Positions 1 through 64,000 of a stretch of 64,000 nt of DNA are shown in pieces. Under the pieces are notes generated by a model. It had not been told where the DNA came from. It saw only the letters and a program-made list of their open reading frames with translations, and made no database searches. The DNA lies in NCBI GenBank assembly GCA_963754085.1, contig CAVWFA010000016.1, forward strand, positions 451,213-515,212, written 5' to 3'. The DNA comes from Candidatus Aminicenantes bacterium (GTDB taxonomy: Bacteria; Acidobacteriota; Aminicenantia; Aminicenantales; Saccharicenantaceae). The position numbers were made by a program, and so were the translations under genes. How positions within the stretch are numbered: position 1 is the first letter of the stretch; every line of letters begins with the position of its first letter.

Positions 1-1285
1 AATCGTCCTGCGTGTAGCGGTCGAAGATGTCCTCGCGGGTCACGAGCAGCCGTTTGACCTGCGAGTCCGACTTGGGCACGAATTCGATGAGAAGCGTCCG
101 CCCGGCCCGGGCGAAGAAGCGGGCGGCCCGCTCCAAGGGGACGTTGTTGCCGATGGCCAGATGGTGGATGAGGGCCAGGGCCAGGACGGCGTCGGCCGGT
201 CCGCGCTCCAGGAACGACAGGCGCTCCATGTTCTCCCAGCCCGCGGCCGGACTCGGGTTGGCCAGGTCCATGAGCAGAGGCAGGATATTGGGCTCCTTAT
301 CGGCCCGGACGCGGAGGTAGTTCCTCTCGACGCAGGCCGGGTCGATATCGAACGAGACGACCTGGGCGCCCGCCGCCGCGGCCGCCCGGCTGAAGGTCCC
401 GATATTCCCGCCCAGGTCCCAGACGGACCTCGGCCGGACGTCGGCCACGAACGATTCGACGGCCCGCCGCTTGTCGGCCAGGCCGTCGGCCGTATAGTTC
501 GTATCCTCATAGTAGTCGGCCCACTCCGTTCCCGCGGGCCGCCAGCGGAGCTTGCGGGTCCCGGACTCGAGGGAATCGACGAGCCCGAGCAGCGCCTGCC
601 GGCCGACCTTCCGCCGGGTCACGGCGGCCTCGCGGCCTTCGTAGCGTTTCTGGCTCCGGGCGTGGAGATGGAGATGGAGGAGAAGGGAGGCGCGGCGGCG
701 GGACCTGAAGGGGAGGAGGGACGAGGCCAGGTCGAGCGGCAGGCCGTCGATGTGGACGCGGAGGAGCTGAGCCAGCCGGACGTCCCGCAGGGCCATCAGG
801 GCGAGGGGGGCCAGGAAATGCTGGCAGTACTGGCGATAGGCGGTCCAGGGCTCGCCTTCGACGGCCTGGCGCAGGGACAGGGTGTCGATGAGGACGGGCC
901 GGCCGCGCCTGAACTGGATATTGTAGGCGCTGGCGTCGACCAGGGTCAGGCCCCGCTGCAGGGCGCGCTTTTCGATCTCCAGAGTGGCCAGCGCGGCGTC
1001 CTGGAGCTGGCTGAAGCTCCACTCATAGGGATAGGAGATGAACGGGATCTCCTCGGGGCGGATCAGCTTGTAGATATCCTCGCGGCCTTCGAGGACGGCC
1101 GGCGCCTCTTCGTGCGGCACGAGAAGGCCCGCGGCGGTGAGCTCCTCATAGAGCCCCGAGGACATGAGGCGGTCATAATGGGACCGGCCCGGGGGAAGGA
1201 TGGCTCGATGGAGGACGCCGTCGCGGCGGAAGACGAAACCCGCGGGATCTCGGAAAGAGGAGGCGAGCGGGGCCTCAGGAGGCAT
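1..1285 (-). CDS. two-domain class I SAM-dependent methyltransferase (3' end cut by window edge)
   Basis: Absent from the ORF track because it runs off the window. My minus-strand translation from the ATG at 1285-1283 reads MPPEAPLASSFRDPAGFVFRRDGVLHRAI...YEDTNYTADGLADKRRAVESFVADVRPRSVWDLGGNIGTFSRAAAAAGAQVVSFDIDP...LALALIHHLAIGNNVP. This contains the motif I DLGGNIG and a post-I acidic residue. The start overlaps the upstream ORF stop by 11 nt. Confidence 0.8.
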   Translation of the reverse strand, partial: MPPEAPLASSFRDPAGFVFRRDGVLHRAILPPGRSHYDRLMSSGLYEELTAAGLLVPHEEAPAVLEGREDIYKLIRPEEIPFISYPYEWSFSQLQDAALATLEIEKRALQRGLTLVDASAYNIQFRRGRPVLIDTLSLRQAVEGEPWTAYRQYCQHFLAPLALMALRDVRLAQLLRVHIDGLPLDLASSLLPFRSRRRASLLLHLHLHARSQKRYEGREAAVTRRKVGRQALLGLVDSLESGTRKLRWRPAGTEWADYYEDTNYTADGLADKRRAVESFVADVRPRSVWDLGGNIGTFSRAAAAAGAQVVSFDIDPACVERNYLRVRADKEPNILPLLMDLANPSPAAGWENMERLSFLERGPADAVLALALIHHLAIGNNVPLERAARFFARAGRTLLIEFVPKSDSQVKRLLVTREDIFDRYTQDD

Positions 1286-1535
1286 CGGCGCCCCCGCCTT
1301 TCTTAGCCCCGAAGGTCTTGCGGAGGAAGGCTGCGATCTTCTTCCAGAAGACCTTGATCGAGAAGGCCAATCCGACGGCGAAGGCGATGGCGATCTGAAG
1401 GACGTAGCTGCCGGTGCCGGGGTCGATGTAGCCGGCCGCGTTCCCGGCCAGCAGGCCGCCTCCGAGAACGAGACCCGTCGCCAGGATCCGCCAGGCGTGT
1501 GTTCGCATCATGGGACCTTCCTTTTGCCCGGTCAT
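1275..1535 (-). CDS. small membrane protein (2 predicted TM helices), hypothetical
   Basis: 86-aa ORF with hydrophobic segments WRILATGLVLGGGLLAG and YVLQIAIAFAVGLAFSI. It has an ATGA overlap with the DUF362 gene stop and an 11-nt overlap with the methyltransferase start, which suggests a coupled operon. Confidence 0.5.
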   Translation of the reverse strand: MTGQKEGPMMRTHAWRILATGLVLGGGLLAGNAAGYIDPGTGSYVLQIAIAFAVGLAFSIKVFWKKIAAFLRKTFGAKKGGGADAS

Positions 1536-2554
1536 GGGGTCTTCGGGGCCCGGAGCTGGGCGTATTCGGGGTCGAGGACGAAGTCGGAACGGAACCGGTC
1601 GACCGCGCCGCCGGCGACCTGGATGTCCGCAGGGCGGAGGGAGCCCAGGCGGAGCTTGTGGGCCATGGCCAGGTAATCGACGCGGGCCGGGTCGACCCCC
1701 ATGACCCGGGCCGCCGTGGCGTCCACGGCCAGGGCGTTGTCCCCCATGACCAGGACGCCGGCCTTCCGGGCCGTGCCCATGATGGGGCCGTGGCCTTCCA
1801 TCCCGACGACGCCGTCGACGACCGTGTAGTGCGTCTTGACCGTGCCGTTGATCTCACAGATGCTGAGCGGGATGCCGTTCCAGTGCAGCGTGTTCTTCGG
1901 CCAGCCGTAGACCATCCCCGGCAGGATGCCGAACATGTTCTTCAGGCTCAAGGTGATCCCGGCCAGCTTATGGGTCTTCAGCTTGGGCACGGAGATGAGG
2001 ACGTCGGCCTCGCCGATCGTCCGGGGCAGGGCGATCTCCCGCAGCAGGGTCGCTTTGGGATTGACGCATTTCACGGGCGTGAGGTCGTCGTAATTGAGAT
2101 CGACGAGACGGACCCCCTGGCGCCGGGCCAGGGCTTCGTATCCGGCCCGCCGGAAAAGATCCTCCGCGTCGCGGTTGTGCGAGGTCCCCTCGGCCAGGAC
2201 GATCTCCCGGGCGCCGAGGTCGGCGAGATGGGCGACGAGCGCCTCGATCAGGCGCGGGTCGGTGTGGATCGGCCGGTCCGGAGAGACGTCGACCATGTTC
2301 GGCTTGACGACGACGCGCTTGCCCCGGACATCGGGGGGGCGGCTCGACCGCCAGCCGGTCCGGAGCGCGGCGGCCAGGGTTTCCCGGCCGTAGTCGGGGC
2401 AGGGGACGAGCGCCACCTGGAGCAGGGGACCGGGGGAGGTCTGTTGCGCGGCCTGCGGGAGGCCTCCGGCCAGGGCGGCGGCGGGCCAGGCCGAGAGGGC
2501 GGACGTCCCGGCCAAGCGCATGAACTCCCGGCGGGACACGCCCCTGCGGCTCAT
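1532..2554 (-). CDS. DUF362 domain protein with twin-arginine (Tat) signal
   Basis: 340 aa. The N-terminus MSRRGVSRREFMRLAGTSALSAWPAAALA is Tat-like. Motifs VVVKPNMVD and GHGPIMG are typical of DUF362. Confidence 0.8.
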   Translation of the reverse strand: MSRRGVSRREFMRLAGTSALSAWPAAALAGGLPQAAQQTSPGPLLQVALVPCPDYGRETLAAALRTGWRSSRPPDVRGKRVVVKPNMVDVSPDRPIHTDPRLIEALVAHLADLGAREIVLAEGTSHNRDAEDLFRRAGYEALARRQGVRLVDLNYDDLTPVKCVNPKATLLREIALPRTIGEADVLISVPKLKTHKLAGITLSLKNMFGILPGMVYGWPKNTLHWNGIPLSICEINGTVKTHYTVVDGVVGMEGHGPIMGTARKAGVLVMGDNALAVDATAARVMGVDPARVDYLAMAHKLRLGSLRPADIQVAGGAVDRFRSDFVLDPEYAQLRAPKTP

Positions 2555-3474
2555 TGGCCGGCTCCCGGAAGGGAGATGAGGATGGGGGCGTCGCTCAGGA
2601 CGAGATAGGCGAGCGACGTCTCGAACGGATTGCCGCGGAAGCCGCCGTCATTCGCCTGGAGCCGGGACAAGCGGTCCGCGACCCCGGCCACGGACGAGGC
2701 GCCGGCCGGGAAGCTCTTCAGGGCCAGCAGGGCCCAAGCCAGGGAGGCGGTGCTGACATCGCGGCCGAGCATGTCCTTGAGGAAGCGGAGGCCGGCCCCC
2801 ACGGCGGAGCGGCTTTCCGGAAGCCCCGCGGCGCCGAGGGCGACAAGGGCCAGGGCCGTCGACATGGTGCTGGCCTCGAGCTCGTAGGACTTGCTGTAGG
2901 GGTTGCCGAAGTTCCAGCCACCCGAGCGGACCCGGCGGTCCAGGATGAGCTTGACGCCCGACTCGACCCTCTTCTCGGTCGCCGGGACGCCGGCGCGGCG
3001 CAGAGCGATGATAAACAGAGATGTCGGCTCGACCCAGGCCGTCGTCCGGGGCGTCCAGGACCAGCCCGGGATCGAGGCATCGTAGCGGTAGCGCTCGGCG
3101 ACGACGGCGATCTCTTCCTTGCTGAACCGGCCCGAGGCGTCCTCGAAGCCGAGGATCCAATCCTTGAGCCGCTGCTCCTCGGGGCCCGCGCCGAGGGCGT
3201 GAAAGGCCAGCAGGGCGGCGTAAGCCATCCACCCGCCGTCCGCGTCCCGGGGTCCTATGCCGACGGCGCCGGACGCCTTCTGACAGGACTTGAGAAAGGC
3301 CAGGCCCCGGCCGGCTTCGACCGTTGCACCCGCAGCTTGGAGGGCGATCGCGCCAAGACCCGTGGGTTCGACGAGGCTCTCGCGGCCGGCCGCATAGCCC
3401 CAACCGCCGTCGGGATTCTGCCGGGCCTTGAGGAAGTCGATCGCCTGGGAAAGACGGGGGCTCATCATCGGCAC
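2551..3474 (-). CDS. prenyltransferase / squalene-hopene-cyclase-like repeat protein
   Basis: 307 aa (GTG start) with repeated QxxDGGW-type motifs (QNPDGGWGY, DADGGWMAY, VRSGGWNFG, ANDGGFRG). It overlaps the DUF362 start by 4 nt. Confidence 0.7.
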   Translation of the reverse strand: MPMMSPRLSQAIDFLKARQNPDGGWGYAAGRESLVEPTGLGAIALQAAGATVEAGRGLAFLKSCQKASGAVGIGPRDADGGWMAYAALLAFHALGAGPEEQRLKDWILGFEDASGRFSKEEIAVVAERYRYDASIPGWSWTPRTTAWVEPTSLFIIALRRAGVPATEKRVESGVKLILDRRVRSGGWNFGNPYSKSYELEASTMSTALALVALGAAGLPESRSAVGAGLRFLKDMLGRDVSTASLAWALLALKSFPAGASSVAGVADRLSRLQANDGGFRGNPFETSLAYLVLSDAPILISLPGAGQ

Positions 3475-3483
3475 TTTCGGCTC

Positions 3484-3512
3484 ATTATACCCGCGAGGCC
3501 GCGTTTTGTATA
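3484..3512 (-). promoter_or_regulatory. putative sigma-70 promoter of the prenyltransferase-like operon
   Basis: Minus strand reads TATACA-N17-TATAAT. The -10 ends 11 nt before the GTG start at 3474. Confidence 0.35.
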
Positions 3513-3532
3513 GGCGACGGCTGTGCTATAAT
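3506..3532 (+). promoter_or_regulatory. putative extended -10 promoter of plsC
   Basis: TTGTAT-N15-(TGc)TATAAT. A perfect -10 carries an upstream TG and ends 10 nt before the TTG start at 3543. Confidence 0.35.
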
Positions 3533-3542
3533 CGGGCCCGCC

Positions 3543-4268
3543 TTGATCCGAACCGCGCTTCTCGTCGTCTTCTACGTCGCCGTCGTCATCGTCCTCACGC
3601 CGGTCATCCTTTTCTGCATGCTGACCGGGCTCAGGGACCCGCTCGTCTCCATCGGCTTGTGGGCCATGCGGGTCAGCCGCCGCGTTCTCGGCATCACGAT
3701 CGAAGCCGAGGGCATCGAGCGGCTCGACGCGCACATCCCCAGCGTCTACATGCCGAACCACGCCAGCTTCATCGACGGCCCGCTGGTCATGGTGCTCATC
3801 CCCGGGGTGGCCCGGGTCATCCTCAAGCAGTCCGTCCTGCGCATCCCGGTCGTCGGCATGGGCATGCGCCACGTGGGGTTCGTCCCCGTGGACCGCAAGG
3901 GCGCCGCAGGCGGGAAAAGGAGCATCGCCCGGGCCGTCCGGCTCATGCGGACGCGGGGCTACTCGTTCCTCATCTTCCCGGAAGGGACCCGCAGCCGCGA
4001 CGGCCGCTTGGGGCCGTTCCGCCGGGGCGGCTTCTTTCTGGCCCTCGAGGGCGGCGCCCCGATCGTGCCGGTGACCATCGTCGGAACGCGCGAGCTCATG
4101 CCCAAGAAGCAGTGGTTCGCCAGGCGGGGCAAAGTCCGGGTCATCTTCCACGAGCCCATCGCCGTCGCGGGCTACACGTCCGAGACCATGAGCGGCTTGA
4201 TGGAGGAGGTCCGGGGGGCGATCCTGTCGGTCGAGGGCGCCGAGGCCGGCGGGGGGAGGAGATCCTGA
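3543..4268 (+). CDS. plsC: 1-acyl-sn-glycerol-3-phosphate acyltransferase
   Basis: 241 aa with an N-terminal TM helix, an NHxxxxD box (PNHASFIDGP) and an FPEGTRSRDG box. Confidence 0.85.
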   Translation: MIRTALLVVFYVAVVIVLTPVILFCMLTGLRDPLVSIGLWAMRVSRRVLGITIEAEGIERLDAHIPSVYMPNHASFIDGPLVMVLIPGVARVILKQSVLRIPVVGMGMRHVGFVPVDRKGAAGGKRSIARAVRLMRTRGYSFLIFPEGTRSRDGRLGPFRRGGFFLALEGGAPIVPVTIVGTRELMPKKQWFARRGKVRVIFHEPIAVAGYTSETMSGLMEEVRGAILSVEGAEAGGGRRS

Positions 4269-4876
4269 TGAGCGGAAAGACCCGGAAGAAGCGACAGGCC
4301 GGCGCCGCGCCGGAGCGGGACTTGGCCGAGCTCGTCGGCATCCTCGGCCGATTCATCCGGTCGCGCGGCGCCGTTCTCGAGGCCGCGGCCGGGGCCGCCG
4401 CCGCGGCCCTCCGGTCCGGCGGCAAGGTCTTGATCTTCGGCAACGGGGGGAGCGCGGCCGAAGCCCAGCACTTCGCCGCGGAGCTGGTCAACGGCCTGGC
4501 CCGGGGGGACGGGCCGCCACTGCCGGCCATCGCCCTGAGCACGGACACATCCTGTCTGACGGCCGTCGGCAACGACCGCGGCTTCGACCGGGTCTTCAGC
4601 CGGCAGATCGAGGCCCTGGGCCGGGCCGGGGATGTGGCCGTCGCCTTGACGACGAGCGGCCGTTCGCCTAACGTCCTCAGGGCCCTGCGGTCGGCCCGGG
4701 CGAAAGGCTTGATCACGATCGGCCTGACGGGCCGGGGCGGAGGCGCCGTTGCGCCCCTGGCCGACTACCTTCTCGACGTGACCTCAGGCTCGACCGCCCG
4801 CATTCAAGAGGCGCATCTGTTCATTCTCCACTTTTTGGCCGGCCGCTTGGAAGAGGCGCAGGCTTCGGGGGAATGA
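4268..4876 (+). CDS. gmhA: SIS-domain phosphoheptose isomerase (GmhA/DiaA family)
   Basis: ATG at 4268 overlaps the plsC stop (TGATG). The sequence has LIFGNGGSAAEAQHFAAELV, TTSGRSPNV and IQEAHLFILH. It is the C-terminal part of track ORF 3428..4876. Confidence 0.8.
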   Translation: MSGKTRKKRQAGAAPERDLAELVGILGRFIRSRGAVLEAAAGAAAAALRSGGKVLIFGNGGSAAEAQHFAAELVNGLARGDGPPLPAIALSTDTSCLTAVGNDRGFDRVFSRQIEALGRAGDVAVALTTSGRSPNVLRALRSARAKGLITIGLTGRGGGAVAPLADYLLDVTSGSTARIQEAHLFILHFLAGRLEEAQASGE

Positions 4877-4901
4877 GAAGAGACGATCGAGACGGAAAAG
4901 G

Positions 4902-4919
4902 GTCAGCGCCGGGGCTGAC
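4902..4919. terminator. hairpin between convergent genes (possible bidirectional terminator)
   Basis: GTCAGC-gccggg-GCTGAC lies between the gmhA stop (4876) and the convergent stop at 4922. No clear U-tract. Confidence 0.3.
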
Positions 4920-4921
4920 GC

Positions 4922-5545
4922 TCAGGGGCCGGTCCGGCCGGGGATCTTTCTGGCCGCGGCGCCCTTGCCGATCTGCGCTTCGATCCGGGCCTGCTGCGCC
5001 TGGGCCTTGAGGAGCCGCTGGTTCGTCTCGTCGAGCTGTTGCTGGATGACGTAGCTGGGGACCATGGCGTCCTGGTTTTCGATCTGCTGCCGCAGGGAGT
5101 TCATCTTGGTCGTCAGGAGGTCGACCAGCTCGTTGGCCGCCTTGAGCCGGGCCTCGAGCGTCCCGCCGACTTCGGCCTGGTCGCGATCAGGGTCGCCCAT
5201 GATCAACGGACCGTTCGGCGCTACGGAGGGCACGATGCGCCGGCTCTGGGGCGCCCCCGAGCCGGAGGGCGAGTTGGCGGATTCGCCTTCATCGGGAACA
5301 GTGGCCGGCTCGAAGCCCTGAGCTTCGGCCCCGGCCGCCTCTCCGGATTCCGTCTCCGGCGGCGTGATCTCGACCCCGGGGAGCTTCTTGACGCGCAGGA
5401 GGCCGGCGTTCGTGATGACGACCGCGTGGGGGCCTTTGAGACTCTCCCTCCGGGCTTTTTCCTTTTTGGCCAGTTCGGCCAGGCTCTGGGCGCCGAGGGA
5501 GGCGGCCAAGGCGAGGACGGCGACAAAGATCAATGCTTTCTTCAT
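4922..5545 (-). CDS. secreted coiled-coil protein, hypothetical (paralog of 16921..17574)
   Basis: Start chosen at MKKALIFVAVLALAASLGAQ (signal peptide), then SLAELAKKEKARRESLKG. The C-terminus is heptad-like: LVDLLTTKMNSLRQQIENQ...QAQQARIEAQ. It is the last gene downstream of pilY1. Confidence 0.6.
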   Translation of the reverse strand: MKKALIFVAVLALAASLGAQSLAELAKKEKARRESLKGPHAVVITNAGLLRVKKLPGVEITPPETESGEAAGAEAQGFEPATVPDEGESANSPSGSGAPQSRRIVPSVAPNGPLIMGDPDRDQAEVGGTLEARLKAANELVDLLTTKMNSLRQQIENQDAMVPSYVIQQQLDETNQRLLKAQAQQARIEAQIGKGAAARKIPGRTGP

Positions 5546-5611
5546 GATGGATCGGATCCTATTATCTCTCGCCCCCCCGCCGTCTGTCAAACGCGGCGGG
5601 GGGGGCGGTCG

Positions 5612-8600
5612 TTATCTGATGATCCTGTAGATCTCCCGCCAGGATTTGATCCGCATGAGAGAGCCGATCGGCTGCTCCAGCTTCTCCAGCGTGGAGTCGT
5701 ATTCCTGGACGTAGATCTCGCGCTTGTTGACGCGGCCGGCCACCCGCTCCGCCTCGCCGACGGTCACGGCGCGGCGGGCCTTGCTGATGAGGTCGAGGTA
5801 TTCGGGGGGGGTGATCGCCGTCGTCTTGAAGGCGGTCCCGCCGACGGGGATGGCCGAGGTATAGCGAATGTAGCGGGCGTAGAGCCGGCCCGCTTCGCCG
5901 AGGTTGACGCAAGGATTGACGGCCTCGATGCTGCCCCGGAGCGTGCTGAAGTAGACGACCTGATCGGCGATGATCGGGTCGGCCCAGACCTTGCTGCCTT
6001 GGCCCAGCTCGCCCCGCTGATAGGAGGCGTCCCGGTTGAGCCGGGCGGGCACGCCCAGGTACCATTCCACGGTGGCCGCGTTGCCGCCGTTGTCGATGAG
6101 GCCGACGAACGAATAGTCCCTGTTGTCCGGCGCGAGGTCGTCGCCGCCCGTGCCGAAGTAGACGCGGGCCCGGGCCGGACCGCCTTCCAGGGGATCGGCC
6201 CATACGGCCGGCTTGGTGACGATGGGGTAGTTGAGATAGTCGGTGTAGATCGCCGTGGGGGTCCAGCCCGACGGATTCGTGCCGGTCACGTTCAGGCGGT
6301 AGAGCCGGCCGTCGAGATCGCCGACGAACACGGAGTCGGTGAAGCCGTTCTGGTCGAGGTCGATGGCCGTCGGCGAGCCCGGGATGGTCGCGACGATGTT
6401 CGCATAGCTATAGGCCGCCCGCGCGCCGGAGAGGCTGGCCGTATTGACTTGCGAGACATCGCTCGTGGCGGTGATGAACTCGCCCGTATCCATCCGGACG
6501 ATGTAGAATCGCCGGCCGAGGCTGAAGCTCCCGGACTTGACGTTGTCGTAGCCCGAGCCCATGAAGGCCACCCAGCGGGCCGTCCCGGAATGGCTGACTT
6601 TCCCGACGGCCGGGGTCGACCAGGTCTCGCCCATGCTCGGGTAGGTCCTGTTCCCGGACCTGTAGGTGTGCGTGATCTCCCAGAGGGGCCGAGGATCGGC
6701 GGGGTCGGTGACGTCGAGGGCCCAGTAGTAGTTGATGGCGCCGGTGATGTTCCCGCTGCCGAGGATGCTGCCGAAGCCGGGTCCCTGGCCGGTGACGAGG
6801 ACCGTTCTCCAGGCCCCGTTGATCAGGACGTCGGCCACGGCCGGGGAGCCGTCACAGTAGACGTCGTGGGCGTAAAAGCGCGCATTGTTGGCGGCGTCGA
6901 CCGCGTACATGTTCCGGAGCTTGGGGAGGAGATTGTAGGGAATGAACCCCCAGAGCTCTTCGCCCGTGGCGACGTCGAAGCAGTGGAGCATGCCGTCGTT
7001 GGCCCCGACGTAGAGGACCTTCGGTCGCGCGGCATGGGCCTCTTTGAACTCGGCGTAGCCCGTCCCCATGTAGGCGGAATCTTGCGCAGGCGGGCCGACG
7101 ACGACCGGCGTCGAGTGATTGATGTCGCCCAGCTTCCAATAGCGGTTCGTGCCCCGGACGAAATCGACCAGCCCGGCGTTGTCGTTGTTGACGTCCTTCA
7201 GGCACCAGGCCAGGGTCCCGGCGGTCGACGGGTTGCCGACGTTGGTCCGGACGAAGTTCGTCCGGACGAGCGGATTGGTCACGGTGCCGCCCGCCCGAAG
7301 GGCCGTGTAGATCGTTCGCGTATCGGGGTTCCGGTCGTCGAGGAGCTGACCGGCGTCCCAATAGATCCCAGCCCCGGGGATCAGGGTCCGGCCGGTGGCG
7401 TCGTTGAGGTCGGAGGTGGAGATCGTCTGCAGCTCCGAGTTCGTCCCGGCGGCGAACGAGACCCCGGTCATGTCGTAGGCCCGGATCTGGCCCTCCCAGC
7501 CGGGGAAGATGAAGGACGAGCCGATGACGAGCTTCTTGTCGAGGCCGCTTTCCGTGACGATGGTCGCGGCGGCCGAGGCGCGGGAATACTCCCGCCGGTC
7601 GACGTAGATGAACTCGATCTGGAGGTCGTCGACATAGGGCGTCTCGAACGAGGCGTGCTGGTAATCCACCATGGGATCCTCTTCCGCCGTCAGGACGACC
7701 CGCCAGCGGAGGTCGGCCCCGAAGTTCTTGAAATCGTACCAGGCCAGGTTCGTCCGGTTGACGATGCCCGCCGCGGAGAAGGTCTGATAGATCTCCCAGC
7801 TCTGGCCGCCGTTGTTGGAAAAGAGGAGCTGGACAGCCAGCCCGGCGCTCGAGCCGCTGAGGACACCCTGTCGGAGGGAGCTGACCCGGACTCGGGTGAC
7901 GGCGTGGAGGCGGGGATCGAGGAGGCCGGTGCCGACGTTGGTCGACGTCGCCTGACCGTAAAGCTCGAAGACGTTGGCCAGCTCGTTCTCGATGTAATAG
8001 TAGTCGCCCGAATGGTTGGCGTCGGCGACGACGATGTCCATGTCGCCGTCGTGGTCGTAGTCGAGCGCCGTGGCCATGTCGATGTCGTAGGGCGAAGGCG
8101 TCGGGGCCGTGCAGGCGTTGAGGCACTGGAACAGCCAGTTGACGTCGCCGTTGACGAGGCCGCGGTTGCGCAGGAACCAGATCCGGGCCTGGGGAACACT
8201 GCCGTAGGCCGAGTCCGTGGCCACGAAAAGGTCCGGCCGGCCGTCGCCGGTGAAGTCGTCGGCCAGGATGCCGACCACGGCGACGCAGGTGGCGTTGGTG
8301 ATAGCGATCTCGTTGCGGGCGAAATGGCCCGTGCCGTCGTTCTCGTAGTAGACGAGGTAGGGGGTCGTGCCGACCGTGCCGGCGACCACGTCGACGTCGC
8401 CGTCGCCGTCGAAATCGGCGGCGGCCACGGCCGAGCCGCCGGGAGTGCCGTTGAAGCCGGTCCGGGCGTCGTAAGACAGCTCGGTGATGCTCCAGCTGGC
8501 CAGGTTAAAGTTGCCGGGGCCCGGGTTCCGGAGGAGGTAGACCCTGTCCTGGCTGATCGCCAGGATATCGACGTCGCCGTCCCGGTCGATGTCGACGGAG

Positions 8601-9316
8601 CAGAGGTGGTTGGCCGCCCAGAAGATGTAGATCGGGACGGCCTGGAAGCGCGCGGTGAAATCGAGGTTCGGACTGATGTGGGCAGCCCGGAAATGAGGGG
8701 CCGTCGCGGTGCCGATGTTGATGTACATCACGGCCATGAAGTTCGTGTAGCCGAACTGGTCGGCGCCGTTGCGCATCAGCATGAAATCGAGCAGGCCGTC
8801 GCCGTTATAGTCCCCGGCCGTCATCGAGGCCGGGCCGGTATGAGTGTTGAAGCTGTCATATGAAGTCGCCATGTCCACGGTAAAGAGGGGCGGCGCGCCC
8901 AGGTTGGTGGGATAGTTGCTCGGGATCAGGCGAAGCTCGGAATAGGGGGTGCCTGCGGTCACAGGGAATTCCCCGGTGATGTCCAATCCGACGAGATCGG
9001 GGTAGCCGTCCCCGGTGAAGTCGCCGGAGGCGCACTGGTAGATCCGGCGGCCCATCCGGTCGGCCGAGCCGACGACGAAGTTCGAGCCTAGGCGCGGCAG
9101 GGTGATGGGGCCGGCGGGCCAGGCGGCGACGGAGCTTTGGGAGAGGTCCTTGAAATTGACGGTGTCGAAGTTCTCGGCGAAGGACCGCGTATACTCGGTG
9201 CAAACCTGGGCCACCTGCGGCCAGAGGCGCGGCACGACGACGGCCGCGGCGACGGCGACGCAGAGGACGGCGAGAACATTCAGGCTCCCTTGGCGCTTCA
9301 AGCCTTTGTGGTTCAT
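5612..9316 (-). CDS. PilY1-like type IV pilus tip adhesin with N-terminal FG-GAP/VCBS-type repeats
   Basis: 1234 aa. Repeated DFxGDGxxD motifs occur (GDFTGDGYPD, GDYNGDGLLD, DIDRDGDVD, ADFDGDGDVD, DDFTGDGRPD, DYDHDGDMD). The C-terminal half carries the PilY1 propeller signature: WKLGDINHSTPVVVGPP...VLYVGANDGMLHCFDVATGEELWGFIPYNLLPKL. Confidence 0.8.
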   Translation of the reverse strand: MNHKGLKRQGSLNVLAVLCVAVAAAVVVPRLWPQVAQVCTEYTRSFAENFDTVNFKDLSQSSVAAWPAGPITLPRLGSNFVVGSADRMGRRIYQCASGDFTGDGYPDLVGLDITGEFPVTAGTPYSELRLIPSNYPTNLGAPPLFTVDMATSYDSFNTHTGPASMTAGDYNGDGLLDFMLMRNGADQFGYTNFMAVMYINIGTATAPHFRAAHISPNLDFTARFQAVPIYIFWAANHLCSVDIDRDGDVDILAISQDRVYLLRNPGPGNFNLASWSITELSYDARTGFNGTPGGSAVAAADFDGDGDVDVVAGTVGTTPYLVYYENDGTGHFARNEIAITNATCVAVVGILADDFTGDGRPDLFVATDSAYGSVPQARIWFLRNRGLVNGDVNWLFQCLNACTAPTPSPYDIDMATALDYDHDGDMDIVVADANHSGDYYYIENELANVFELYGQATSTNVGTGLLDPRLHAVTRVRVSSLRQGVLSGSSAGLAVQLLFSNNGGQSWEIYQTFSAAGIVNRTNLAWYDFKNFGADLRWRVVLTAEEDPMVDYQHASFETPYVDDLQIEFIYVDRREYSRASAAATIVTESGLDKKLVIGSSFIFPGWEGQIRAYDMTGVSFAAGTNSELQTISTSDLNDATGRTLIPGAGIYWDAGQLLDDRNPDTRTIYTALRAGGTVTNPLVRTNFVRTNVGNPSTAGTLAWCLKDVNNDNAGLVDFVRGTNRYWKLGDINHSTPVVVGPPAQDSAYMGTGYAEFKEAHAARPKVLYVGANDGMLHCFDVATGEELWGFIPYNLLPKLRNMYAVDAANNARFYAHDVYCDGSPAVADVLINGAWRTVLVTGQGPGFGSILGSGNITGAINYYWALDVTDPADPRPLWEITHTYRSGNRTYPSMGETWSTPAVGKVSHSGTARWVAFMGSGYDNVKSGSFSLGRRFYIVRMDTGEFITATSDVSQVNTASLSGARAAYSYANIVATIPGSPTAIDLDQNGFTDSVFVGDLDGRLYRLNVTGTNPSGWTPTAIYTDYLNYPIVTKPAVWADPLEGGPARARVYFGTGGDDLAPDNRDYSFVGLIDNGGNAATVEWYLGVPARLNRDASYQRGELGQGSKVWADPIIADQVVYFSTLRGSIEAVNPCVNLGEAGRLYARYIRYTSAIPVGGTAFKTTAITPPEYLDLISKARRAVTVGEAERVAGRVNKREIYVQEYDSTLEKLEQPIGSLMRIKSWREIYRIIR

Positions 9317-9340
9317 GGCATATCCCCTTTTCTTGGGGTC

Positions 9341-9895
9341 CTAGGACCCCACCTCGATGACGATCTCGATGCGTTTGAAGGTGTTGCGCGGCCCCCGGCC
9401 GATGCAGACGAGGATGCAGTCGTTGTCGTCGGCGGTGATCGTCCCCGGCGCTTCGTCGTTGATGAGGAAGACCGTGAACGAGCAGCGCGGGTCCGTCGCC
9501 AGCGGTTCGGAGGCGAAAAGAGCCGGATTGGCGGCCGTGTTGTCGGCGGCGATATCGGCGACGAGCTGTTCGTCGGTCAGGCTGCGGAAGTAGCTCGGGC
9601 TGGTCGGATCGTCCAGTCCCGGCGTGCCGGCGAAATTCGTCCGGTACTGGCCGCCGAAGCTCGTGGAGAGCCTGTTCAGGAAGTTGTCGTTGAGGACGAC
9701 CCAGGCGGCGTTGAAACCCGCCTCGGCGGCGTCGAAGGCCATCCCCTGGAGGCGCAGGCTGTCGGAGGCCTGGGGGCTCGTCCCCGTGATGGTCAGCAAG
9801 AGCATGCCGACCGCCAGCATGAAAGCGACGATCATGATGACCACGATGAGCCCCATGCCTCGCTCCCGGCCGCGGCTGTTGGCGGATGTGATCAT
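9341..9895 (-). CDS. PilX-like minor pilin / pilus assembly protein
   Basis: 184 aa. The N-terminus RGMGLIVVIMIVAFMLAVGMLLLTITG is of PilX_N type. Position is between the PilW-like and PilY1-like genes. Confidence 0.65.
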   Translation of the reverse strand: MITSANSRGRERGMGLIVVIMIVAFMLAVGMLLLTITGTSPQASDSLRLQGMAFDAAEAGFNAAWVVLNDNFLNRLSTSFGGQYRTNFAGTPGLDDPTSPSYFRSLTDEQLVADIAADNTAANPALFASEPLATDPRCSFTVFLINDEAPGTITADDNDCILVCIGRGPRNTFKRIEIVIEVGS

Positions 9896-9905
9896 GGGAC
9901 TCTCC

Positions 9906-11006
9906 TCATCGCTGGCCGATGTTGTAGAGATTGAGGGACATGTTCCGAACGTTCGAGGTCGATTCGACCAGGAACCGCCGGTGCCGGTCGTCGGCCGCGG
10001 CGGCCGGGCTGTTGGACAGGGCCGGGCGGCGATAGGTCTGGATGGCGCCGGGGACGCGGCCTCCGACCGAGGTGAACGGCTGGGCCGTCCGGCCGAGGAC
10101 CCACATCCGGACCTGCTGGATCCGGGCGACCTGGGCGAGCGTCCAGGCGTTGTTCCAGGGAGACCAGCCGTCGAGGATGAGATCGTTATCCATGTCGCCG
10201 TTGTATTCGAGCTGGAAGTTCTCGATGTTGCGGGCCAGGGGGAAGTGGACCCCGTTGTGAGTGCAATAGAGCACCCCGCCGTCGCCCCCGCCGATGTAGC
10301 CGTTGAGGCCCGCGGTCAGTCCGGGATAGTCGCCCGTGATGTCGAGCCAGTATTCTTTGACGTCGATGAAGCTGATCATGCCCCCGTCATAGTCATTGGG
10401 GCTCGGGCAGGTCCCGGACAGGCCGCCCGGGGGATCGACGCCCGGCGCCAGGCCCGGAGAGAAGTTGAAGCGCTCGTTGGCCCCGCCGGTGTTGTGGGTC
10501 ACGTGGGTGACGACGCGGACCTCGCCCGCCCGGCAGCCCGATGCGGGATCGGGCAGGACGATGACGAATTTGTTGGCGTAGAACGCGTCCGAGTACGCGT
10601 ATTGCTCGAAGCTGAAATCTTCGATGTCCAGGACGACGGACGAACCCTGGTAGTTCCTGATCGGGAGGTTGAGCGGCTCCTCGATGTTGCCCATGAGCGT
10701 GACCCGGTCCGGCAGGACCTCTTCGCCCTGGTCTTCGTTGTCCTGCGCCTCGATGAAGTAGCCGGAGAACTCCTCCGGCAGCCCGGCCCCGGCCATGCGC
10801 AGGTCCCGGCTGAGGAAGAACATCGAGGAGCGGACGTCGTTCTGGATCTCGGTGACCATCTGCTGCTCGACCGAGACCTTGTTGCTGCGGGTATAGACCA
10901 TCAGCGCCCCGAGGATGGCGATCAGCATGACGCTGCCGCCGACGAGGAGCTCGATCATGGTGAAGCCCGCGGCCCGTTTGGAGGGGGGGGTCGGAGATGT
11001 GCTCAC
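9906..11006 (-). CDS. PilW-like type IV minor pilin (prepilin-type N-terminal cleavage/methylation domain)
   Basis: 366 aa with AAG|FTMIELLVGGSVMLIAILGAL. Confidence 0.75.
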   Translation of the reverse strand: MSTSPTPPSKRAAGFTMIELLVGGSVMLIAILGALMVYTRSNKVSVEQQMVTEIQNDVRSSMFFLSRDLRMAGAGLPEEFSGYFIEAQDNEDQGEEVLPDRVTLMGNIEEPLNLPIRNYQGSSVVLDIEDFSFEQYAYSDAFYANKFVIVLPDPASGCRAGEVRVVTHVTHNTGGANERFNFSPGLAPGVDPPGGLSGTCPSPNDYDGGMISFIDVKEYWLDITGDYPGLTAGLNGYIGGGDGGVLYCTHNGVHFPLARNIENFQLEYNGDMDNDLILDGWSPWNNAWTLAQVARIQQVRMWVLGRTAQPFTSVGGRVPGAIQTYRRPALSNSPAAAADDRHRRFLVESTSNVRNMSLNLYNIGQR

Positions 11007-11019
11007 GGTTCGCGCTCCT

Positions 11020-11457
11020 TTACCGGGTGATGATCGTCGAGATCAGCGCCCGCGGCCGGTGCCGGTCGGGATCGGCCAGCAGCTCCACGGCGGTCGGCAC
11101 GGCCAGCTTTTCGGCGGAGAAGACGTAGACGATGACCTGGAACGTGTCCCCGACGCTGCTGAAGCCGGTGATCCGCCGGAAATCGTTCGTGCCGTCGAGG
11201 TTGAGGTCGACGATCTCGTCGCGCGCCTCGAGGCTCGTGCCGGCGTAGGCCGCCAGCTCGTCCAGGGTGAACCCCCGGAGCCAGTCGATCTGCTGCTGGG
11301 CCAGGAAGGTCGCGTTGGCCACACGGTCGGCCTTGAGGTTGTTGGCGACGGAAGCCAGGAACAGCTGGGCCAGCCCGAGCACGGCGACGGCGACGAGGAA
11401 GAGGCTGAGCATCACTTCGATCAGGCTGAAACCGCGGTCATGCTTGTGTGTTTTCAT
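11020..11457 (-). CDS. PilV-like type IV minor pilin
   Basis: Start taken at MKTHKHDRG|FSLIEVMLSLFLVAVAVLGLAQ (short basic leader, GGAGA upstream). Track ORF 11020..11481 begins 8 codons earlier. Confidence 0.7.
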   Translation of the reverse strand: MKTHKHDRGFSLIEVMLSLFLVAVAVLGLAQLFLASVANNLKADRVANATFLAQQQIDWLRGFTLDELAAYAGTSLEARDEIVDLNLDGTNDFRRITGFSSVGDTFQVIVYVFSAEKLAVPTAVELLADPDRHRPRALISTIITR

Positions 11458-11458
11458 C

Positions 11459-12007
11459 TCAGGAGCTCTTTCTCCGGGCATATTGGATCGATCCGCCCAT
11501 GTAGAGGCTCAGGACCCGCTCGTCCATGACATCGGGCTGATCGGGCCGGTCGAGCTTGGGATTCTGCAGAACGATGGAATTCAGGTTGGCGGCGAAATTG
11601 GCCACGGTGCCCATGGGGGAGAAGACGGCCGTGGGGTCTCCCCCGTCGAGGGGCAGGGAAAGGGTCAGGTTAAAGCTCTCGGGAATGTCCTTGGGCGGCG
11701 TGGGTCGGGCCTTGGTCCAAGTCCCGTCGGCCTCGAGCTGCTCCATGTCATAGGCCCAGTAGGTCCCGCTGGGCTGATAGAAGCGCACGCGGTGCGGGAT
11801 CTTGGTGCTGACCGCCCGGTTCTTGGTCATCTGGAGGAACGTCTGGATCTCGCGGGTCTTGTTCTCGAGGTTCCTCTCCGCCATGACATTGAGGACGCTC
11901 GGGATCGAAACGAGCATGAAGATGGCCATGATGCCGATGACGACGAGGACCTCGATCAAGGTGAAGCCCGCGGCGGCCCGGCGCGTCGAAGAAGGGAGGG
12001 ATTTCAT
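11459..12007 (-). CDS. FimT/GspH-like type IV minor pilin
   Basis: Start taken at MKSLPSSTRRAAAG|FTLIEVLVVIGIMAIFMLV, residue 59 of track ORF 11459..12181. GGAAGGA lies upstream. Confidence 0.7.
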   Translation of the reverse strand: MKSLPSSTRRAAAGFTLIEVLVVIGIMAIFMLVSIPSVLNVMAERNLENKTREIQTFLQMTKNRAVSTKIPHRVRFYQPSGTYWAYDMEQLEADGTWTKARPTPPKDIPESFNLTLSLPLDGGDPTAVFSPMGTVANFAANLNSIVLQNPKLDRPDQPDVMDERVLSLYMGGSIQYARRKSS

Positions 12008-12043
12008 AGGCGGGTCCTTCCGTCCATCCTGATTTTCTTCTTC

Positions 12044-12072
12044 CTTATAGAACAATAGTTGGGCCATTTCAA
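12044..12072 (-). promoter_or_regulatory. putative sigma-70 promoter of the minor-pilin operon
   Basis: Minus strand reads TTGAAA-N17-TATAAG, 36 nt upstream of the ATG at 12007. Confidence 0.4.
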
Positions 12073-12211
12073 GGCGGCTCCTCAGGCCATTCCGCCACGG
12101 TGCATTATCCGGCGCCGCCCCCGCCGAGGCAATCATCGCAACTGGTGATTGGACGGGTGATTTTGCGAGGAGGAGCCTCACCCCGAACGGCTAGCCCGGC
12201 GGGCGGCGGCT

Positions 12212-14560
12212 CTAGCGGCCCGCCGAAACGGTCTTCTTGAGCTCGGCGACCCCGGCGACGCCGCTGTTGAAGAGGACGCAGCGGGCCGAGTCGAGGAGCC
12301 GGCCGAAGAAGGCCTTCTGGGCTTCGAGCTTTTCCGGCGTTCCCCCGAGGAGATGGGGGTTGAAATAGGGCTGGACCTGGCCGGCGGTCAGGGCCTTCTT
12401 GGCCCCGGCCGCTTCGCCGGCCTCGAGGGTCCGCAGGGCCTCGTCCTTGCCGAGCTCGACGACGGCCGGGGACGTGGCGTCGTTCCGAAGAAGCACCAGC
12501 CACTTCAGGTCCGTCCGCCGGGCCGCGGCGTCCGGGCCGCCGAGCCAGGCCGGGTCGAGCAGGGCGTGGGCCTCCTTGGCGGCCTTGTAGCAGTAGGCCG
12601 AGCCCCGGTCCAGCCGGCAGTCGTCCGTCCGCTGGCACTCGAGGTCCTGGCAGCCCTCCTTTTGGAGGGCGACGTTCTCGCACTTGCTCCGGTCGAAGAG
12701 CGGCGCCAGCCGCGGGTCGAGCTCGACCGCCGCCGTCGGCACGAAGAGCTTCCGCTCGACGCGGTCGGCGGCGGCCCGGCCGCCGGCGATCTCGACGAAG
12801 ACGATGTCGTTCGAGTGGAGCTTGAAGCGCGGGTCGGCCAGCAGCTCGAAGAAGAGCTCCGTCTTCTTCGTCCCCGGCGGCCCGACGAGGATGAGCCCGC
12901 GGCCGTCCGCGTCCGCGGACATGCCCCGCACCGCTCCCGCGGCGCCTCCGCCCGAGCGCATCGAGATGTCCGTGGCCAGCCCGAGGGCCAGGCCGCGGAG
13001 GGTCCCGTAATGATCGGTGTTGACCAGGACGCCCGTCTGCGTCGCCTCGTGATAGAAGCCGCGCGGCTCGCGGCCGGCGATCCCGTCGACGGCGTAGATG
13101 ACGCCGTGCGGCCGGACGTCGGCCTCGGCCGGGGCCGGCGGGAAGTTCTCGACCCAGAAATCGTTGAGATGGGCGACGTTGGTCCGCAGCTGCAGGACGG
13201 CCCCGCCGACGCGGGCGTTCCACTCGTAGCGGCCCTCGTAGCCCAGGTGCCCTTCCATCTCGGCGACCAGGGCGTCGCGCAGCCGGGCGTCGGGCACGAC
13301 GTCGACCGGCACGGCCTTCCGGACCCGGGTCACGGCGTTGCTCAAAGCGACGCGCTGGACCTTCTTGGCCGTCTTCAGCCTGCCCAGGGCCTCGACGATC
13401 CGGTCCATGCTCTTCTCGAGATTGGTCATGGAGGTCGCATAGGACAGCCGGATGTAGTCGTCGGCGCCGAAGGCGTCGCCGGGGACGATGGCCACCCGGG
13501 CCTCCTTCAGCAGGTAGTAGGCCATGCCGTAGGAGTTGCGGATCTTGGCCCCGCCCGCTTCCTTGTCGTAGAACGACCGGACGTTGGGGAAGAGATAGAA
13601 CGCGCCCTGCGGCTTGAAGCACGCGAGGCCCGGGACCGCGGCCAGCCGCATCAGGCAGTAGTTGCGGCGGCGCTGGAACTCCGCGACCATCTTCTGGACT
13701 TCGTACTGGGGGCCCTCGTAGGCCTCGAGGCTGGCCTTTTGGGCGATGGAGCAGGCGTTGGAGGTCGTGTGGCTCTGGATCTTGGACATGCCGTCGATGA
13801 CCTCGGCCGGCCCGGCGGCGAAGCCGATCCGCCAGCCGGTCATCGAGTAGGACTTGGACACCCCGTTGACGACGATGGTCTTCTTCTTGATGTCCTCGCC
13901 GAGCGCGGCGAAGCTCGTGAACTTGAAGTTGTCGTAGACGAGACTGGCGTAGATCTCGTCGGCGATGACGTAGACGTCCTCGCCCTTGATCACCTCGGCC
14001 AGGGCCAGGAGCTGGTCCTTCGTGTAGGCCCCGCCGGTCGGGTTCGAGGGATTGTTCAGGATGATGGCCTTCGTGGCCGGGGAGATCGAGGCCTTGAGGG
14101 TCTCGGGCGTCAGCAGGAAGCCGTCCTCTTCGCGCGTCGGGACGATGACCGGCTTGCCTTTGGCCAGGGCGACGCACTCGGGATAGGTGACCCAATAGGG
14201 GGCCGGGATGATGACCTCCTCCCCCTCGTCGACCAGGGCCTGGACGAGGTGGAAGAGGGAGGCCTTGGCCCCGGCCGAGACGATGATCTGCTTCGGGCCG
14301 TACTCGAGACCGTAGTCGTCCTTGAGGCGTTTGGCGATGGCCTTGCGCAGGGCCAGGATGCCGTCGCTCTCGGTATATTTCGTGAAGTTGTCGCGGATGG
14401 CCTTGATCCCGGCCTCCTTGACGTTCTCCGGCGTGGGGAAATCGGGCTCGCCGACGCTGAGGTCGATGACGTCGATCCCCTCGGCCTTCATGGCCTTGGC
14501 CTTGGCCGAGATCTTCAAGGTGGGGGAGGCGCCGATGCGCTGGACTTTTTCAGAGATCAT
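12212..14560 (-). CDS. fusion protein: class I PLP aminotransferase (AspC-like) plus a C-terminal HprK/PEPCK-like P-loop domain
   Basis: Single uninterrupted 782-aa ORF. Residues 1-395 carry LSVGEPDFPTP, NPSNPTGG and the PLP-lysine motif NGVSKSYSMTGWRIG. Residues 400-782 carry RGLILVGPPGTKKTELFFELLADPRFKLHSNDIVFVE (compare HprK GxSGxGKSExxLEL...ADD.V) plus a 5-Cys patch, CENVALQKEGCQDLECQRTDDCRLDRGSAYC. Confidence 0.8.
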   Translation of the reverse strand: MISEKVQRIGASPTLKISAKAKAMKAEGIDVIDLSVGEPDFPTPENVKEAGIKAIRDNFTKYTESDGILALRKAIAKRLKDDYGLEYGPKQIIVSAGAKASLFHLVQALVDEGEEVIIPAPYWVTYPECVALAKGKPVIVPTREEDGFLLTPETLKASISPATKAIILNNPSNPTGGAYTKDQLLALAEVIKGEDVYVIADEIYASLVYDNFKFTSFAALGEDIKKKTIVVNGVSKSYSMTGWRIGFAAGPAEVIDGMSKIQSHTTSNACSIAQKASLEAYEGPQYEVQKMVAEFQRRRNYCLMRLAAVPGLACFKPQGAFYLFPNVRSFYDKEAGGAKIRNSYGMAYYLLKEARVAIVPGDAFGADDYIRLSYATSMTNLEKSMDRIVEALGRLKTAKKVQRVALSNAVTRVRKAVPVDVVPDARLRDALVAEMEGHLGYEGRYEWNARVGGAVLQLRTNVAHLNDFWVENFPPAPAEADVRPHGVIYAVDGIAGREPRGFYHEATQTGVLVNTDHYGTLRGLALGLATDISMRSGGGAAGAVRGMSADADGRGLILVGPPGTKKTELFFELLADPRFKLHSNDIVFVEIAGGRAAADRVERKLFVPTAAVELDPRLAPLFDRSKCENVALQKEGCQDLECQRTDDCRLDRGSAYCYKAAKEAHALLDPAWLGGPDAAARRTDLKWLVLLRNDATSPAVVELGKDEALRTLEAGEAAGAKKALTAGQVQPYFNPHLLGGTPEKLEAQKAFFGRLLDSARCVLFNSGVAGVAELKKTVSAGR

Positions 14561-14591
14561 GGTTCACCTGCCTCGACGCCCGGCCGGGCGC

Positions 14592-16001
14592 TCACTTCTT
14601 CGCGTCTTTGGCCTCGGGGGAGAGCTTGGTCTTGAGGAACTCGCGGATGTCGGCCCCGGTCAGGGACTTGACCACCTCGGGCATCTGGGCCAGCACCTGG
14701 GCCACCTGGCCCGTGATCTTGGTCGTGCCGAGGTCCTTGTCGCCGCTGACGATGACGATCTTGTCGACCTTGGACAGGGGCTCCGAGACGGCCTTGGCCA
14801 GCTCGGGCAGGACCTTGATGTAGGTGTCGAGGACCGCGGCCTGGGTGTACTTCTCCCAGGCCTGGGCCTTCTTCATCATGGCCTCGGCCTCGGCGGCGCC
14901 CTTGGCCCGGATCTCGTCGGCTTCGGCCAGGCCCTCGAGCTTGAGGGCCTCGGACTTGCCCTTGGCCTCGGCGGTGATGCGGAACTCTTCGGCCTCGGCT
15001 TCGGACTTGATCTGGTATTTCCGGGCGTCGGCGGGTTTGATGACCGTCGCCTCGAGCTCCCGTTCCTTGCGGGCGATCTCGAGCTGCTCGGTCTTGATGG
15101 CCTCTTCCTTCTCGATCTGCTTGACCTTGGCTTCTTCCTTCTTGAGGTCTTGGTTGATCCGGTTGCGCTCGAGCTCGTAGGAGAAATCGGCCTGGGCCTT
15201 CTTGGTGTTGACGAAGACCTGGGATTCGGCCTTCTTGGCCTCGTTCTCCCACTGGGCCTTGGCGATCTGGGCCTCGGACTGGAGGCGGGCCACCTCGGCT
15301 TCCTTGCGGGCCATGGAGGCCTTGATGATCGATTCCTTCTCGGTCTCGGCTTGGGCGATGGACGCGTCGCGCTTGGCCGCGGCGATCATGGGCTTGCTCA
15401 GAGAGTCGATATAGCCCTGCGTGTCGCTGATGTCCTTGAGGGCGAAGGAGAGCATGACCAGGCCCATGGCGTGGAAATCCTCCTTGACGGCCGCGATGAC
15501 GCGCTTCGAGAACTCCTGGCGGCCGCGGTAGATCTCCTCGACCGACATGCCCCCGATGACCTCGCGGACCTTGCCTTCGAGGACGTTGATGACCACGTCG
15601 CGGATGCCGTCGCGGCCGATGCCCAGGAACTGCTCGGCGGCCCGGTGGATGGTCTCGTCGGAGGAGTCGATCTTGACCTGGGCCGAGGCCTCGGCCATGA
15701 TCGGCACGCCGCCGTTGGTCAAGACCTCGGGCGTGCGGATCGAGACGGGGATGATGTCCATGGGGAGGACGTAGACCTTCTCCATGCCGGGCCAGACGAA
15801 CACGCCGCCGCCCAGGCGGTAGCGGTAGCCGATCTTCTGGGTGGTCCCGTCGGCCAGGGCGATCGTGCGCTTGCGTCCCCCGGCGATGATGAGGGCCTCG
15901 TTGGGCCCGACCTTCCGGTAGCGCAGGGCCAGGACCAGGATGATCAGGGCGAAGAGAGCGACGACGGCGCCGGCGATGATGAGCCAGGATGTCAGATTCA
16001 T
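14592..16001 (-). CDS. flotillin / SPFH (band 7) domain protein
   Basis: Start at MNLTSWLIIAGAVVALFALI with GAGGAGG 7 nt upstream. An SPFH core is followed by a long EA-rich coiled coil (KAQWENEAKKAESQ...). The track ORF starts 20 codons earlier at a GTG. Confidence 0.85.
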   Translation of the reverse strand: MNLTSWLIIAGAVVALFALIILVLALRYRKVGPNEALIIAGGRKRTIALADGTTQKIGYRYRLGGGVFVWPGMEKVYVLPMDIIPVSIRTPEVLTNGGVPIMAEASAQVKIDSSDETIHRAAEQFLGIGRDGIRDVVINVLEGKVREVIGGMSVEEIYRGRQEFSKRVIAAVKEDFHAMGLVMLSFALKDISDTQGYIDSLSKPMIAAAKRDASIAQAETEKESIIKASMARKEAEVARLQSEAQIAKAQWENEAKKAESQVFVNTKKAQADFSYELERNRINQDLKKEEAKVKQIEKEEAIKTEQLEIARKERELEATVIKPADARKYQIKSEAEAEEFRITAEAKGKSEALKLEGLAEADEIRAKGAAEAEAMMKKAQAWEKYTQAAVLDTYIKVLPELAKAVSEPLSKVDKIVIVSGDKDLGTTKITGQVAQVLAQMPEVVKSLTGADIREFLKTKLSPEAKDAKK

Positions 16002-16103
16002 AGCGACCTCCTCAAGAGGACTCCCCGTCGGGCGGGGGAAAGATCGAAAAAAAGACCTCACCGACTTTGCGTGACGGGCCTTTTTTCCGGGTTCTGAGCC
16101 TAG

Positions 16104-16133
16104 ATTCTATTGATACAGAGGGAAGGATGTCAA
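16104..16133 (-). promoter_or_regulatory. putative sigma-70 promoter for the flotillin gene
   Basis: Minus strand reads TTGACA-N18-TAGAAT. The -35 overlaps the rph stop codon. Confidence 0.3.
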
Positions 16134-16921
16134 GCCGGGCCCTTGTCGGCGGGTCCGGGCTTCTCTCTGTAGCCGTAGGCCATGAAGAGGATGCTCTTCT
16201 TCTTGAGGGTGTCCTTCTGGACCTTGACGATCCGGGCGATGCCCCGGTCGGCCAGCTTGAGCAGGCCGAGCAGCTCCTTGCGCGAGAAGGGGCTCTTCTC
16301 CGCTCCGGCCTGGACCTCGACGAGCTCGCCCCGGTCGGTCTGGATGACGTTCATGTCCAGATCGGCCTGGGAATCCTCCGAATAGTCCAGGTCGAGGAGG
16401 ACCCGGCCCTTGACGATGCCCACGCTCACGCCGGCGACGAGGTGGCGGAGGGGCATGTGGTCGATGAGGCCGCGGTCGATCATCTTCTTGAGGGCCAGGC
16501 CGAGCGCGACGCAGCCGGCCGTGACCGAGGCCGCCCGGGTCCCGCCGTCGGCCTGGATGACATCGCAGTCGATGATGATCTGCCGCTCACCCAGGGCCTT
16601 CAGGTCGGTCACGGCCCGGAGGGCGCGGCCGACCAGGCGCTGGATCTCCTGGGTCCGGCCCGAGACGCGGCCGGTCCCCCGCTCGCGGGGGGTCCGCTCT
16701 TCGGTCGCCCGGGGCAGCATGGCGTACTCGGCCGTGACCCAGCCGCGGCCGGTGCCCTTGAGGAACGGCGGCACGCGCTCGTCGATGGTCGCCGCGGCCA
16801 GGACGCGCGTCCGGCCCATCTCGATCAGGGCGGACCCGTCGGCGAAATCGAGCGTGTCGATGCTGATCTTGACCGGCCGGAGCTGGCCCGGCGAGCGCTT
16901 GCCGGAGCGGACGGGATCCAC
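16130..16921 (-). CDS. rph: ribonuclease PH
   Basis: 263 aa with GSALIEMGRTRVLAAAT, VTAEYAMLPRATEERTPRE, RTQEIQRLVGRALR and CDVIQADGGTRAASVTAG. Confidence 0.9.
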   Translation of the reverse strand: MDPVRSGKRSPGQLRPVKISIDTLDFADGSALIEMGRTRVLAAATIDERVPPFLKGTGRGWVTAEYAMLPRATEERTPRERGTGRVSGRTQEIQRLVGRALRAVTDLKALGERQIIIDCDVIQADGGTRAASVTAGCVALGLALKKMIDRGLIDHMPLRHLVAGVSVGIVKGRVLLDLDYSEDSQADLDMNVIQTDRGELVEVQAGAEKSPFSRKELLGLLKLADRGIARIVKVQKDTLKKKSILFMAYGYREKPGPADKGPA

Positions 16922-17574
16922 TACTTGATCCAGATGGACGGGGTTTTATCTTTTTTTGACTGGGCCATGAAGTCCGCGAGGTCCTTCTGCGCATTGGCCG
17001 ATTCCGCTTCGGCCTTGAGCAGCTTGTCGTAGGTGTCGCTGATCTGGAGTTGGATCACCTCGCGGGATTTCACGTTGTCGAGCCCGTAGAATTGCTGGTA
17101 CAGGGTGTTCATCTTGTTCGTCAGCAGATCGACCATCTCGGCCTTCTGCTGGGCGAGGTCGGCGAGCTCGCTCTGCCTCTTCTGAATATCCTGCGCGGAC
17201 ATGGCCGGGGGCTCGCTTGGCGGGATGTCTTCGACGGGCTTATCGGCCCCGGCGGCGGCCTGGGCGGCTTGATCGCCGGCCGCCGGAGGAGCCCCTTCCT
17301 GTTGCGCCCCCGCCGCGGAGCTATCCGGCGGGGCCCCGCCGGCCTCGGCGGCGACCTCTTCGGCAGCCTGTTCCTGGGTGGCGGTCTCGACGGCCGGGCG
17401 CTTTTTCACCTTGGCCAGGTCGGCCGTCGTGATCACCGTCGCCGGCTTGCCCTTGAGCGCGGCCCGCCGTTCCTTCTCTTTCTTGGCCAGCTCGGCCAGG
17501 CTCTGGGACTGGAGGAAGGAGACCAGGAGGAGAGGCAGAACGAGGACCGCCAGCCATCTTGTCTTGCTCATCAA
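16921..17574 (-). CDS. secreted coiled-coil protein, hypothetical (paralog of 4922..5545)
   Basis: 217 aa. A signal peptide is followed by QSLAELAKKEKERRAALKGKPATVITTADLAKVKKRPAVE. The C-terminus has MVDLLTNKMNTLYQQ. It lies between comEC and rph. Confidence 0.6.
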   Translation of the reverse strand: MMSKTRWLAVLVLPLLLVSFLQSQSLAELAKKEKERRAALKGKPATVITTADLAKVKKRPAVETATQEQAAEEVAAEAGGAPPDSSAAGAQQEGAPPAAGDQAAQAAAGADKPVEDIPPSEPPAMSAQDIQKRQSELADLAQQKAEMVDLLTNKMNTLYQQFYGLDNVKSREVIQLQISDTYDKLLKAEAESANAQKDLADFMAQSKKDKTPSIWIK

Positions 17575-17610
17575 AGGATCCTCCTCTGGACCACGGCGAT
17601 TATCATGGAT

Positions 17611-20274
17611 TTAGTCGCGCAAGTCAAACCGGAGTACGCGTTTTTCGCGGCCCGTCCGGGCCGCGGCGGTCCGGACGGCCAGGCTCCGTCCGTCCGTCCT
17701 GACCTCGATCGCGCCGTCGAGGTCCGTCCGGGCGACCGACGCTCCGGCGAGGCGGCAGCGCTCGAGGAAGGCCGGGCTGGGGAAGCCGTAGGTATTGCCT
17801 TCGCCGGCCGACACCAGGACGAGCCGGGGCCGGACGGCGGCCAGGAAGTCCGCCGACGTCGACGCGGCGCTGCCGTGATGACCGGCCTGGAGCACGTCGC
17901 AGCGGAGATCGAGGCCGGACGCGAGCAGGGCCCGCTCCGTCTCCGGGCCCGCGTCGCCCATGAACAGGACCGAAGCTTCGCCGATCGTCAGCCGGATCAC
18001 GAGCGAACGCTCGTTGGACGCCGCGGCCGGGGCGATGTCTTCCGCGGCGGGCGGCGGGTGGAGGATCTCGACCGACACGGCTCCCACGGCAAAGCCTGTG
18101 CCGCGGCCGACCCGGCGCCGGGCGGTCCGCGGCTTCAGCGCCCGCAGGAGCTCGCCGTAGGTCCCCAGGCGCGGCGCCGGCGTCCCCTCCGAGAATTCGC
18201 CGATGGCGAAGTTCCGGGCCGCGGCGACGAGGCCGTCGAGGTGGTCGGGGTGGGCATGGGTCAGGACCAGGCGATCGATCCGGCGGATGCCTTTGCGCCA
18301 CAGGACGGGCGAAACGACCTTCTCGCCGACGTCGAACGGGCTCCCGGCCAAACCGCCGCCGTCGATAAGCATGGTCTGCCGGCCGGGGAACTCGACCAGG
18401 ACGGACTCGCCCTGGCCGACGTCGATCATCGTGATCCGGAGGTCGGGCGAAGACCGGCGGAACGGGGCGACGATGAACAGGGCGGATAAAGCCAGGAAGG
18501 TCCCGAGAGCGGCGGGACGTTGGAGCCGGAAGCGGGGCCGGGCCAGGCCGAGACCCAGCGTCAGGTAGTAGGCCCAGAGGAGCCAGGCCGGCGGCGTCGG
18601 AACGCGGATGGACAGGAACGGGAACGCATCGAGCGAGTGGGAGACAAGGGCGAAGAGGCCGACGAGTCCGCGCAGCCCCGCGGCCGGCAGGGCGGCCGCG
18701 CCGGGAAAAACGGCGGCGAACGGAAGGAAGGCGTACCCCACGCCCATGATCAATCCGACGAGCGGGATGGCCGGGAAGTTCAGGAGAAGCGAGGAGAACG
18801 CGATCCGGTTGAAGTTCCGGGCGATGAGCGGGACCGCGCCCAGGGACGCGGCGACGGACATCCCGGCCAGCTCGGAGATCCTGAACGGCAGCCGCGGCAG
18901 CCGCCGGGCCAGAGGCGGCGTGAACAGGATGATGGTCAGCGTCGCGGCGTAGGTCAGCTGGAAGCCGATGTCGAAGAGGCTGGACGGATTGACCAGGAGC
19001 AGGGCGAAGGCGCTGGCCGCGATCGTGTTGAGGACGTGGACGTCCTTCCAGAGCAGGCGGCCGCCGAGAAAGGCCAGGGTCATCAGGGTGGCCCTGAGCA
19101 CGGACGGGCTGCCCTCGACGAGGACCGTGTAGAAGACGAGGAAGACGCCCAGGGCCAGGCTCGACGCCCGCCGGGACATGCGGACGAAGCGGAAGAGCGA
19201 GAAGAGGAGCAGGTTGATGATGGCGATGTGGCCGCCGGAGATGGCGAAAAGATGATAGAGGCCGGTCTGCTGGAGGTTCTCGACCGTCGGCTCGTCCAGG
19301 CGGCCGTCCTCGCCGAGGAGAAGGGCCTCGAGCACGGCCCCGGTGGGAGAGATGTCCAGACCGTCGGGAGCCGGAAAGCGCCGCTCGAGCTCGGTCTGGA
19401 TGCCGCGGCGGACGCGCGACACCCGGGCCCGGACCGAGCCGGCCGGCGCCGCGGACGTCCGCTCGACGAGCCGGGCGGTTTTCGTCGAGCCTCGGCGATG
19501 GATGCCGAGGGTCTGGAGGTATCTTCCGTAGGAGAAGGACCCGAAATTGCGGAACGAGCCGCCGGAGCCCAACCGGACCGAAGCCCGGACCGTATCGCCG
19601 GCCAGGAAGTCCAGGCGTGGCCTCACCCCCCGGCTGAACGGCACACCCAGGCGGAGCCGGCCGCGGACCGGTCTCGACGCGCCTCCCGCGGAGACGGTCC
19701 GGACATCGAGGAAGAGGACGTCACGGTCGGGCTCGCGGCCCGGCGACCGGTACAGGCGCCCGGTCACGTCGACATACCCGTCCGCCTGGAAGACGTGAAG
19801 GGGATTGGACCGGTAGTCGCGGTCATAGACGGAAAAGCGGGCGGCCCCCAGGGCGGCGACGGCGAAGACGGCCAGCAGGGCGGCCGTCCGGTCGGAACGG
19901 CGGGCGAAGAACGCCCACGCCGCGGCGATCAGGAGAAATGCGGCCGCGCCGGCCGGGGCGGGCGGAAGGAAGAACGCTTCGGACGCGGCGATGCCGAGGC
20001 CGAGCCCGGACGTCAGGAAAAGGAACGGATGGGGGCTGGTCCTTAGAACACGGACCCGCTCCCGGCGACGGCGCTCTGGCCTTCGAGGGCGTCGATCAGG
20101 AGGTGGCTGAGGATCCGCATCCCCAGAGGGATGGCCCTCTCGTCGGGATTGAAGCCCGGGCTGTGGAGCGGCGTCGCCGGCTGTCCCGGTCCCCGGACCC
20201 CCAGGAAGAAGTAGAAGCCGGGCGCCTTCCGGGCCAGGAAGGCGAAGTCCTCCGCGATCATCTGCGGCTTCCAC
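17611..20274 (-). CDS. comEC: DNA internalization competence protein ComEC/Rec2 (start uncertain)
   Basis: A polytopic membrane core is followed by a C-terminal metallo-beta-lactamase domain (LVLTHAHPDHLDGL, QAGHHGS). The GTG at 20274 would overlap the upstream gene by 232 nt, and no ATG/GTG/TTG lies between 20043 and the first TM helix. Confidence 0.75.
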   Translation of the reverse strand: MEAADDRGGLRLPGPEGARLLLLPGGPGTGTAGDAAPQPGLQSRREGHPSGDADPQPPPDRRPRRPERRRRERVRVLRTSPHPFLFLTSGLGLGIAASEAFFLPPAPAGAAAFLLIAAAWAFFARRSDRTAALLAVFAVAALGAARFSVYDRDYRSNPLHVFQADGYVDVTGRLYRSPGREPDRDVLFLDVRTVSAGGASRPVRGRLRLGVPFSRGVRPRLDFLAGDTVRASVRLGSGGSFRNFGSFSYGRYLQTLGIHRRGSTKTARLVERTSAAPAGSVRARVSRVRRGIQTELERRFPAPDGLDISPTGAVLEALLLGEDGRLDEPTVENLQQTGLYHLFAISGGHIAIINLLLFSLFRFVRMSRRASSLALGVFLVFYTVLVEGSPSVLRATLMTLAFLGGRLLWKDVHVLNTIAASAFALLLVNPSSLFDIGFQLTYAATLTIILFTPPLARRLPRLPFRISELAGMSVAASLGAVPLIARNFNRIAFSSLLLNFPAIPLVGLIMGVGYAFLPFAAVFPGAAALPAAGLRGLVGLFALVSHSLDAFPFLSIRVPTPPAWLLWAYYLTLGLGLARPRFRLQRPAALGTFLALSALFIVAPFRRSSPDLRITMIDVGQGESVLVEFPGRQTMLIDGGGLAGSPFDVGEKVVSPVLWRKGIRRIDRLVLTHAHPDHLDGLVAAARNFAIGEFSEGTPAPRLGTYGELLRALKPRTARRRVGRGTGFAVGAVSVEILHPPPAAEDIAPAAASNERSLVIRLTIGEASVLFMGDAGPETERALLASGLDLRCDVLQAGHHGSAASTSADFLAAVRPRLVLVSAGEGNTYGFPSPAFLERCRLAGASVARTDLDGAIEVRTDGRSLAVRTAAARTGREKRVLRFDLRD

Positions 20275-21353
20275 TCGACGACCTTGTCCTTCCCCAGGAG
20301 CCGGACGAGCGTGGGGGTCATGGCCGCGGCCAGCTCCGGATTATTAAAGACGGACGGATTGCCCGGTTTATACTCAAATTCGCAGCCCGCGCCGTAGATC
20401 TCGGTGATGTTCCTGACCACGCTCTCCATGAGCCCGCGGATCTTCTTCTGGTTCGCTTCGCTGAGCGTCCGGACCGTCCCCTCGAGGACGACCCGGTCGG
20501 CGATGATGTTGCGTCGGGTGCCGCCGGCGATGGTGCCGACGGTCAGGACGGCGGGATCGGTGGGGTCCGTGGCCCGGCTGACGACCGTCTGGAGGGCGGT
20601 GACGATCTCCGCGGCGATGACCACGGCGTCCACGCCCTCATGGGGCCGGGCGCCGTGGGCGCTGCGGCCCTTGACCGTGATGTTGAAGCTGTCGGCCGCC
20701 GCGGTCACGTTGCCGGCGGCGAAGAGGACCTGGCCGACGGGCTCCGGCCAGACATGGAAACCGAAAACGGCCGAGACGGGCGGGCTGTCGAGGGCGCCTT
20801 CGCGGACCATGAGCTCCGCGCCGCCCTCCTCGCCCTCCGGAGCGCCTTCCTCGGCCGGCTGGAACAGGAAGGTCACGCTCCCCTTGAGGCCGGTCTTGAG
20901 CGCGTTGAGGACCAGGGCCGTGCCCAGGACGACGGAGCTGTGGACGTCGTGGCCGCAGGCATGCATGACCCCGGGATTCAGGGATTTATAAGGAAGCCCG
21001 GTCGCTTCCTGGACGGGCAGGGCGTCCATGTCGGCCCGGACCGCGATGGCCGGACCGGGCTGGCCGCCCCGGAGCACGGCGACGACGCCGGTCCCGGCGA
21101 CGCCGGTGCGGACCTCGAAGCCGAGGGGCCGGAGCTTCGAGGCGATGAGGCGCGCCGTCTCGACCTCGCGGTTGCCGAGCTCGGGGTTCATGTGGATGAA
21201 GCGCCGGATCTTGACCACTTCGGCCCTGACCTTCTCGATCTCGGCGTCGATCTTCCGGCCCGTTTTCGGATCGACGGCCCGGGCCCCGGGCGGGGCGCCG
21301 GCCAGGGCGGCGAGGATCAGGACGGAGGCGATGCGGCGGGGCTTGAGGATCAT
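20043..21353 (-). CDS. M20D-family amidohydrolase (N-acyl-amino-acid/hippurate hydrolase-like) with signal peptide
   Basis: 436 aa with FIHMNPELGNRE, RADMDALP, HACGHDVH and GGTRRNIIAD. Confidence 0.85.
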   Translation of the reverse strand: MILKPRRIASVLILAALAGAPPGARAVDPKTGRKIDAEIEKVRAEVVKIRRFIHMNPELGNREVETARLIASKLRPLGFEVRTGVAGTGVVAVLRGGQPGPAIAVRADMDALPVQEATGLPYKSLNPGVMHACGHDVHSSVVLGTALVLNALKTGLKGSVTFLFQPAEEGAPEGEEGGAELMVREGALDSPPVSAVFGFHVWPEPVGQVLFAAGNVTAAADSFNITVKGRSAHGARPHEGVDAVVIAAEIVTALQTVVSRATDPTDPAVLTVGTIAGGTRRNIIADRVVLEGTVRTLSEANQKKIRGLMESVVRNITEIYGAGCEFEYKPGNPSVFNNPELAAAMTPTLVRLLGKDKVVEWKPQMIAEDFAFLARKAPGFYFFLGVRGPGQPATPLHSPGFNPDERAIPLGMRILSHLLIDALEGQSAVAGSGSVF

Positions 21354-21391
21354 GGCTTTACGGTTCCTGGGCAGTCTAGTGCGGCCGCGCC

Positions 21392-21433
21392 GGAAAGAAC
21401 AGGCCCCCGCCGCGCGGGTCGAACGGGGGCCTG
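21392..21433 (-). terminator. rho-independent terminator downstream of ytxH
   Basis: A 10-bp stem CAGGCCCCCG/CGGGGGCCTG with a 14-nt loop is followed on the minus strand by TTCTTTCC. Confidence 0.5.
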
Positions 21434-21463
21434 GAACGGAGGGGCGGGCGAAGGCCCGAGGGC

Positions 21464-21769
21464 CTATTTCTTTTCCTCGGCCTTCTGCAGGAGCTCCTCT
21501 CTCTTCTTCTCGATGAAATCGCGGATGGCGTCGACGCCTTCGCCGGTCTTCTCCTTGACCACCCGGATGCCCTTCTCGGCTTCCTTGGTGAGCTTCTCGT
21601 AGCCTTCCTTGGCCGCTTCACCGGTCTTGGCGGCCTGGTCCTTGATCTTCTTGCGCGTCTCCTGGCCGCTCGCGGGGGCGACCAGGATGCCGACGATGAA
21701 GCCGGCCGCGGCCCCGACCGCGAACGTCAGCAGGGAATCCCAGAAATGGCTGTCTTTCGTGTCACCCAT
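21464..21769 (-). CDS. YtxH domain protein
   Basis: 101 aa with one TM helix (LLTFAVGAAAGFIVGILVAPASG), then a Lys/Glu-rich helix. Confidence 0.7.
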   Translation of the reverse strand: MGDTKDSHFWDSLLTFAVGAAAGFIVGILVAPASGQETRKKIKDQAAKTGEAAKEGYEKLTKEAEKGIRVVKEKTGEGVDAIRDFIEKKREELLQKAEEKK

Positions 21770-22133
21770 CCTTCTTCTCCTTTCTTTTTTTCATCATGGT
21801 CAGGCCGACGCGGAGCAGCGGGAGGGCGAGGAGCGGCCAGTACTTCGCCGACGGCCGGATGACCCTGGTCGAGAGGAAAGACGTGGCCTCCGAGAGCCCG
21901 GAGACCGCCTTCTTCGACACGGCCAGGACCTGGCCGACGTTGTCCAGGCTGGCGTTGATCTTCGATTCGATCACCTGCAGCTCGTCGATCGCCCCCCGGG
22001 CTTTGACGATGGTCGTTTCGGCTTCGCGGGCCGTCTTGCGGAGCTGGTTCAGGAACAATGCCAGGAAGGTGCAGACGACCACGGCCGCCACGGTCAGAAT
22101 GATCCACAGGACCTGGTTCAGGGTCAGCATCAT
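21762..22133 (-). CDS. DUF948-like membrane-anchored coiled-coil protein
   Basis: 123 aa with an N-terminal TM helix and then a helical region. It pairs with a YtxH gene, as in the ytxG/ytxH arrangement. Confidence 0.6.
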   Translation of the reverse strand: MMLTLNQVLWIILTVAAVVVCTFLALFLNQLRKTAREAETTIVKARGAIDELQVIESKINASLDNVGQVLAVSKKAVSGLSEATSFLSTRVIRPSAKYWPLLALPLLRVGLTMMKKRKEKKDG

Positions 22134-22142
22134 GGTGTCTAT

Positions 22143-22171
22143 ACCCTAAGCCAATCGCCAAAGAATGTCAA
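22143..22171 (-). promoter_or_regulatory. putative sigma-70 promoter of the DUF948/ytxH operon
   Basis: Minus strand reads TTGACA-N17-TAGGGT. The -10 ends 9 nt before the ATG at 22133 and there is no SD sequence. Confidence 0.4.
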
Positions 22172-22195
22172 TTTCCTCTCGAAAGGTCGGGCCTC

Positions 22196-22412
22196 GGGGG
22201 ATGAGGGGCGGTCCCTCTGTTTCGCTCGGGGTATTCCTCTCGTCGGACGCTCACCGGCCCAGCGCGCCGGTTCGCTCCGTACCCGGGCTGCGCTCTCCCG
22301 ATCGGGGACATGTCCCTGAGGTGCGTGTCCCCGACCGGGAACCGTGCCCGCTCCGCCCTTCCACGGCCTTCTCGAGGAACACCCCGGCGCGATTGGACCG
22401 CCCTCATCCCCC
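22196..22412. repeat. 217-bp foldback (long imperfect inverted repeat) element
   Basis: Outer arms GGGGGATGAGGGGCGGTCC (22196-22214) and GGACCGCCCTCATCCCCC (22395-22412) are complementary apart from one bulged G. Nested pairs are CGCGCCGG/CCGGCGCG and CCCGATCGGGGACA/TGTCCCCGACCGGG. The element is centred on palindrome copy A. Confidence 0.6.
22304..22332. repeat. 29-nt GGGGACA...TGTCCCC palindromic repeat, copy A
   Basis: GGGGACATGTCCCTGAGGTGCGTGTCCCC. Confidence 0.7.
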
Positions 22413-22442
22413 GTCAGCCCCCTTGCCCATCGATATCGGGGC

Positions 22443-23021
22443 TTACCTCCAGAGCAGCTTGCGGGGGGAGGGGAGACCGTGGACTTTTTCGAGCCGGGCC
22501 AGAAGCTCCGGGAAGCGGGCTTCGTCGCGAGACTCGACCGCCGCTTCCCATTCGGCGAGGAGAGGATCTGCGACCAGGTCGTGGTCGCGGTGGAGGATGC
22601 GGTTGATGCCGCGCAGGGCCTGCCACTGGATGATCATCAGGACGGCCAGGAAGTAGAAGGCGATGTTCGGGCCCGGCAGGAGCATGGCCAGGCCCGAGAA
22701 GGGCAGAAGGACGGCCTCGCCGGCGAGGACGAGGATGTGGCGGGTCCGCTGCCGCTGCAGGAAGAAGAACAGCCTGGCCTTGGCGGACCGGCCGTCGCGA
22801 GACTCTGAATACAGGATCCGGAGCGGGCCGACGCCGGGCTGGGCGCCGTGCTCGAAGGCCTGTTCCTGCACGAGGATGCGGGGATTGAGGCTGGTGACCT
22901 TTTCTTTGGCCTTCTCCCAGATGGTCCGCGTCTTCGAGAAGTTCGCGGGCAGGGGACCGAGAGGCCCGGCCGAATAGAAGCGGCGGCGGTGACGGTAGTC
23001 GCGGACGAAAAAGAAATCCAT
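22443..23021 (-). CDS. hypothetical membrane protein
   Basis: 192 aa with two hydrophobic helices (ILVLAGEAVLLPFSGLAMLLPGPNIAFYFLAVLMIIQW). I do not recognise a family with confidence. Confidence 0.45.
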   Translation of the reverse strand: MDFFFVRDYRHRRRFYSAGPLGPLPANFSKTRTIWEKAKEKVTSLNPRILVQEQAFEHGAQPGVGPLRILYSESRDGRSAKARLFFFLQRQRTRHILVLAGEAVLLPFSGLAMLLPGPNIAFYFLAVLMIIQWQALRGINRILHRDHDLVADPLLAEWEAAVESRDEARFPELLARLEKVHGLPSPRKLLWR

Positions 23022-23330
23022 GGATCCTCACTCTACTATACGGCCCGGACGCGGCCGGGTTCTCCGTCATTCGACCGGCCCCGTTACGTCTCGGAGGCCG
23101 GCATCACCCTCCTGGGAAAGTTCGAAGACGCCGGGCCGTGCGCCGGACTCGGCGCCAAAACAACTCGCTCGGCTTGCGCTAAGCCTCGCTCAAACACGTT
23201 CTTGGCGGTTTCCAGGGAAACTGCCCTCGTCCGGCTCGCGGCCCGGCTGAACTTTTCCAATGTCGGGCTCAGCCGCCCTCCTCGCTGTTTAGGCCGGCCT
23301 CATTCGGGCGCAAGGTCCTTGCTGCGGGCC

Positions 23331-24320
23331 TTATCTTTTCTTGTGGAGAAGATAAAGGAAGAACGGGGCGCCGACGGCGGCGGTGATGACGCCGATGGGC
23401 AGCTCGGCCGGGAGGAGGTTGCGGGCGATGAGGTCGCAATAAAGAAGGAAGGTCCCGCCGGCGAGGGCCGAGGCGATGAAGAGCCGGCGGTGGCTCGGGC
23501 CGATGAGGATACGGACCCAGTGGGGGACGACCAGCCCGACGAAGCCGATGATCCCGCTCACGGCCACCGCGAGGGCGGCCAGCAGGGCCGACATGGCCAG
23601 GAACGCCAGGCGGACCCGCCGGACCGGGCTGCCGAGCGCCTGGGCCGTATCGTCGCCGAGGGCCAGGAGGTCCATGTCCCGGGCCAGCCAGACCGACGCC
23701 AGCAGGCACAGGACCACCCAGGGCGCGATCGTGGCGACCTGGCCCCATTCGGCCAGCTGAAAGCTGCCGAGGAGCCAGAAGACCGCCTGATCGTAGGAGT
23801 CCGAGCGCATGAAGAGAAAGAAGGACGTCAGGGCCGAGGCCAGGGCCCCGGCGGCGATGCCGGTCAGCAGGAGGGTTTCGACCTTGAACCCGCCGCGGCG
23901 GAGCGATAGGGCGTAGACGAACATCACGAGGCCCAGCCCGGAGGCGAACGCCAGCAGCCCGGGACCGCTGAAGCCGAAGGCGGCGGCCTGGAAGCCGAGG
24001 GCCGTCGCCAGGACGGCGCCCAGCGAGGCGCCCGACGAGACCCCGACCACGAAGGGATCGGCCATCGGATTGCGGAAGTAGCCTTGGAGAATGGCCCCGG
24101 ACAGAGCCAGCGCCGCCCCGACCAGGAAGGCCAGGACCGCCCGGGACAGGCGGAGGTCGACGATGATGGCCCAGCGGACGGGGTCGGGATGCCGGAAGAG
24201 GCGGGCCAGATCCCCGAGCGGCGTGCGGACGGGGCCCGTGAGCAGGGACAGAAGCAGGCCGGCCGCGCACAGGAGCACGGCCGCCGCCCAGAAGACCGTT
24301 CGCCCGGATCTGAGGCTCAC
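23331..24320 (-). CDS. FecCD-family ABC permease (iron-siderophore/cobalamin type)
   Basis: The GTG start (VSLRSGRTVFWAAAVLL) overlaps the binding-protein stop as GTGA. The sequence is polytopic, with LSGAILQGYFRNPMADPFVVGVSSGASLGAV and GFVGLVVPHWVR. The track ORF extends further upstream. Confidence 0.85.
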   Translation of the reverse strand: MSLRSGRTVFWAAAVLLCAAGLLLSLLTGPVRTPLGDLARLFRHPDPVRWAIIVDLRLSRAVLAFLVGAALALSGAILQGYFRNPMADPFVVGVSSGASLGAVLATALGFQAAAFGFSGPGLLAFASGLGLVMFVYALSLRRGGFKVETLLLTGIAAGALASALTSFFLFMRSDSYDQAVFWLLGSFQLAEWGQVATIAPWVVLCLLASVWLARDMDLLALGDDTAQALGSPVRRVRLAFLAMSALLAALAVAVSGIIGFVGLVVPHWVRILIGPSHRRLFIASALAGGTFLLYCDLIARNLLPAELPIGVITAAVGAPFFLYLLHKKR

Positions 24321-25393
24321 GCGGCTCCTCCGAATCTCTCGGGATGGACGAGCGCGGCCATGCGGACGAGGACGTCGACGAGCCGCGGCCCGAAGCGGCT
24401 GGCCGCGTTCTCGTCGATCTCGAAGATCCTCCCGGCCTTGACCGCTTTGACGCTCGAAAGCCCGGGCATCTTCACGAGCCGGTCCCGTCCGGCCACGAAG
24501 TCGGCGGTCGAACGGGCCAGGATGAAGATCACGTCCGGATCGTCCTCGATGATGGCCTCGCGCTTGTAGAGGACCCACTTCTTGGGCATGGCGGCGGCGA
24601 CGTTCAGGCCGCCGGCCCGGGCGATGAGATCGTCGACATAGCTCTCGCCGCCGCAGGTCCAGAGCCCCTGGCCGTAGAGGAGGACGAAGACGCTCGGCCT
24701 CGAGGGGAGCTCCCGCAGGGCCTCGTCGGCGGCCTGGAGCCTGCCGCGCAGGGCGCCGGCGAGCCCGGCCGCCCGGTCCTCCGTGCGCGTGATCCGGCCG
24801 ATCCTCTCGATGAGCGGGAAGAGGTCGTCGAGGCGCCGGCCGATGTCGAGAACGAACACGGGCAGGCCGAGCTTGCGGATGCGCTCGACGAGCCGCAGGG
24901 GATTGCCCCTGAACGCGATGACCAGGTCGGGGTCGAGCGAGCGGATGACCTCGACGTTCGGATCGACCAGGCCGCCGATCCTGGGAATGGCCTTCGCCTC
25001 GTCGGGCCAGTCGCAGAAGCGGGTCGCGCCGGCGACCCTCCCGCCGAGCCCGAGGGCGAAGAGGATCTCGGTGATGTTCGGGGCCATGGAGACGATCTTC
25101 CGCGGCGTCTCGGCCGGGAGCGGGAACGGATGGCCGAGATCGTCCTTGACGATCTGCGGGATCGTGTCAACTCCTGACGGGGTCGGGCTGGAAGCCCGGA
25201 GGGCGCGCGTATAGGGGACATGTACCCTTGGTACGTGTCCCCGGCCTTCCGGCATGCCTCCCGTCGCCGCCGGAGCCGACATCAGAAGCAGAGAAAGCGC
25301 TGCCAAGACGGGGGACACGTACCGGAGGGACATGTCCCCATAAGCGGACCTGCCTCCGGCCATTCGCAAACGTCTCTCCCCGCCAAGCTTCAT
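24317..25393 (-). CDS. ABC periplasmic binding protein, BtuF/FhuD-like (class III)
   Basis: The core reads RKIVSMAPNITEILFALGLGGRVAGATRFCDWP...DPDLVIAF. The ATG at 25393 overlaps the ATPase stop (ATGA). An alternative start at 25333 (MSLRYVSPVLAALSLLLMSAPAATG) gives a cleaner signal peptide. Confidence 0.8.
   Translation of the reverse strand: MKLGGERRLRMAGGRSAYGDMSLRYVSPVLAALSLLLMSAPAATGGMPEGRGHVPRVHVPYTRALRASSPTPSGVDTIPQIVKDDLGHPFPLPAETPRKIVSMAPNITEILFALGLGGRVAGATRFCDWPDEAKAIPRIGGLVDPNVEVIRSLDPDLVIAFRGNPLRLVERIRKLGLPVFVLDIGRRLDDLFPLIERIGRITRTEDRAAGLAGALRGRLQAADEALRELPSRPSVFVLLYGQGLWTCGGESYVDDLIARAGGLNVAAAMPKKWVLYKREAIIEDDPDVIFILARSTADFVAGRDRLVKMPGLSSVKAVKAGRIFEIDENAASRFGPRLVDVLVRMAALVHPERFGGAA
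25214..25242. repeat. 29-nt palindromic repeat, copy B
   Basis: GGGGACATGTACCCTTGGTACGTGTCCCC. It lies inside the 5' coding region of the binding-protein gene. Confidence 0.7.
25311..25339. repeat. 29-nt palindromic repeat, copy C (inverted relative to B)
   Basis: GGGGACACGTACCGGAGGGACATGTCCCC. Its reverse complement matches copy A at 25 of 29 positions and copy B at 26 of 29. It contains the alternative ATG at 25333. Confidence 0.7.
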
Positions 25394-26181
25394 CCCGAGG
25401 TCCCTTTGCCGGCCAGGGAGATCTCCGGCAGGCCCGTCCGGGCGTTCGCGCGGATGTCGACCTCGGCGCCGAAGACTCTTCGGATGGTGTCGGCCGTGAC
25501 AGTGGCGGCCGGATCTCCCTCGGCCGCTACAGCGCCGTCCTTCAGGAAGACGAGACGGCCGGCGAAGGCCGCGGCCAGGTTGATGTTGTGCTCGGCCGCG
25601 ACGACGGTCTTGCCCCGTCCGGTCTGGAGCGCCTTGAGGATGCCGTAGATCTCGGCCTGGTAGCTGATGTCGAGGTGGAGGCTGGGCTCGTCGAGGAGGA
25701 GCAGCGGCGTATCCTGGGCCAGGGCCCGGGCGATGAACGCCCGCTGGCGCTCGCCGCCGCTTAGCTGGGAGAGCTTCTTGCCGGCGACCGCCGCGGTCTC
25801 GGTCACGCGCAAGGCTTCTTCGACCGCGGCCCCGTCCTCGGCCGAAACGCTCTCCAAACGGCCCCGGCGGGCGAACCGGCCCATGAGCACGACCTCGCGG
25901 ACGGTGTATTCGAAGACGGGTTCGGCCAGCTGCGGGACGTAGGCGATCCGGGCCGCGACCCGGCGCGGCCCCATGCGGAAGACGTCCTCGCCGCCGCACC
26001 GGACCTCGCCCCGGACGTTCGTCAGGAGGTTCTGAACGGCCTTGAGGAGCGTGCTCTTGCCGGAGCCGTTCCGGCCGAGGATGGCGACGAACTCTCCGGC
26101 CTCGACGGCGAGCGAGATGCCGTGGATGACGTCGCCCGTCTCGTATCCCGCCGAGAGGTTCCTGACGTCGAGAATGCTCAT
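25390..26181 (-). CDS. ABC transporter ATP-binding protein (FecE/BtuD-like)
   Basis: 263 aa with Walker A GRNGSGKST, signature LSGGERQR and Walker B LLLLDEP. Confidence 0.9.
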   Translation of the reverse strand: MSILDVRNLSAGYETGDVIHGISLAVEAGEFVAILGRNGSGKSTLLKAVQNLLTNVRGEVRCGGEDVFRMGPRRVAARIAYVPQLAEPVFEYTVREVVLMGRFARRGRLESVSAEDGAAVEEALRVTETAAVAGKKLSQLSGGERQRAFIARALAQDTPLLLLDEPSLHLDISYQAEIYGILKALQTGRGKTVVAAEHNINLAAAFAGRLVFLKDGAVAAEGDPAATVTADTIRRVFGAEVDIRANARTGLPEISLAGKGTSG

Positions 26182-26284
26182 ATCCTTCCGTTCTGGCCCT
26201 CAGTATATCCGTTCATTGGGGGGAATTCCACGTCCGGGAAGCCAGTCTTCTCCCCGGGTTTTCCAGGATCACGGCGGGAGGACT

Positions 26285-27994
26285 CTACTTCTTCTGGTCC
26301 CTCTTGGCGATGGCGTCCTTGATCTTCTTCTCCGTGTCCTTGTATTGACTCGGCGTCGCGGAGTTGGCCAAAGCCTTGTTCACGGCAGCGAGAGCCTCGT
26401 CGAGCCGCCCCAGCCCGAGGAGGATGACCGCGAGCGTGTCCTCGGTCCAATCCCGGTCGTCCAGGGCGATCGACTTTTGCGCCGCCGCCAGGGCGCTCTC
26501 GAGGTTCGTCCCCTGCTGGGCCCAGAACCAGGCGTAGCTGTTCAGGCTCAGCGCGTCGTCCCCGATCTTGGCCACCGTCGCCGGTCCGTACACGGCCAGC
26601 GCCTGGTCCTTCTTGTCCCAGGCGATCAAGGCCCGGGCGGCCATCTGGAGGATGTTGGGATCGTCGGGCTTCAACCGGACGGCCGCCTCCGCCGCGGATA
26701 CGCTCTCCGGGTGCTTCTTTTGCTGAGACCAGAAGGAAGCGTACAGGGCCAGCGCCTGGGCGTCGTCTTTGTGTTTCTCCGCGTAGGCCGGCCCGTAGAC
26801 CGCGTCGGCCTTCTCCGGGAGGTTCGCGCGGATGTAGAAACTCGCGGCCGAGTAAGCGGTGTAGGCGTTGTCGGGCTGGAGGCCCATGGCCAGGTCCACG
26901 GCCTTGAGCGCGCTGTCCATGTTCTTCTTCTGCCCGGCCCAGAACTGGGCGTAGCTCTGAAGCGAGCTCACCGTATTCGAAAGGAGCCCGTCGACATAGT
27001 CCGGCCCGTAAGCCGCCTCCGCCGAATCGGCGTCGCCCTTGAGGACGCGGATCTGGGCAGCCAGGCGCGGGATCATATTGCTCAAGGACGAGTAGAGTCC
27101 CGCCTCGCGGGCCAGGGCGAGGCCGCGGTCGAGGTTGTCCCGGTCCCGGACGATCCTCTGCAGGTAATAGAAGGTCAAGAGCGGATCATTGGGGAACTTC
27201 GCCAGGCCGTCCTCGAAGAACTTGAAGGCCTCGTCCTTGCTCCTTCCGCTGAGGAAGAGATAAGAGCATCGGCGATAGGCTTCGCGGGCCAGGGGGCTGG
27301 CGGGCCGCCGGGCCGCGAAAGCGAGGAATGGAGCGGGGTCCTCCGCCTTGTTCCCGTCCGCCAGGGCGATCTGGAAATCGGCATAGTCTGCGCACGGAAC
27401 GGCGGTCTCGTTGTAATCCGTCGTCCCGGCCCGGCCCTCCGGATCGAGCGCCAGGATCTCCTTGTAGAGCGCCATGGCCTTGTCGTTGACGAAGCGGCTC
27501 TCGTGCTTCCGGGCGACCTGCATCATGAGCGGAACGTTCTTGGGATCGTTCAAGAGCTTCGCGCTCAGGACGCGGAACGTGTCCTCGCCCTTTTGGACCT
27601 TCAGGACCTTCTCGTGGAACTTCGCCGGCGGCGCCGAGTAGCCGTAGATCCAGTCGACCTCGTTCCCGTCCCCGTCGAGGAACAGGAGGAAGGGCGTCCC
27701 CAGAACCTTGTATTTCTTGTACACCTCCTCGCCCTTCTTGGAGCCGCGGGAGGCGCGATAGAGGACGAAATGGTCTTCGATGAACTTCTTGTAGATGGGA
27801 TTGGAATAATACTGCTGGACCAGCAGCTTGCAGGACCCTCAGCCGCTTTCCTGGAAGAAATCGAGCAGCAGGAGCTTATTCTGCGCCTTGGCCTTGGCCA
27901 GGGCGTCCTCGACCGACCCGGTAAGCCAGTTCTGGCCGTAAGCCGCCGAGGCGGCAAAGGCCAGAGCAAACGCGAGCGTCAACGTCTTCTTCAT
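26285..27994 (-). CDS. secreted thioredoxin-like / TPR-repeat protein, probable selenoprotein (in-frame TGA read as Sec)
   Basis: The track shows only 26285..27724. My translation upstream of it gives MKKTLTLAFALAFAASAAYG (signal peptide) ...NKLLLLDFFQESG-TGA-GSCKLLVQQYY...KKYKVLGTPFLLFLDGDGNEV, in the same frame. The length from the ATG at 27994 to the stop is divisible by 3. The remainder is TPR repeats. Confidence 0.7.
27812..27826 (-). promoter_or_regulatory. candidate bacterial SECIS hairpin
   Basis: The mRNA reads UGA GGGUCCUGCAAG CUGCUGGUCCAGCAG. The stem CUGCU(G)/(C)AGCAG starts 12 nt after the UGA, and its apical GGUC-containing loop resembles the E. coli fdhF SECIS loop. Confidence 0.5.
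27839..27841 (-). other. in-frame UGA, candidate selenocysteine codon (codon 52)
   Basis: It aligns with the first Cys of the thioredoxin motif: DFFQESG-U-GSCK versus the canonical DF.A.W-C-GPCK. Confidence 0.65.
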
Positions 27995-28098
27995 TCTCGA
28001 CCTCCTTCGGCGACGGGCCGAAAAATCCGAACAAGGGCCTCTCGGGCCCGATGGAACGAGGAACTGTGGTCGATTCCTGAAGCCACCCCTCTGTCCTT

Positions 28099-28127
28099 AA
28101 TCTAGGCTGGAGGGCCAGTCGTGTCAA
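28099..28127 (-). promoter_or_regulatory. putative sigma-70 promoter of the selenoprotein/ABC-importer operon
   Basis: Minus strand reads TTGACA-N17-TAGATT, about 105 nt upstream of the ATG at 27994. Confidence 0.45.
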
Positions 28128-28145
28128 TGTCTTTAAAAAGATACA

Positions 28146-28160
28146 GTCCCCTTCGGGGAC
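28146..28160. repeat. GTCCCC-TTC-GGGGAC hairpin (shares the GGGGAC core of the palindrome family)
   Basis: Located in the divergent intergenic region upstream of leuS. Confidence 0.5.
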
Positions 28161-28184
28161 AGCCCCTGCCTCGAGGCCCTTTCC

Positions 28185-28213
28185 TTGACTTCAGGGGGGA
28201 ATGAATCTAAGAT
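28185..28213 (+). promoter_or_regulatory. putative sigma-70 promoter of leuS
   Basis: TTGACT-N17-TAAGAT. The TTG that the ORF track uses as a start codon is the -35 hexamer. Confidence 0.5.
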
Positions 28214-28244
28214 GAAAAGCCATTCTTTAGAGGATTTTAGGACC

Positions 28245-30727
<2,483 letters not shown>

Positions 30728-30746
<19 letters not shown>

Positions 30747-30919
30747 AAACGCCGAGTTTCTCCATCACACAAAAAAGACAGACCGGCGTTTTCACCCTTC
30801 GGGCAAGCCGATCCGGCCGCATCTGCTTCGTTGCAAAGGGTTCGCAGTACCCCGAGTACAGCTTCACCCTTTGACGCCTCGCATCTGCAGCCGTCTCGGC
30901 TCGTGAATTGTCCAGGCTA
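30728..30919 (+). mobile_element. 192-bp MITE-like element, copy 1
   Basis: The termini are TAGCCTGGACCATTCATGA ... TCGTGAATTGTCCAGGCTA, a 19-bp terminal inverted repeat (TIR) with 16 of 19 positions complementary. The internal ~125 bp is about 95% identical to the reverse complement of 56873-56995. No coding capacity. Confidence 0.7.
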
Positions 30920-30951
30920 GCTGACGCCGGGCCGCCCGAGCCGCGTCGACC

Positions 30952-31494
30952 ATGAGGAGAACGATGCACGCCGCGAGAGGATCCGCCGCGATGGGCGCGC
31001 TGCTCGTCGCCGCCCTGGCCGTCGCCGCGGGCTGTGGTTACCGGCTGCGCGGCACAGGGTCGTCGCTCCCGCCCGGGATCCGGACCGTGAGCGTGCCGGT
31101 GTTCAGGAACCTGACGACCCGATACGAGCTGGACGTCAAGCTGACCCGGGCCGTCATCGACGAGCTCGTCGCCCGCGGCCAGGTCTCGGTCGCCGCGGAC
31201 CCGGCCGCCGCGGACGCCGTCCTCGAGGGCGAGATCACCGGCTTCACCGCGAATCCCATCGGCTTCACGGGCGCCGGCCAGGCCGACCGGTACACCCTTA
31301 CGGTGACGGCCAAGGTCACGCTGAAGGAGCGGGCCACGGCCAAGGCCCTGTTCACGAATCCCGCCTTCATCTACCAGCAGGAGTACGGTGTGCCGCCCGG
31401 CTCGAGCTTCGAATCGGTCCAGACCGAGGCCATCGACAAGATCGCCGGCAAGTTCGCCCGCAGCCTCGTCGTCAGCATCCTGGAGGGGTTCTAG
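30952..31494 (+). CDS. lptE: LPS-assembly lipoprotein LptE (RlpB-like)
   Basis: 180 aa with lipobox LAVAAGC. It sits between leuS and holA, the conserved leuS-lptE-holA synteny. Confidence 0.7.
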   Translation: MRRTMHAARGSAAMGALLVAALAVAAGCGYRLRGTGSSLPPGIRTVSVPVFRNLTTRYELDVKLTRAVIDELVARGQVSVAADPAAADAVLEGEITGFTANPIGFTGAGQADRYTLTVTAKVTLKERATAKALFTNPAFIYQQEYGVPPGSSFESVQTEAIDKIAGKFARSLVVSILEGF

Positions 31495-31495
31495 G

Positions 31496-32635
31496 ATGCC
31501 CGGGCCGGCGGCCGGCGCGCTCCGCGAGGAGACGCTCCTCGCCGGCTATTTCTTTTTCGGCGAGGACGACTACCAGGCCGAGGAGTTCGTCGGAGACCTC
31601 GCGCGCGTCCTGGCCGCCTCTACGGGCGGCGAGTTCCACCTGACCCGCATGGACCTCGACGAGGCCAAATGGCGGGACATCATCGACACAGCCCGGACCG
31701 CGCCCTTCCTCTTCGAACCCTGGCGGGCCCTCGTCGTCCGCGTGCCCGAGCGCAAAGCCGGCTCCGACAAAAAGGCCGGAGCGGATGGGGAGGAGGGCCG
31801 GGGGACCAAATACCTCACGGCGGCCGACCAGAAGATCCTCAAGGAGTACTTCGCCGATCCGCCGCCGCGCACGGTCATCGTCGTCATCCGGGCCGGGCGC
31901 GTCCGGCGCGACGACGCCATGGTCCGGTTCTTCCAGTCCCTGCCGAAAACGGCGATATCTGTCGCGGAGATGAAGCGGCTGTCCGAGTATCGGCTGATGC
32001 AGAGGGCCGACGAGAAGGCCCGGTCCCTCGGCAAGACCCTGACCGAGCGGGCCAAGTCGCGGCTCATCGACCTTCTCGGACAGGACCTCCGCCTGGTGAT
32101 GAACGAGGTGGCCAAGCTGGCCGTTTTCGTCGGTGACAAGAAGGGGATCGAGGAGTCGGACGTGGACCTGGCCACGGCCGGCCAGCGCAGCTTCCAGGCC
32201 TACGAGCTCGACGACGCCCTGGGCGCCGCCGACTTCGCCAAGGGCGCCGCCATCCTCAACGACCTCTTCGCCGAGGGCGAGAGGCCCGAGGTCATCCTCG
32301 GCCGCCTGGCCGGGTTCCTCCGCAACGTCCTGGCCGCCCAGACCTGGCTCAGGGAGAAGAGCCGGACCAAGGACGAGATCTTCCAGGCGCTTTTTCCCCA
32401 GATCCAAAAGGGCTGGAGCCTGTACAACGACAAATCCCGGGATTTCTTCGGGGCCGTGGACGGCCTCTCGCCGGCCGAGCTCAACGCGCTCCTGGCCAAG
32501 CTCCGTCAGCTGGACAGGACGCTCAAGACGGCGAGTACCAAGGACGCGGGCGAGAAGATCCTCTTCGAGGGGTTCTTGCAGGAATTCTGCCTGGCGAGGC
32601 AGAAAAGGCTGATTATTTCGCCGGAGCGGGACTGA
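31496..32635 (+). CDS. holA: DNA polymerase III subunit delta
   Basis: MPGPAAGALREETLLAGYFFFGEDDYQAEEF. The size (379 aa) and synteny fit. It is part of track ORF 31388..32635. Confidence 0.8.
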   Translation: MPGPAAGALREETLLAGYFFFGEDDYQAEEFVGDLARVLAASTGGEFHLTRMDLDEAKWRDIIDTARTAPFLFEPWRALVVRVPERKAGSDKKAGADGEEGRGTKYLTAADQKILKEYFADPPPRTVIVVIRAGRVRRDDAMVRFFQSLPKTAISVAEMKRLSEYRLMQRADEKARSLGKTLTERAKSRLIDLLGQDLRLVMNEVAKLAVFVGDKKGIEESDVDLATAGQRSFQAYELDDALGAADFAKGAAILNDLFAEGERPEVILGRLAGFLRNVLAAQTWLREKSRTKDEIFQALFPQIQKGWSLYNDKSRDFFGAVDGLSPAELNALLAKLRQLDRTLKTASTKDAGEKILFEGFLQEFCLARQKRLIISPERD

Positions 32636-32891
32636 GCTGCGCGACCTGCCGGCTCAGCCGGGATTTGTAGCGGCTGCCGGTGTTCTTCTTGATGGCCCCC
32701 TTCTTGACCGACGTGTCGATGGCCTTGGTGAGCGAGGGGAGCATCTTGACGGCGGTCTCGCGGTCCTTCTCCTCGATGGCTTCGCGCATCTTGCGCATCT
32801 GGGTGCGCAGGGCCGACTTGTTCTGGGTATTGACGGACTTCCGGCGGAGGCTGCGGCGGTGCTGCCGTACCGCTGATTTGTGACGGGCCAT
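32613..32891 (-). CDS. rpsT: 30S ribosomal protein S20
   Basis: MARHKSAVRQHRRSLRRKSVNTQNKSALRTQMRK, with AGAGGAGAAAG upstream. Confidence 0.9.
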   Translation of the reverse strand: MARHKSAVRQHRRSLRRKSVNTQNKSALRTQMRKMREAIEEKDRETAVKMLPSLTKAIDTSVKKGAIKKNTGSRYKSRLSRQVAQLSPAPAK

Positions 32892-32916
32892 ATCTTTCTC
32901 CTCTTGAAAGGGTCCT

Positions 32917-32945
32917 ATGATAGAATGTCCTGACTTTAAAGTCAA
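32917..32945 (-). promoter_or_regulatory. putative sigma-70 promoter of rpsT
   Basis: Minus strand reads TTGACT-N17-TATCAT, 25 nt upstream of the ATG. Confidence 0.5.
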
Positions 32946-32968
32946 ACGCCCGGGAGGACCCCGTTCCC

Positions 32969-34549
32969 ATGGAGCATGACGAGCGGAAGACCCGGTTGAT
33001 CCGGTCCACGGCCGCGGTCGCCGGGCCGACGCTGGTCAGCCGGGTCCTCGGCTACGTCCGCGACCTCCTTCAGGCCTATTATCTCGGCACCGGCACGAGC
33101 GCCGACGCTTTCATCATCGCCTACACCATTCCCAATTTGTTCCGCCGCCTGACAGGCGAGGGGGCCATGACCCCGGCCTTCGTCCCGGCGTTCACGGAGC
33201 TCAAGGGCGGGCCGGACAGGCAGCGGTTGTGGCGCTTCGGCAATGTCTTCTTCTGGGACCTGGCCCTGGTCATGGCCGTCACGACAGCCGTGGGCATCTT
33301 CTTCGCGCCGGGCCTGGTCAAGGTCATCGCCTACGGCTTCGGCGATGTCGCCGGGAAATGGGGCCTGACCATCTTCATGACCAGGGTCATGTTCCCGTAC
33401 CTGTTCTTCATCAGCCTGGCCGCCCTGGCGAGCGGCATCCTGAACTCCTTCGGCCGCTTCTTCATCCCGGCCTCGACCCCCATCCTGTTCAACATCGTCA
33501 TCATCGCCGCCGTGGCCGGCTGGGCCCGGGACGCCCGCGAGCCGGCCCTCGTCTTCGCCGCCGCCGTCGTCATCGGCGGCATCCTCCAGCTCGCCCTCCA
33601 GGTCCCGTTCCTGTGGAAGGAGGGGATGCGCTTCACCTTCGGCTTCTCCTTCCGCGATTCGACGGTCCGGCGGGTCGGGCGGCTCATGGTGCCCGGGATC
33701 TTCGGATCGAGCGTCTACCTGATCAACTTCGCCCTGAGCCGGATGATCGCCTCCGGCCTCGAAGAGGGGAGCGCCTCGGCGCTTTACTATGCGTCCCGCA
33801 TCGAAGAGCTGACCTTGGGGCTCTTCTCGATCGCCCTGGCCGCGGCCCTCCTCCCGGCCTTTTCCGAGCACGTCGCCGCGCGCGATATCGGCGAGCTGAA
33901 GAAGACCCTCGGCTTCTCGCTCAAGCTCACGGCCGTCGTCAGCTTCCCGGCCGCGGCCGGGCTCATGGCCATCAACGCGCCGATCATGCGCACGCTCTTC
34001 GAGCGCGGCCAGTTCGGCCAGGGGTCGACGGCGGTCTCGGCGTCCTGCCTGCTCTTCTTCGCGCTCGGCCTGCCCTTCGTTTCGGGGGTCAAGGTCGTCG
34101 CGCCCGCGTTCTTCTCCCTCAAGGATACCCGGACGCCCGTGGCCATCGGCATCGTCGTCGTGTTCGTGAACATCGCCGGGGCCCTCCTGCTCATGGGCTC
34201 TCTCCGGGTCAGCGGCCTGGCCCTGGCCTTGTCGCTGTCGCAAGCGCTCAACTTCGTTCTCCTCCTCGTCTGGCTCGGGCGCAAGATCGGGCCTCTCGAC
34301 ACGGCCCGCTGGGCGGTCCCGGCGCTGAAGGCCGCGGCGGCCGCGGCCCTGATGGGCGCGGCCCTCCGCCTGGCCTGGCCCCTTCTCCGCGTCGATGGGG
34401 CGGCCTTCGTCGTCCGGGCGGCCGCTCTGGCCGGCGCCATCCTCGCGGGCATCATCATCTATATCCTCCTGCTCAGGCTCGTCAGCCCGGCCGACTTGAA
34501 GAGCGTCGTCGGGCATCTGCGCCGGGCGGCCTCCAAGGAGAGCCCATGA
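32969..34549 (+). CDS. murJ: lipid II flippase MurJ
   Basis: 526 aa with [44 protein letters not shown]. Polytopic. Confidence 0.9.
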
Positions 34550-35013
34550 AGATCGTGCTGCAGCGGGTGAAAGAGGCCCGGGTCGAGGTCGAGGGCGTGA
34601 CGGCCGGCCGTATCGGCCGCGGCCTGTGCCTGCTCGTCGGCGTCGAGAAGGGCGACGGGGAGGCGGACGCGGAATACCTGGCCCGCAAGTGCGTCGAGCT
34701 GCGCATCTTCCCGGACGCCGAGGGCAAGATGAACCTCTCGCTGGCCGAGGCCGGCGGCGAGGTGCTGGCCGTGTCCCAATTCACGCTGGCCGGCTCGGTG
34801 CGCAAGGGCCGCCGGCCGAGCTTCGACGGCGCCGAGGCGCCGGCCCGGGCGGCCGAGCTGTTCGAGTCCTTCGTCGGCGCCGTCGAGGCGCTCGGCGTGA
34901 CCGTCGAGACGGGCGTCTTCCAGGCCCTCATGGAGGTCCACCTCGTCAACGACGGGCCGGTGACCTTCGTCCTCGGATCGAGGCCCGGGGCGGGCGGTCG
35001 GGACGAGGGGTGA
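34546..35013 (+). CDS. dtd: D-aminoacyl-tRNA deacylase
   Basis: [15 protein letters not shown]...SQFTLAG...RRPSF...NDGPVTF. It has an ATGA overlap with murJ. Confidence 0.9.
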
Positions 35014-35166
35014 GACCGGACCCCTTTTCTCACCTCTCGCGAGGAGGGTCGGGCCCTAAAAATCACCCCCCGATTCCCCGGACCGGGCCATGCCCGGCCC
35101 CCGGTCCTGCCGTAAGATCGGCCTGGACGACCGCGTGAGAACCGGTCTGCCCGCAGTGAGAGACGT

Positions 35167-37149
35167 ATGCCCATGAGCCGCTTCATCGCCAGACGGAAGG
35201 TCGAGAGCCTGCCCCGGATCCCTCTGCGCGGGACGATCGACCTGACCTACCGGTGCGGCAACGACTGCCGCCACTGTTGGCTTCGGCTCGCGCCGGATGC
35301 GGCCGAGCGCGCGGCCGAGCTGACGTCCGGCGAGATCCGCCGCGTCGTCGACGAGGCCCGGAAGCGGGGCTGCCGGGAATGGGCCATCTCCGGCGGCGAA
35401 CCCATGCTCCGCCCGGACTTCGCCGAGGTCTTTTCGGGGATCATCGAAAAGTCCTTCCGGTATACGCTGAACACGAACGGCACCCTGATCACCCCGGCCA
35501 TCGCCCGCCTGCTGAGGCGGCCGGGCGCCAAGCTCGTCGCGCTCTACGGCGCCACCTCAGCGGTCCACGACGCGGTCACGCGCCAGCCGGGCTCGTTCGC
35601 GGCCCTCGAGCGGGGCGTTGCCTATCTCCGGGAAGCGGGGGCGGCTTTCACGGTCCAGGTCGTTCCCATGCGGACCAACATCGCCGATTACGAAGCCATG
35701 GTCCGTCTGGCGGGATCGTGGAGCCCGAGCTGGCGGGTGGGCGCCACCTGGCTCTATCTCTCGGCCTCCGGCGACCCGCGGCGCAACCGCGATATCCGGG
35801 CCGAGCGCCTGGACCCGGCCCGGGTGGCCGAGCTCGATCAGGTCTTTGCCGGAGGCGCCGGCGATCCGGACAGGGACGCCGCGATCGCGTGCGCCGCCGC
35901 GCGCGCCGTGACCGAAGGGCTCTATGCGGCCTGCCTGGCCGGCCGGCGCGATTTCCACATCGATCCGTACGGCGGCCTGAGCTTCTGCTCGTTCGTCAAA
36001 GACCCCGCCCTGCGCCTCGACTTGAGATCGATGAGCTTCGCCGAGGCTTGGGAAGAGCGCCTGCCGCGGCTGGCGGAGGCCGTCAGGCCGTCCGCGGCCT
36101 ACGGCGACGGATGCGGGACCTGCGACCTGAGGGCCGACTGCAAGTGGTGCCCGGTCTACGCCTATCTCGAGCACCGGGACCACTCGGCGAAGATCGAGGG
36201 GCTCTGCGCGATCGCCCGGGAAACGCGCCGGGCCCGGACGGAATGGCTCGGCGCGCACCGCCGCCGCTTCGGCATCGCCGGCCTCGCGGTCGACGTCGAG
36301 TCCGACCTGCCGATCACCGACGGGACGTTCGACCCCAAGTTCGAGCCCTTTCGGGTCCCGGCCGACGGGCCGGCCGATATCGTCCTCCGCCATCACTTCT
36401 CCCTGCCCGACCTCGACGCCTTCGACCTGGGCCGGGAGGTCTACCGCCGGGCGCCCTGGGCGATCTTCCGCAAAGACTCGTCCTGGATCTACGTCATGAT
36501 CTCCCCCGATCCGTCCGACGCGACGGTCCACCGCGTCATGGTCTTCGACGACGGGCACACCCGGGGCCGCATCTACAGCCCGTCGGACGGCTTCTTCCGA
36601 TCCGGCGGCCTCGATTCGCTGGCTCTGCTGCCCTCGGACCAGCTCGTCCTGGCCCGGGCCCTGCCGGCCTTCGGCGGCCTCTATGTGCATGCGGCGGGGG
36701 TGGACATGGGCGGGCACGGCCTCGTGTTCGCGGGCCCGTCGGAAGCCGGCAAATCGACCATGGTCAAGCTCATCGGGGACCGGGGCCGGGTCCTCTGCGA
36801 CGACCGGGTCATCGTCCGCAAGAGCGCCGGGGGGGTCCGCGTCCACGGGACCTGGAACCACGGCGAGATCCCGCGCGTGTCGCCGGCTTCGGCGCCCGTG
36901 CGCGCGGTCTTCTTCCTTCGACAGGCGAAGACGAACCGCCTCGACCGCGTCGAGGATCCCCGGGCCGTGCTGGCCGATCTCCTGCCCCGCCTGGTCCGGC
37001 CGCTGGTCTCGTCCGACTGGTGGGAGCGGGCCCTGGCCCTGGCCGCCGAGATCGTCCGCGACGTGCCGTTCTACGACCTGTCCTTCGACCGGAGCGGGGA
37101 CATCGTCCGCGTCCTCGAGGAATTCCTGGGCCAGGCGGACGGGCCATGA
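35167..37149 (+). CDS. radical SAM/SPASM peptide-maturase-like enzyme fused to a C-terminal HPr-kinase-related P-loop domain
   Basis: 660 aa. The radical SAM motif is CGNDCRHC, followed by SGGEPMLRPD. The SPASM Cys cluster is CGTCDLRADCKWCPVYAYLE. From about residue 380 the sequence reads YVHAAGVDMGGHGLVFAGPSEAGKSTMVKLIGDRGRVLCDDRVIV (P-loop at nt 36733-36759). Confidence 0.85.
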   Translation: MPMSRFIARRKVESLPRIPLRGTIDLTYRCGNDCRHCWLRLAPDAAERAAELTSGEIRRVVDEARKRGCREWAISGGEPMLRPDFAEVFSGIIEKSFRYTLNTNGTLITPAIARLLRRPGAKLVALYGATSAVHDAVTRQPGSFAALERGVAYLREAGAAFTVQVVPMRTNIADYEAMVRLAGSWSPSWRVGATWLYLSASGDPRRNRDIRAERLDPARVAELDQVFAGGAGDPDRDAAIACAAARAVTEGLYAACLAGRRDFHIDPYGGLSFCSFVKDPALRLDLRSMSFAEAWEERLPRLAEAVRPSAAYGDGCGTCDLRADCKWCPVYAYLEHRDHSAKIEGLCAIARETRRARTEWLGAHRRRFGIAGLAVDVESDLPITDGTFDPKFEPFRVPADGPADIVLRHHFSLPDLDAFDLGREVYRRAPWAIFRKDSSWIYVMISPDPSDATVHRVMVFDDGHTRGRIYSPSDGFFRSGGLDSLALLPSDQLVLARALPAFGGLYVHAAGVDMGGHGLVFAGPSEAGKSTMVKLIGDRGRVLCDDRVIVRKSAGGVRVHGTWNHGEIPRVSPASAPVRAVFFLRQAKTNRLDRVEDPRAVLADLLPRLVRPLVSSDWWERALALAAEIVRDVPFYDLSFDRSGDIVRVLEEFLGQADGP

Positions 37150-38324
37150 CCGCCAAGAGCTTCGTCCGGAAGGTCCCCTCGGGGACGTCCGGCCTGTGGC
37201 GCACGGCGGCCCCGAAGCTCGCCCGGCTGGACATCGAGCTGACCGAACGGTGCAACTGCGCCTGCCTGCACTGTTCGGTCGCCCGGCCGGCCGGAGATGC
37301 CGAGGCCAAGGCCCGGGAGTGGCCCGCGGAACGGTGGACGGCCCTCCTCGACGAGGCCGCCGGACTGGGCTGTCTCGTCGTCCGGCTGACCGGCGGCGAA
37401 CCGCTTCTGCGGAGCGACTTCGAGGAGATCTACCTCCACGCGCGAAAGCTCGGCTTGAGGGTGATGCTCTTCACCAACGCCACGCTCGTCACGCCGCGCC
37501 TGGCCCGCCTCCTCAGGGACGTCCCGCCGCTCGAGGCGGTCGAGATCTCGATCTACGGGATGACCCGGGAGTCGGGCGAGGCCGTGACGCGCGCTCCGGG
37601 CTCGTTCGCGGCCGCGCGCCGCGGGCTCGGTCTTCTGGCCGAGAGCGGCGTCCCCTTCGTCGTCAAGGGCGCCGTCCTGCCGCCGACGCGCGGCGAGGCG
37701 GACGAATTCGAAGCCTGGGCGGCCGGTCTCTCCGGAAACGCCGGCCCCGCCGCGTTCGCCGTGCTGTTCGACCTCCACTCGCGGCGCGACGCGGCGCGGA
37801 GCGCGGTCATCGCCGGATTGCGGTCCGGCGGCGACGAGTTCGTGCGCTTCTCCCGGCGTCACGGCGACGAAGCCGTCGGCGAATGGGGGGAATTCTGCGG
37901 CCGCCCCGGCGGGGCCCGCGGCGACCGTCTCTTCATCTGCCTGCCGGCGGCCGCCTCGGCCTCGGTCGATCCGTACGGCCGTCTGCAGTATTGCCTGGGC
38001 CTCCGCCATCCGGCGGCCCTCTACGACCTGGCCGCGGGATCGCTCCGCGAGGCCGTGACGGAGTTCCTGCCGCGGCTCCGGGAGACCCGGGCCGCGGACC
38101 CGGCCTATCTCGAACGCTGCGCCCGGTGCTTCCTCAGGGGCCTCTGCGCGCAATGCCCGGCGAAGTCGTGGGCCGAGCACGGGACCCTCGACTCGCCGGT
38201 CGAATACTTCTGCGGCGTCGCTCACGCCCAGGCGGTCGCCGCCGGCCTTCTGAAACCGGGGGAGAAGGCCTGGACCGTCCGCGACGGGGCCGAACGGGCG
38301 AAAATAAGGAGGAACGGATCATGA
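37146..38324 (+). CDS. radical SAM/SPASM domain protein (second)
   Basis: 392 aa with an ATGA overlap with the previous gene. Motifs are CNCACLHC, TGGEPLLRSD and CARCFLRGLCAQCPAKSWAEHG. It is part of track ORF 35253..38324. Confidence 0.85.
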   Translation: MTAKSFVRKVPSGTSGLWRTAAPKLARLDIELTERCNCACLHCSVARPAGDAEAKAREWPAERWTALLDEAAGLGCLVVRLTGGEPLLRSDFEEIYLHARKLGLRVMLFTNATLVTPRLARLLRDVPPLEAVEISIYGMTRESGEAVTRAPGSFAAARRGLGLLAESGVPFVVKGAVLPPTRGEADEFEAWAAGLSGNAGPAAFAVLFDLHSRRDAARSAVIAGLRSGGDEFVRFSRRHGDEAVGEWGEFCGRPGGARGDRLFICLPAAASASVDPYGRLQYCLGLRHPAALYDLAAGSLREAVTEFLPRLRETRAADPAYLERCARCFLRGLCAQCPAKSWAEHGTLDSPVEYFCGVAHAQAVAAGLLKPGEKAWTVRDGAERAKIRRNGS

Positions 38325-38626
38325 CGGGAAAGATCGAACTGGGCCGGGCCTACCGCCCTTCCGACGATGTCGTCGTGCGGGAGATCGAGGGCGAGATCGT
38401 CATCGTGCCCCTGACCTCCGGCATCGGGGACCTCGAGGACGAGCTGCTGACCCTCAACGAGACGGGGCGCGCGATCTGGGCGCGCCTCGACGGCTCGCGG
38501 CCGCTGGCCGCGGTCGTCGCGGAGCTCGAGTCGGAATACGAGGACGCGGAGGGGGAAGTCCCGGTCGACGTCGTCGGCTTCATGCAGGAGCTCTATGACC
38601 GGCGGATGATCGTGGAGAAGAGCTGA
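38321..38626 (+). CDS. PqqD-family peptide chaperone (RiPP recognition element)
   Basis: 101 aa with an ATGA overlap. YRPSDDVVVREIEGEIVIVPL...LLTLNETGRAIWARLDGSRPLAAVVAELESEY...DVVGFMQELYDRRMIV. Confidence 0.8.
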   Translation: MTGKIELGRAYRPSDDVVVREIEGEIVIVPLTSGIGDLEDELLTLNETGRAIWARLDGSRPLAAVVAELESEYEDAEGEVPVDVVGFMQELYDRRMIVEKS

Positions 38627-38631
38627 AGAGC

Positions 38632-39129
38632 ATGGACAAGCCGGCCGGCGCGCGCGTCGTTCCCGGAGGGGAGATCGCCCTCGACGGGAACGATCTCGCG
38701 GGCTTGATGCGGGCGGTCCTCGAAAAGGGGAGGGCCTTCCGCTTCGAAGCCCGGGGGGCGAGCATGCACCCGGTCATCCGCGACGGGGACATCGTCACCG
38801 TCCGGCCCCTGGCCGGCCGCGGAACGAGGACGGGCGACGTCGTCGCTTTCGTCCATCCCGTCACGGGCGGGGTCCGGATCCACCGGGTCGTCGGGGCCGG
38901 CGAGACGGGCTACCTGCTCAAGGGCGATAACGCCCTCTGCGAGGACGGCGCCGTCGCTCGGGACGCCGTGCTGGGGCGGGTCGCGCGGATCGAGCGCGAG
39001 GGGCGGACCGTCCTCCTCGGACCGGCCCTCCGCTCCTCTCTCATCGCCCGGCTGTCGAGGACCGCCTGGTTCACCCGTCTCGCCCGGCGCCTCCGCCGGA
39101 CGCTCGGCCGCAGCGACAGGAGGACATGA
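38632..39129 (+). CDS. S26-family (Sec11/SipW-like) signal-peptidase-type serine protease
   Basis: 165 aa. The Ser motif is GASMHPVIRDGDIVTV and the Lys motif is YLLKGDNALCEDG. The C-terminal tail is basic and amphipathic. Confidence 0.7.
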   Translation: MDKPAGARVVPGGEIALDGNDLAGLMRAVLEKGRAFRFEARGASMHPVIRDGDIVTVRPLAGRGTRTGDVVAFVHPVTGGVRIHRVVGAGETGYLLKGDNALCEDGAVARDAVLGRVARIEREGRTVLLGPALRSSLIARLSRTAWFTRLARRLRRTLGRSDRRT

Positions 39130-39130
39130 G

Positions 39131-40258
39131 ATGGCCAAGGGATTCGTCGTCCGGCGGCCGCTTCCCGAGTTCGGCCTGTGGGAGAAGATGGCGGACGGCC
39201 GGGCCGTCTTCAGCTTCGACCTCGAAGCGACGGCCCGCTGCAACCTCGATTGCCGGCATTGCTACATCAACCGGCCGGCCGGCGACCGGGCGGCCCGGAA
39301 GCGCGAGCTCGGCGTCGACGAGATCGGCCGCATCGGCGCCGAGGCGGCGGCGCTGGGCGCCGTCTGGTGCCTCCTCACCGGCGGCGAGCCGCTTCTCCGG
39401 CCGGACTTCTTCGATCTCTACCAGGCCCTGCTCAGCAAGGGGCTGCTCATCTCCCTCTTCACCAACGCCACGCTCGTCAGCGACGAGCACGTCCGGTTCT
39501 TCAGGAAGTTCCCGCCGCGGGACATCGAGGTGACCGTCTACGGGGTGACCCGGGAGACCTACGAGCGGGTGACGCGCACGCCCGGGTCCTTCGACGCCTT
39601 CATGCGGGGGCTCGACCGGCTCCTCGCCGGGGGCATCACCGTCCGGCTCAAGGCCATGGCTTTGCGCTCGAACAAACACGAGCTCCCGGCCATCGGGGAT
39701 TTCTGCCGGGCCCGGACCAAGGACTACTACCGTTTCGACCCCCAGCTGCATCTCCGCTTCGACCGCGACGAGTCCCGGAACACCCTGATCCGGGCCGAGC
39801 GGCTCAGCCCCCGGGAGGTCGTCCGGCTGGAGCGGGCCGATCCCGAGCGCTTCGGGGCCCTGGAGGCCGCCTGCGACGAGATCCTTCCGGCCCCGGCCGC
39901 CGAAGGGGCGGGCGTCCCCGTATGCCGCCACATCTTCCGCTGCGGCGTCGGTCAGAGGAGCTTCGTCGTCGGGCCCGAGGGCCATCTGCGGCCGTGCCTG
40001 TCGCTGAGCCATCCGGATTTCCTCTACGACCTCAGGAAAGGCAGTCTGGCCGGCGCCTGGACCGGATTCCTGCCGAAGGTGCTGCGGCGGGAGTCCGACA
40101 GGCGGGAATACCTGGAGAAGTGCGGGCGGTGCCCGATCGTCAACTTGTGCCTCTGGTGCCCGGCCCACGCCTATCTGGAGACCGGGGAGCTCGATCTGCC
40201 GGTCGAGGACTTCTGCCGGGTGGCGGAAGCCCGGGCGGAGGGCCTAAAATCCGGTTGA
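39131..40258 (+). CDS. radical SAM/SPASM domain protein (third)
   Basis: 375 aa, starting 1 nt after the peptidase stop. Motifs are CNLDCRHC, TGGEPLLRPD and CGRCPIVNLCLWCPAHAYLE. Confidence 0.85.
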   Translation: MAKGFVVRRPLPEFGLWEKMADGRAVFSFDLEATARCNLDCRHCYINRPAGDRAARKRELGVDEIGRIGAEAAALGAVWCLLTGGEPLLRPDFFDLYQALLSKGLLISLFTNATLVSDEHVRFFRKFPPRDIEVTVYGVTRETYERVTRTPGSFDAFMRGLDRLLAGGITVRLKAMALRSNKHELPAIGDFCRARTKDYYRFDPQLHLRFDRDESRNTLIRAERLSPREVVRLERADPERFGALEAACDEILPAPAAEGAGVPVCRHIFRCGVGQRSFVVGPEGHLRPCLSLSHPDFLYDLRKGSLAGAWTGFLPKVLRRESDRREYLEKCGRCPIVNLCLWCPAHAYLETGELDLPVEDFCRVAEARAEGLKSG

Positions 40259-40283
40259 CTTTGCCGTTCGTTCGACTTAATAT
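40255..40283 (+). promoter_or_regulatory. putative sigma-70 promoter dedicated to the small Cys-rich ORF
   Basis: TTGACT-N17-TAATAT. The -35 overlaps the stop of the third rSAM gene. This is an AT-rich island in otherwise GC-rich DNA. GGAGGA lies 10 nt before the ATG at 40319. Confidence 0.55.
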
Positions 40284-40318
40284 ATTGTTAAGGAAGCGTT
40301 TATGGAGGATCTGAGGCC

Positions 40319-40501
40319 ATGAAAAAGAAGTGGCGAACGCCCGAGCTCATCGTTCTCTTCAAGGGGCGTCCGGAGGAGACCCTGCTGTGCCATTGCAAGC
40401 ACACGACGGCCCCGCCCGTGGCGCCCTATAACCACAAGGACAACTGCACGTCGAACCCCGTCTGTTGTTCGGCGTGCGTCGATATCCAGTACGCTTCCTG
40501 A
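40319..40501 (+). CDS. candidate RiPP precursor peptide (60 aa, 6 Cys)
   Basis: MKKKWRTPELIVLFKGRPEETLLCHCKHTTAPPVAPYNHKDNCTSNPVCCSACVDIQYAS. It has a strong SD and its own promoter, and sits immediately 3' of the rSAM/PqqD/peptidase operon. Cys residues are at positions 24, 26, 43, 49, 50 and 53. Confidence 0.65.
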   Translation: MKKKWRTPELIVLFKGRPEETLLCHCKHTTAPPVAPYNHKDNCTSNPVCCSACVDIQYAS

Positions 40502-40527
40502 CCGGGCGCCTGTCCCGGACCCGGGCA

Positions 40528-41043
40528 TCAGGTGATGCGGACCCCGCTCGTCTTCTCGATGGCCTCCTCGGCCGCCGCCCGGACATAGGGACTGGGGTCC
40601 TTTTTCAGCCGGACGAGGAGCCGGACGGCTTCCTCGCCGCCGATCTCGCCCAGCGCTTCCGCCGCCGCCCGCCGGACGTCGACGTTCGTGTCGCCGGCCG
40701 CCGCGCCGATCCCCGGCAGGGCTTCGCGAAGCCGCCGGAGCCCGATGACCGACAGGGCCGAGCTCCGGGCGTACCAAGGCGGCTGACGGAGGCGCCGGAC
40801 GGCCCAGTCGGCCCGCAGCGCCGGCCGCCCGCAGAGCCCCCGGACGACGAGCGCCCGGACGGCCTCGTTGGGATCGGCCAGCATCTCCCAGAGGAGCTCC
40901 TCGACCCAGGCCAGGCGGACCTTGACGCAGGCGGAGATGATCCGCTGTCTTTTTGTCTTGTCCGGGGTCAGGCCGAGCTTGAAGACAAAGGCCCGGCAAA
41001 CGGGGGAGAGGCTCGACTCGTCAGGGGGGCGGTGTTCGTCCAT
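40528..41043 (-). CDS. HEAT-repeat (PBS-lyase-like) protein
   Basis: 171 aa starting at MDEHRPPDES. Repeats include DPNEAVRALVVRGL, DTNVDVRRAAAEALGEIG and DPSPYVRAAAEEAI. It is the C-terminal part of track ORF 40528..42312. Confidence 0.6.
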   Translation of the reverse strand: MDEHRPPDESSLSPVCRAFVFKLGLTPDKTKRQRIISACVKVRLAWVEELLWEMLADPNEAVRALVVRGLCGRPALRADWAVRRLRQPPWYARSSALSVIGLRRLREALPGIGAAAGDTNVDVRRAAAEALGEIGGEEAVRLLVRLKKDPSPYVRAAAEEAIEKTSGVRIT

Positions 41044-41045
41044 CC

Positions 41046-42284
41046 TCAGACCAGGTCCAGGATGTGCCCCATCTTCTCTTTCTTGGTCTTCAGATAGCGC
41101 AAGTTGCAGGCGTTCGGCGGGACCTCGAGCGGCACGCGCTCGACGATCTCCAGGTTGTATCCGGCCAGGCCGACGAACTTCCGGGGATTGTTGGTGATGA
41201 GCCGCAGGCGGCGGACGCCGAGCGCGACCAGGATCTGGGCGCCGATGCCGTAGTCGCGATGGTCGGGCTTGAAGCCGAGCTGGCGGTTGGCTTCGACCGT
41301 GTCGGCGCCCTCGTCCTGCATGGCGTAGGCGCGGATCTTGTTGGCCAGGCCGATGCCCCGGCCTTCGTGGTTCAGGATGTAGAGGACGACGCCCCGTCCC
41401 TCCTTCTCGATCATCTCCATGGACAGCCGGAGCTGCTCGCCGCAGTCGCAGCGGGCCGAGCCGAAGGTGTCGCCGGTCAGGCACTGCGAGTGGGCCCGGA
41501 CGAGGGCCGGCTCGCCGCCGCCGACGTCGCCCTTGACCAGAGCGACGTGGTGATCGCCCCGGATCGTGTCCTCGTAGACGTGGATCCGGAAGTGGCCGTG
41601 CGAGGTCGGCAGGTCCGTCTCCTCGAGCTTGCGGACGTGCGTCTCGTGGTGCATGCGGTAACGGATGAGCTCCGCGATGGTCAGGATGGGGATGTCGAAG
41701 CGCCGGCTGATCTCCTCGAGCTGGGGCATGCGGGCCATGGAGCCGTCCTCGTTCATGACCTCGCAGATGACGCCGGCCGGCGTCAGGCCGGCCAGGCGGG
41801 CCAGGTCGACGGCGGCCTCGGTCTGTCCCGCCCGGCACAGGACTCCGCCTTCGACGGCCTGCAACGGAAAGACGTGACCCGGGCGGGCCAGGTCGTCCGG
41901 CTTCGTGGCCGGGTCGACCGCGGCCAGGATGGTCCGGGCCCGGTCGTGGGCCGAGATGCCGGTCGCCACGTCCTTCTTGGCGTCGATGGAAACGGTGAAG
42001 GCCGTCTGGAAGCGGGCCGTGTTCTCGCTGACCATGAGGGGGAGGTGGAGCTCGTCGAGCCGCTCCCGGGTGAGGGGCAGACAGATGAGCCCGCGGCCGT
42101 GGCGGGCCATGAAGTTGACGATCTCGGGGGTGACCTTTTCGGCGGCCACCATGAGATCGCCCTCGTTCTCGCGGTCCTCGTCGTCGACGATGACGATCAT
42201 CCGTCCGGCCCGGACGGCGTCCAGGGCCTGTTCGACGGGAACGGTCTTCTGTGCTTCGGTCATGGGAGCGATCGGGACAGCCAA
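41046..42284 (-). CDS. ribBA: bifunctional 3,4-dihydroxy-2-butanone-4-phosphate synthase / GTP cyclohydrolase II
   Basis: 412 aa with [14 protein letters not shown], then the C-terminal CDCGEQL and GRGIGLANK. Confidence 0.95.
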
Positions 42285-42850
42285 TTATACAGGTATTTTC
42301 CGACCATGTCACACTCGAGGTTGACGCTCGCGCCGGGGCGCAGGGCGCCCAGGTTCGTCGCGGCGAGCGTCGTCGGGATGAGCTCGACTTCGAAAGAGGA
42401 CGGGCCGAGCGAGGCGATGGTCAGGCTGGCGCCGTCGACGGCGACCGACCCCTTGGGCACGAAGAACAAGCGAAGAGCGGCCGGGAAGGAGATGCCCAGC
42501 CTCTTTCCGGCCGGCCGCGAGGACGACCGGACGACCTTGCCGACGGCGTCGACGTGGCCGCTGACGAGGTGCCCGCCGAGCGGAGCGGCCAGGGTCAGGG
42601 GCAGCTCGAGGTTCAGCCGGTCGCCGGGCTTGAGCGCGCCGAGGGTCGTTTTGGCCAGGGTCTCGCGGGACAGATCGAACCGGAGGGCGTCCCGGTCCGC
42701 GCCCGTGAGCGTGAGGCAGACCCCGTTGACGGCGACGCTGTCGCCGGCCGCGAGCTTGCCCGCGAGCCCGGGGGCCTCGACGGCCAGCTCCGAGCGGCCT
42801 TTGCGGTAGCCGCGGAAGCGGCCTTGGTGGGAGATGATGCCGGTGAACAT
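42260..42850 (-). CDS. ribE: riboflavin synthase
   Basis: [12 protein letters not shown]...[12 protein letters not shown]...[11 protein letters not shown] (duplicated lumazine-binding repeat). It has an ATGA overlap with ribD. Confidence 0.9.
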
Positions 42851-43950
42851 CAGAAATATCCTTCCACGATGATATCGCTCCCGTTCGAGAACTCGCGCGT
42901 CCTGTTGAGCCGGACGGCCCCGGCCACGGCGGCCGCGCCCGCGCCGCCGACGAAGCCCGGCGCGGCGGCGCCGCCGACCAGCAGCGGCGCGAAGGTCAGG
43001 ACGGCCTTGTCGGCGAGCCCGCCTTCGACAAAGGACGTGAACAGGCGGCTGCCGCCTTCGACGAGCAGGGCCGAGATCTCGAGCCGGCCGAGCTCGGCCA
43101 GCACGCGGTCGAGGCGCCAGACCTTCGCCCCGCCGGGAGGGAGGAGGACTTCGACCCCGAGGGCCCGGAGGGCCCCGGCCTTCTCCGCCGGCGCCTCGCG
43201 GCCGGCGAAGACGACGATCCGGCCGCGGTCGAGCGTCGTGAGCAGCCGCGCGGCCGTGGGGAAGCGAAGGGAGGGATCGAGGACCGCCCGAAGGACCTTC
43301 TTCGCCGGCCAGTTCGCGTGGCGCACGGTGAGGAGCGGATCGTCGGCGACGAGCGTTCCCGCGCCGATCATGAGCGCGTCCTGTTCGCCCCGGAGGAGGT
43401 GCACGTAGTCGCGCGTCGCGGCCGAGGTGATCCACTTCGAGTCGCCCGTGCGGCAGGCGATCTTCCCGTCGAAGGTCAGGGCCGCCTTCAGGGTGACGAA
43501 GGGGACCTTCCGGACGATGAACTTGGCATAGGCCTCGTTGACGGCGGCGTTCCTCTCCGCGAGCAGCCCCACGGAGACGTCGAGCCCCGCCTCCTCGAGC
43601 CGGCGGATGCCCTTGCCGTGGACGATGGGATTGGGGTCGGCGGCGGAGACGACGATCCGGGCCAGTCCGGCGCCGAGGACCGTGTCGACGCACGGCGGCG
43701 TCCGGCCCCAGTGGACGCACGGCTCGAGGGTCAGATAGAGCGTCGCGCCCTTGGCCCGTTTCCCGGCCATGCCCAGGGCCAGGATCTCGGCGTGGGGCTG
43801 GCCCGGCTCGGCGTGATAGCCGTGGCCGACGACCGTCCCGTCGCGGACGACGACCGCCCCCACGAGCGGATTGGGGCTCGTCCGGCCGCGGGCCTTCTCG
43901 GCCAGCCCGTAAGCCATCTCCATCCAGCCGAGATCGCGCGCCGGCGTCAT
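42850..43950 (-). CDS. ribD: bifunctional riboflavin-biosynthesis deaminase/reductase
   Basis: 366 aa with HAEILAL and TLEPCVHWGRTPPC. Confidence 0.9.
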   Translation of the reverse strand: MTPARDLGWMEMAYGLAEKARGRTSPNPLVGAVVVRDGTVVGHGYHAEPGQPHAEILALGMAGKRAKGATLYLTLEPCVHWGRTPPCVDTVLGAGLARIVVSAADPNPIVHGKGIRRLEEAGLDVSVGLLAERNAAVNEAYAKFIVRKVPFVTLKAALTFDGKIACRTGDSKWITSAATRDYVHLLRGEQDALMIGAGTLVADDPLLTVRHANWPAKKVLRAVLDPSLRFPTAARLLTTLDRGRIVVFAGREAPAEKAGALRALGVEVLLPPGGAKVWRLDRVLAELGRLEISALLVEGGSRLFTSFVEGGLADKAVLTFAPLLVGGAAAPGFVGGAGAAAVAGAVRLNRTREFSNGSDIIVEGYF

Positions 43951-44837
43951 GACAGAAGCGCCTCCACGAACTCGCGGGGCGAGAAGTCGGCCAGGTCGTC
44001 CTCTCCTTCTCCGAGGCCGAGATACCGGATGGGCAGGCCGAGCTCGGCGGCGACGGCGATGGCCGCCCCGCCCTTGGCCGTGCCGTCGACCTTGGTCAGG
44101 AAGACGCCCGTCAGTCCCGAGAACTTCAGGAACTCGCGGGCCTGCTGGACGGCGTTCTGGCCGACCGTGGCGTCCAGGACGAGGAGGGCCTCGAACCGGG
44201 CGCCGGGGAGCTCCCGGGCGAGGACCCGCCGGACTTTTTCGAGCTCGTTCATGAGGTTGGTGTTGGTGTGGATGCGGCCGGCGGTGTCGACGAGCAGGAC
44301 CTCGCCCTGCTGGGCTTTGAACGACCGCGCGGCGTCGAAGACGACGGCCGCCGGGTCGGCCCCGTACGAGCCCTTAATGACCGGGACGCCGAGCTTCCCG
44401 CCCCAGAGCGCGAGCTGTTCCTGGGCCGCGGCCCGGAAGGTGTCGGCCGCCGCGAGCACGACCCGCCGTCCCTCGCGCTTGAAGCGGGCGGCGAGCTTTG
44501 CGGCCGACGTCGTCTTGCCGCCGCCGTTGACGCCGACCATGAGGATGACGGCCGGACCGTCCCCGCGCGCCGGCCCCGCGCCGGGAGGAGAGAGCAGGGC
44601 GATGAGCTCGTCTTTGAGGGCCCGCTCGAACCCGGCCTCGTCCCCGGCCTTGCCCGTCTTGGCCCGCAGCGCGGCGACGATCCTGCCGGCGGCCGGGACG
44701 CCGACGTCGGCAAGGAGGAGCGCCTCTTCGAGGCCGTCCAGGATCTCGTCCCTGCGCCGGCCGCTGCGGAACAGGTCCTCGACCCGGCGGAAGGCGTCCC
44801 GGGTCCGGGCCAGCTTTTCCCTCAGGCTTCCGAACAT
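43947..44837 (-). CDS. ftsY: signal recognition particle receptor FtsY
   Basis: 296 aa with GVNGGGKTTSAAKLA, DTAGR and TKVDGTAKGG. Confidence 0.9.
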   Translation of the reverse strand: MFGSLREKLARTRDAFRRVEDLFRSGRRRDEILDGLEEALLLADVGVPAAGRIVAALRAKTGKAGDEAGFERALKDELIALLSPPGAGPARGDGPAVILMVGVNGGGKTTSAAKLAARFKREGRRVVLAAADTFRAAAQEQLALWGGKLGVPVIKGSYGADPAAVVFDAARSFKAQQGEVLLVDTAGRIHTNTNLMNELEKVRRVLARELPGARFEALLVLDATVGQNAVQQAREFLKFSGLTGVFLTKVDGTAKGGAAIAVAAELGLPIRYLGLGEGEDDLADFSPREFVEALLS

Positions 44838-44846
44838 GGCCTTAAG

Positions 44847-44875
44847 ATTTTATTTATCAAGCGTTTAATTGTCAA
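44847..44875 (-). promoter_or_regulatory. putative sigma-70 promoter of ftsY (near-leaderless)
   Basis: Minus strand reads TTGACA-N17-TAAAAT. The -10 ends 9 nt before the ATG at 44837 and there is no SD sequence. Confidence 0.5.
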
Positions 44876-44922
44876 TGGCGGCCGTTGAGCGAGGCCGGTG
44901 ATTATGCTAGAGTGAGGGCGCC

Positions 44923-46614
44923 ATGAACCCCGCCGTCTGGGTCGTCCATCCGCCGCGCGCCGAGGCCGACGCGCTGGCCCAGGCTCTGGACCTCCCTCCG
45001 GCCATCGCCCGGGTCCTCGTCAACCGCAAGATCCTGACGGAGGAGGCCGCCCGGAAGTTCCTGTTCGGCGACCTCGACGGGCTCCACGATCCCTACCTGA
45101 TGAAGGATATGGACAAGGCCGTGGCCCGCGTCGAGACGGCGATCGCCCGGGGCGAGAAGATCCTCATCTTCGGCGATTACGATGTCGACGGCGTCCTTTC
45201 GACGGTCATGCTGAAGAAAGCCCTGACCACCCTGGGCGCCCAGGTCGACTACTTCATCCCGGAGCGCCTGACCGACGGCTACGGCATCAAGGACGATCAC
45301 GTCCGCATCCCGGTCGAGCGCGGCGCGTCCCTGGTCATCAGCGTGGACTGCGGCATCAAGTCCGTCGAGTTCACCGCCCGGGCCCGGGAACAGGGCATCG
45401 ACGTCATCATCACCGACCATCATCGTCCCGGCGACACGCTGCCCGCGGCGGCGGCCGTGCTCGATCCGGTCCTGCCGGATTCCGGCTATCCGGACGCGGG
45501 ACTGGCCGGCGTCGGTGTCACCTTCAAGCTCGTCCAGGCCCTGCTCGAGAAGGCCGGCCGTCCCGCCGGTCTGCCCCACTACATGAAGCTCGTCTCGATC
45601 GGCACGGTCGCCGACGTCGCCGAGCTCAAGGGCGAGAACCGGCTCTTCGTCAAGCTCGGTCTCAAGGGGCTGCGCGACGTCGCCAATCCCGGCCTGCGCA
45701 GCCTGATCGAGGCCTGCGGCCTCAGGAGCCGTAAGATCTCCGAGGGCGACCTCGGCTTCCGCCTCGGGCCCCGCATCAACGCCGCCGGCCGGATGGGCCA
45801 GACCGATCTCGCCGTCCGCCTCTTCTTCTCGGAGGATCCGGCCGAGACCCTGGCGCTCGTCCAGAAGCTCGACGACCTCAACGCCCAGCGGCAGAAGACG
45901 GAGGAGCGGATCTTCAACGAAGCCAAGGACCGGGTCGAGACGCGCGGGCTCGACAAGAAGTACAAGTGCCTCGTCCTGGGCAGCCCCGACTGGCACCGCG
46001 GCGTCATCGGCATCGTCGCCTCCAAGCTCAAGGACGCCTTCAACCGGCCGGTCGTTCTCTTCCACTACGAGGACGGCCAGGCCCACGGCTCGGGCCGGAG
46101 CATCTCCGAGGTCCCGCTGATCGATCTCCTGGAGGACTGCAAAGAGCACTTTCTGAGCTACGGCGGGCACCGGCTGGCCGTGGGCTGCACCCTCCCGACG
46201 GCCGGCCTGGCCGCGTTCCGGGCCGCGCTCAACCCGCTGGCCGACGCCCGCATCTCCGAGGACAACCTGAAGAAGAAGATCAAGATCGACGGGCCCCTCG
46301 CGTTCGCCGACATCGACGAGCGGTTCATGGGGGTCTTCGCGCTGCTCGTCCCGTTCGGCGTCGGCAATCCCAAGCCTCTGTTCATGGCCGACAACGTCGA
46401 GGTCATCAGCGACCCCCAGGTCCTGAAAGGCAAGCACCTGAAGTTCCTGGCCCGCCAGGACGGCCGGGTCCTCGAGGCCCTGGGCTGGGACAAGGCCGAT
46501 TGGCGCCACCTGATCCGCCGCGGCAGCCGGGTCAGCCTGGCCTTCTCGATCATGACCTCGGAATACCTCGGCGAACGGAGGGTCAACCTGTCCCTCGAAG
46601 ACCTGAGGACCTGA
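44923..46614 (+). CDS. recJ: single-stranded-DNA-specific exonuclease RecJ
   Basis: 563 aa with IFGDYDVDG, DCGI, ITDHHRPG and GGHRLAVG. Confidence 0.9.
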   Translation: MNPAVWVVHPPRAEADALAQALDLPPAIARVLVNRKILTEEAARKFLFGDLDGLHDPYLMKDMDKAVARVETAIARGEKILIFGDYDVDGVLSTVMLKKALTTLGAQVDYFIPERLTDGYGIKDDHVRIPVERGASLVISVDCGIKSVEFTARAREQGIDVIITDHHRPGDTLPAAAAVLDPVLPDSGYPDAGLAGVGVTFKLVQALLEKAGRPAGLPHYMKLVSIGTVADVAELKGENRLFVKLGLKGLRDVANPGLRSLIEACGLRSRKISEGDLGFRLGPRINAAGRMGQTDLAVRLFFSEDPAETLALVQKLDDLNAQRQKTEERIFNEAKDRVETRGLDKKYKCLVLGSPDWHRGVIGIVASKLKDAFNRPVVLFHYEDGQAHGSGRSISEVPLIDLLEDCKEHFLSYGGHRLAVGCTLPTAGLAAFRAALNPLADARISEDNLKKKIKIDGPLAFADIDERFMGVFALLVPFGVGNPKPLFMADNVEVISDPQVLKGKHLKFLARQDGRVLEALGWDKADWRHLIRRGSRVSLAFSIMTSEYLGERRVNLSLEDLRT

Positions 46615-46618
46615 GACG

Positions 46619-48460
46619 ATGGGCGCTCAACGGGCTGCGGCGCCGGTGAGGCTCGCCCGGATGACCGCGGCCGTCCTCATGATCGTGTTGTCCGTGATCG
46701 TCGTCGTCCGGCTGGCCGGCCGGCGCGGCGGACCCCCTCCCGCGGCCGTCGCGCCGCCGCCCGCAGACCGGGTCGTCGACGTCAAGGCGCACGTCCGGCA
46801 CGAGGAGTACAAGGACGGACGTCTCGTCGCCGTGGTCCGCGGCGACTCGTTCTCGCTCGGCCCCGACGGCCGGAACCGCCTGCAGGGTTCGGTGGACGTG
46901 GTCAATTACGGGCCCGCCGGCGAGACGACCTCGCATCTCGCGGCGGACGAGGTCGCCTACGACAAGGGGACTCTCGTATTCGAGATCAAGGGCCGGGCCC
47001 GGATCGAGGCGGGCGGCGTCGTCCTCGACGGCGAGGCCTTTTCCTACGACAAGGCCAAGGGGCTTTTCGGCACGACGGCGGGGGGGCGCTTCTCTTCGAA
47101 AGCGCTGAGCGGGAGAGCGCCGGAGATCTCTTACAGCGAAAACAAGGACGAGGTCCGGCTGGGCGGTGGATTCATCGCCGAGATAGCGGCCTCGGAAGGA
47201 GAAGCGTGCCGCTTGGCCCTGTCCGGCCGTTCTCTTCGATACGACCGGCGCGGGAGAAAGGGCCGGATCGAGGAGCGGGCCTTGATCGAAGGGACGGATT
47301 TCCGCGCCGCGGCGGGCGCGGTCGCGTTCGTCGCCGCGGCCGACGAGACCGGTCTCGATGACGCTGTCCTCGAGGACTCGGCTACGGTGGTTCTGAGGGG
47401 CCAGGACGCTTCGGCCGGCGGCGAGATCCGAGCCGACCGGATCGAGGTCACCTTCTCCCGCGAACCGTCAGGGATCGGTCTCGAGGCCTTCGGCCGGGCC
47501 ATCTTGTCCCTTCGTCCCCGCGGAGATGAAGTCGAAACGCTCAGTGCGCCCAAGGCGCTGGTGAGTTACTCTCGTGAAGACCGGAAATGGACCTGGTCCG
47601 CGCGGGGAGGCGTGCGAGTTGAGATCAGCGGGGCCGGTGGTCCGGGACGCACGCTTGTTGGCGAGGCAGCCTGGTTCGACGGGGGAGGCATCGTGCATGC
47701 CGCGGGAGCCGCCGGCCTGCCCGCCGTCGCCGATTCTGCGGACGCCCGGATCGAAGCCCCGTCGATCTTAGTGGTCCCCGGAATGGGCGAACTCCTGGCA
47801 ACGGGAGGCGTCAACGGGTCCGTCAAGAAGGGGGATGGGGGTCGGCGGACCGGCTTCTTCGACCGTGGAGAGGACGTTATTGTCTCGTGCAGAACGTTGG
47901 AGGTCAGGCCCGATCTATCGACGATGTTCCTGACCGGGACAGCCCTGGTCCGCCAGGGCGACAACTCCATCCGGGCCCAGAAGGTCGAGATCGCCGGCGA
48001 CGAGGGACGGATGAACGGCGGGGGAGGGGTGGTCGTCACTCTGGCTGAGCCCGGCTCCGACGGCCGGCCGGGCCGGACGATCGAGCTCACCGGCCAGGAT
48101 CTGGCCTACCAGCCGGAGACGAGGACCCTGACGGTGACCACGAAAGCGGCCCTCCGTCTGCCTGAGGCTCGGCTCGAGGCCGGGACGTTGTCGGCCGTTC
48201 TCGCCCCCGAGGGCCGGGGCCTCGAATCGCTCACGGCGCGGACAGCGGTCGTTGTCACCAAGGGCCGTTTCGAGGGCCGGGCCGAGGCCGCGTCCTACCT
48301 GGCGGACGGCGAGCGGATCACGCTCACCGGGGGTCCCGTTCTGACCGACGGCAAGGGCGGTTCCGCCCGGGGGGCCAAATTGACATTCGATCTGGCCGAT
48401 GATAAGATTTTGATCGAGAATGAGGGACCGGGAAGAGCGACGACCGTCGTCAGATCGTGA
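46619..48460 (+). CDS. membrane-anchored LptC/LptA (OstA)-like periplasmic LPS-transport protein, extended
   Basis: 613 aa with an N-terminal TM anchor, then a repetitive beta-rich sequence ending AKLTFDLADDKILIENEG. It lies immediately upstream of lptB. The call rests on context plus weak motif similarity. Confidence 0.5.
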   Translation: MGAQRAAAPVRLARMTAAVLMIVLSVIVVVRLAGRRGGPPPAAVAPPPADRVVDVKAHVRHEEYKDGRLVAVVRGDSFSLGPDGRNRLQGSVDVVNYGPAGETTSHLAADEVAYDKGTLVFEIKGRARIEAGGVVLDGEAFSYDKAKGLFGTTAGGRFSSKALSGRAPEISYSENKDEVRLGGGFIAEIAASEGEACRLALSGRSLRYDRRGRKGRIEERALIEGTDFRAAAGAVAFVAAADETGLDDAVLEDSATVVLRGQDASAGGEIRADRIEVTFSREPSGIGLEAFGRAILSLRPRGDEVETLSAPKALVSYSREDRKWTWSARGGVRVEISGAGGPGRTLVGEAAWFDGGGIVHAAGAAGLPAVADSADARIEAPSILVVPGMGELLATGGVNGSVKKGDGGRRTGFFDRGEDVIVSCRTLEVRPDLSTMFLTGTALVRQGDNSIRAQKVEIAGDEGRMNGGGGVVVTLAEPGSDGRPGRTIELTGQDLAYQPETRTLTVTTKAALRLPEARLEAGTLSAVLAPEGRGLESLTARTAVVVTKGRFEGRAEAASYLADGERITLTGGPVLTDGKGGSARGAKLTFDLADDKILIENEGPGRATTVVRS

Positions 48461-48463
48461 GCC

Positions 48464-49189
48464 ATGAAGGGTTCCCTGAAAGCGGTTGATCTCGAGAAGA
48501 GCTTCGGGCGCAAGAAGGTCGTCGACAAAGTCTCGGTCAGGATCGACGAAGGGGAGATCGTCGGCCTGCTCGGGCCGAACGGCGCCGGAAAGACGACGAC
48601 GTTCTCGATGATCCTCGGTCTGGTCGCCCAGGACGGCGGCCGGGTCTTCCTCAGGGACGAGGACATCACCGACCTGCCGATGTACCTGCGCGCGAGGCGG
48701 GGCCTCGTCCTCCTCCCCCAGGAGCCGTCGGCCTTCCGGAAGCTGACCGTCGCCGAGAACCTCCTGGCCGTCCTCGAGACCCGGCCTTCGGCCGCGGCCT
48801 CCCGGGCCGCCCGGGTCAGCGCCGCCCTCGAGGAATTCGGCCTGGACAAGCTGGCCGGGGCCCGGGCCCTGACCCTGTCCGGCGGCGAGCGCCGCCGCCT
48901 CGAGATCGCCAGGGCCGTCGTCATGGACCCGGATTTCATTCTCCTCGACGAGCCGTTCACAGGGATCGATCCCCTGTCGGTCCGCGACCTTCAGGCGATC
49001 ATCCGGGCGCTCCGGGCCAAGGGCCTCGGCGTGTTGCTGACCGACCACGCCGTCCGGGAGACGCTCGAGATCACGGACCGGGCCTACATCGTCGGCGGCG
49101 GCCGCATCCTCAAGGAGGGCACGCCCGCGGAGATCGTTTCCTCCGACGAGGTGCGCAAGAGCTATTTGGGCGACGAGTTCCGTCTTTAG
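48464..49189 (+). CDS. lptB: LPS export ABC transporter ATP-binding protein
   Basis: 241 aa with GPNGAGKTT, LSGGERRRLEIAR and LLDEPF. It is followed by rpoN. Confidence 0.9.
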   Translation: MKGSLKAVDLEKSFGRKKVVDKVSVRIDEGEIVGLLGPNGAGKTTTFSMILGLVAQDGGRVFLRDEDITDLPMYLRARRGLVLLPQEPSAFRKLTVAENLLAVLETRPSAAASRAARVSAALEEFGLDKLAGARALTLSGGERRRLEIARAVVMDPDFILLDEPFTGIDPLSVRDLQAIIRALRAKGLGVLLTDHAVRETLEITDRAYIVGGGRILKEGTPAEIVSSDEVRKSYLGDEFRL

Positions 49190-49208
49190 GAGAGAGGGAC
49201 ACAGACCG

Positions 49209-50696
49209 ATGACGCTCAGGCAAAGACTCGACCAGAGGCAGGTGCAGAAGCTCATCCTGGCCCCGGCCCTCCAGCAGGCCATCAAGCTCCTGCCGCTGAC
49301 CAACCTCGAGCTCATCGAGGTCATCGACGCGGAGCTCGCCCAGAATCCCATGATCGAGATCGAGGACGAGGCCCGCGAGGGCCCGGCCAAGGACAGCGAG
49401 ACCGTGGCCGCCGAGGAGGCCGGGGTCAAGAACAGGGACAGCGTCCTCGACGGGCTGAGCCTCGAATCGACCGAGCCGAAGATCACCGGCGATCCGTCCG
49501 TCGACAACATCCTGGCCGGCTTCCAGGAATATCTCGACGAGGGCTTCCGCCCCCATTTCCATGAGAGCCGCGAGGCCGTCTCGCTCGAGAACACGATCTC
49601 GCGGACGCCCTCGCTCTGGGACCACCTGAACTGGCAGGCCGCGCTGACCTTCTTCGAGGCCGCGGACCAGGAGATCGCCCAGTTCATCATCGGCAATATC
49701 AACGAGGACGGCTATCTGACGTCCCCCGTCGAGGAGATCGCCCGGCTGTCGCAGACGGCGCCGGAGAAGGTCGAGGCCGTCCGGGCCAAGATCAAGACCC
49801 TCGACCCCGTGGGCTGCGGCAGCCTGGACCTGCGCGAGGCGCTGCTCGCGCAGATGGACCATCTCCAGGTCGGGGACGAAATGGCCCGGACGATCGTGAC
49901 CCAGCACCTGCCGCTCCTCGAACGGTCCGATTACGCCCATCTGGCCAAGTTGCTGGGCGCCTCCCTCGGCGAGATCCGGGCGCGCATCGACGTGATCAAG
50001 GGGCTGGACCCGGCCCCGGGGCGGAAGTACAGCGAGGAGAAGACGAGCTACGTCGTCCCGGACATCAACGTCACCAAGGAAGGCGACGAGTGGACGATCG
50101 TCGTCAACGACGAGGGCCTGCCCCGCCTCCGCATCAGCGGCTTCTACCGCCAGCTCCTGGCCAAGGCGGGCGCGGGCGAGCCCGAAGCCTACCGCTTCCT
50201 CAAGGACAATCTGAAGAAGGCCCTCTGGTTCATGCGCAGCCTCGACCAGAGGAACCAGACGATCTACAAGGTCGCCCGGTTCATCGTCGACCGCCAGAAG
50301 GAGTTCTTCGACAAGGGCATCGACTACATCAAGCCCCTGACCCTGATGGAGATCGCCCAGGACATCGGCGTCCACGAATCGACCGTCGGGCGCGTCGTGG
50401 CCAACAAGCACATGATGACCCCCCGCGGCGTCTTCTCGCTGAAGTACTTCTTCCACAAGTCCCTGCAGGGGAGCTACGGCGAGGACGTTTCGTCCCTCAA
50501 GGTCAAGGACAAGATCCGCAAGCTCGTCGACGCCGAGAACAGGGACAATCCCCTGAGCGACATCGAGATCGGCGATCTCCTGGCCCGGGAGGACCTGCGC
50601 ATCGCCCGGCGCACGGTGGCCAAGTATCGCAACCAGCTCGGCATCGAGCCCTCCCACATCCGGAAGAGAAGGTCCAGCATGGAGGAGAAAGCATGA
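49209..50696 (+). CDS. rpoN: RNA polymerase sigma-54 factor
   Basis: 495 aa with the N-terminal region I LxQxLxL-type sequence (LRQRLDQRQVQKLILAPALQQAIKLL) and the RpoN box ARRTVAKYR. Confidence 0.95.
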   Translation: MTLRQRLDQRQVQKLILAPALQQAIKLLPLTNLELIEVIDAELAQNPMIEIEDEAREGPAKDSETVAAEEAGVKNRDSVLDGLSLESTEPKITGDPSVDNILAGFQEYLDEGFRPHFHESREAVSLENTISRTPSLWDHLNWQAALTFFEAADQEIAQFIIGNINEDGYLTSPVEEIARLSQTAPEKVEAVRAKIKTLDPVGCGSLDLREALLAQMDHLQVGDEMARTIVTQHLPLLERSDYAHLAKLLGASLGEIRARIDVIKGLDPAPGRKYSEEKTSYVVPDINVTKEGDEWTIVVNDEGLPRLRISGFYRQLLAKAGAGEPEAYRFLKDNLKKALWFMRSLDQRNQTIYKVARFIVDRQKEFFDKGIDYIKPLTLMEIAQDIGVHESTVGRVVANKHMMTPRGVFSLKYFFHKSLQGSYGEDVSSLKVKDKIRKLVDAENRDNPLSDIEIGDLLAREDLRIARRTVAKYRNQLGIEPSHIRKRRSSMEEKA

Positions 50697-51214
50697 ACGT
50701 CCACTATACGGCGCGCAAGACGGCCCTGACGCCCGAGATCCGGGCCTATTGCGAGAAGCGGCTGGCCCGCCTGAAGGACCTCGTCGACGCCGTCCTCGAC
50801 GTCAACGTCATCCTCAACATCCAGAGGACCCGGAACAAGGCCGAGATCCACGTCCGGGCCAAGGGCGTCGGCTACGTCGTCATCGAGGAAGCCCAGGACA
50901 TGATGGATTCCCTGAACCGGGCTTTCGACACCCTGGAGACGCGGATCCGCAAGGACCGGGCCAAGTGGCGCGAGAAGAAGCGGCGGGGCGGGCGGGAGCG
51001 GAAGGCCCTGGCCCCGGTGGTCGCCGCGCCGGAACCCGAGAACAGGGTCATCCGGGCCAGCTTCTTCTCGCTCAAGCCCATGTCGCTCGAGGAGGCCATC
51101 ATCCAGCTCGACGCGAAGGCCAAGGAGGTCTTCCTGTTCCGGCGCGAGGGCTCCCAGGAATGGGCCGCCGTCTACCGGCGGAAGGACGGCCAATACGGGC
51201 TTATCGAGCCCTGA
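50693..51214 (+). CDS. hpf: ribosome hibernation promoting factor (long form)
   Basis: MNVHYTARKTALTPEIRAYCEKRL..., with the C-terminal extension SLKPMSLEEAIIQLD. It has an ATGA overlap with rpoN. Confidence 0.9.
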   Translation: MNVHYTARKTALTPEIRAYCEKRLARLKDLVDAVLDVNVILNIQRTRNKAEIHVRAKGVGYVVIEEAQDMMDSLNRAFDTLETRIRKDRAKWREKKRRGGRERKALAPVVAAPEPENRVIRASFFSLKPMSLEEAIIQLDAKAKEVFLFRREGSQEWAAVYRRKDGQYGLIEP

Positions 51215-51233
51215 CGGGCGGCGGGGGAGAAGA

Positions 51234-51704
51234 ATGAAGCTGCACGCGCTCCTCGACGACGGCCTGGTCCTGCCGCGCCTGGAAGCCCGCGACCGGACGG
51301 GCGTTCTCCGCGAGATGGCGGCCCGGCTGGAGGCCCGGCACGCGCCCGACCTCGACGACACGCTCCTCGACAAGCTCCTGAAGAGGGAGGAGCTGGGCAC
51401 CACGGCGATCGGCAAGGGGGTGGCCGTGCCCCACTGCCGGGCCAAGGGCCTCAAGGCCCCGGCCCTTCTGCTCGGCCTCTCGCCGGATGGGGTCGCCTTC
51501 GATGCGGTGGACGGCAAGCCCTCCCACGTCTTCTTCCTCCTGGTCTCGCCCGAGGACAATCCGGGCGCCGGGCTCCGGCTGCTGGCGGCGATCGCCGGCC
51601 TCGTCCGGAGGTCGCGGGGCCTCTCGTCGAAGCTGATCAAGGCGCCGACGCCGGAGGCCATCATCGGCGTCCTCCGGGCCGAGGAGGAGAAGCCGCGTGC
51701 CTGA
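51234..51704 (+). CDS. ptsN: PTS EIIA-Ntr nitrogen regulatory protein
   Basis: 156 aa with GTTAIGKGVAVPHCR (active-site His). Confidence 0.85.
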   Translation: MKLHALLDDGLVLPRLEARDRTGVLREMAARLEARHAPDLDDTLLDKLLKREELGTTAIGKGVAVPHCRAKGLKAPALLLGLSPDGVAFDAVDGKPSHVFFLLVSPEDNPGAGLRLLAAIAGLVRRSRGLSSKLIKAPTPEAIIGVLRAEEEKPRA

Positions 51705-52257
51705 CGGACCGGCCGGCGCGCCCCCGGGATCGCCGGATCAGACGACCCTCTCGGCCGGTTTCCTGAGGATCTTCGGCCTGGGGACCCTCATCCTCGGCGA
51801 CAGCGGCATCGGCAAGAGCGAGAGCGCGCTCGAGCTCATCTCCCGCGGCCACCGGTTCATCGCCGACGACGTCGTCCAGATCCGGGTCGGCCCGAAGGGC
51901 GAACTCGTCGGGACGGCCCCGGCCCTGAGCCGCAACTTCATGGAGATCCGGGGCCTCGGCATCATCAACATCCGGGCCATTTTCGGACCGAAGCTGCTGG
52001 CCCGGGAAGCCCGGGTCGACCTGGTGATCCGCTTGAAGAAGTGGCGGCGCGGCTACGAGGTCGACCGTCTCGGGCTCAAGTCCGGGGACGACATGACCGT
52101 GCTGGGCCGCAAGATCCCCCAGCTGGCCATTCCCGTCGCCCCGGGCCGGAACATCGCCACGCTGATCGAGATCGCCTGCAAGGTCCACATCCTCCGCAAG
52201 AAGGGCTACAGCGCGCCGGACGAGATCATCCGCCGGCTCGACCGCGTCCTGACATGA
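51697..52257 (+). CDS. hprK: HPr kinase/phosphorylase, short form (catalytic domain only)
   Basis: 186 aa (GTG start) with GTLILGDSGIGKSESALELISRGHRFIADDVV and EIRGLGIINI. Confidence 0.85.
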   Translation: MPDGPAGAPPGSPDQTTLSAGFLRIFGLGTLILGDSGIGKSESALELISRGHRFIADDVVQIRVGPKGELVGTAPALSRNFMEIRGLGIINIRAIFGPKLLAREARVDLVIRLKKWRRGYEVDRLGLKSGDDMTVLGRKIPQLAIPVAPGRNIATLIEIACKVHILRKKGYSAPDEIIRRLDRVLT

Positions 52258-53135
52258 GAGCTGCCATGACCCGCTCCGCCAAGGACTGCCGCTTCCTCAT
52301 CGTCACCGGCCTGTCGGGCTCGGGCAAGTCCGTGGTCAGCCGGGCCCTCGAGGACTTCGGCTATTACTGCATGGACAACCTGCCGGCCAAGCTCATCCCG
52401 GATTTCGTCGATCTCTGGCTCCGCGAGGAAGTCGAGATCGACCGGGCGGCCCTGGTCATCGACATCCGCGAGCCGCGCTTCCTCGCCGACTTCCCGGGGG
52501 TCTTGCGGGAGATCCGCCGGAAGGTCCCGGCGCGGCTCATCTTCCTCGAAGCGGCGGACGAGTCCCTGGCCAAGCGCTTCAACGAGACGCGGCGGCCGCA
52601 CCCGATGGCCCCGCGCAAGCCCATCCTCGAGGGGGTCCGGCTCGAGCGCAAGAGGCTCCTGGCCATCCGCCGGATGGCCGACGATGTCGTCGACACGTCG
52701 GGGCTCAACATCTACCAGCTCAAGGACATCATCGCCGAGCGCATCCTGCGGCGGAAGCGGCCGCGGACCCAGGTCGTTTTGACGAGCTTCGGCTACAAGC
52801 ACGGCCTGCCCCTCGAATCCGACCTCGTCTTCGACACGCGGCTCCTGCCGAACCCGTTCTATGTCGAGCGGCTGAGGACGCGGACCGGCAAGACGCCGAG
52901 CGTCCGCAAGTTCGTCCTGTCCTCGCCCGGGACGCGGCCGTTCCTGAAGGAGCTTTTCCGGTTCGTCGACTTCGCCCTGCCCCGCTTCGCCCGGGAGGGG
53001 AAAACGACCGTGGCCGTCGCCGTGGGCTGCACCGGGGGCAAGCACCGCTCGGTGGTCGTCGCCGAGGAGCTGCGGGCCCATCTCAAAACGGCGGGCGCGG
53101 ACGTCAGGATCTTTCATCGGGACCTTTATAAATAG
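52254..53135 (+). CDS. rapZ: RNase adapter protein RapZ
   Basis: LIVTGLSGSGKSVVSRALEDFGYYCMDNLP and GCTGGKHRSV. It has an ATGA overlap with hprK; an alternative ATG lies at 52266. Confidence 0.9.
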   Translation: MRAAMTRSAKDCRFLIVTGLSGSGKSVVSRALEDFGYYCMDNLPAKLIPDFVDLWLREEVEIDRAALVIDIREPRFLADFPGVLREIRRKVPARLIFLEAADESLAKRFNETRRPHPMAPRKPILEGVRLERKRLLAIRRMADDVVDTSGLNIYQLKDIIAERILRRKRPRTQVVLTSFGYKHGLPLESDLVFDTRLLPNPFYVERLRTRTGKTPSVRKFVLSSPGTRPFLKELFRFVDFALPRFAREGKTTVAVAVGCTGGKHRSVVVAEELRAHLKTAGADVRIFHRDLYK

Positions 53136-53179
53136 TCAGGTTTGTCATACAATAGCGGACTGATCGGGAGAGCACATTC

Positions 53180-53587
53180 ATGATCGGAGGCATCATTGTC
53201 TGCCACGGCCGCATGGCCGAGGAGCTGCTGAACGCCTTGACGATCATCCTCGGCGAGGCGCCCAACATCGAGGCCATCTCGATCGGCTGGTACGACGACG
53301 TCGAGGATTCGAAGAAGAAGATCGCCCAGAGCATCAAGCGGGTCGACCAGAAGAACGGCGTCGTCATCTTCACCGACATGTTCGGCGGCACGCCCTCCAA
53401 CCTGAGCTTCAGCTTCTACAAGGAAAGCCAGGTCGAGATCATCACCGGGGTCAACCTGCCGATGCTGATCAAGTTCGTCTCTCTCCAGCGCGCCAACAAC
53501 CTCAAGGACGTGGCCAAGAAGGTCGTCGACCAGGGCAAGAAGAACGTCCACCTCGTCAGCGCCCTGCTCAAGACGCGGACCAAGTAG
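53180..53587 (+). CDS. PTS EIIA component, mannose/fructose family
   Basis: 135 aa with MIGGIIVCHGRMAEELL (active-site His) and FTDMFGGTPSN. Confidence 0.8.
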   Translation: MIGGIIVCHGRMAEELLNALTIILGEAPNIEAISIGWYDDVEDSKKKIAQSIKRVDQKNGVVIFTDMFGGTPSNLSFSFYKESQVEIITGVNLPMLIKFVSLQRANNLKDVAKKVVDQGKKNVHLVSALLKTRTK

Positions 53588-53594
53588 CCCGCCG

Positions 53595-53864
53595 ATGCTC
53601 GACAAGACCGTCACCATCCGCAACAAGCTGGGCCTGCACGCCCGGGCCGCGGTCAAGTTCGTCAACCTGGCCAACCGCTTCAGCGCCTCGGTCAAGATCG
53701 TCAAGGACGGCGACGAGATCGACGGCAAGAGCATCCTCGGCATCCTGACCCTGGCCGCGACCCAAGGCACGTCGATCCGTCTCGTCACCGCGGGCAAGGA
53801 CGAGGAGGCGGCCATGGCCGCGCTCTGCGAGCTCATCGCCAACCGCTTCGACGAGAAGGAGTGA
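53595..53864 (+). CDS. ptsH: phosphocarrier protein HPr
   Basis: 89 aa. GLHARAA is the His15 site and GKSILGIL is the Ser46 site. Confidence 0.9.
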   Translation: MLDKTVTIRNKLGLHARAAVKFVNLANRFSASVKIVKDGDEIDGKSILGILTLAATQGTSIRLVTAGKDEEAAMAALCELIANRFDEKE

Positions 53865-55651
53865 CCCGGATGGACATCACCCGCCTGCGCGGCATCGGGG
53901 TCTCGCCGGGGATCGCCATGGGCGAGGCCCTCCTCCCGCGGCGCGTCATCTTCACCTCGCGCAAGGAGATCGTCGCCGACGATCAGGTGCCGGACGAGCT
54001 CAAGCGGCTCCGCCAGGCCCTCGACCGCACCCGCGACGACCTGGCCCGGATCAAGGAGGGCGTCCGGGAGAAGCTGGGGCCGGACAGCTCCCTCATCTTC
54101 GAGGCCCACCTGCTCATCCTCGAGGACCCGGCCCTGGTCGCCGGGCTCGAGGCCGTCATCCGCGAGGAGAAGGCCCGGGCCGAATGGGCCCTGTCCAAGG
54201 CCAACACCCGGTTCGAGCAGCTGTTCGAGGCCCTCGCGGACGAATATTTCCGGCAGCGGAAGTCGGACGTCGCCGACGTCCTCAAGCGCGTCTACCGGAA
54301 CCTCGAGACGAAGCGGGAGAAGGAGAAGGCGCCCCAGAAGCAGCACGTCCTCATCGCCCATGAGCTCCTGCCCTCCGAGGCCGCCCTGCGCCTGAGCCGG
54401 GAGCTGACGCTCGGCTTGGCCATGGACATGGGCGGGCAGACCTCGCACACGGCCATCCTGGCCCGGTCCCTCGGCATCCCGGCCGTCCTCGGCCTGCGCG
54501 ATATCACCCGCCAGGTCCGGGAAGGGGAGTTCATCATCGTCGACGGCACCGACGGCGAGGTCATCATCAACCCGCCGCCGGCCGTCCGCCGGGAGTTCCA
54601 GGCCAAGAAGGAGAAATACGAGAACTACGGCCGGGAGCTCCAGAAGACGGCCAAGCTCAAGTCGGAGACCCTCGACCGGGTCCTCTTCATCCCGCAGGCC
54701 AACATCGAGCTCCCGGAGGAGCTCGGCCTGGCCGTGTCCATGGGGGCGGAGGGCGTGGGCCTCTTCCGGTCGGAGTTCATCTATCTCCGCCGGGAGTCCC
54801 TGCCGACGGAAGAGGACCACTTCGACATCTATGCCCGCCTGGCCAAAGGGGCCCACCCCCACCCGGTCACCATCCGGACCCTCGACATCGGCGGCGAGAA
54901 GAGCCTGCCCCAGCTGAACATCGAGAAGGAGCCCAATCCCGCGCTCGGCCTGCGGGCCGTCCGCTTCTCGCTGCGGAACCGGGACCTCTTCCGGATCCAG
55001 CTCCGGGCCATCCTCCGGGCCAGCGCCGGCGGGAACGTCCGCATCCTCGTGCCCATGATCACCGAGATCGACGAGGTCGTCGAGGTCAAGGACGTCTTCG
55101 AGGACGTCAAACGGGAGTTGCGGCGCAAGGGCGAGGCCTTCGACGAGAAGATCCCGCTGGGCATCATGATCGAGGTGCCCGCGGCCGCGGCCCTGGCCGA
55201 CATCATGCTGAAGGAAGTGGACTTCATCAGCATCGGGACGAACGACCTCATCCAGTACTACTTGGCCGTCGACCGGGCCAACGAGCACGTGACCTACCTC
55301 TACAAGCCGTTCCACCCGGCCGTCATCCGCCTCATCCGGTCCGTCATCCACGCGGCCCTGAAGGCGGAGAAGGACGTCGTCGTCTGCGGCGAGATGGCCG
55401 CGGATACGCCCTCGGCCATCCTTCTGCTCGGCTTCGGCCTGAGGACTTTCAGCATGAACCCCATCTTCATCCCGCGGGTCAAGAAGGCCCTCCGGTCGAT
55501 CGAGTGCCGGACGGCCGAAAAGATCGCCGAGGAGACGCTCAAGCTCCGGAGCGCCCAGGAGATCGAGGAGTACGTCACCGAGGAGATCCTCCTGCGCCAC
55601 CCGCAGGTCTTCCTGACCGGCCAGACCCTGGAAGCTCACCCTAAGAAGTAG
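53861..55651 (+). CDS. ptsI: phosphoenolpyruvate--protein phosphotransferase (Enzyme I)
   Basis: 596 aa with GGQTSHTAILARSLGIPAV and SIGTNDLIQY. The GTG overlaps the ptsH stop; an alternative ATG lies at 53870. Confidence 0.95.
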   Translation: MTRMDITRLRGIGVSPGIAMGEALLPRRVIFTSRKEIVADDQVPDELKRLRQALDRTRDDLARIKEGVREKLGPDSSLIFEAHLLILEDPALVAGLEAVIREEKARAEWALSKANTRFEQLFEALADEYFRQRKSDVADVLKRVYRNLETKREKEKAPQKQHVLIAHELLPSEAALRLSRELTLGLAMDMGGQTSHTAILARSLGIPAVLGLRDITRQVREGEFIIVDGTDGEVIINPPPAVRREFQAKKEKYENYGRELQKTAKLKSETLDRVLFIPQANIELPEELGLAVSMGAEGVGLFRSEFIYLRRESLPTEEDHFDIYARLAKGAHPHPVTIRTLDIGGEKSLPQLNIEKEPNPALGLRAVRFSLRNRDLFRIQLRAILRASAGGNVRILVPMITEIDEVVEVKDVFEDVKRELRRKGEAFDEKIPLGIMIEVPAAAALADIMLKEVDFISIGTNDLIQYYLAVDRANEHVTYLYKPFHPAVIRLIRSVIHAALKAEKDVVVCGEMAADTPSAILLLGFGLRTFSMNPIFIPRVKKALRSIECRTAEKIAEETLKLRSAQEIEEYVTEEILLRHPQVFLTGQTLEAHPKK

Positions 55652-55663
55652 CGGCCTTGGGAC

Positions 55664-55680
55664 TGTCCCCTGAGGGGACA
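55664..55680 (+). terminator. TGTCCCC-TGA-GGGGACA hairpin 13 nt after the ptsI stop (possible terminator; member of the GGGGACA palindrome family)
   Basis: A perfect 7-bp stem with only a weak T-rich tail (CTGCCGTTCTGA). Confidence 0.35.
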
Positions 55681-55728
55681 CTGCCGTTCTGATCCTCGAA
55701 CCGGGGACCATCTCAAAGGAGTAAGCCC

Positions 55729-56412
55729 ATGACCGAAACGGCCGTCGATCTGGAGTCGGAATTCTACGAAGTTGTGACCAGAAGGCGGACGGTCCGAGAG
55801 TTCGGTCCGGCCCCGGTGCCCGCCGAGTCGGTCCGGAGGGCCCTCGAGGCGGGATTGCGGGCCCCTTGCAACGCCCATCTCAAGAGCTGGCAGTTCATCC
55901 TGCTCCGCGACCGGGAGAAGCGGTCCCGGGCGGTCTCGGAGGGCTTGAAGGCGCGGGACGTCAAGGACAGGGACGAGATCGAGAGGATCGTCTCCCGCTT
56001 CACGGAGGAAGAGCTCAAAAAGGTTTACCGGCGCTCCCTGCCCGTTCAGCGGACCATGATGCTCCAGGCCCCTGAGGTCCTTGTCGTCTGCTATAAGATG
56101 AAGGCGATGGCCGAATGCCGCAGTCTGTTCGAGCTGAATCCCCTGGCCTCGGTCTGGATGTGCATCGAGAACATCATGCTTGCCCTGGCCGCCGAAGGGC
56201 TCTTCGGTTGCACTTATACGCCTTATGACGCCCAAGGGCTCATGGATGCGCTGCGCGTGCCTCCGGGATATCAGGTGGCCGCGGTCGTCCCCTTCGGCTT
56301 TCCTCGGGAAGAGCCGGAGAGCCGAGTGCCGGAATCGCTCGAGGAACGACTGCACATCGACGAATGGGGGGCCCGAGGCCGGTCGGTCCCCGGCTCGGAG
56401 CCGTCGGTCTAG
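55729..56412 (+). CDS. nitroreductase family protein
   Basis: 227 aa with RRRTVREFGPAPVP, APCNAHLKSWQFI and AAVVPFGFP. AAGGAG is the SD sequence. Confidence 0.8.
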   Translation: MTETAVDLESEFYEVVTRRRTVREFGPAPVPAESVRRALEAGLRAPCNAHLKSWQFILLRDREKRSRAVSEGLKARDVKDRDEIERIVSRFTEEELKKVYRRSLPVQRTMMLQAPEVLVVCYKMKAMAECRSLFELNPLASVWMCIENIMLALAAEGLFGCTYTPYDAQGLMDALRVPPGYQVAAVVPFGFPREEPESRVPESLEERLHIDEWGARGRSVPGSEPSV

Positions 56413-56439
56413 GACCGGGCTGTCGTCGATATCAAGACC

Positions 56440-56458
56440 GGGCGGATTCCCGCCCTTT
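56440..56458 (+). terminator. rho-independent terminator after the nitroreductase gene
   Basis: GGGCGG-ATTC-CCGCCC followed by TTT. Confidence 0.4.
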
Positions 56459-56468
56459 GAAGGATTGT

Positions 56469-56855
56469 CTATTTCCGATCGTAATCGTCCGAGAGGCGGA
56501 CGATGTCGTCTTCGGTCGAGCGGCCGATCCAGATCTCCATGAAGCGGGCCGGCGCCGTCCCGACGTTCCGGGCCCGGTGGACGGCGCGGCGGGGGACGAC
56601 GATCTCCTCGTTCGGGGCGGCGATCCAGACGCGGTCGCCGACGGTGATCTCGAGCCCGGCGTCGAGGACGACCCAGAACTCGGCCCGGCCTTCGTGGTAC
56701 TGGAGGGACAGCCGGCCGCCCGGCTCGACGGTGATGATCTTGATGCTGCCCGCGTCCTCGTGGGGGAAGCGGCGGAACCTGCCCCAGGGACGGACGTCCT
56801 CGACGATGCCGCTCCGGTAGTCGTCGGCGGACGGGATCTTTTCGCTCAAGGGCAT
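56469..56855 (-). CDS. cupin domain protein (mannose-6-phosphate isomerase type II C-terminal-like)
   Basis: Start at MPLSEKIPSADDYRSG. Motifs are WGRFRRF, LSLQYHEGRAEFWVV and RLSDDY. The track ORF's N-terminal 29 codons lie inside MITE copy 2. Confidence 0.75.
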   Translation of the reverse strand: MPLSEKIPSADDYRSGIVEDVRPWGRFRRFPHEDAGSIKIITVEPGGRLSLQYHEGRAEFWVVLDAGLEITVGDRVWIAAPNEEIVVPRRAVHRARNVGTAPARFMEIWIGRSTEDDIVRLSDDYDRK

Positions 56856-57046
56856 GCCTGGATGATTCGCGAGCCGAGGCGGCTGTCGATGCGAGGCGTC
56901 AAAGGGTGAAGCTGTACTCGGAGTACTGCGAACCCTTTGCAACGAAGCAGATGCGCCGGATCGGCTTGCCCGAAGGGTGAAAACGCCGGTCTTTGTTCTT
57001 CAGGTTTGGTGGAGCGACACGGCGTTTTCACGAATGGTCCAGGCTA
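56854..57046 (-). mobile_element. 193-bp MITE-like element, copy 2 (inverted relative to copy 1)
   Basis: The termini are ATGCCTGGATGATTCGCGA ... CACGAATGGTCCAGGCTA. It fills exactly the gap between the ssb stop (CTA at 57044-57046) and the cupin start codon (56853-56855). Confidence 0.7.
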
Positions 57047-57544
57047 GAAGGGGACGTCGTCGTCGGGGCCACCGGAGGCGCCTCCGGACTCTTCGCCCGA
57101 CGGGAACTCGTCTTCGCCGGCGGCCGCGGGCCCGCGGCCGCCGCCGCGGCCTTCCTCGGCCAGGTCCCGGGTGTCCGAGCTCGCCGAGCTCTCTTCGCGC
57201 TTGCCGAGGAGGACGATGTTCATCGCCTCGACCTCGGTCTTGTACCTCTTGTTCCCGGAATCCTTGTCTTGCCAGCTCCGCGTCCGGAGCTTGCCCTCGA
57301 TGAGGACTTGACGGCCCTGGGCGAGGTACTTCTCGACGAATTCGGCCAGCTTGCCGAAGACGACGATGTTGTGCCACTCCGTCCGGTCGGACGACTCGCG
57401 CGTGTTGGGATTGAAGAGCCGCTCGTTCGTGGCCAGGCTGAAGCTGGCTTTCCAGCGGTCCTGCTGGGGCATGCGGAACATCTCGGGCTTCTGGCCCAAG
57501 CGTCCGACGAGGATGACCTTGTTCAGGCTGTTGATGTCTCTCAT
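57044..57544 (-). CDS. ssb: single-stranded DNA-binding protein
   Basis: MRDINSLNKVILVGRLGQKPE...WHNIVVFGKLAEF..., with the acidic tail DDDVPF. It has an ATGA overlap with cpoB. Confidence 0.9.
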   Translation of the reverse strand: MRDINSLNKVILVGRLGQKPEMFRMPQQDRWKASFSLATNERLFNPNTRESSDRTEWHNIVVFGKLAEFVEKYLAQGRQVLIEGKLRTRSWQDKDSGNKRYKTEVEAMNIVLLGKREESSASSDTRDLAEEGRGGGRGPAAAGEDEFPSGEESGGASGGPDDDVPF

Positions 57545-58401
57545 TTTTCGTTCAGCTCCCGGATCTTGTCCTGGGCGATGCGGGCCTCCTCCTCGAGCGG
57601 GTATTTCGCGACGAGGAGCTTGAGCGCGGCCAGCGCCTCCGGCTTCCGGCCGAGCTCGATGAAGCTCAGGCCTTTCTTGAGATGGGCCGCCGCGGCCTTG
57701 TCGCCCTGCGGATAGCCGACGATGAGCTCGTCGAAGGCGTCGATCGCCTCCTCGAACTTCCGCTGGCTGTAGCGGCACTCGCCGATCCAGTACAGGGCGT
57801 TGTCGGCCAGGGGGCTCTCCGGGAACTGCTGGCGGTAGAGCTTGAAGCTTTCGACGGCCAGGTCGTAGTTCCCCTTGAGATAATCGTTGTAGGCCACGGA
57901 GTAGGCTTCCTGGGGGGACATCGTCGGAGCCGGGGCCGGGGCCGGCGGAGCCTTGGGTTCGGGCCCGGGTTTGGCCGCCGTCTGAGGGGCCGTCTTCCGG
58001 TCCTCGCCGGCGGCGGCCGCACCCGCGGCGGCCCCGACGGGCACCGCGGCCGCGGGCCGGGCGGCCAGGTCGGCCGAGATCTTCTGAAGCTCGAGCGTCA
58101 GCTGGTCGAGCTTGCGGACGATGTCCTGGTACTGGGCGGGGAGCGCTCTCGAGCCTTCCTGAGCTTCGGCCTGGCCGGCCATGGATTGACGGAAGAGGTC
58201 GGTCAGGATCTTGAGCTGGTCCTGGAGGGCCTTGATGACCTCGGCGTTCTGGTCGGCCAGGTCGCGGAGCTCCTGGACCTGCTGCTTGAGGATCTGGACG
58301 TCGTCGTAGACGACCTCGATGGCCTTCTTGCTCTTGTCCTGTCCGGCCGCGGCCAGGGCCAGGACGGCGAGCAAGAAGGCCCCGAGTCGAGCGCGTCGCA
58401 A
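57541..58401 (-). CDS. cpoB: Tol-Pal system protein CpoB/YbgF
   Basis: 286 aa with a signal peptide, a coiled coil and C-terminal TPRs (YSVAYNDYLKGNYDLAVESF..ALYWIGECRY). Confidence 0.8.
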   Translation of the reverse strand: MRRARLGAFLLAVLALAAAGQDKSKKAIEVVYDDVQILKQQVQELRDLADQNAEVIKALQDQLKILTDLFRQSMAGQAEAQEGSRALPAQYQDIVRKLDQLTLELQKISADLAARPAAAVPVGAAAGAAAAGEDRKTAPQTAAKPGPEPKAPPAPAPAPTMSPQEAYSVAYNDYLKGNYDLAVESFKLYRQQFPESPLADNALYWIGECRYSQRKFEEAIDAFDELIVGYPQGDKAAAAHLKKGLSFIELGRKPEALAALKLLVAKYPLEEEARIAQDKIRELNEK

Positions 58402-58404
58402 GTC

Positions 58405-58953
58405 TTACTTCTCGATGACGAGGAACTGGGCGCGCCGGTTCATCTGCCAGGCGCTCTCGTCGTGCCCGGGGTTGACCGGCTGGCTCTTGCCGTAGGAGAT
58501 GATCTTCATCCGGTCGCCGGCGATGCCCGACGAGAGGAGATAGTCCTGGGCGGCCTTGGCCCGCTTCTCGCCGAGGGCGAGGTTGTATTCCTCGGTGCCG
58601 CGCTCGTCGCAATGGCCTTCGAGGAGGATCTTGACGGTCTTGAACTTCTTCAGCCAGCCCGCGTTCCCGTCCAGTGTGCCCCGGGCGTCGTCGCGGATGA
58701 GGGCCTTGTCATAGTCGAAATAGACGGTCCCGAGGGGTTTTTCCCGGTTGATCTGGTCGAGCGATTTCTGGAGGAACAGTTCCTCTTCCGTCAGCTGGGG
58801 TTCCTGGACGACGGGCGGTTCGACCTTTTCGACCTTGGGCTGTTCCTGGATCTGCGGGGGCGGCGGGGGGACTTCCTTGGGTTTCTTCTTGCAGGCGACG
58901 GCGAAGGAGAAGACGAGCACGATGGCGAGGGAGTAAATGATCAGCTTTTTCAT
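58405..58953 (-). CDS. pal: peptidoglycan-associated lipoprotein Pal
   Basis: 182 aa with lipobox FAVAC and an OmpA-like C-terminus (LEGHCDERGTEEYNLALGEKRA). Confidence 0.9.
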   Translation of the reverse strand: MKKLIIYSLAIVLVFSFAVACKKKPKEVPPPPPQIQEQPKVEKVEPPVVQEPQLTEEELFLQKSLDQINREKPLGTVYFDYDKALIRDDARGTLDGNAGWLKKFKTVKILLEGHCDERGTEEYNLALGEKRAKAAQDYLLSSGIAGDRMKIISYGKSQPVNPGHDESAWQMNRRAQFLVIEK

Positions 58954-59018
58954 TGAGCCTCCTAAAAATCGCGTCTCGGGCCGAAGCGGCCGGCGGGGTG
59001 ACGCTGTTTTCCAGCCTT

Positions 59019-59048
59019 CTTATACCCCGTATCAGGCGGACATGTCAA
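59019..59048 (-). promoter_or_regulatory. putative sigma-70 promoter of pal-cpoB-ssb
   Basis: Minus strand reads TTGACA-N18-TATAAG, 65 nt upstream of the pal ATG. AGGAGG is the SD sequence. Confidence 0.45.
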
Positions 59049-59417
59049 TACGTTATTCCCCTGATCTCGCCAAATTCCCCCCTTAAGGCTACCCCTAGAG
59101 GGTGTAGGGGCGAGCCCCGGGGGCGAGCCGACCGCTGAATCCCATGCCCGGGATGTCGTCGACGCGAGCGCGGGAACTTCTGGGATGGCGATGCGGCCCC
59201 GGCGGCGAAGGCCGTGGGAGAAGGGGCCGAGGGGTATCCCGGAGTGAGCATCAAGCGGTGAATTAGCCGTCATCGGGACGGAGACCTAAGAACGGGCTCC
59301 GTCCCGGGACGGCGTGAAGATTCACCGCAGCGAACGGAGCGGATCCCCGAGGTCCCTCCACGGCCGGATCAAGGTTGCAGGAGTCCGGGGTCTCCGATCG
59401 CGAACGGAGAGGATATC

Positions 59418-60709
59418 CTAATCCGTCCAGTTGGGGAGCTTGTTCTCGCCCCGGTCGGTCAGCCGCCGGAGGTTGGCCCCGTCGTAGTCGACGGTGTAGA
59501 GCTGGATCGAGCCCGAGAGGTTGGAGGCGAAGACGAGGTGGCGGCCGTCGGGCGACCAGCTCGGCGACTCGTTGCGGACGTTGTTCTCGGTGACCTTGCT
59601 GATCTGGTTGGTCCGGAGGTTGAGGACATAGATGTCGAAGGAGTTGTCGACCCGGGAGACGAAGGCGATCCGCTCGCCCGTCGGGGCCCAGGCCGGCGCG
59701 TCATGGTAGTTGCCGCCGAAGCTGGCCTTGCGGACGTTCGAGCCCTCGGCGTCCATGATGTAGATCTGGGGCGTGCCCTGGCCGAGCCGGTCGGTCGTGA
59801 AGGCGAGCTCGCGGCCCGTGGGCGACCAGGACGGCGCGGTCTCGATGGCGGCGTTGTAGGTCAGCCGCTTGGTCTTCTTCGTCTCGAGGTCCAGGACGAA
59901 GATGTCGGCGTTGCCCTCCTCGGCCATGGTCGAGCAGAAGGCCAGCTTCTTGCCGTCGGGGGAGAAGGCCGCCGAGTAGCTCGTGCCCTTCGTGGCCACC
60001 GCGGACTCCGTGCCCTCGTAGATGTTGCGCAGGTAGAGGCCCGCGTTGCCGCCCGGTACGAGGTGAAGGCGATCGTCCGCTGGTCCGGCGACCAGGCCGG
60101 CATGTAGTCCTTGATCTTGTTGAAGGTCACCCGCGTCGCGGCCGCCCCGTCGTAGTCCATCATGTAGATCTCGTCGTTGCCGTCGCGGTTGGAGACGAAC
60201 GCGATCTTGGTCGTGAAGATGGGCTTCTCGCCGTGGAGCTTCAGGAGCTCGTCGGCCATCTTGTGGGCGACGAGGCGCAGGCCGTTCTTCTCGGCCTGGT
60301 AGCGCTTGCCGACGATGAAGCGCTCGCTCTTGACGTCGTAGATCTTGCCGTCGAAGACGATGCGCCCGCCGTCCTCCCGGACCTCGCCGGTGACGAGGAG
60401 CCGGGCCTGGATGGAATCCCAGTCCTTGAACTGGATCTTGTCCGGGTCGAGGCCCCGGATGTAGGCATAATACTCCTTGGGCAGGAGCTGGAAGATCCGG
60501 CTGTACTTGACGTCGTCGGACAGGGCCTGGCGGATCTCCTGGGCGGCCGCCTGGGCCGTCGGCGAAGAGCCCCGGACGATGAAATCGGGCAGGGCCAGCG
60601 GGATCATGGGCATCCCTTCGCTGATCTTCAGGACGACCTCCTGCTGGGCGAAGGCCCCGGACGCGAAGAGGACCGTCAGGCCGATGAGGAGCTTTTTGGT
60701 GGGTGTCAT
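59418..60709 (-). pseudogene. tolB: tolB with a 1-nt frameshift (or assembly indel) near 60051-60055
   Basis: The N-terminal part is track ORF 59861..60709, good to ...[13 protein letters not shown]. The C-terminal part is track ORF 59418..59999 (...[17 protein letters not shown]...). Adding one G to the run TACCGGGCGGC restores [26 protein letters not shown]. Confidence 0.8.
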
Positions 60710-61533
60710 TTGGCGTGCTCGAAGACGAGAGTGATCCCGAGGTACTGGCCGTCGTACTCGTTCGGTAGGGGCGCGAAGGGCGCCGCGGTCTGGATGGCCC
60801 GGCGGGCCGAGAGGTCGAACGATTCGACCCCGCTCGAAACGTCGATCTTGACGTCGGAGATCTGGCCGTTCTTGTAGATGCGGAAATAGACCTGGGTCTG
60901 CAGGACGCCGCCGACGCCGGGGTCGACGAGGGCCTGGAACCAGTTGGCCGTGATCTTGTCCGAGATCATCTGGAGGTAGAACTGGAAGGGGAAGCCGGCG
61001 ACGCCGAAGGGATCGCCCGCGCCGGCCCCGGTGCCGCCGCCGATGCCCCCGCCGGTCCCGCCGCCGCTGCCGCCGGCGCCCGCGCCGAAGCGCAGGCCGA
61101 AGCCGGAGCCGCTCGAGGCCGTGCCGGACGCGGCGCTCGCGGCCCCGGCCGCCGTAGCCGTCGCGGGCTCGGGCTTGGTGATGGCGGCCTTCTTGTCCGG
61201 CGCCTTCTTCGACGTCTTCGGCTTGTCCGCCGGGTGGGTCATGGCGCTCGCGGGCTCGGATTTGATCTTGGAGGGCACGGTCAAGTCGCGCAGGGCCGGC
61301 TTCTTCGGCGCCGGGAGGGGCTCGGTCTTGGACACGACGCTGCCGCCCCCGCCTCCGGTCCCCCCGCCTCCGCCGCCGCCCATGAAATTGACGTACTGGA
61401 CGAGGCCTTTCTGCGGCGCCCGCGAGAACGAGGGCGAGACGATGACCAGGATGAACAGGCCGACGTGGAGGATGGCCGACAGGACGACGGCCCTCTTGAA
61501 GGCCTGAGGCAGGGCCAGCCGCACGGGGCTCAT
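60706..61533 (-). CDS. tolA: TolA-like protein (TonB/TolA C-terminal domain)
   Basis: 275 aa with an N-terminal TM helix, a Gly/Pro/Lys-rich linker and the C-terminus [20 protein letters not shown]. Position is between tolR and tolB. Confidence 0.7.
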
Positions 61534-61971
61534 TTCTTCTTGTCTTTGACGTCGATGGGCTCGGTCAGGATGCCGATGAGCTCAACCCCGGCCTTCTTGG
61601 TGATGTCCATGATGCGGACGACGACGCCGTAGGGGAGGTCCTTGTCCGCCTGGAGGTAGACGACCTTCTTGGGCTTGTTGGCGAAGTATTCGGTCAGCCG
61701 GCGCTCGAGGAGGTTGATGTTGATCGTCGAGTCGCCGATGTGGACGTACTGGTCCTTGGTGACGGTCAGGGTCAGCCCTTCTTCGGCCGGCTTGGTGTCG
61801 GTCTCGGCCTGGGGCAGGTTGATGCCGATGCCCGACTGCATCATCGGCGCCGTGACCATGAAGATGACCAGGAGGACCAGCATGACGTCGATGAACGGCG
61901 TGACGTTGATCTCGGACATATGCGTGCCGATCTGCCTCCTGCGCGAGGACCGCGACGGCAAGCCTTGCGTG

Positions 61972-61982
<11 letters not shown>
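61530..61982 (-). CDS. tolR: ExbD/TolR family protein
   Basis: [22 protein letters not shown]. An alternative start lies at 61919. Confidence 0.85.
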
Positions 61983-62640
<658 letters not shown>

Positions 62641-62654
62641 GATTATCCGAGAAA

Positions 62655-62683
62655 AAAGTAGCACACGCCCGGGACTCTGTCAA
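62655..62683 (-). promoter_or_regulatory. putative sigma-70 promoter of tolQRAB
   Basis: Minus strand reads TTGACA-N17-TACTTT, 14 nt upstream of the ATG at 62640. Confidence 0.45.
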
Positions 62684-62692
62684 ATGAGCGGG

Positions 62693-62720
62693 TTGAAGGC
62701 GGGGCGGTTTTCGTTATATA
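62693..62720 (+). promoter_or_regulatory. putative sigma-70 promoter of the permease gene
   Basis: TTGAAG-N16-TATATA. The -10 ends 11 nt before the ATG at 62732. Confidence 0.35.
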
Positions 62721-62731
62721 GTCGGCCCGCG

Positions 62732-64000
62732 ATGCCCTGGACCAAGGTCAAGAAACTCCTCCTCGGCGGGGAGAAGAACGTCCGCGACCCGGGCACCTTC
62801 CACAAGATGGCGCTCATCGCCTTCTTCGCCTGGGTCGGCCTCGGCGCGGACGGCCTGAGCTCGTCGAACTACGGCCCGCAGGAGGCCTTTCTGTCGCTCG
62901 GCGACCACCGTCACCTGGCCCTCTACCTGGCCCTCATGACCGCGCTCACGGTCATCACGATCTCGTTGAGCTATTCCCAGATCATCGAGCTCTTCCCGAC
63001 GGGCGGCGGCGGGCTACGTCGTGGCCACCAAGCTCCTCGGCCCGATCTTCGGCGTCGTTTCGGGCATGCGCCCTGATCGTCGATTACATGCTGACGATCA
63101 GCATCTCGATCTCGAGCGGCGTCGAGGCCGTGCTGAGCTTCCTGCCGCCGGCTTTCTTCCAGTACAAGCTGACCTTCATCCTGCTTATCACGCTCGGCCT
63201 TATCCTGCTCAACCTGCGCGGCGTCAAGGAGTCCGTGGCCACCCTGACCCCGATCTTCCTGCTCTTCTTCGTGTCCCACGCGGCCCTCATCGTCTACGGG
63301 ATCTTCTCCCATGTTTCGGCCACGCCGACCCTGTTCGTCGACACCATCCGGGAGACGCGGCAGGGCATCGCCCAGCTCGGCTTCGGGGCCATGGCCTTCA
63401 TCCTCCTTCGGGCCTACAGTCTCGGCGCCGGGACCTACACGGGCATCGAGGCCGTCTCCAACGGCCTCCAGATCCTGCGCCCGCCCCAGGTGAAGACGGG
63501 CAAGAAGACCATGATCTATATGGCCGCCTCCTTGGCCTTCACGGCCGGCGGGCTGCTCGTCTGCTACCTGCTGACCAACGTCCAGCACGTCGCCGGCAAG
63601 ACCCTGAACGCCTCGCTCCTCGAGACGCTCATCGGGACCTGGAAGATCGGCGGTTTCCCGCTGGGGGTCTGGCTCCTGGGGATCATCCTGGTGTCCGAAG
63701 GCGCCATCCTGTTCGTCGCCGCGCAAACGGGCTTCATCGACGGTCCGCGCGTCCTCGGCAACATGGCCATCGATTCCTGGGTGCCGAACCGGTTCATGCA
63801 CCTCTCGGAGCGCCTGGTCGTCCAGAACGGCATCCTGTTCATGGGCCTGGCCTCGATCCTCATCCTCGTCTTCACCCGGGGCTCGGTCCAGGTCCTCATC
63901 GTCATGTACAGCATCAACGTGTTCATCACCTTCACGCTGTCCCAGCTCGGCATGTGCATCCACTGGGTCAAGACGAAAGCCCCGCACCGCGGCAAGAAGT
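62732..64000 (+). pseudogene. APC-superfamily permease interrupted by two +1 frame changes (continues past the window end)
   Basis: Frame 1 reads MPWTKVKK...SYSQIIELFPTGGGG and then hits a stop at 63076. Shifting +1 near 63013 gives YVVATKLLGPIFGVVSG. Shifting +1 again near 63066 gives CALIVDYMLTISISISSG...LRAYSLGAGTYTGIEAVSNG..., which stays open to 64000. Confidence 0.7.

Follow-up and report, generated by a model that had tools for sequence, protein, structure and literature searches.

The short open reading frame (ORF) at positions 40319 to 40501 of the 64-kb window, by which we mean the whole stretch of Aminicenantes DNA that was analysed, very probably encodes the precursor peptide that is the substrate of a six-gene cassette (35167 to 40501). 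The genes of this cassette abut or overlap and are arranged in the order radical SAM (rSAM)-SPASM/HprK-like fusion, second rSAM-SPASM enzyme, PqqD protein, signal-peptidase-like protease, third rSAM-SPASM enzyme, and peptide ORF. The relevant features are as follows.

35167 to 37149, + strand: rSAM-SPASM maturase (residues ~1-365; Pfam Radical_SAM) with a ScmC/HprK-like P-loop kinase domain (residues ~400-660)
37146 to 38324, + strand: second rSAM-SPASM maturase, 392 aa (from GC3 frame plot and motifs; NCBIfam matches sub-threshold), its start overlapping the stop of the fusion gene
38321 to 38626, + strand: discrete PqqD-family RiPP recognition element (RRE), 101 aa (Pfam PqqD, 46.9 bits vs. 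a cutoff of 23.4)
38632 to 39129, + strand: archaeal/ER-type signal-peptidase-I-like (S24/S26) serine protease, putative leader peptidase (Pfam Peptidase_S24; NCBIfam sigpep_I_arch, 42.9 bits)
39131 to 40258, + strand: third rSAM-SPASM maturase, 375 aa (Pfam Radical_SAM and SPASM)
40255 to 40283, + strand: predicted sigma-70-type promoter (-35 TTGACT at 40255-40260, 17-nt spacer, -10 TAATAT at 40278-40283)
40291 to 40298, + strand: purine box AAGGAAGC, at or just past the expected transcription start
40304 to 40309, + strand: Shine-Dalgarno sequence GGAGGA, 9 nt from the ATG at 40319
40319 to 40501, + strand: putative precursor peptide gene, 60 aa plus stop, peptide MKKKWRTPELIVLFKGRPEETLLCHCKHTTAPPVAPYNHKDNCTSNPVCCSACVDIQYAS
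40319 to 40399, + strand: leader block, residues 1-27, WxxPxL[IV][IV]LxKGxPEExLLxxCK, holding the RRE-type WxxPxL motif and C26-K27
40400 to 40498, + strand: variable Cys-rich core, residues 28-60, with C43, C50, and C53 conserved in the family, C49 subfamily-specific, and a C53-x6-Ser60 tail

In the pathway we propose, the WxxPxL segment of the leader would dock as a beta-strand onto the discrete RRE of the PqqD type, and the RRE would hand the peptide over to the three rSAM-SPASM enzymes, which would crosslink the conserved cysteines. The fused HprK-like domain would then phosphorylate the C-terminal Ser60, seven residues past the last Cys, and the signal-peptidase-like Ser/His protease would remove the leader by cutting between about E20 and K27. 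With its precursor identified, an orphan radical SAM set becomes a testable pathway.

The 60-codon ORF is a genuine conserved coding gene. Its coordinates, the six cysteines (positions 24, 26, 43, 49, 50, and 53), and the C-terminal serine of the encoded peptide, as quoted in an earlier note on this DNA, are all present in the sequence. The GC3 value of the plus-strand frame is 0.82, compared with 0.53 and 0.59 in the overlapping minus-strand ORFs. All of the 19 distinct orthologous DNAs of the peptide gene are 183 nt long and show 39, 29, and 57 variable sites at codon positions 1, 2, and 3, respectively, corresponding to a pN/pS ratio of 0.31 (0.19/0.61) in the plus frame. The Aminicenantes homologues of the peptide fall into 12 protein clusters of 73-93% identity; nine of these are full-length, consist of 60 aa and end in YAS, and the other three are frameshifted or truncated variants. 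The view that the ORF is not a gene, its conservation being due to one of the minus-strand ORFs (40277 to 40999 or 40359 to 40586) or to non-coding sequence at the 3' side of the rSAM operon, could draw on an antisense frame that is open in most orthologues; open antisense frames are common opposite GC3-rich genes. This view retains practically no probability in the face of the GC3 difference, the excess of third-position substitutions, the stop codons that interrupt the antisense frame in three orthologous loci (L019, L118, and L120), and the occurrence of peptide homologues in other phyla, which share only 31-50% identity but are alike in length and C-terminus. An Rfam scan of positions 40200 to 40600 likewise gave no match. 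The minus-strand ORFs are ruled out as the true gene by GC3, substitution pattern, and antisense stops, leaving the ORF favored in the earlier note as the conserved frame. Folding of the 3' region indicated no terminator-like stability (z = -0.56), and a search at the ORF end gave no intrinsic terminator.

As judged from the sequence, the peptide gene is preceded by a conserved promoter and Shine-Dalgarno sequence of its own. A promoter scan of positions 34400 to 41200 (6.8 kb) returned the TTGACT-N17-TAATAT element as the only sigma-70-like site, with 0.1 sites expected from shuffled sequences. The -35 element overlaps the TGA stop codon of the third rSAM gene, which lies inside TTGAC. A footprint of the element is visible across the orthologous loci: TTGAC is kept in 19/19, the distance to the -10 element is fixed with a freely variable spacer sequence, and a TAnnAT-type -10 element is present in 18/19 as aligned, the exception being L118 with TATCAT shifted by one base. 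The core of the purine box, [AGC]AGGAAG, recurs in 18 of the 19 aligned Aminicenantes upstream regions (AAGGAAC in L118), and the exact 8-mer AAGGAAGC in 11 of them, and a purine-rich GGAGG-like Shine-Dalgarno sequence is retained in most of the loci and degenerate in a few. The earlier description of a dedicated consensus promoter reaching into the last rSAM gene, followed by a strong Shine-Dalgarno sequence upstream of the ATG, thus agrees with the comparison. Such an internal promoter may raise synthesis of the precursor above that of the enzymes.

A view beyond the Aminicenantes suggests that the peptide is most likely a member of a large natural-product family spanning many bacterial phyla. 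A profile search with the peptide (clusters at 50% identity, E <= 1e-3) recovered at least 686 representative clusters of relatives of about 60 aa, and nearly all of the 150 matches listed measure 55-70 aa. A degenerate DNA pattern based on the leader only matched at least 119 loci, distributed over more than ten phyla, including Chloroflexota, Desulfobacterota, Acidobacteriota, NC10, Omnitrophota, Planctomycetota, Actinomycetota, Chlorobiaceae, and others, the hosts being mostly uncultured anaerobes. These loci were taken as 8-kb blocks, not centred on the peptide, in which cassette proteins were sought by phmmer with the proteins of the window. In many phyla, members of the peptide family lie physically next to orthologues of these enzymes: matches beside the peptide reach E-values of 1e-20 to 1e-250, and among the 119 loci they were obtained for rSAM1 in 89, rSAM2 in 87, rSAM3 in 89, the kinase domain in 63, PqqD in 62, and the protease in 58. 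If only centred loci are considered (peptide at least 2.5 kb from both block ends, n = 37), a cassette protein is present in 32, and in the remaining five the peptide has no cassette within 8 kb. The gene order is the same in the Aminicenantes loci L001-L006, and over the whole family the position of the peptide gene within the cassette varies, with up to six copies at some loci. The earlier proposal of a precursor function is in line with the conservation of the ORF beside the cassette in Aminicenantes and of its distant relatives beside orthologous cassettes elsewhere. In other phyla, about 20 of the related loci encode an ABC exporter and a PF14907 NTP-transferase as well. When the ORFs flanking the peptides were clustered, mostly shadow ORFs of cassette genes were obtained, and the ABC transporter and PF14907 formed the only real clusters.

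The members of the family show the anatomy expected of precursors, with a conserved leader, a variable core, and several copies at some loci. In the family alignment, W5, P8, L13, E20, and C26 are invariant, and conservation at L10, L23, and K27 reaches 90% or more. Counts per position give the family consensus WxxPxL[IV][IV]LxRGxPEExVLxxCK. The invariance of WxxPxL among the peptides found by the DNA pattern follows from the motif being built into that pattern; in the family alignment, which derives from the profile search, the motif is independently invariant (W5, P8) or nearly so (L10). Since discrete RREs bind this very motif (PMC13381572), its presence in the profile alignment is consistent with the previous assignment of the N-terminal part as a leader recognised by the PqqD protein. 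A comparison of Cys spacing and leader motif, which the earlier note had suggested as a check, shows that C26, C43, C50, C53, and WxxPxL are kept in the family and that C49 is specific to a subfamily; C24 falls into the leader block, not into the core.

The number of cysteines in the core ranges from three to six, with three present in 38 of 123 family members, and the cores with four cysteines correspond to three-Cys cores with an inserted C-x2-4 unit. This number co-varies with the complement of rSAM domains. Cassettes lacking the first rSAM domain are associated with three-Cys peptides in 15/15 cases, and those containing the rSAM1-kinase fusion with peptides of at least four Cys in 37/41 (Fisher p = 1.6e-11 to 2.4e-10, from counts that ignore shared ancestry). 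Together with the CX3CX2C and SPASM motifs found in all three rSAM enzymes, the co-variation lends comparative support to the suggestion that the cysteines are rSAM targets; Cys-derived thioether crosslinks would be the likeliest chemistry. The kinase-fused first rSAM enzyme may act on the additional Cys in the CxxC unit beside the tail. Where two rSAM enzymes meet three cysteines, enzymes and cysteines cannot simply be paired one to one. Which enzyme may act on which part of the peptide is indicated by the co-variation together with the fixed length of the C-terminal tail.

The second conserved region of the peptides is their C-terminus. A terminal Ser or Thr is found in 120/123 peptides, compared with a content of about 21% Ser plus Thr in the cores overall, and the leader-only DNA search had put no constraint on this end. 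The tail beyond the last Cys comprises six residues in 83 and seven in 26 of 120 peptides. The candidate kinase is the C-terminal domain of the first cassette protein, to which the HprK-like domain is fused, as the earlier note had implied, with PqqD encoded by a separate gene. By sequence, its assignment as HprK is weak (PDB, E = 0.67; Pfam, E = 0.019; sub-threshold matches to the NCBIfam models ScmC, HprK_rel_B, HprK_rel_A, and hpr-ser). Homologues of the fusion protein are annotated with Pfam PF27840 (ScmC), and the AF2 model (pLDDT 80.8) matches maturases of the PqqE/SkfB/SuiB/anSME type in its rSAM half and PEP carboxykinase in its C-terminal half. The residues H508, K529, D545, and D546 (H-K-D-D) of the kinase domain are invariant in 53 homologues. 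Among 55 homologues of the neighboring protease, S44, M45, H84, R85, and D99 do not vary, and K97 is not conserved.

The conserved peptide end and the retained H-K-D-D residues are consistent with the C-terminal Ser as the kinase target, as previously proposed. A precedent is provided by the paeninodin-type phosphorylated lasso peptides (PadeA/PadeK, ThcoK, SyanK; Zhu et al., 2016), where an HprK-like kinase with H-K-D-D residues phosphorylates the strictly conserved C-terminal Ser of a lasso precursor with a WxxP leader (reviewed in PMC9266682). A different precedent comes from the linear polyphosphorylated peptide (LPP) clusters LppA/B/K/N/S of Bacillota (Popov et al., Nat Commun 2026; PMC13381572), which combine an RRE with a signal-peptidase-I-like leader peptidase and an HprK-like kinase and whose discrete RREs, like those of lasso systems, bind a [Y/W]xxPxL motif as a beta-strand. 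The LPP kinase LppK phosphorylates core Ser3 instead of the C-terminus and does not accept an exchange of Ser3 to Thr (PMC13381572). The peptide may therefore be a substrate without being phosphorylated at its end: the HprK-like domain may act on another residue or have an ATP-dependent role other than that of a kinase, and the conserved terminal Ser/Thr with its fixed tail may serve the rSAM chemistry, ring closure with the last Cys, or the NTP-transferase. Taken together, these variants seem possible, yet less probable than phosphorylation of Ser60. The LPP precedent speaks for them, as do the terminal Thr tolerated in 10/123 peptides and the fixed C-x5-6-[ST] spacing, which suggests that the last Cys and the C-terminus interact. 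The invariant H-K-D-D residues, the lack of any other Ser or Thr conserved across the family, and the combination of a WxxPxL leader with a kinase-targeted C-terminal Ser in paeninodin-type precursors (PMC9266682, PMC13381572) argue for the C-terminal Ser as the phosphorylation site. An example of such rSAM chemistry is the mycofactocin system (MftA/B/C/E), in which the extreme C-terminus of MftA is likewise important and MftC modifies the C-terminal residue of its precursor.

The LPP (2026) and paeninodin-type lasso systems are the closest characterised relatives of the cassette. It shares with the former the discrete PqqD-type RRE, the archaeal-type signal-peptidase-I-like Ser/His/Asp peptidase, the HprK-like kinase, and the [Y/W]xxPx(L/V) leader, and about 20 of the related loci even share the PF14907 NTP-transferase and ABC exporter. 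In contrast, two to three rSAM-SPASM enzymes form part of the core set here, often with the kinase fused to one of them, whereas the LPP product is otherwise linear. The LPP leader consensus is YxxPxVLxHQxIxFETxxS, followed by a core whose Ser3 accepts the phosphate, compared with WxxPxL...PEE..L..CK here, where a Cys-rich core and a C-terminal Ser/Thr take the place of a conserved Ser near the leader end. The hosts differ as well, being anaerobic Gram-negative and candidate phyla instead of Bacillota, and the NTP-transferase and MsbA-like exporter of the LPP core cluster are both absent from the 64-kb window. With the paeninodin-type systems, the cassette has the WxxPxL leader, C-terminal Ser, discrete RRE, and HprK-like domain with H-K-D-D residues in common; it differs by its Cys-rich core and rSAM-SPASM enzymes, and leader removal is presumably carried out by the signal-peptidase-like serine protease.

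These common features, and the weak matches of some distant family members to NF033534 and NF033524 (E 0.01-0.07), could be taken to indicate a paeninodin-type lasso precursor, which we regard as highly improbable. The cassette contains neither an asparagine-synthetase-like cyclase nor a B2 cysteine protease, the ground on which a lasso precursor was rejected; every gene is assigned to another family, three of them to the rSAM-SPASM enzymes and one to the signal-peptidase-like proteases, and there is no room for a cyclase because the genes abut or overlap. The peptide of the window itself matches no lasso model at E <= 10. Scans of this peptide and 37 family members against NCBIfam and Pfam assigned them to no family and produced weak lasso-leader matches only.

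The fate of the product is a separate matter. Neither an exporter nor an NTP-transferase is encoded in the 64-kb window, so the product of the Aminicenantes cassette may differ from that of other phyla. The cassette is inherited vertically as part of a housekeeping locus (leuS-lptE-holA-murJ-dtd ... ribBA). In view of both features, and of a CxxC pair among the four conserved cysteines, the 60-aa product might be an untrimmed intracellular Cys-rich protein, namely a metal site or cofactor precursor (with CK...C...CxxC binding metal or an Fe-S cluster) or a crosslinked subunit like QhpC or mycofactocin. We consider this rather unlikely: a Cys4 site is improbable for the 38/123 members that have three Cys, as these are too few, the AF2 model of the peptide alone has a pLDDT of 48 with no confident fold, the predicted leader peptidase keeps its catalytic residues in homologues, and an ABC exporter accompanies about 20 related loci. 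An intracellular product would also fit an rSAM-substrate peptide and competes with the precursor assignment only with respect to product fate.

A more far-reaching but doubtful possibility is that the peptides represent an undescribed RiPP class of many phyla, in which a module of the paeninodin/LPP type (WxxPxL leader, RRE, signal-peptidase-like protease, and HprK-like kinase) has been joined to two or three rSAM-SPASM enzymes, every rSAM domain gained being matched by a gain of core Cys. The near-invariant C-x5-6-Ser/Thr-COOH tail would then suggest that the C-terminal phosphate is used chemically, either by elimination to dehydroalanine with ring closure onto the last Cys, or as a handle for the NTP-transferase. 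In the Aminicenantes, the missing exporter and NTP-transferase, together with vertical inheritance in a housekeeping locus, indicate for such a class that the product may have an intracellular role, as a cofactor or a peptide that binds metal, and not be a secreted antibiotic. Our literature search found no description of this cassette or peptide family. The combination of radical SAM crosslinking with a kinase and signal-peptidase logic of leader removal, the latter first characterised in 2026, would be new. Neither Pfam nor NCBIfam has a model for the precursor, and all of the enzymes miss the curated equivalog cutoffs.

By its scores, the cassette belongs to none of the curated equivalog systems for mycofactocin, PQQ, sactipeptide maturation, or SynChlorMet (SCM). 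It resembles the mycofactocin and PQQ (PqqA/D/E) systems in having a small precursor, a PqqD-type chaperone, an rSAM-SPASM enzyme, a peptidase, and no exporter, and differs by an unlike precursor sequence and the kinase domain (MftC 58-93 vs. a cutoff of 265; PqqE 52-66 vs. 381; PqqD 37.8 vs. 46). With sactipeptides and ranthipeptides (subtilosin/AlbA, SCIFF, PapB/freyrasin) it shares a Cys-rich core, rSAM-SPASM enzymes with an RRE, and leader-dependent processing, as opposed to its three separate rSAM enzymes, kinase domain, and signal-peptidase-like protease (StsB 72-89 vs. 625; PapB 46-57 vs. 340; AlbA 42-57 vs. 850). The SCM system (ScmC TIGR04249, ScmD TIGR04248, ScmE TIGR04250, ScmF TIGR04251) is similar in containing two PqqE-like rSAM/SPASM enzymes, a PqqD homologue, and a ScmC-type HprK-related protein; the signal-peptidase-like protease is an addition of the present cassette, as is, in many cases, a third rSAM enzyme carrying the ScmC-like domain. 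The scores of 31-56 vs. 125 (ScmC), 63-96 vs. 400 (ScmE/F), and 20-34 vs. 100 (ScmD) are far below cutoff, by 3- to 6-fold overall, and this includes the cassettes of Chlorobiaceae and Desulfobacteraceae. We know of no precursor assigned to the SCM cassette, and the peptide family described here may help to assign its substrate.

As judged from GC3 frame plots and HMM scans, the peptide gene is the last member of a cassette of tightly packed genes, arranged as follows.

28185-35013: housekeeping genes on one side (leuS, lptE, holA, rpsT(-), murJ, dtd)
35167..37149 (+): rSAM-SPASM enzyme fused to a ScmC/HprK-like domain (rSAM1)
37146..38324 (+): second rSAM-SPASM enzyme (rSAM2)
38321..38626: PqqD
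38632..39129: S24/S26 signal-peptidase-like protease
39131..40258 (+): third rSAM-SPASM enzyme (rSAM3)
40291-40298: purine box, consensus AAGGAAGC, downstream of the -10 hexamer and ahead of the SD, where transcription is expected to begin
40319..40501 (+): peptide ORF
40528-50696: genes on the opposite side (HEAT-repeat(-), ribBA(-), ribE(-), ribD(-), ftsY(-), recJ, lptD-like, lptB, rpoN)

The HEAT-repeat gene and ribBA are convergent with the cassette. The surrounding housekeeping block is syntenic in all Aminicenantes relatives, which points to vertical inheritance of the cassette rather than a mobile island. In one divergent relative (L006) the peptide gene is immediately followed by an inserted gene for a class I SAM methyltransferase (13626-14408), which could be an extra tailoring enzyme.

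The signals reported in the earlier note are all present: the ORF extends over 60 codons to 40501 (product MKKKWRTPELIVLFKGRPEETLLCHCKHTTAPPVAPYNHKDNCTSNPVCCSACVDIQYAS), its ATG at 40319 is preceded by GGAGGA at 40304-40309, and a promoter is formed by TTGACT (40255-40260) and TAATAT (40278-40283) across a 17-nt gap, the -35 hexamer containing the TGA that terminates the preceding rSAM gene (39131..40258). A consensus scan of 34400-41200 yielded this promoter-like site only, compared with 0.1 expected from shuffles. Upstream alignment of 19 orthologous loci shows TTGAC to be invariant (19/19) and a TAnnAT-type -10 at fixed distance in 18 of them, the remaining one (L118) carrying TATCAT, one base off; the spacer varies freely, while the purine box and the SD are conserved. 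As read from the alignment, this pattern is a classic footprint. The core of the purine box, [AGC]AGGAAG, occurs in 18/19 Aminicenantes upstream regions and the exact 8-mer in 11; it could serve as standby ribosome site, initial transcribed sequence or regulator site. Just 26 nt (40502-40527) separate the peptide stop from that of the convergent HEAT-repeat gene, and no significant intrinsic terminator-like hairpin was found there.

Protein searches with the peptide returned 12 clusters of 73-93% identity, nine of them full-length with 60 aa and a YAS end, the other three being frameshifted or truncated variants; their contigs share the cassette and housekeeping flanks of the window. An 8-kb block belonging to a Candidatus Aminicenantes MAG (L055) shares 96.6% identity with the window and thereby establishes the lineage of origin. 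Even next to a divergent cassette, whose fusion protein is just 59% identical, a 60-aa ORF is found in the same place. Among 19 distinct orthologous DNAs the length is invariant, variable sites at codon positions 1/2/3 number 39/29/57, and pN/pS is 0.31 with pS already at 0.61. The G+C content of the window is 67.6%, and the GC3 of 0.82 marks the peptide ORF as a real gene, a signature missing from the overlapping minus-strand ORFs (0.53 and 0.59); moreover, the antisense frame contains stops in three of the orthologous loci. Two findings named in the earlier note as refuting the gene, absence of the ORF beside homologous cassettes and a conserved minus-strand frame, therefore do not apply. 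Sequence comparison thus shows that the ORF is a genuine gene and that it is served by a conserved promoter and SD of its own.

Scans against Pfam and NCBIfam gave no matching family for the peptide, and only a few family members weakly matched lasso-peptide leader models. Searching 1.84 billion representative proteins with a profile built from nine orthologues recovered 686 matches at E <= 1e-3; of the 150 that were listed, almost all are 55-70 aa long. Their consensus is M-K-K-x-W-x-x-P-x-L-[IV]-[IV]-L-x-[RK]-G-x-P-E-E-x-[VIL]-L-x-x-C-K, followed by a variable Pro/Gly/Ser/Asn-rich stretch with 2-3 more conserved Cys. A DNA pattern encoding the leader alone, with the C-terminus left unconstrained, identified at least 119 loci when a single genome of each species was scanned, and 128 peptides were extracted from those listed. 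The matches listed come from Chloroflexota, Desulfobacterota, Acidobacteriota, Aminicenantes, NC10, Omnitrophota, Planctomycetota, Actinomycetota, Chlorobiaceae and others. At the level of sequence, the peptide is shown to belong to a large family.

Six protein segments of the window were used as phmmer queries against 8-kb locus blocks, which are not centred on the match. Clear cassette orthologues (E 1e-20 to 1e-250) lie beside the peptide in most loci listed, and a cassette protein is present in 32/37 listed loci with the peptide at least 2.5 kb from both block ends. The peptide gene precedes rSAM1, lies between rSAM2 and PqqD, or follows rSAM3, and occurs in up to six copies; such shifts in position and copy number beside an unchanging set of enzymes are what one would expect from a RiPP precursor. 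The alignments thus show a conserved linkage of the peptide family to the enzyme set. In the six-copy locus, from an uncultured Dehalococcoidia (L080:3586-7732), the precursors are tandem or interspersed, differ in their cores and all lie within one cassette; the copy at 3931-4101 has lost its core Cys. Five blocks (L077, L091, L098, L109, L113) encode a family peptide and no cassette protein; such precursor copies may be orphans or function in trans.

The cassette enzymes seem to be functional members of the expected classes, and their catalytic motifs are intact. All three rSAMs contain CX3CX2C and SPASM Cys motifs. The kinase-like domain gives weak but consistent matches to ScmC (56 bits), HprK-related kinases B and A, HPr(Ser) kinase and Pfam Hpr_kinase_C, all aligning over the P-loop region. 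An AF2 model of the fusion protein (pLDDT 80.8) matches PqqE, SkfB, SuiB and anSME in its N-terminal half and PEP carboxykinase in its C-terminal half; the HprK catalytic domain and PEP carboxykinase belong to the same fold superfamily. H508, K529, D545 and D546, which do not vary across 53 homologues spanning many phyla, correspond to the His-Lys-Asp-Asp motif that lasso-peptide kinases have been shown to require (PMC9266682, citing Zhu et al. 2016). Across 55 homologues of the protease, S44 (in GASMHP), H84 (in IHRVVG) and D99 never change, but K97 does. The protease is therefore a signal-peptidase-like enzyme of the archaeal/ER Ser/His(/Asp) type and does not belong to the Ser/Lys type of LexA.

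Among the matches listed, the C-terminal residue of 123 peptides is Ser in 110 and Thr in 10, whereas across the cores as a whole these two account for about 21% of residues; the position before it is occupied by a small residue throughout the family (A, T, P, G or S). Exactly six residues, ending in Ser/Thr, follow the last Cys in 83/120 listed peptides and seven in 26/120; the window peptide has seven (residues 53-60 span Cys to end). This fixed spacing suggests that the last Cys and the C-terminus are functionally coupled. The number of Cys in turn co-varies with that of the rSAMs: among the matches listed, a stand-alone ScmC-like protein without rSAM1 domain is accompanied by a three-Cys peptide in 15/15 cases, and a fused rSAM1 by at least four Cys in 37/41 (30 with four Cys including a C-x2-4-C pair, seven of the six-Cys Aminicenantes type), with Fisher p values of 1.6e-11 to 2.4e-10 that ignore shared ancestry. 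Both cassette types occur within each of Omnitrophota, Chloroflexota, Actinomycetota and Desulfobacterota. Four-Cys cores are ~4 residues longer and resemble three-Cys cores into which a further C-x2-4 unit has been inserted ahead of the constant tail. C-terminus and Cys number are two independent sequence features that appear to tie the peptide to specific enzymes.

The closest characterised system is the family of linear polyphosphorylated peptides (LPP; Popov et al. 2026, PMC13381572), whose signal-peptidase-like peptidases are stated to be unseen in RiPP pathways before, and for which crystallography has shown that RiPP recognition elements bind [Y/W]xxPxL leaders as beta-strand (PMC13381572). 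PqqD would likewise bind the WxxPxL strand of the leader, the rSAM-SPASM enzymes would crosslink the peptide Cys, most likely as thioethers, and the protease would remove the leader by a cut between E20 and K27. The kinase-like domain may target the C-terminal Ser; this is the main uncertainty, because the LPP kinase LppK targets Ser3 of its core. Compared with LPP, the systems described here have two or three rSAM-SPASM enzymes, a different leader consensus and a Cys-rich core with a conserved C-terminal Ser, but no conserved Ser near the leader end. Paeninodin-type lasso precursors share the WxxPxL leader and a kinase-targeted C-terminal Ser (PMC9266682), whereas the cassette lacks lasso cyclase and B2 protease. 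SynChlorMet cassettes have the parts list in common, yet membership was rejected with every cassette protein far below the curated cutoff, as were sactipeptide, ranthipeptide, mycofactocin and PQQ maturase assignments, all model scores being far below cutoff. No account of cassette or peptide was found in the literature searched, a coverage outside which most subscription journals fall. The finding of the earlier note is real and its interpretation as a precursor peptide is supported: the peptide is most probably a RiPP precursor within an undescribed combination of modules, a system yielding concrete, testable predictions.

Neither a PF14907 NTP-transferase nor an ABC exporter is encoded within the 64-kb window. 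Since the Aminicenantes cassette is without an exporter and lies among housekeeping genes, an intracellular role of its product is possible. Among the matches listed, exporter and nucleotidyltransferase each occur in about 20 loci with non-Aminicenantes cassettes, the same accessory pair that LPP and paeninodin-type clusters possess; examples are the exporter with fused TMD and NBD at L011:2821-5490(-) and the PF14907 NTP_transf_5 nucleotidyltransferase at L025:158-1717(+).
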